In this document: piece by piece, positions 1 to 18,351 of the stretch | Layout: each line of letters starts with the position of its first letter | Position numbering within the stretch: position 1 is the stretch's first letter | NCBI GenBank assembly: GCA_000388065.2 | Contig: KB932215.1 | Reading direction: 5' to 3' (one strand) | Length of the DNA stretch: 18,351 nucleotides | From: Fonticula alba ATCC 38817 | Lineage: Eukaryota; Protista; Nucleariida | Program-made: the position numbers and the translations under genes | The notes under the pieces: model-generated | Databases searched by the model: none | What the model was told of the DNA's origin: nothing | Seen by the model: only the letters and a program-made list of their open reading frames with translations

Positions 1-176
1 CCCCCCCCCCCCCCCTCCCGCCTCGCTCTTCCTTTCTTTCCCCCTCGCCACCTCTCCTGCTTTAGTGTTTGCCGCCGTCGCCGTCGTCATCGCCCATCCC
101 CATCCTCTCGGCCTCTCTCCCCGTCGGCCTCTCTCCCCCTCCCTCCCCTCCCCCGCCCCCATACACCCATCACACT

Positions 177-1580
177 ATGAGCTGGTTCCGAGGATTCTCG
201 CCACGCCGGCAGCACACCGGCCAGCAGCAGCCACACTCGCCCACCGGTGGCTACACGCCGGTCAGCCCGACCGACCCGTATGGCGGGTATCCGCCGTCCG
301 CCTCGTCGGCCGGATCCTCGCACCACCCCCACCACCACCCGTACAGCGCGCCACCGAGCGCCTCGTACCACCCCTCGCAACCGCCGCCTCATCCCGGCTA
401 TCCCGGGCCCTACATGGGTGCCACCAGTAGCCACCCCACCTCGCCGACTCGGCCCGATGAGGCCTACTACGCCCCGTACACTGGGCACCAGCAGCGGCCG
501 GCGCCACCGGCCCGGTACCAGCCGGCCCCGGGGGATTACTACGATTACCCGGGCGAGTCGCCGGGCGGCGGGTATGGCGCGCCTGCGCCCGACGGGTATG
601 CCAACATCCCGCGCGCGCAGTACCAGGCCCCGCCCCCCCCGGCGGGGGCCGGCTATCCCACCGACGGCTACGGTCCCTACGAGGGGGCCTACGCCCCGCA
701 GCCCCATCCGCCGCAGCGCAAGTCCCGCAGCCAGCAGCAGCGGCAGCAGCAGCAGCAGCAGCAGCAGCAGCGTCCCGGCCGGACAGACATCCTGCCCGAG
801 TACTGCCCCTTCCCCCCGGCGCTGGGGAAGCTCTTCACCAAGATTCGCACCGATCTCGATCGGCTGGAGGAGGGTGCGCTGCTGTGCCGTGGGCCGGCGG
901 GGTTGTTTGGGGGGTTTTTTTTTCGGACGGGGGGAGGCGTTTCCTTTGGGGGCTCCTCAGCCGTCTCGGGCTTCTTCTTTTTTCTTTTTTTTGTGGCTGG
1001 TCGCCATGCACTAACCCTCCTCTTCTACCACCGACCGGGGCAGAAACCATGCGCTTCCGCTCGTACGTCGAGTCGCTGCCCGACCCGAAGTCCGCCCAGG
1101 CGGCCGACCTGGACGAGGCGGTCATCAACTCCGCCTACAAGGAGTACTTGCGTCTGTTTGAGCTGCCCCAGCGGCATCTGGCCGCCCTGGATGAGGTGGA
1201 TTTGCAGCAGGCCGGCGGCCTGGCCGAGGCCGCGCGCGCCGCCCGCCGCGAGCTGATCAAGTGCGCCCTGTGCCGTGCTGGGGCTTGGCGACCACTCTGC
1301 GCGGCGCTCGCGCCCGCCCCTGTGTGCTGACCCGAGCCTTCCTTTTGCTGTTCCCCCCCCCCCCTCCCGCCCGATCGCGCCGCCTCGCGCCATCTGTAGC
1401 TACTCCAACACCGTGCTGGATCATGTGGAGTCCCTGAAGCCGACCGTCTTCGAGCTTCGGCAGATTGTCCAATCGGCGTCCAATTCGCCGAACCCCACGC
1501 CGGCTGCCAACGGCCCGGCCTCGTCCTCCTCGCTCCAGGCGTCCGACGGCTCGTCCTCCTCTTCGGGGAGCGTCGACTGA
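177..1580 (+). CDS. BAG-domain protein (Hsp70 nucleotide-exchange co-chaperone) with a long Pro/Tyr/Gly-rich N-terminus; exons 177-873, 1044-1260, 1400-1580; 364 aa
   Basis: ATG at 177 (MSWFRGFSP). Donors GTGCGC at 874 and 1261, acceptors CAG 1041-1043 and TAG 1397-1399, branch-like CTAAC 1011-1015 and CTGAC 1327-1331; phases match (1 and 2). Spliced C-terminus LDRLEEETMRF...YKEYLRLFELPQRHLAALDEVDLQQAGGLAEAARAARRELINYSNTVLDHVESLK fits the BAG pattern (E-x3-hydrophobic, LD-x-V, R-x2-RR/K-x2-I, LD-x-V/L). Confidence 0.8.
732..770 (+). repeat. CAG trinucleotide repeat encoding QQQRQQQQQQQQQ in the BAG protein
   Basis: Read directly: (CAG)3 CGG (CAG)9 in frame with the ATG at 177. Confidence 0.9.
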
Positions 1581-1601
1581 GGCACGACCAATGCATGTTT
1601 C

Positions 1602-1610
<9 letters not shown>

Positions 1611-1634
<24 letters not shown>
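1611..1634. repeat. (TG)12 microsatellite just 3' of the BAG stop codon
   Basis: Read directly from the sequence. Confidence 0.9.
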
Positions 1635-2151
1635 CTTTCCCCCTCCCTCTGTCCTCTGACCCTCTTTCTTTCCCCTCCGACCGTCACCGCGCCCGCTCGA
1701 CCACCGCTGCGCACACCTGCAGAAACACGTCCTTGATCCTTCCCCCCGCCCCCTCTCCCTCTCCATGGCTGCCCCGAAATACATGCACATAGACGTCTTT
1801 GGCCCGCCCCTGCCAGCCCCAGGGGGAGGGGGAAAACACGCGCAAGGGCAGGGCCAGGGGAGGCGGGGATGTTAACATTGCGCGAGAGGTGGGTCTCGCG
1901 TGACGGAATGGCGAGGGAAGGGAGAGAGAGAACGAGAAAGAAAGAGAAAGAAAGAAAGAAAGAGAAAGAGAAAGAGAGAATAGGAAAGAGAGACGGCGCT
2001 GCATGCGCTTTATGTTGGGCTGCGAATGGAGACTTGTGTATTTGGTCAACCCCTGAAAAAAAAAAGAAAGGGGGACCGGGAGGGAAGACAAGACAAGAGA
2101 GAGAGAGAGAGAAAGGCACACACACGCGGGCACACGTGCGCCACCCCCTTC

Positions 2152-4187
2152 TCACTTCTGCTGCTTCATGGCATGCAGCTCCTTGATCTTGGCGGTGATG
2201 CTCTGGCGCGGGCGGTCCGGCAGGAAGGCCGCGATCTTGCCCCAGCGGTCGGCGTCGGTGGCCGGCACAGTGCGCAGGGCATGGACCAGGGTGTCGAGCT
2301 CGGCCGCGGACCAGGGGGTCTCGGTGGAGGCCGGGGCGGTGGTGTTCCGCATGTCGGCATCGGTCAGGTCCGAGCGCTGGGTCGGGGCATCGGCGATCTT
2401 GACCTCGCCCTGGCGGCGCTCAAACTGCAGGTCGGTCATGGTGACGGACCCGACGCCGCTCTCCATGGCCTTGGACTCGGCGACCACCTGCTTCTCGGTG
2501 AAGGTGGTGCTGCACTGGGTGTTGACGTGCTCGGTGATCTTGGTCCAGCGCTCGGTGGTGCCACCGGGGAAGGTCTTGATCGCATGGACCAGGACCTTGC
2601 GGTGGGCATCGGTCCACTCCGGGGCGGCGGCCGCGGCGGCGGTGGCGGTGGAAGCGGCGGCGGCGGCGGCCGCGGCCGCGGTGGCGGCATTGCGGCTGGC
2701 CTCGGCCGTGCCGAGAGTGGCGTCCAGGGCCGCGAAATAGAGGGCACCCTTGGCGGCGAAGTCCGACGCGGCCTCGATGGCGCGGTTAAGCTTCTCCAGG
2801 TCCATGACATCGTACTTCTCCAGGAAGAGCTCCAGGTTGATGGTGGCCTGCTGGTGGGCCTTGCTCAGGGGGGAGGCCTCCTCGCCGGAGAGGAAGCAGG
2901 CGTGATCGCGCATCAGGCCGCGCAGGGTCTTGCGCTCCTTCTTGGCGATCTTCTTGCGGTCCTCGCGGCCCTTGCGCTCGGCCTCGGCGGCGGCGGCGGC
3001 GGCGGCCTTCTGGGCAGCGGCCTCGGCGGCCTCGGCGGCGGCCTTCTCGGCGGCGGCCTTCTCGGCGGCGGCCTTCTGCGCGGCCAGGGCCCCGGCGGCA
3101 CCGGCGCGGCTCTGCTGGCGGCTGCGCTTCTGCTCCTCGCGGCGCTTCTTCTCCGCCTCGCGGAGGAGCTTCATCCGGGGGTCCAGGGCGGCGGCCTGGT
3201 CGACCAGGGTCCGGAGCCGGGCATTGTCCTTGGTCTTGGCCTCCTCGCGGGCGCGGCGGTTCTGCTGATCGGTCCAGCGCTTGTCATCGCGAGACCCGCC
3301 ATCGGACATGGTGCCCTCCTTGTCGCGCCAGTTGAACACGCGCCAGCTCTCGAAGGCATACCAGAACTCGTAGAAGGCCTGCACCTCGTCCAGGGGGGTG
3401 TCCATGTTGCCGAGGGCCGGGACCGGCTGGCGGACCGAGAAATGGGCATTGGCCGCGAACACCGGGCCGTAGACCTCGAAGAAGTCGGCCTTGGCCGGCA
3501 GGGTGGCCGCCGGCAGCCGCTCATTGAAGGTGGGGTCGCAGGAGTCGAAGTGCATGCGCAGGGTCGGGTCGACCAGCACATCCAGCGCGCGCTGGATGCA
3601 CTTGAAGAAGTTGTCACGCGTGTCGCCGGTCAGGGCCTGGGCCTGCTTGTCCGGGTGGTGGACCAGCACGCGGCGGCGGTGGGCCGTGCGGATGTCCGCC
3701 TCGGTGGCCGCCCGGCGCAGGTTCCCCAGACCCAGGATCTGGTACATGTCCAGGGTGCGGTACTCGGCCGGGTCGGCGGCCAGGAGGGCCTCCGGCACCG
3801 ACTCGTCGTACAGCTCGTCGAACCGCGGGTTCAGGCCGGCCATCTCGTCCTTGGCCGCGACCGCGGCCCCGGAGCCGTTGACCGCCTCGGCGATCGGGCA
3901 CCGGGTGGGGTGCACCAGACGCGAGATGTACCCGGCGCCGACGGGCTCGAAGGAGCGAGTGGCGGGGGCTGTGTCGGGGCGGGAATGAGTCAGTGGTCCA
4001 GGCAAGCAGGAGGGGGGGAAGGGGGGCAAGTGCGGGACACGGCCGAGCCGGGAGGGCAGGGGCCCGGGAAATGCGACGCACTCTCGAGGGTGCTGCTGAC
4101 CTGGTGGGTCTTGTCGGCGGCCCAGGACTCGGGCAGGGCCGGCAGCTTGACCTTGACGGAGGCAACCAGCGGGACGTAGTGGCTCAT
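2152..4187 (-). CDS. DNAJC2: DnaJ homolog subfamily C member 2 / zuotin / MPP11 (ribosome-associated complex J-protein); exons 4187-4082 and 3968-2152; 640 aa
   Basis: ATG at 4187; phase-1 intron 4081-3969 (GTGCGT...CTGAC...CAG) gives LPALPESW...TLETPATRSFEPVG (zuotin N-terminal EPVG motif). J domain DMYQILGL...HHPDK; zuotin homology domain FFEVYGPVF...FYEFWYAFESWRVF, SRDDKRWTDQQN; charged middle domain; two C-terminal SANT/Myb repeats (WTDAHRKVLVHAIKTFP...RWTKI; WSAAELDTLVHALRTVP...RWGKIA). Confidence 0.95.
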
Positions 4188-4366
4188 GACGACTGCTGGA
4201 ACCGGGAAGGAGGGGGGGGGGGAGGGCCTCGGGTTCGGGGGGGAGGAGGGGGAGGGAAAAAACTCGGGATTCAACAAGAAACCGAGTCCGGCGAACGAGG
4301 GGGCGAGGGAGGTTGAGAACGCTGGCTGGCGGCCGAATCGCCGCGTGCCGGCGCCTTTTATTTCAC

Positions 4367-4403
<37 letters not shown>

Positions 4404-4463
4404 CCCCTCCCCCCCCCCTCCCCTTTCCTCCCCGCCCCCCTCCCCCCTTTTCCCCCGATACCC
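4188..4463. promoter_or_regulatory. Probable bidirectional promoter / 5' UTR region between DNAJC2 (-) and LSM7 (+)
   Basis: Only 276 bp separate the two divergent ATGs. Contains one short AT-rich patch (TTTTATTT, about 4356-4363; AATAAAAG on -) and a C35 run at 4368-4402. Promoter function is inferred from gene geometry. Confidence 0.55.
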
Positions 4464-5398
4464 ATGTCTGTGCGTACCCGCCCGTCGGCCCGATACCCCC
4501 TCCCGCCGGACAACAGCCTTCCCACACTCTGACACCCGTGAAATGGGGCAAACGGAACACCCCCTCGCCCATGACGCACCCAGGGCGGCCCCCCTCGCAA
4601 TCAGAACCAGCCGGCCCGGCGCGGCGCCTCGGCCAACAGCGGCGTGTCTCGCGGCGGCCGTGGCGGCGGCCGGCCCGCTGGCGGCCGGACCCAGCACGAC
4701 GACGCCAAGGCCGCCAACGCGGCCAAGGGCCTGCGCGCGCGCCGCGACCCGGCCCTGGACCTGGCCACCATGCTCGGGAAAAAGATTCGCGTGTCCTTTG
4801 TCGGCGGCCGTGAGGGTGCGCGCCCCGGCCTCTCTTTGCGCCGGCCTTTTTCTTTTTTTTTCCTCCCCCGCCCATGTGGCCCCTGCCATGTGCCCCCCGC
4901 CACCCGTCCTAACTCTCCCCCTGTCTCTCTCTGTCCCCCCCTCCCCTGCGGCACCCCAGTCGTCGGTGTCCTCCGCAGCTACGATCCCCTGATGAACCTG
5001 GTCCTCGACGAGACCGTCGAGTACCTCCGCAGTACGGCCCTCCCTGTGCTCCGCACTGCGCCTGACCCGGCCCGGCTTCCTCACACCCCCTTTCCCCGGC
5101 TCCCCCTCCCCTCGCGCGCCCCTCGCCACCGGGGACACCCCGACACACAGACCCCTCCGACTCGACGCAGCTTCTCGTCGACATCCTGGACCCGGAGTCG
5201 ATGGCCACCATCGCCACCACCCGGCCCCTGGGCCTGGTGGTGGTCCGCACCTCGGCCATCGTGTCCGTCTCGCCGGACATGCTGGAGGCCATCGACAACC
5301 CGTTCGAGTCCTACGAGGAGATTGACGAGGAGACCGCCATGGCGGCCATCGGCGCCGCCTCCGGCTCCCCCTCCGCCGATGCCATGGTCGACGAGTAA
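4464..5398 (+). CDS. LSM7: U6 snRNA-associated Sm-like protein LSm7; exons 4464-4469, 4605-4815, 4960-5031, 5151-5398; about 178 aa
   Basis: Spliced product contains ALDLATMLGKKIRVSFVGGRE|VVGVLRSYDPLMNLVLDETVEYLR|NPSDSTQL...TRPLGLVVVR...LEAIDNPF, matching LSm7 (ILDL..Y.DK.IRVKF.GGRE..G.LKG.DPL.NLVLD; NPF tail). Donors at 4470, 4816, 5032; acceptors end 4604, 4959, 5150; phases match. The 6-nt first exon is less certain than the core. Confidence 0.92.
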
Positions 5399-7110
5399 GA
5401 GGCCTGGGGGTGTTTTTTTTTCTTTTTCCCCCGGCGCTCGGGCGCGCCCCGGTCACGCGCCGGCGCCCGGCGCCACATGTGAATATAGACCATCATGTGT
5501 ACCTCAGGTGAGACATTTTTCCTTTCCCGCCCTGGGTCGAAAGGGGAGAAGAGGGCAGGGGCACGGCGGCGGAGCCCTCGGGACGCTGTGGTCGCGCACG
5601 CGTTCCGGCCGCCACGCCCTCCGCGCACCGCCCGGGGGGGGGCCTACAGTGCGGGAATGCCCCCGGGAGGGCAGGTTGGCTCTTCCAAGGGACCGGGCGA
5701 CGGACGACGCGAGGCGGGCCAGACGACTGCCTAACACCAGGGCGGGAGTGAGGATGCCATTCCAGGCGGGACCCGCCGGTTGCCGCGCAAGCACGGGAGA
5801 CGGGGGAGCCGCACCGGGGGCAGCCCCCATCCCGGGGATGGCGCAAGGTCAGGGGGGGGGGGGGGGGGGGGGAGGGGGCCGGGGACGCACGCCGCTGACG
5901 GCCATTGCCGCCGCCCGGACCACGGAACGCCGAGTCGCCGAAAAGGGGCCTTTTTTAATGGGCCTGACCATTTGTGCCCCCGCCCCATCTTCCCCGATCG
6001 GGGGGGGAGGGGACCGAATACACGGGTCTGCCGGCCGAACATTGGCATCTGCCACTCGGGCAGGCATCCCAAACTGCGGGGCGCAGCTGGCGCGGCGGGG
6101 CGCAGGGGAGCGGGGCCGCAGGTCCCAGACCGCGCGAGGAGAAGGCCCGCGCCCACGGGCGACATGTTCCCTACCGGGGGGGGGGGGGACGCGCGCGCCC
6201 CCACGCCGGCGGGAGCAGGCGCACCTGACACCGGCCCTGGCGCGCTGCTCCCTTGCCTCCCCGTTGGCCTTCCACGCCGGTGCAAGTCATCCCAGCACGC
6301 CGGTCCCGGGGCTGGGCCGCGTCCGGCATGCCTTCCCCCCCCGGCCCGCACACGACACCCGTCCCTGGAGGAGCCGCCCCGGCGTCCCGACAAGGCTCCC
6401 TCCCTCCTCCGGGGGGCGCAAGGGCGGGGGGCCCCCGGGGGCGGCCGTGTTGCCGCCCGGCGGGAGGCCCCGAGGCAGGGCCCCAGGGGCCAGGGAGGCG
6501 GAAGCCGGATCACGCTCCGCGGCGTGGGACCCGCGCGCGCGCCAGGGCGCTTTTGCAGGCACCCTCGGCCCAGGCAGGGCGCGGGGAGCGCCTTGCGCCC
6601 GGGCGCGCGAGAGCCCGGCCAACCAGACGCCCGGCCACCGCCGCCGGCCGGGGGGGGGGGGCGGTTGTTTTGATCTCGCGCGGCCGGGAGCCGATCTTCG
6701 ACCGCCCAGCGCCCGCAGTCTGGCCGCCCTCCCTGCCTTCCTGGTCGCCCCCCCCCCCCGGGGGGGGGAGGGCATCAGATGGTAGAGAGGCAGAGGGCAC
6801 TGCGGGCGGGCTGGCGGGACAAAAAGGAGCCTCCTCCCCCCGGCCCATGCTACTTGGTCGCGCGGGGAGACCGGGGGGGGAGGGGCGAGGGCAGCTCGCC
6901 GGCCCTCCCCGTGGTCGCGGGCTTTTGACGCCCCTCCCCCGGGGCTCCCTGGTCCTCCCTGGCCCCAGGACATCTTCGCTCCCCTGTTTGCCCCCCCCCC
7001 CTCCTGCATCCTGTTTGCCCGTGTGCTCCCCGCCCCTTCTTTCTTCTTCTCTCCCCCTCCCCTCCCCCCCTCCCCCCGCGCTCGTACCCTCCTCTCGCTC
7101 GTGTGCCGGT

Positions 7111-7843
7111 ATGCCGCCCAGCACCGAGGGCCTGCCTGGCGATGCCGGCGGCCGCGACTCGCCGGATGCCCCGCCGGTCCCGCATCTTGGCGTGTCTCCC
7201 GGGAACCTGTTCACCACCCCGGCCGCCGGGTCGCTGTCCTCCTCCTGGCAGGAGTCTCCGGATATGCTGCTGGATTTGAACTTCGCCCCGAGCGCGGGGT
7301 CGCCATCGGGCACGGGCGCGGCTGGCATGCCGATTGCCGGGCCATCGTCGACGCCGGCGCCGGCGCCGGCGGCCGACCCCATCCCCTGGGCCGGCTACTC
7401 CTACCCGCAGGATGTGGCCAATCTGGACCGCGAGAGCCACGCCTCGTACTTCCCCCCGGCCGGCGGCGCCGGCCCGGAAAGCGACCCGGGGCCCCTTGGG
7501 CCCGAGTATGCGGACCAAGCCCCGACGGCCTACTCGTCGAGTGTGCGGGCCTCCCGCCGGCAGGGCCTCGGCGCCGGCCTGGCCGGGTCCGAGTCCTATC
7601 GCCGGGCCCCGAGCGCACAGACCCTGCAGCACCGGATCAAGGCACCCAACCTGTCCACCATCGACTGGACCTTCGAACTGACGCTGGAGCACCAGCGCAA
7701 GATCGACATCAAGAGCCGCGTACGAGCCGCTGGGCTCCTGCAAAGGGGGCTTCTTTTTTCCCTTTCAGCGCCTTGCCCTTGCCCGTCCGATGCCTTGGTC
7801 GTGCGCCCCCCTCCCCCGTCCGTGTCCTGTCACTGACATACAT

Positions 7844-7878
<35 letters not shown>

Positions 7879-10800
7879 CCCGACTCGCGCGCTCGCCTCC
7901 TCACAGTCCAGTAGCTTGCAGGCCACCCTGGCCAAAGGCTGGGACCAGGCCCAGGGATGGGTCATCGTCGGTGTCACCGGTACGTTGCCTGGCTCCGGGC
8001 CACCCCCCCCCCCCCCCGCCACCCAGGACCCTTCCCTTTTGCCTCGGCCATCTTGCTGGCTGACACTCTGCCCCGGGTTGGCTGCGCCCTCGCCCGCAGC
8101 CATCTCCTGTGCTCTGATCGCGGCCTTCCTCGCCGTGTCGACGGACTTCCTGTCGTCCCTGCGCATCGGCTACTGCAAGGGGGCCTGGCATCTGGGCGAG
8201 TCGCTGTGCTGCCTGAATCAGTGGCCCGCTCCTGGGGGGTCGTTCGATGGGACGTCCGCCGTGGCGCCCTTCTCGCTGGAGCCACAGATCGAGCTCCACT
8301 GCCCGGACTTCATCACCTGGGCCCAGTGGTCCGAGTCCTGGGCCGGGGGGTACCTCATGTACATGCTGATTTCCGTGTGCCTGGCCGTCTCATCGGCCAT
8401 CATCGTCAAGCGGGTGAGCCCCTTCTCGGCCGGGTCCGGCATCCCGGAGGTGAAGGTCATCCTGGGGGGCTTCGTCATGCACGGGTTCCTGGGCGCCTCG
8501 ACGGCCATCCTCAAGACCCTGACCCTGGCCCTGGCCATGGCTTCCGGCATGCTGGTCGGCAAGGAGGGCCCGCTGATCCATATCGCCGCGTCGCTGGGCA
8601 ACATCTGGCCGCGCTTCTTCCCCAAGTACCACGCCAGCGAGGTGAAGAAGCGCGAGCTCATCTCGTCGGCCGTGGCGGCCGGCGTGGCCGTGGCCTTCGG
8701 CGCGCCCCTCGGCGGGGTGCTCTTCTCCTTCGAGGAGTGTTCCTACTACTTCCCGAATTTGGTCATGCTGCGGACGATCTTCTGCGCGGTGGTCGGCGCT
8801 GCTGCCATCTGGGTGCGTCGGGCTTTGCTTCTTCTTTTCTCCCCCCCCCCCCCCCCCCTCGGCCCCCGGGGTTCTGCCCGCCCGTTCCGGGGTCCCCGGC
8901 ACCCGTCGCCCGGTCCTGTCCCATGTCGTCCCCCTTCGCCTCCCTTGCTCCCCTCCCGCTGACGCCTCCATCGCGCCCGCCGCCGCCGCCTCCTCCTCCC
9001 CCTGGCGCTCCCAGGTGATTGATCCCCTGCACACGGGCAAGCTCGTCATCTTCAGCTCGGCCACCGCCACCAACGCCACGGCCGGCTGGTTGCTGGTGGA
9101 GTTCATCCCGTTCGTCGGGCTGGGCCTCATTACCGGCGCCCTGGGGGCTCTGTTCATCAAGCTGCACATTGTCATCATGCGTGCCCGGCGCCTGCCGAAC
9201 TCCTTCACCAAGCGCTTCCCCGTGACGGAGATTTTCCTGCTGGCACTGCTGTCGGCCGCCATCCAGTACCACCTGGCCTACACGCGCATTGACATGCTCC
9301 GGCTGATGGGGTTCCTGTTTGGCGGTTGTGACCCGAATCAGGGCGGCTCAGACCCCCTGGGGCTATGCAAGTGCGTGTTTTTGGGGGCCTGGCCTGCCTC
9401 GCGTCGGTCCTTTTGTCCCCCCCCCCCCCCCCCCCCCCCTGCCCCCCCTACCCCATCTGCTGCTGACCCCCGATCCCTGTGGCGCCTCACTCCAGTCTCA
9501 ACAGCGTGGGCCCCATCATCGCCGGGTTGCTGGCCACGGCGGCCATCAAGTATTGCCTGTTTGTGCTGACGGCCGGCTCGCGCGTGCCGTCCGGCATGTT
9601 CGTGCCGACCATGCTCACCGGGGCCCTGATTGGGCGCGTTGTCGGCATCCTCATGTCCTCCTGGGCCCAGTGCGTGTCGCCCGAGGACGGCTTGGGTGCC
9701 TGCCCGTTCCTTTCTTCGCCCTCTGCTGGTGTCTGACTCCTGCCCCTTCTTTTTTCTCCGGTCGCATGTGTTTGCCTGCACATGGGTGTGCGTGTTGCGC
9801 AGTGCCATGCCGACCCTCTTCATTTGGAGCTCTTGCGCATCGGACCCCTCGACGTGCATCTCGCCCGGGTTGTATGCGGCGGCTGCGGCGGCCGGCTTCC
9901 TCACCGGGACGACGCGTATTACCAGTGCGTTTGTTCTCTCTCTTCCTCCCTCTCCGTCTCCTTTCCTCTCCATCTCCTTTCCTCTCCATCTCCTTTCCTC
10001 TCCGTCTCCTTTCCTCCCTCTCTTCCTCCCCCCATCCCTCTTCCTCCCTCCCTCCCTCCCTCTCTCCCTCCCCCTCTCTTTCTCTCTTTTCCTCCGCCCC
10101 CCTCTCACCCCGGCAAATCCGACCCACAGTCTCGGCCGCTGTCATCATCTTCGAGATTACCGGCGCCGTGAACTTCCTCCTGCCGACCATCGTCTGTGTC
10201 ATCGTGGCCAAGTGGACTGGCGATGCCATCCACCGTCTGGATGTGTGCGTTGGATGCTGCCCCCCTCTCCCCNNNNNNNNNNNNNNNNNNNNNNNNNNNN
10301 NNNNNNNNNNNNNNNNNNNNNNNNNNNNNNNNNNNNNNNNNNNNNNNNNNNNNNNNNNNNNNNNNNNNNNNNNNNNNNNNNNNNNNNNNNNNNNNNNNNN
10401 NNNNNNNNNNNNNNNNNNNNNNNNNNNNNNNNNNNNNNNNNNNNNNNNNNNNNNNNNNNNNNNNNNNNNNNNNNNNNNNNNNNNNNNNNNNNNNNNNNNN
10501 NNNNNNNNNNNNNNNNNNNNNNNNNNNNNNNNNNNNNNNNNNNNNNNNNNNNNNNNNNNNNNNNNNNNNNNNNNNNNNNNNNNNNNNNNNNNNNNNNNNN
10601 NNNNNNNNNNNNNNNNNNNNNNNNNNNNNNNNNNNNNNNNNNNNNNNNNNNNNNNNNNNNNNNNNNNNNNNNNNNNNNNNNNNNNNNNNNNNNNNNNNNN
10701 NNNNNNNNNNNNNNNNNNNNNNNNNNNNNNNNNNNNNNNNNNNNNNNNNNNNNNNNNNNNNNNNNNNNNNNNNNNNNNNNNNNNNNNNNNNNNNNNNNNN

Positions 10801-11208
10801 NNNNNNNNNNNNNNNNNNNNNNNNNNNNNNNNNNNNNNNNNNNNNNNNNNNNNNNNNNNNNNNNNNNNNNNNNNNNNCCATGGTGACATCGCTTGTTCCG
10901 CCTGCCCCTTGCTCGGCACCTTCTGCCCTGCTCTCTTCTCACCTGGCCTGCCCATTTGCCCATTCTCCGCCATCGGCCCGGCCCTCGCCGCGACCCGCTG
11001 CACTCCCCGTCGGCCTTGGCATCTCCAGTCTCCGGTCATTGTGTCGGACTCGCACCCGATGCTCAGTGTCATCGACATGTTCCGGCAGCTGGGCATCCGC
11101 GTGGTGCTGGTCCAGCGGGAGGGGTCGCTCGTGGGCATCATCAGCAAGAAGGATGTCGTGCGCCACATGCTGGAGGTGCAGCGCGCCCCGCGACAGGCTC
11201 CATCCTGA
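7111..11208 (+). CDS. CLCN3/4/5: CLC-3/4/5 (Gef1)-type endomembrane Cl-/H+ exchanger; exons 7111-7719, 7907-7979, 8100-8812, 9015-9370, 9496(or 9505)-9669, 9803-9924, 10130-10244, [exon(s) lost in gap], 11029-11208
   Basis: Motifs STIDW, GSGIPEVK (Cl-selective Ser), GKEGP (gating Glu), GGVLFSFEECSYYFP (proton Glu), PSGMFVP, CISPGLYA, TRIT-ISAAVIIFEITG, KWTGDA, and CBS2 SPVIVSDSHPMLSVIDMFRQLGIR...LVGIISKKDV. All visible junctions are GT-AG and phase-compatible. The helix R Tyr and CBS1 fall in the N gap and cannot be seen. Confidence 0.93.
7845..7876. repeat. (CA)16 microsatellite in CLC intron 1, between the branch-like CTGAC and the acceptor
   Basis: Read directly from the sequence. Confidence 0.9.
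9951..10014 (+). repeat. Four tandem copies of 16-nt TCTCCRTCTCCTTTCC within a long pyrimidine tract in CLC intron 6
   Basis: Units at 9951, 9967, 9983 and 9999, differing only at the A/G position. Confidence 0.85.
10273..10878. other. Assembly gap (606 N) inside the CLC gene
   Basis: Run of N. The flanking exons imply the missing helix R-CBS1 coding sequence lies here. Confidence 0.98.
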
Positions 11209-11441
11209 TGGCCGCGAAGTGGCGGCTCTGGTTGTCCTGTGCCAGTGCCGGCCCTCCCCCCTTCCCTCCCTCCCTCCACGCTCATCCAATACAAATGAAA
11301 TCCGCACGCGCCCAAGGGGGGGAGAGGGACTCGGAGAGCATGTATTCTCCTTGTTCTAACTGACAGGGGGGTTGGGGCCAAGACGCACACACACACACAG
11401 AGAGAGGGGGGGGGGGCAGCCGGGGGCAGCCGGGGGCCGCC

Positions 11442-14400
11442 TCAGAGGGCCTGCGCCAGGGCGTCGAACACCGGCCCGAAGAGCCCGAGCAAGTGCTGCT
11501 GCCCCAGCAGCGGGACATTCTCCGGGCTGCTGCGGGGCGTCCCGGCATGCAGAGCCTCGAGTGCCCGGATCAAGGACAGCAGCAGGGCGTGTGTCTGCCG
11601 CAGGAGGGCCAGGATGCCGGCCTCCAGCCGGGGCCCGGCGCTCGGGTCGACCGGGTCCAGCTGGGCCAGGTCCCGGGCCGCGCGGCGGGCACCCATCAGG
11701 CCGAGGCGCGCGCCGCACAGGACCACCGCGCCGGCCGCGAGCCGGGCCGTGGCGGCAAAGTCGGCGGGCGGAGCTGCGCCGATGGCAGTGCGGCGGAGCC
11801 GGGGGCGACAAGGGGAGTTAGGTGGGGACATGCGGCTTCCGGACACCCCTCTCGCTGGTGGCCGGGGGCGGGGCCGAAAAAAAGAAAAGAAGAAGAGCGT
11901 ACTGCGTCCAGCGGCGGCGCCCTGGGCCGCCGCATTGAAGCGCTCGATCGAAGCCGACAGCAGCTCCACCTCGGGAGGGAATTCCCCGGGGACGAGGGAC
12001 GAAAAGGCAAACAGCTGGTTTGGGGCAGACGGAGGCGCGGTCAGGAATCGACGGGTTGCTTATGGCGGTTGTGATGGCGGCCGTGGTGGAGATGGCCGAG
12101 AGGGCGGGCACGGCTGCGATGCTGGCCGGAAGGCGGGGGAGTGGCGGAAAAGGGGGGGCGCACAATCGGATTGACCAGGTGGGCGGTCTCCACCGGGGCT
12201 GGCGAGGGGCCGGGCTGCCCGAAAGCGGCCTCGGCGTGTCGGTGCTCCATTTCGGTGAAGTCCAGGTGGCTGGCCGCAAAGAGGTCGATGGCCTGGTTGG
12301 CGATGTCCATGGCCGCATGCGGCGCGATTGCCCCGCCGAGGAATTGCCAGAGCTCCGGGTCCTGAAGCGAACGGGCCATCTATGTGGCGGGTTTTTTTTT
12401 TTTTTGGCCGCGAGCATTTTGTTTGCCCGGACGCATGCGCGTGTTAGCACCGGAGGCGGTGAGCGGCAGAGGGGGAGGCGGTGAGCGGCAAAGGGGGAGG
12501 CAGTGAGCGGCAAAGGGGGAGGCGGTGAGCGGCAGAGGGGGAATCGCCACGCGGCCGCGCGCAGGAAGACAGTACCTGGTGGGTGAAGCGCCCATACCGA
12601 TGTGCAATGCTATCGGCGAAGGGCCCATTGTGGGAGGGGTCCTCGAAGAGCAGTGGTAGGCAGTCCCCATCGTCCTGGTGTTCGACGCCGAGTGCGGACG
12701 ACTCGTGGCGGGGCTCGTGCCCGGCCAAATGCCGGGCCAATCCGGTGGCCACGCCGTCCACCACGGAGCCGAGCCCGCGCGGGGCCAGCGCCCCGAGCAG
12801 GGGCACCGCCCCGAAGAGCCCCGGCCGGGAGTCCTCGGCCGGAGCGGCAGACATGAATCCCATGCCGGCCTGCGTGGATGGTGAGCGGTCAGCAGCGAGT
12901 TGAGGCGGGGAGGAGCATGCAGCATGGGATGGGCGAACCTGCAGGAAGGACCCGAGCTTGGACTCGATGACCGACAGAGGGTCCGGGTTGTCGCCTGGTG
13001 GAGGGCAGGCGGGGTCAGGCGGTGGCAGGGGGGTGGGGGCGGGGAGCGCATGGTTGTGCCGAGGCCAGAAGGAGACTCCTGGCCAGGGGAGAGGGGGTGT
13101 GTGGGTGGCACATGGCCAGGAGGAAAGACGGGAACACGTACTGGCGGCGGCCGAGTCGAAGAGCGCCGCAAAGCGAGGTGACCCGGCGGGCCCCGGCTCG
13201 AGACCCTCGTCCATGCCGAGGTCCAGGTCATCGTGATCGGACCAGCCCCCGGCATCAGGGCCGCCGGACGTCAGGGGCAGGCCGTCGTGGTCGGACCAGC
13301 CGCTCGGGGCAGGGGCCGTGCCGCCCCCGGCGACAGGGGCCCGACCATCCTGGCCGGAGGGGAGCAGGTCGTCGTGGTCGGACCAGCCGCCAGCCACGGT
13401 GGGCCGGGCAGCATCGGCCTCGGCGGTGGGGGGGGCTTCATCGCCGGAGGGGAGCAGGTCGTCGTGGTCGGACCAGCCGCCTGCCACGGTGGACCGGGCA
13501 GCATCGGCCTCGGCGGTGGGGGGGACTTCATCGCCGGAGGGGAGCAGAACATCATCGACGTCCCACCCGTCGCCGGAGGGATCGCCGCTTGACCGGTCGG
13601 CACCGGACCCGAAGCTGTCCACGCCGTAGCTGTCCACGCGGTCGGTGCTGGTGGCGTCGGCCTCCTGGCCGTCCAGGAGGGCGTCCAGGTCGTCCGGCAG
13701 CTCAGTGTCCCAGCCACCGGCCGACCCGACGGCCACTGGGTCGGTGGCCATCCGGGCCGGGGCCGGAGAAAGGGCCGCCCAGGGACTAGCAGGCAAGTTG
13801 GCTTGGAGATCAAGCCCGGGGAGAGGTGCACTTGGTGGCCCGGTGATGCCGGTGGCCGGATCTGTCGCGGGCTGTGTGTCCATGTCGCCCAGCAGATCAT
13901 CAAGAAGGAGGTCATCGGCATCCCCCCACCCGTCGCCCAGATCCGATGGAGTGGACCCGGCGGGGCCTGGGACCAGCGATGCACTGCCATCACTGCCTGG
14001 CACCGCATCATCACTGGTGGTCTGCCCGCTGGGCGACAGGGTTGCCAGGTGCTCGGCTTCCTCAGCTGCCAGGCGTTCGGCTTCCTCGGTGGCAATGCGG
14101 GCAGCCTCCGCAGCAGCAAGACGCTCGCGCTCTGCCTCCTCGGCAGCCAGACGCTCTGCCTCTTCTGCAGCCAGGCGCTCAGCCTCTTCTGCGGCAAGAC
14201 GTTTAGCCTTCTCAGCGGCAATACGGGCAGCCTCTTCCGCGGCAAGACGTTCGCGCTCTGCCTCTTCGGCAGCCAGACGCTCGGCCTCTTCGGCAGCAAG
14301 ACGTTCAGCTTCCTCGGCAGCAATGCGGGCAGCCTCTTCAGCNNNNNNNNNNNNNNNNNNNNNNNNNNNNNNNNNNNNNNNNNNNNNNNNNNNNNNNNNN

Positions 14401-17400
14401 NNNNNNNNNNNNNNNNNNNNNNNNNNNNNNNNNNNNNNNNNNNNNNNNNNNNNNNNNNNNNNNNNNNNNNNNNNNNNNNNNNNNNNNNNNNNNNNNNNNN
14501 NNNNNNNNNNNNNNNNNNNNNNNNNNNNNNNNNNNNNNNNNNNNNNNNNNNNNNNNNNNNNNNNNNNNNNNNNNNNNNNNNNNNNNNNNNNNNNNNNNNN
14601 NNNNNNNNNNNNNNNNNNNNNNNNNNNNNNNNNNNNNNNNNNNNNNNNNNNNNNNNNNNNNNNNNNNNNNNNNNNNNNNNNNNNNNNNNNNNNNNNNNNN
14701 NNNNNNNNNNNNNNNNNNNNNNNNNNNNNNNNNNNNNNNNNNCTCGGCGGCAATGCGGGCAGCCTCTTCAGCTGCCAGACGTTCGCGCTCGGCCTCCTCG
14801 GCAGCCAGACGCTCTGCCTCCTCGGCGGCAATACGCTTTGCTTCTTCAGCTGCCAGGCGCTCTGCCTCTTCGGCGGCCAGACGTTCGCGCTCGGCTTCCT
14901 CAGCGGCGATACGAGCAGCCTCCTCGGCGGCAAGACGTTCAGCCTCCTCAGCAGCCAAGCGTTCAGCCTTCTCGGCGGCAATGCGAGCAGTCTCTTCGGC
15001 AGCCAGTCGTGCTTCTTCAGCGGCAATGCGGGCAGCCTCCTCGGCGACCAGACGTTCGCGCTCTGCCTCCTCAGCGGCCAGGCGCTCGGCTTCCTCGGCG
15101 GCAATACGGGCAGCCTCCTCAGCAGCAAGACGCTCTGCCTCCTCCGCGGCAAGACGTTCACGCTCGGCCTCCTCGGCAGCAAGACGTTCGGCTTCCTCGG
15201 CAGCAAGGCGGGCAGCCTCTTCAGCAGCCAGGCGCTCTGCCTCCTCGGCAGCAAGACGCTCGGCCTCCTCGGCAGCAAGACGCTCGGCCTCCTCGGCAGC
15301 AAGGCGGGCAACCTCTTCAGCTGCCAGGCGCTCTGCCTCTTCAGCTGCGAGACGCTCGGCCTCCTTGGCAGCAAGACGCTCCGCCTCGGCGGCAGCAGCA
15401 ATGCGGGCAGCCTCCTCAGCAGCGAAACGTTCAGCCTCAACAGCGGCAAGACGTTCGCGCTCAGCCTCTTCAGCAGCAAGACGCTCAGCCTCCTCGGCGG
15501 CGATACGAGCAGCCTCCTCGGCGGCAAGACGTGCTTCTTCAGCGGCCAGGCGCTCGGCTTCCTTGACAGCAGTGCGGGCGGCCTCTTCAGCGGCCAGACG
15601 TTCGCGCTCGGCCTCCTCAGTTGCNNNNNNNNNNCGTGCTTCTTCAGCGGCCAGGCGCTCGGCTTCCTTGACAGCAGTGCGGGCGGCCTCTTCAGCGGCC
15701 AGACGTTCGCGCTCGGCCTCCTCAGTTGCGAGACGCTCTGCCTCGACAGCGGCAATGCGGGCAGCCTCCTCAGCAGCCAAACGTTCAGCCTCCTCAGCGG
15801 CAAGACGTTCAACCTCCTCGGCAGCAATACGCTCTGCCTCCTCGGCGGCGATACGGGCAATCTCTTCGGCAGCCAGTCGTGCTTCTTCAGCGGCCAGGCG
15901 CTCGGCTTCCTTGGCAGCAATGCGGGCAGCCTCTTCAGCGGCCAGATGTTCGCGCTCGGCCTCCTCAGCTGCGAGACGTTCGGCTTCCTCGGCGGCAATG
16001 CGGGCAGCCTCTTCAGAGGCCAGACGTTCGCGCTCGGCCTCCTCGGCGACCAGGCGCTCACGCTCGGCTTCCTCAGCTGCGAGACGCTCCGCCTCCTCAG
16101 CTGCGAGACGCTCCGCTTCTTCAGCAGCAAGACGCTCTGCCTCCTCAGCGGCAAGACGTTCTTTTTCCGCCTGCTCGGATGCCTGTGGCTCGGCCGGCCC
16201 ATCGGCAGGGCGTTCCGATTGCATGGTGGCCAGATGGGTGCCCCCCTCGGCGGCCAGACACCGATCCCGCTCCAGCTCATCCTCACCCCTGTCATGGGGG
16301 GTCGCCGCATGGGGAGACTCGGCATCGCCGTCCAGGTCCAGGTCCGACAAAGTGATGTCACCCTCCCACCCGTCAATTGCCTGGAGGGGCGGCGACGTCG
16401 GCATGCCGGTCCGCACTGGGGCGGGGCTGGTGGCGCCGGCAGGGACCGGACTGCCCGCCGGGGAGGGCGCAAGGCTGGCAGGCCCGCCCGGCGCCGGGCT
16501 TGAGGATGAGCCCCAGGCAAGCGCCCCGGAGGTGCCCACAGCCCCGGGCCCATCGTCCAGGTCCAAATCCAGGTCATCGCTGATGTCCCAGCCGCCGTCC
16601 GCGGGCGGGGGCAGTCGGATGGAGGCCGAGCTTGCGGACTGGGCCTTGGGCCGAGGGCCAGGACCCGGCTCCGGGTCGGTGCCCCAGGCATCGGCATCCG
16701 CCAGCCAGTCGTCGCCGGCGTCCCAGCCGGGCGCGGGGCCGGCCGCATCGATCGCCAGGGGGGATGGCAGGGCGGCCCGAGCATCGGCCCCGGGGGAATG
16801 GGGTGTCCGGGCCGGAGTCCGGCCACCAAGCCAGGACGCATGGCCAGGCGCCTGGTCGCTGGCAGGAAGGGCGTCAGGCGCCTGTGTCAGAGGGGGGTGG
16901 CCGGCGCGCGAGCCGGGCCCGGGCTCGGCCGCGAGGCCGTCCAGCAGCCGATGCAGGCGCGGGTCGGCCTCGTGCGGGGGACCGGCCGGCCGGGTATCCT
17001 CCCCGGCCGGGGGTTCCCCCTCAAGGGCGTGGTACGCCAGGTCCAGGGTCTCATTGATGGTGCGTCCTGGACGGGGCGAAGGTGCGAAGGGGACAGGGGT
17101 GCGGGGGTGCGGGGGGGGGGGTGAGTATGGAGTCTGACAACAGTGACCAGTGGGGAGGGAGGGTGGCCACGCACCGAGGCTGCCAGCGAGGGCCGAGCCA
17201 TCGGACAGGAGCTGCGACTGAATGCCCGACAGGAGGGTGGTGCCCCAGCTGAACATGCTGCGGCCGCCCTGCTGCTTGGACTCGGGCGCGGGGTGTGCGC
17301 CGGGGGGAGCTGCCGCCGGGGGGTGGGTGCCCGGGTGGGCCTGGCCGCGAGGGCCATCGGGGGGCTGCCAGTGGGCATGCGCCCCGGGCGGCGCACCCTG

Positions 17401-18246
17401 CGACCGGTGCTGATGCCGGTGCTCGGGCGTGGGGGTGAGCTCACTGGGGGGCTGGTGCTCGGGCGCGGGCAGGGAGGCGGCCAGGGGCCCGGACTGGCAC
17501 TCGGACGTGGATTGCGACTGGGGCTCGGGCCAGAGGGCAGGCCCGGGCACGGGCTCGGGCACGGGCTCGGGCACAGGCTCGGGTGCTGGCGCCGGGTCGA
17601 GGATGGCCGGCGGGGCCGGCTCATGGACCGCCTCGGGTGCGGGCCATGGCTCGGCGGCGGGAGGCAGGCCGGCAGTGGTGGGCACTGTTGGATCGGGCCC
17701 CGGGTCCGAGTCCGGCGGCGAAAGGACATCGGAGAAGTCCCCATCATCGAATGCCTCCCATGCGGCGGTGGCGGCCGCGGCGGCCGCGGCGGCCTGCCGG
17801 TGCCGGGCCTCGCGCTGGGCCGTGGCCAGCGCCACCCACAGATCCCCGGGGTCGGAGGCCCCGGCCGAGGGGAGGCGCTCCGGCACCGGGAGCGCGGCGT
17901 CCCCGAGGAAGCCACTCAGGGTGGCGAGGGCCTCGGAGGACAGGCCGAGCGCCGGGGCGTCGACCAGCCGGGCCGCCGGGGCCAGGGTCGATGAATCTGA
18001 CCCGGGCAGGGAGGACGAGGAGTCCGACCCGGAGGACCCGGCGCTCGACGAGACGGCGGCACGGCCGTGGAGCAGGCGCAGCAGGCGCCGGGGCAGTCGC
18101 CGAGCCGGGCCCGACCCCCCGACATCCGGCACACACAGGTCGCTGTCGGACAGCTCGCCCTCGGAGGCGGTGACGAAGTCCCCCTCGTCATCGCTGCTGG
18201 CCGGGAGGGGCGGGCCCGGCGGCGGGGGCCCATCGGGCGACAGCAT
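11442..18246 (-). CDS. Large uncharacterised protein (~2000 aa nominal): disordered Pro/acidic N-terminus, E/A/R repeat rod, acidic GW-motif region, C-terminal helical region; exons 18246-17175, 17066-13142 (contains two gaps), 12994-12939, 12869-12576, 12379-12164, 12014-11903, 11773-11442
   Basis: ATG at 18246. Six introns (17174-17067, 13141-12995, 12938-12870, 12575-12380, 12163-12015, 11902-11774), each GT-AG with a CT(A/G/C)AC branch-like motif and matching phases (1,1,0,0,0,1). These join the ORF-track fragments 14338..18246, 12444..16841, 12041..12379 and 11442..11969 into one gene. Stop TGA at 11444-11442. No family confidently recognised. Confidence 0.8.
12452..12539. repeat. Intronic minisatellite: four tandem 22-nt units GGAGGC(G/A)GTGAGCGGCA(G/A)AGGG
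   Basis: Units start at 12452, 12474, 12496 and 12518, inside intron 12575-12380 of the large gene. Confidence 0.9.
13354..13547 (-). repeat. Coding 90-bp (30-aa) tandem duplication LLPSGDE(V/A)[10 protein letters not shown](S/P)[11 protein letters not shown], about 2.1 copies
   Basis: 13361-13450 and 13451-13540 are near-identical, differing at only a few positions. Confidence 0.9.
14343..14742. other. Assembly gap (400 N) in the repeat rod
   Basis: Run of N. The same repeat continues on both sides in different nominal frames because 400 is not a multiple of 3. Confidence 0.98.
15625..15634. other. 10-N gap flanked by an exact 95-nt duplication (15530-15624 = 15635-15729); probable unmerged contig overlap
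   Basis: The two flanks are identical base for base; collapsing them removes 105 nt and keeps the frame. Confidence 0.8.
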
Positions 18247-18351
18247 GATTAGGCCAGCGCGCGGGCCGGGCGCCGAGGTGGGGCGAGGTGGGGCAGGGCG
18301 GAGGGCAAGGTCCGGGAGGGGGGGGGGGGGGGGGGGGGAGAAAGGGAGGTG

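What the first reader, a model, noticed from the sequence alone, without database searches (positions are those of the whole stretch)
874..17174. All 19 inferred 5' splice sites have C at +4: a GT(G/A)CG(T/C) donor code
Seen: donors read GTGCGC (874, 1261, 4816, 12163), GTGCGT (4081, 4470, 8813, 9371, 9670, 9925, 10245, 17174), GTACGT (7980, 13141), GTACGG (5032), GTACGA (7720), GTACGC (11902), GTTCGC (12938), GTACTG (12575). That is +4 C in 19/19 and +5 G in 18/19. Established: most eukaryotes prefer GTRAG(T) (+4 A, read by U1 ACUUAC) and budding yeast uses GTATGT; position +4 contacts both U1 and the U6 ACAGAGA box, and +4 preference has been linked to U6 m6A/METTL16 status. GTGCG donors occur as a minority in some GC-rich genomes, but near-fixation would be unusual. 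Inference: the organism may have compensatory changes in U1 (e.g. a 5' end like ACGYAC) or U6, or altered 5'SS proofreading factors. Caveat: about three donors (4081, 4470, 10245) were chosen partly by consensus; the rest are constrained by frame and phase, and in the four recognisable genes also by protein motifs.
Basis: partly seen in the sequence, partly recalled or inferred. Interest (0 to 1): 0.75.

Follow-up and report, generated by a model that had tools for sequence, protein, structure and literature searches.

The report
Intron starts matched by altered U1
Introns in this GC-rich amoeba-like genome begin GT-(G/A)-C-G-(T/C) instead of the usual GT-(A/G)-A-G-T, and both of its U1 splicing-RNA genes carry the single base change (U to G) that pairs with that C, a rare co-change of introns and their reader already described in one unrelated amoeba.

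Summary
Independent evidence supports 14 as donors, 4 are plausible only, and 1 (10245) cannot be tested because its intron runs into an assembly gap that hides exons.

The pattern is genome-wide. A caller that uses only GT..AG, frame and codon bias found 125 introns in another 200 kb. C at +4 was 64% (76% for clear calls, 80% after refinement), against 32-35% at other GT sites and 41% C inside introns. No GTAAGT or GTGAGT donor was called.

The genome's only two U1 genes both begin UAACGUACCU, so position 5 is G, the Watson-Crick partner of +4 C. No canonical U1 was found. U2, U5 and U6 (ACAGAGA) are canonical. METTL16 and SNRNP27K (Met141 kept) are present.

The same U1 variant with GUGCGC donors is already reported for Mastigamoeba balamuthi (bioRxiv 10.1101/2022.06.08.495308). 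This scan had already noted the dialect and the altered U1 on at least seven other stretches of this genome, which earlier notes call Fonticula alba. It is a real new member of a known, rare kind, not a first.

The parts
874..879 (+). donor GTGCGC, BAG-domain gene intron 1 (874-1043)
   Evidence: Hexamer confirmed. Joins exon 1 (phase 1) to the exon 2 frame. The motif-blind caller prefers 889 by only 0.8 bits, with the same acceptor. Plausible.
1261..1266 (+). donor GTGCGC, BAG-domain gene intron 2 (1261-1399)
   Evidence: Top choice of the motif-blind caller. Splits the BAG domain after profile position 65.
4076..4081 (-). donor GTGCGT, zuotin/DnaJC2-like gene intron 1 (4081-3969)
   Evidence: Motif-blind caller, margin 6.2 bits. 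CTGAC at -25, then CAG. Gene identity.
4470..4475 (+). donor GTGCGT after a 2-codon first exon (ATG TCT) of the LSm7-like gene
   Evidence: Exon 2 has no in-frame ATG upstream of the LSM fold, so an upstream exon is needed. This site was chosen by consensus only. Unverified.
4816..4821 (+). donor GTGCGC, LSm7-like gene (intron 4816-4959)
   Evidence: Motif-blind caller. The next exon carries LSM profile positions 22-43.
5032..5037 (+). donor GTACGG, LSm7-like gene (intron 5032-5150)
   Evidence: Motif-blind caller, margin 3.8 bits. Follows the LSM exon.
7720..7725 (+). donor GTACGA, ClC channel gene intron 1 (7720-7906)
   Evidence: Exact donor of public model P0001. Also the motif-blind caller's choice.
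7980..7985 (+). donor GTACGT, ClC intron 2 (7980-8099)
   Evidence: Exact donor of public model P0001.
8813..8818 (+). donor GTGCGT, ClC intron 3 (8813-9014)
   Evidence: Exact donor of P0001. Motif-blind caller. Lies between Voltage_CLC profile segments 3-141 and 137-236.
9371..9376 (+). donor GTGCGT, ClC intron 4 (9371-9495)
   Evidence: The public model uses 9377 (GTTTTT), 6 nt downstream and in the same phase. Homologues have exactly 5 residues after GLC[DK], which fits 9371.
9670..9675 (+). donor GTGCGT, ClC intron 5 (9670-9802)
   Evidence: Exact donor of public model P0001.
9925..9930 (+). donor GTGCGT, ClC intron 6 (9925-10129)
   Evidence: Exact donor of public model P0001.
10245..10250 (+). 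proposed donor GTGCGT, 28 nt before assembly gap 10273-10877
   Evidence: Untestable. The downstream exon or exons (about 200 residues, including CBS1) are missing in the gap. The public model uses 10243 (GTGTGC) spliced across the gap to 11029.
11897..11902 (-). donor GTACGC (intron 11902-11774), unnamed minus-strand gene
   Evidence: Motif-blind caller, margin 26 bits.
12158..12163 (-). donor GTGCGC (intron 12163-11970)
   Evidence: Motif-blind caller, margin 2.1 bits.
12570..12575 (-). donor GTACTG (intron 12575-12380), the one +5 exception
   Evidence: Motif-blind caller, margin 3.8 bits.
12933..12938 (-). donor GTTCGC (intron 12938-12870, 69 nt)
   Evidence: In-frame, stop-free intron. 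Supported only by CTGAC at -23 and a CAG acceptor. Plausible.
13136..13141 (-). donor GTACGT (intron 13141-12995, 147 nt)
   Evidence: In-frame, stop-free intron. Supported only by CTGAC at -24 and a CAG acceptor. Plausible.
17169..17174 (-). donor GTGCGT (intron 17174-17067)
   Evidence: Motif-blind caller, margin 5.3 bits.

Best explanation
This is a genome-wide dialect of the major (U2-type) 5' splice site, GU(G/A)CG(U/C). It is read by a U1 snRNA whose 5' end is ACGUACCU instead of ACUUACCU.

U1 position 5 normally pairs with intron position +4. Here it is G, so +4 C forms a Watson-Crick pair and +4 U a wobble pair, while A and G mismatch. +3 A pairs with U6 of U1 and +3 G wobbles with it. 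+5 G and +6 U pair as usual.

Later steps use unchanged U6 (ACAGAGA), U5 and U2.

Shown: the donor sequences, the U1 change in both gene copies, the absence of a canonical U1, and the canonical state of the other snRNAs.

Inferred: that the G5:C+4 pair is what selects these donors, and the order of events. The likely order is that GC pressure first moved the weakly constrained +4 position to C and U1 then followed. Other GC-rich protists have +4 C with an unchanged U1.
For: Donors:
- 19/19 +4 C in the window, 14 of them independently supported.
- In an independent 200 kb, motif-blind calls give +4 C 64% (80/125) and 76% (47/62) at margin >= 2. After refinement the counts are C 101, T 19, G 6, A 1 of 127.
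- Non-chosen GT sites in the same search spaces give C 35% and G 29%. Intron interiors give C 41% and G 23%.
- The order C > U > G > A relative to composition (1.9, 0.65, 0.2, 0.06 times) is what pairing to a G predicts. Composition alone does not predict it.

U1:
- There are two loci (C4:2020014-2020171 and C1:17298-17456). Both align over the full RF00003 model, both begin UAACGUACCU, and both have the stem-loop 1 loop, the stem-loop 2 loop and an Sm site.
- The copies are diverged: 21 of 47 predicted pairs changed on both sides yet stayed paired, while the first 13 nt are identical.
- They share a TCTGAGGGC element at -90 with a U5 gene and at -80 with a U6 gene.
- The canonical pattern finds 0 sites, the variant pattern finds exactly these 2, and a model built from them finds no third copy.
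- Predicted duplex energy of motif-blind donors is -7.0 kcal/mol with this U1 and -3.1 with canonical U1.

Other components:
- U2 GUAGUA, U5 loop 1 and U6 ACAGAGA are canonical.

Precedent:
- Mastigamoeba has the identical U1 variant with GUGCGC donors.
Against: - No RNA evidence was available. The junctions and the expression, 5' end and modification state of the U1 RNAs are unverified.
- Both U1 loci score below Rfam's gathering threshold (64.1 and 57.4 against 69.5 bits).
- Thecamonas and Micromonas prefer +4 C with a canonical U1. The U1 change is therefore not necessary for a +4 C preference, and something else may also read +4.
- +6 C (27% of donors) does not pair with U1 A3.
- The genome-wide sample is a single 200-kb stretch. 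My caller is noisy, and the refined figures use a matrix learned from the data.
- The +3A/+4U compensation signal is significant only in the refined set (p = 0.011) and not in the motif-blind set (p = 0.38).
Confidence: 0.85

Rival explanations
1. Composition only. +4 C reflects the C-rich, 70% GC intron sequence at a position under little constraint, and the U1 change is incidental.
For: The genome is about 70% GC and intron interiors are 41% C. +4 is the most variable donor position across species (PMC10581693 abstract).
Against: - +4 C is 64-80% against 41% expected (p 3e-7 to 2e-18).
- G is equally common at background GT sites (0.32 against 0.32) but 6- to 17-fold rarer than C at donors.
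- A is depleted below composition.
- The identical U1 change is kept in two diverged paralogues.
Confidence: 0.05
2. Gene-model artefact. The reader, and my refined caller, picked GTRCG sites because they looked like a consensus, and the real junctions lie elsewhere.
For: 4470, 874, 13141 and 12938 have no independent support.
Against: - In other DNA it puts GTGCGT first (30 of 125) with no GTAAGT or GTGAGT.
- Non-chosen GT sites show no enrichment.
- Five donors match the public model exactly.
Confidence: 0.03
3. Another reader of +4 is primary. The +4 C preference is imposed after U1, by the U6/U5/Prp8 environment or by a protein factor, as must hold in Thecamonas and Micromonas. The U1 U5-to-G change is then a secondary accommodation that adds affinity but does not set the code.
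For: +4 C preference exists with canonical U1 in two other lineages. METTL16 and SNRNP27K Met141, linked elsewhere to +4 A, are retained here although +4 A is nearly absent. The U6-side reading of +4 must therefore differ in some way.
Against: U6, U5 and U2 pairing sequences are unchanged. The only detected change in the RNA machinery is the base opposite +4. The C > U > G > A ranking fits pairing with G.
Confidence: 0.15

Closest known systems
Mastigamoeba balamuthi U1 snRNA (ACGUAC) with GUGCGC donors (Roy & Bowser, bioRxiv 10.1101/2022.06.08.495308)
   Same: The same single change in the U1 5' end. The same donor type, with +4 C Watson-Crick paired and +3 G in wobble. +6 C is frequent and unpaired. 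The genome is GC-rich and intron-rich.
   Different: A different supergroup: Amoebozoa, against a holomycotan if the earlier notes' name Fonticula alba is right. The change would then be convergent. Here two diverged U1 paralogues both carry it, and +6 is mostly U (65%) rather than C.
Entamoeba GUUUGU(U) donors with a co-evolved U1 (same preprint)
   Same: A lineage-wide shift of the donor consensus matched by a changed U1 5' end.
   Different: Different bases (+3 and +4 U), extended pairing, and an intron-poor genome.
Thecamonas trahens and Micromonas (Mamiellales) +4 C donors
   Same: GC-rich genomes that prefer C at +4 (GYGCGY in Mamiellales).
   Different: Their U1 keeps the standard pairing sequence. 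Here it is changed.
Saccharomycotina +4 A-to-U switches linked to loss of METTL16 / SNRNP27K (PMC10581693)
   Same: Variation is concentrated at donor position +4.
   Different: In those yeasts U1 ACUUACC and U6 ACAGA are invariant in about 236 species, and the switch follows loss of METTL16, of SNRNP27K or of its Met141. Here both proteins and the methionine are present, U1 is changed, and the preferred base is C.
Engineered suppressor U1 snRNAs with compensatory 5'-end changes (own knowledge: Zhuang & Weiner 1986; review PMC10572768 listed)
   Same: The same principle: a base change in the U1 5' end restores pairing to an altered donor.
   Different: Those act on single sites in the laboratory. 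This is a natural change fixed for the whole genome.

Membership tests
Major (U2-type) GT-AG spliceosomal introns | GT at the 5' end and AG at the 3' end | tested here: met
   All 18 introns that can be closed in the window are GT..AG.
Major (U2-type) GT-AG spliceosomal introns | Major snRNAs present with canonical pairing sequences (U2 GUAGUA, U5 loop 1, U6 ACAGAGA) | tested here: met
   U2 x2 (103.6 and 101.7 bits), U5 x2 and U6 x2, all above the gathering score and all canonical in these elements. U4 was not searched.
Major (U2-type) GT-AG spliceosomal introns | Donor consensus GURAGU (+4 A) | tested here: not met
   +4 A in 0/19 donors in the window and 1-9 of about 125 elsewhere. The consensus is GU(G/A)CG(U/C). 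This is a variant dialect of the family.
U1 snRNA (Rfam RF00003) | Score at or above the curated gathering threshold (69.5 bits) | tested here: not met
   64.1 and 57.4 bits, although the full-length model 1-166 is aligned.
U1 snRNA (Rfam RF00003) | Architecture: stem-loop 1 with the GAUCA..AAGG loop, stem-loop 2 with an AUUGCAC-like loop, Sm site, 3' stem-loop | tested here: met
   GAUCAACAAGG and GAUCACGAAGG loops, an AUAGCAC loop, an AUAUUUUUG(G/U) Sm site and a terminal hairpin. 21 of 47 pairs are kept through changes on both sides between the two copies.
U1 snRNA (Rfam RF00003) | 5' splice-site recognition sequence ACUUACCU | tested here: not met
   Both copies read ACGUACCU. No canonical site was found. 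This is the point of the finding: a U1 with one changed recognition base.
Co-evolved U1 / donor dialect of the Mastigamoeba type | U1 5' end ACGUAC | tested here: met
   compared with the preprint text.
Co-evolved U1 / donor dialect of the Mastigamoeba type | Donor preference GUGCG(C/U) genome-wide | tested here: met
   GTGCGT 43, GTGCGC 13, GTACGT 10 and GTACGC 6 of 127 in an independent 200 kb.
Co-evolved U1 / donor dialect of the Mastigamoeba type | Functional pairing of U1 G5 with +4 C during splicing | not testable with these tools
   Needs RNA or genetic data. Only predicted duplex energies are available.
METTL16/SNRNP27K-loss-linked +4 switch (Saccharomycotina type) | Absence of METTL16 | tested here: not met
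   PF05971 match of 47.8 bits in the genome search and 66.6 bits on the ORF, with an NPPF motif. The best solved relatives are human METTL16 and PsiM.
METTL16/SNRNP27K-loss-linked +4 switch (Saccharomycotina type) | Absence of SNRNP27K or of its Met141 | tested here: not met
   PF08648 match of 90.4 bits. RQYMNR aligns to the human residues that contain M141.
U12-type (minor) introns | Donor [AG]TATCCTT | tested here: not met
   None of the 19 hexamers fits. The minor snRNAs were not searched.

The most novel reading that the evidence does not exclude
The U-to-G change at U1 position 5 arose independently in this lineage and in Mastigamoeba (Amoebozoa). The earlier notes name the lineage as Fonticula alba, which would place it in Holomycota, sister to fungi. 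That would make it the first case in opisthokonts and evidence that GC-rich genomes follow a repeatable path: +4 drifts to C, then U1 is re-tuned.

METTL16 and SNRNP27K Met141 are retained while +4 A is all but absent. The U6 m6A system would therefore have a role here that does not depend on +4 A. I found no paper in the searchable library that reports U1 or donor motifs for Fonticula.
Probability: 0.55. Interest if true: 0.65.

Novelty: new member of a known kind. Interest (0 to 1): 0.55.

Why it matters
The U1 5' end is among the most conserved RNA sequences in eukaryotes. It was invariant in about 236 yeast and outgroup genomes even where +4 preference switched (PMC10581693).

A second, phylogenetically distant genome with the same ACGUAC variant and the same GUGCG donors shows that the donor code and its reader can be re-tuned together, and probably repeatedly.

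It gives a natural system for three questions: how much of donor choice is set by U1 pairing, how much by later U6-side checks, and what U6 m6A does when +4 A is absent.

There is also a practical consequence. Gene finders trained on GTRAGT will misplace donors in this genome. The public ClC model uses GTTTTT at 9377 where GTGCGT at 9371 fits the homologues better.

Tried and rejected
- Metagenome scan for other U1 genes with ACGTACCT...GATCANNAAGG. None has an Sm site, and none matches the U1 profile beyond the pattern itself. The scan is uninformative, not evidence of absence. Two hits come from human-gut metagenome assemblies (L093, L133). I do not take them for human DNA and did nothing further with them.
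- More genome sampling.
- The look-up of encoding contigs on P0001 returned nothing, because records of the window's own genome are withheld. I therefore could not confirm the organism's name. The name Fonticula alba comes from earlier scan notes. It agrees with the 70.3% GC quoted for that species in PMC10752896 and with a 31.3-Mb assembly.
- Pfam on the exons of the minus-strand gene or genes at 11445-18246 gave no family.
- +3A/+4U compensation was significant only in the refined set, so I do not rely on it.
- No search was made with a joined spliced product. Exons were searched one by one by reference. The comparison with the public model was an exon-by-exon translation check inside a script.
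- U12-type introns were considered and rejected on the donor sequences.
Full report
**What is in the window**

The window is about 70% GC and holds several genes with short introns.
- A BAG-domain gene at 177-1580 (+).
- A zuotin/DnaJC2-like gene at 2155-4189 (-).
- An LSm7-like gene at 4464-5398 (+).
- A ClC channel gene at 7111-11208 (+).
- One or two unnamed, low-complexity genes at 11445-18246 (-).

**Are they real donors?**

I used three tests that do not look at positions +3 to +8.

First, the public gene model. A search with the largest ClC exon returned a 781-residue protein, P0001, identical to the window. An exon-by-exon translation check inside a script reproduces it with donors 7720, 7980, 8813, 9377, 9670, 9925 and 10243. 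At 9371/9377 the two choices are 6 nt apart in the same phase. Nineteen homologues have exactly five residues after the conserved GLC[DK], which fits 9371 (GTGCGT) and not the model's GTTTTT.

Second, a motif-blind caller. I wrote it to use only GT..AG, reading frame and a codon log-odds table trained on this genome.

Third, domain continuity.
- 1261 splits the BAG domain.
- 4816 and 5032 flank the exon that carries LSM profile positions 22-43.
- 8813 and 9371 lie between collinear Voltage_CLC segments 3-141, 137-236 and 241-295.

Together these support 14 donors. The other five stand as follows.
- 874 is nearly tied with 889.
- 4470 rests on consensus alone.
- 13141 and 12938 bound in-frame, stop-free introns. 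They rest on CTGAC at -24/-23 plus CAG, not on frame.
- 10245 is discussed under the gaps.

No search was made with a joined spliced product.

**The assembly gaps, tested first**

Gap 10273-10877. Homologues continue after GDA(F/I) with GIYDxHIxLxGYPFLD and a first CBS domain, about 200 residues. These are absent between the exon that ends at 10242/10244 and the CBS exon at 11029. The gap therefore hides exons, and the public model's 786-nt intron across it is an artefact. The donor at 10245 cannot be tested. It is also out of frame with the only visible acceptor, whereas 10243 (GTGTGC, +4 T) is in frame.

Gap 14343-14742. The best minus-strand reading frames differ on the two sides.

Gap 15625-15634. 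It is flanked by an exact 95-nt duplicate (15530-15624 = 15635-15729), which is typical of an unresolved repeat join.

The last two gaps lie inside one long Ala/Glu-rich repeat exon and touch no donor.

**Is it more than chance, and is it genome-wide?**

I fetched 200 kb from another contig (C4:1000001-1200000) and ran the motif-blind caller.

| Set | n | +4 C | +4 T | +4 G | +4 A |
|---|---|---|---|---|---|
| All motif-blind calls | 125 | 80 | 22 | 14 | 9 |
| Calls with margin >= 2 bits | 62 | 47 | 6 | 6 | 3 |
| After refinement with a learned matrix | 127 | 101 | 19 | 6 | 1 |

- GTGCGT is by far the commonest hexamer in the motif-blind calls, 30 of 125.
- No GTAAGT or GTGAGT was called.
- In the refined set the leading hexamers are GTGCGT 43, GTGCGC 13, GTACGT 10, GTATGT 6 and GTACGC 6.

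Controls:
- All GT sites: +4 C 0.32 and G 0.32.
- Non-chosen GT sites in the same search spaces: C 0.35 and G 0.29.
- Intron interiors: C 0.41, G 0.23, T 0.23, A 0.125.

The excess of C over composition has p from 3e-7 to 2e-18. The C against G asymmetry has p from 6e-9 to 2e-23. The one correction is that genome-wide +4 is about 80% C and 15% U, not fixed.

**The machinery**

Rfam U1 finds two loci in the 31.3-Mb genome, C4:2020014-2020171 (+) and C1:17298-17456 (-). They score 64.1 and 57.4 bits, below the 69.5-bit gathering score, but align over the whole model.

Both begin UAACGUACCU where the family consensus is AUACUUACCU, so position 5, the partner of +4, is G. Several lines show they are genuine U1 genes.
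- They have the stem-loop 1 and stem-loop 2 loops, an Sm site and a terminal hairpin.
- 21 of 47 predicted pairs differ on both sides between the copies yet stay paired, while the first 13 nt are identical.
- Both carry TCTGAGGGC at -90/-91, as does a U5 gene. A U6 gene has TCTGAGGGG at -80 with a TATA box.

A canonical-type pattern (ACTTACCT...GATCANNAAGG) has no site in the genome. The variant pattern finds exactly these two. A covariance model built from them finds no third copy.

U6 has a canonical ACAGAGA box, U2 a canonical GUAGUA and U5 a canonical loop 1.

A METTL16-family gene with NPPF is present. Its closest solved relatives are human METTL16 and PsiM. SNRNP27K is present, and its RQYMNR aligns with the human residues that contain Met141.

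**How it most likely works**

U1 G5 pairs with +4 C by Watson-Crick pairing and with +4 U by wobble. A and G mismatch. Relative to intron composition, +4 usage is C 1.9x, U 0.65x, G 0.2x and A 0.06x. That is the ranking expected for pairing to G and not for composition.

Motif-blind donors have a predicted duplex energy of -7.0 kcal/mol with this U1 and -3.1 with a canonical one. Later recognition by U6 at +5 G and +6 U needs no change.

These steps are inferred from sequence. No RNA data were available.

**Comparison with what is known**

Roy and Bowser (bioRxiv 10.1101/2022.06.08.495308) report the same ACGUAC U1 with GUGCGC donors in Mastigamoeba balamuthi, and a different co-evolved U1 in Entamoeba. 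They also report that Thecamonas and Micromonas prefer +4 C with an unchanged U1. That paper does not mention Fonticula.

Parker et al. (PMC10581693) found U1 ACUUACC and U6 ACAGA invariant across about 236 yeasts and outgroups. They linked +4 A/U switches to loss of METTL16, of SNRNP27K or of its Met141. This genome is not of that type.

I found no paper on snRNAs or donor motifs of Fonticula.

**Earlier notes of this scan**

After I had seen the U1 change, the scan's index showed that the same dialect and the same U1 change had already been noted on at least seven other stretches of this genome. Those notes call the organism Fonticula alba and point to one earlier report in another amoeba.

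I could not confirm the name directly. The 70.3% GC quoted for that species agrees with the window.

**Verdict**

The finding is a property of the whole genome, not of this window. It is a second, probably independent, instance of a rare but already described kind.

Noticed in passing
window 9371-9377 and 10243-11028: The public protein model of the ClC gene (P0001, 781 aa) uses a GTTTTT donor at 9377, which adds two residues (CV) absent from homologues. It also splices across assembly gap 10273-10877, so it lacks the GIYDxHI...PFLD segment and the first CBS domain. This is probably a mis-annotation caused by the gap and by a donor model not tuned to this genome.
   Followed up: yes
window 15530-15729: The 10-N gap at 15625-15634 is flanked by an exact 95-nt duplicate (15530-15624 = 15635-15729). 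It looks like an unmerged overlap or a collapsed repeat unit within the Ala/Glu-rich repeat exon.
   Followed up: partly
window about 13900-16150: A long tandem-repetitive region encodes Ala/Glu/Arg/Leu-rich repeats (coiled-coil-like). It scores as coding on both strands, for example the plus-strand block 14743-15618, so the strand cannot be assigned from codon bias alone. No Pfam family was found for the neighbouring exons.
   Followed up: partly
L001:1411-1419, L002 (about 91 nt upstream of U1b, minus strand), L032, L003: A shared upstream element TCTGAGGGC lies about 90 nt before both U1 genes and one U5 gene. A U6 gene has TCTGAGGGG at -80 with TATATAA near -30. This is a candidate snRNA proximal sequence element for this organism. 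The U2 genes instead share an AATGG(C/T)(A/G)TT..-type element at a similar distance.
   Followed up: partly
L004:1-1500: The second U6 copy (C3:250747-250839) is preceded directly by an assembly gap, and its 5' stem is truncated in the assembly.
   Followed up: no
window 1-16, 4367-4402, 5856-5878, 18320-18340: Long C or G homopolymer runs (15 to 35 nt) lie in intergenic or promoter-side DNA, and poly-C tracts lie inside many introns.
   Followed up: no
window 5400-7100: About 1.7 kb of very GC-rich DNA (78%) between the LSm7-like and ClC genes has no coding block on either strand in my codon-bias scan.
   Followed up: no
L027:1120-2625 (C4:1095604-1098888, minus strand): The METTL16-family gene is interrupted after the NPPF/Rossmann part by a stretch that reads as a long poly-proline run in frame (probably an intron with a poly-C tract). 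The conserved C-terminal RTARWAIAWS segment follows it.
   Followed up: partly
window 2155-3969 (-): The zuotin homologue carries a C-terminal Myb/SANT domain (DNAJC2/MIDA1 type) as well as DnaJ, the zuotin homology domain and the RAC head domain.
   Followed up: no
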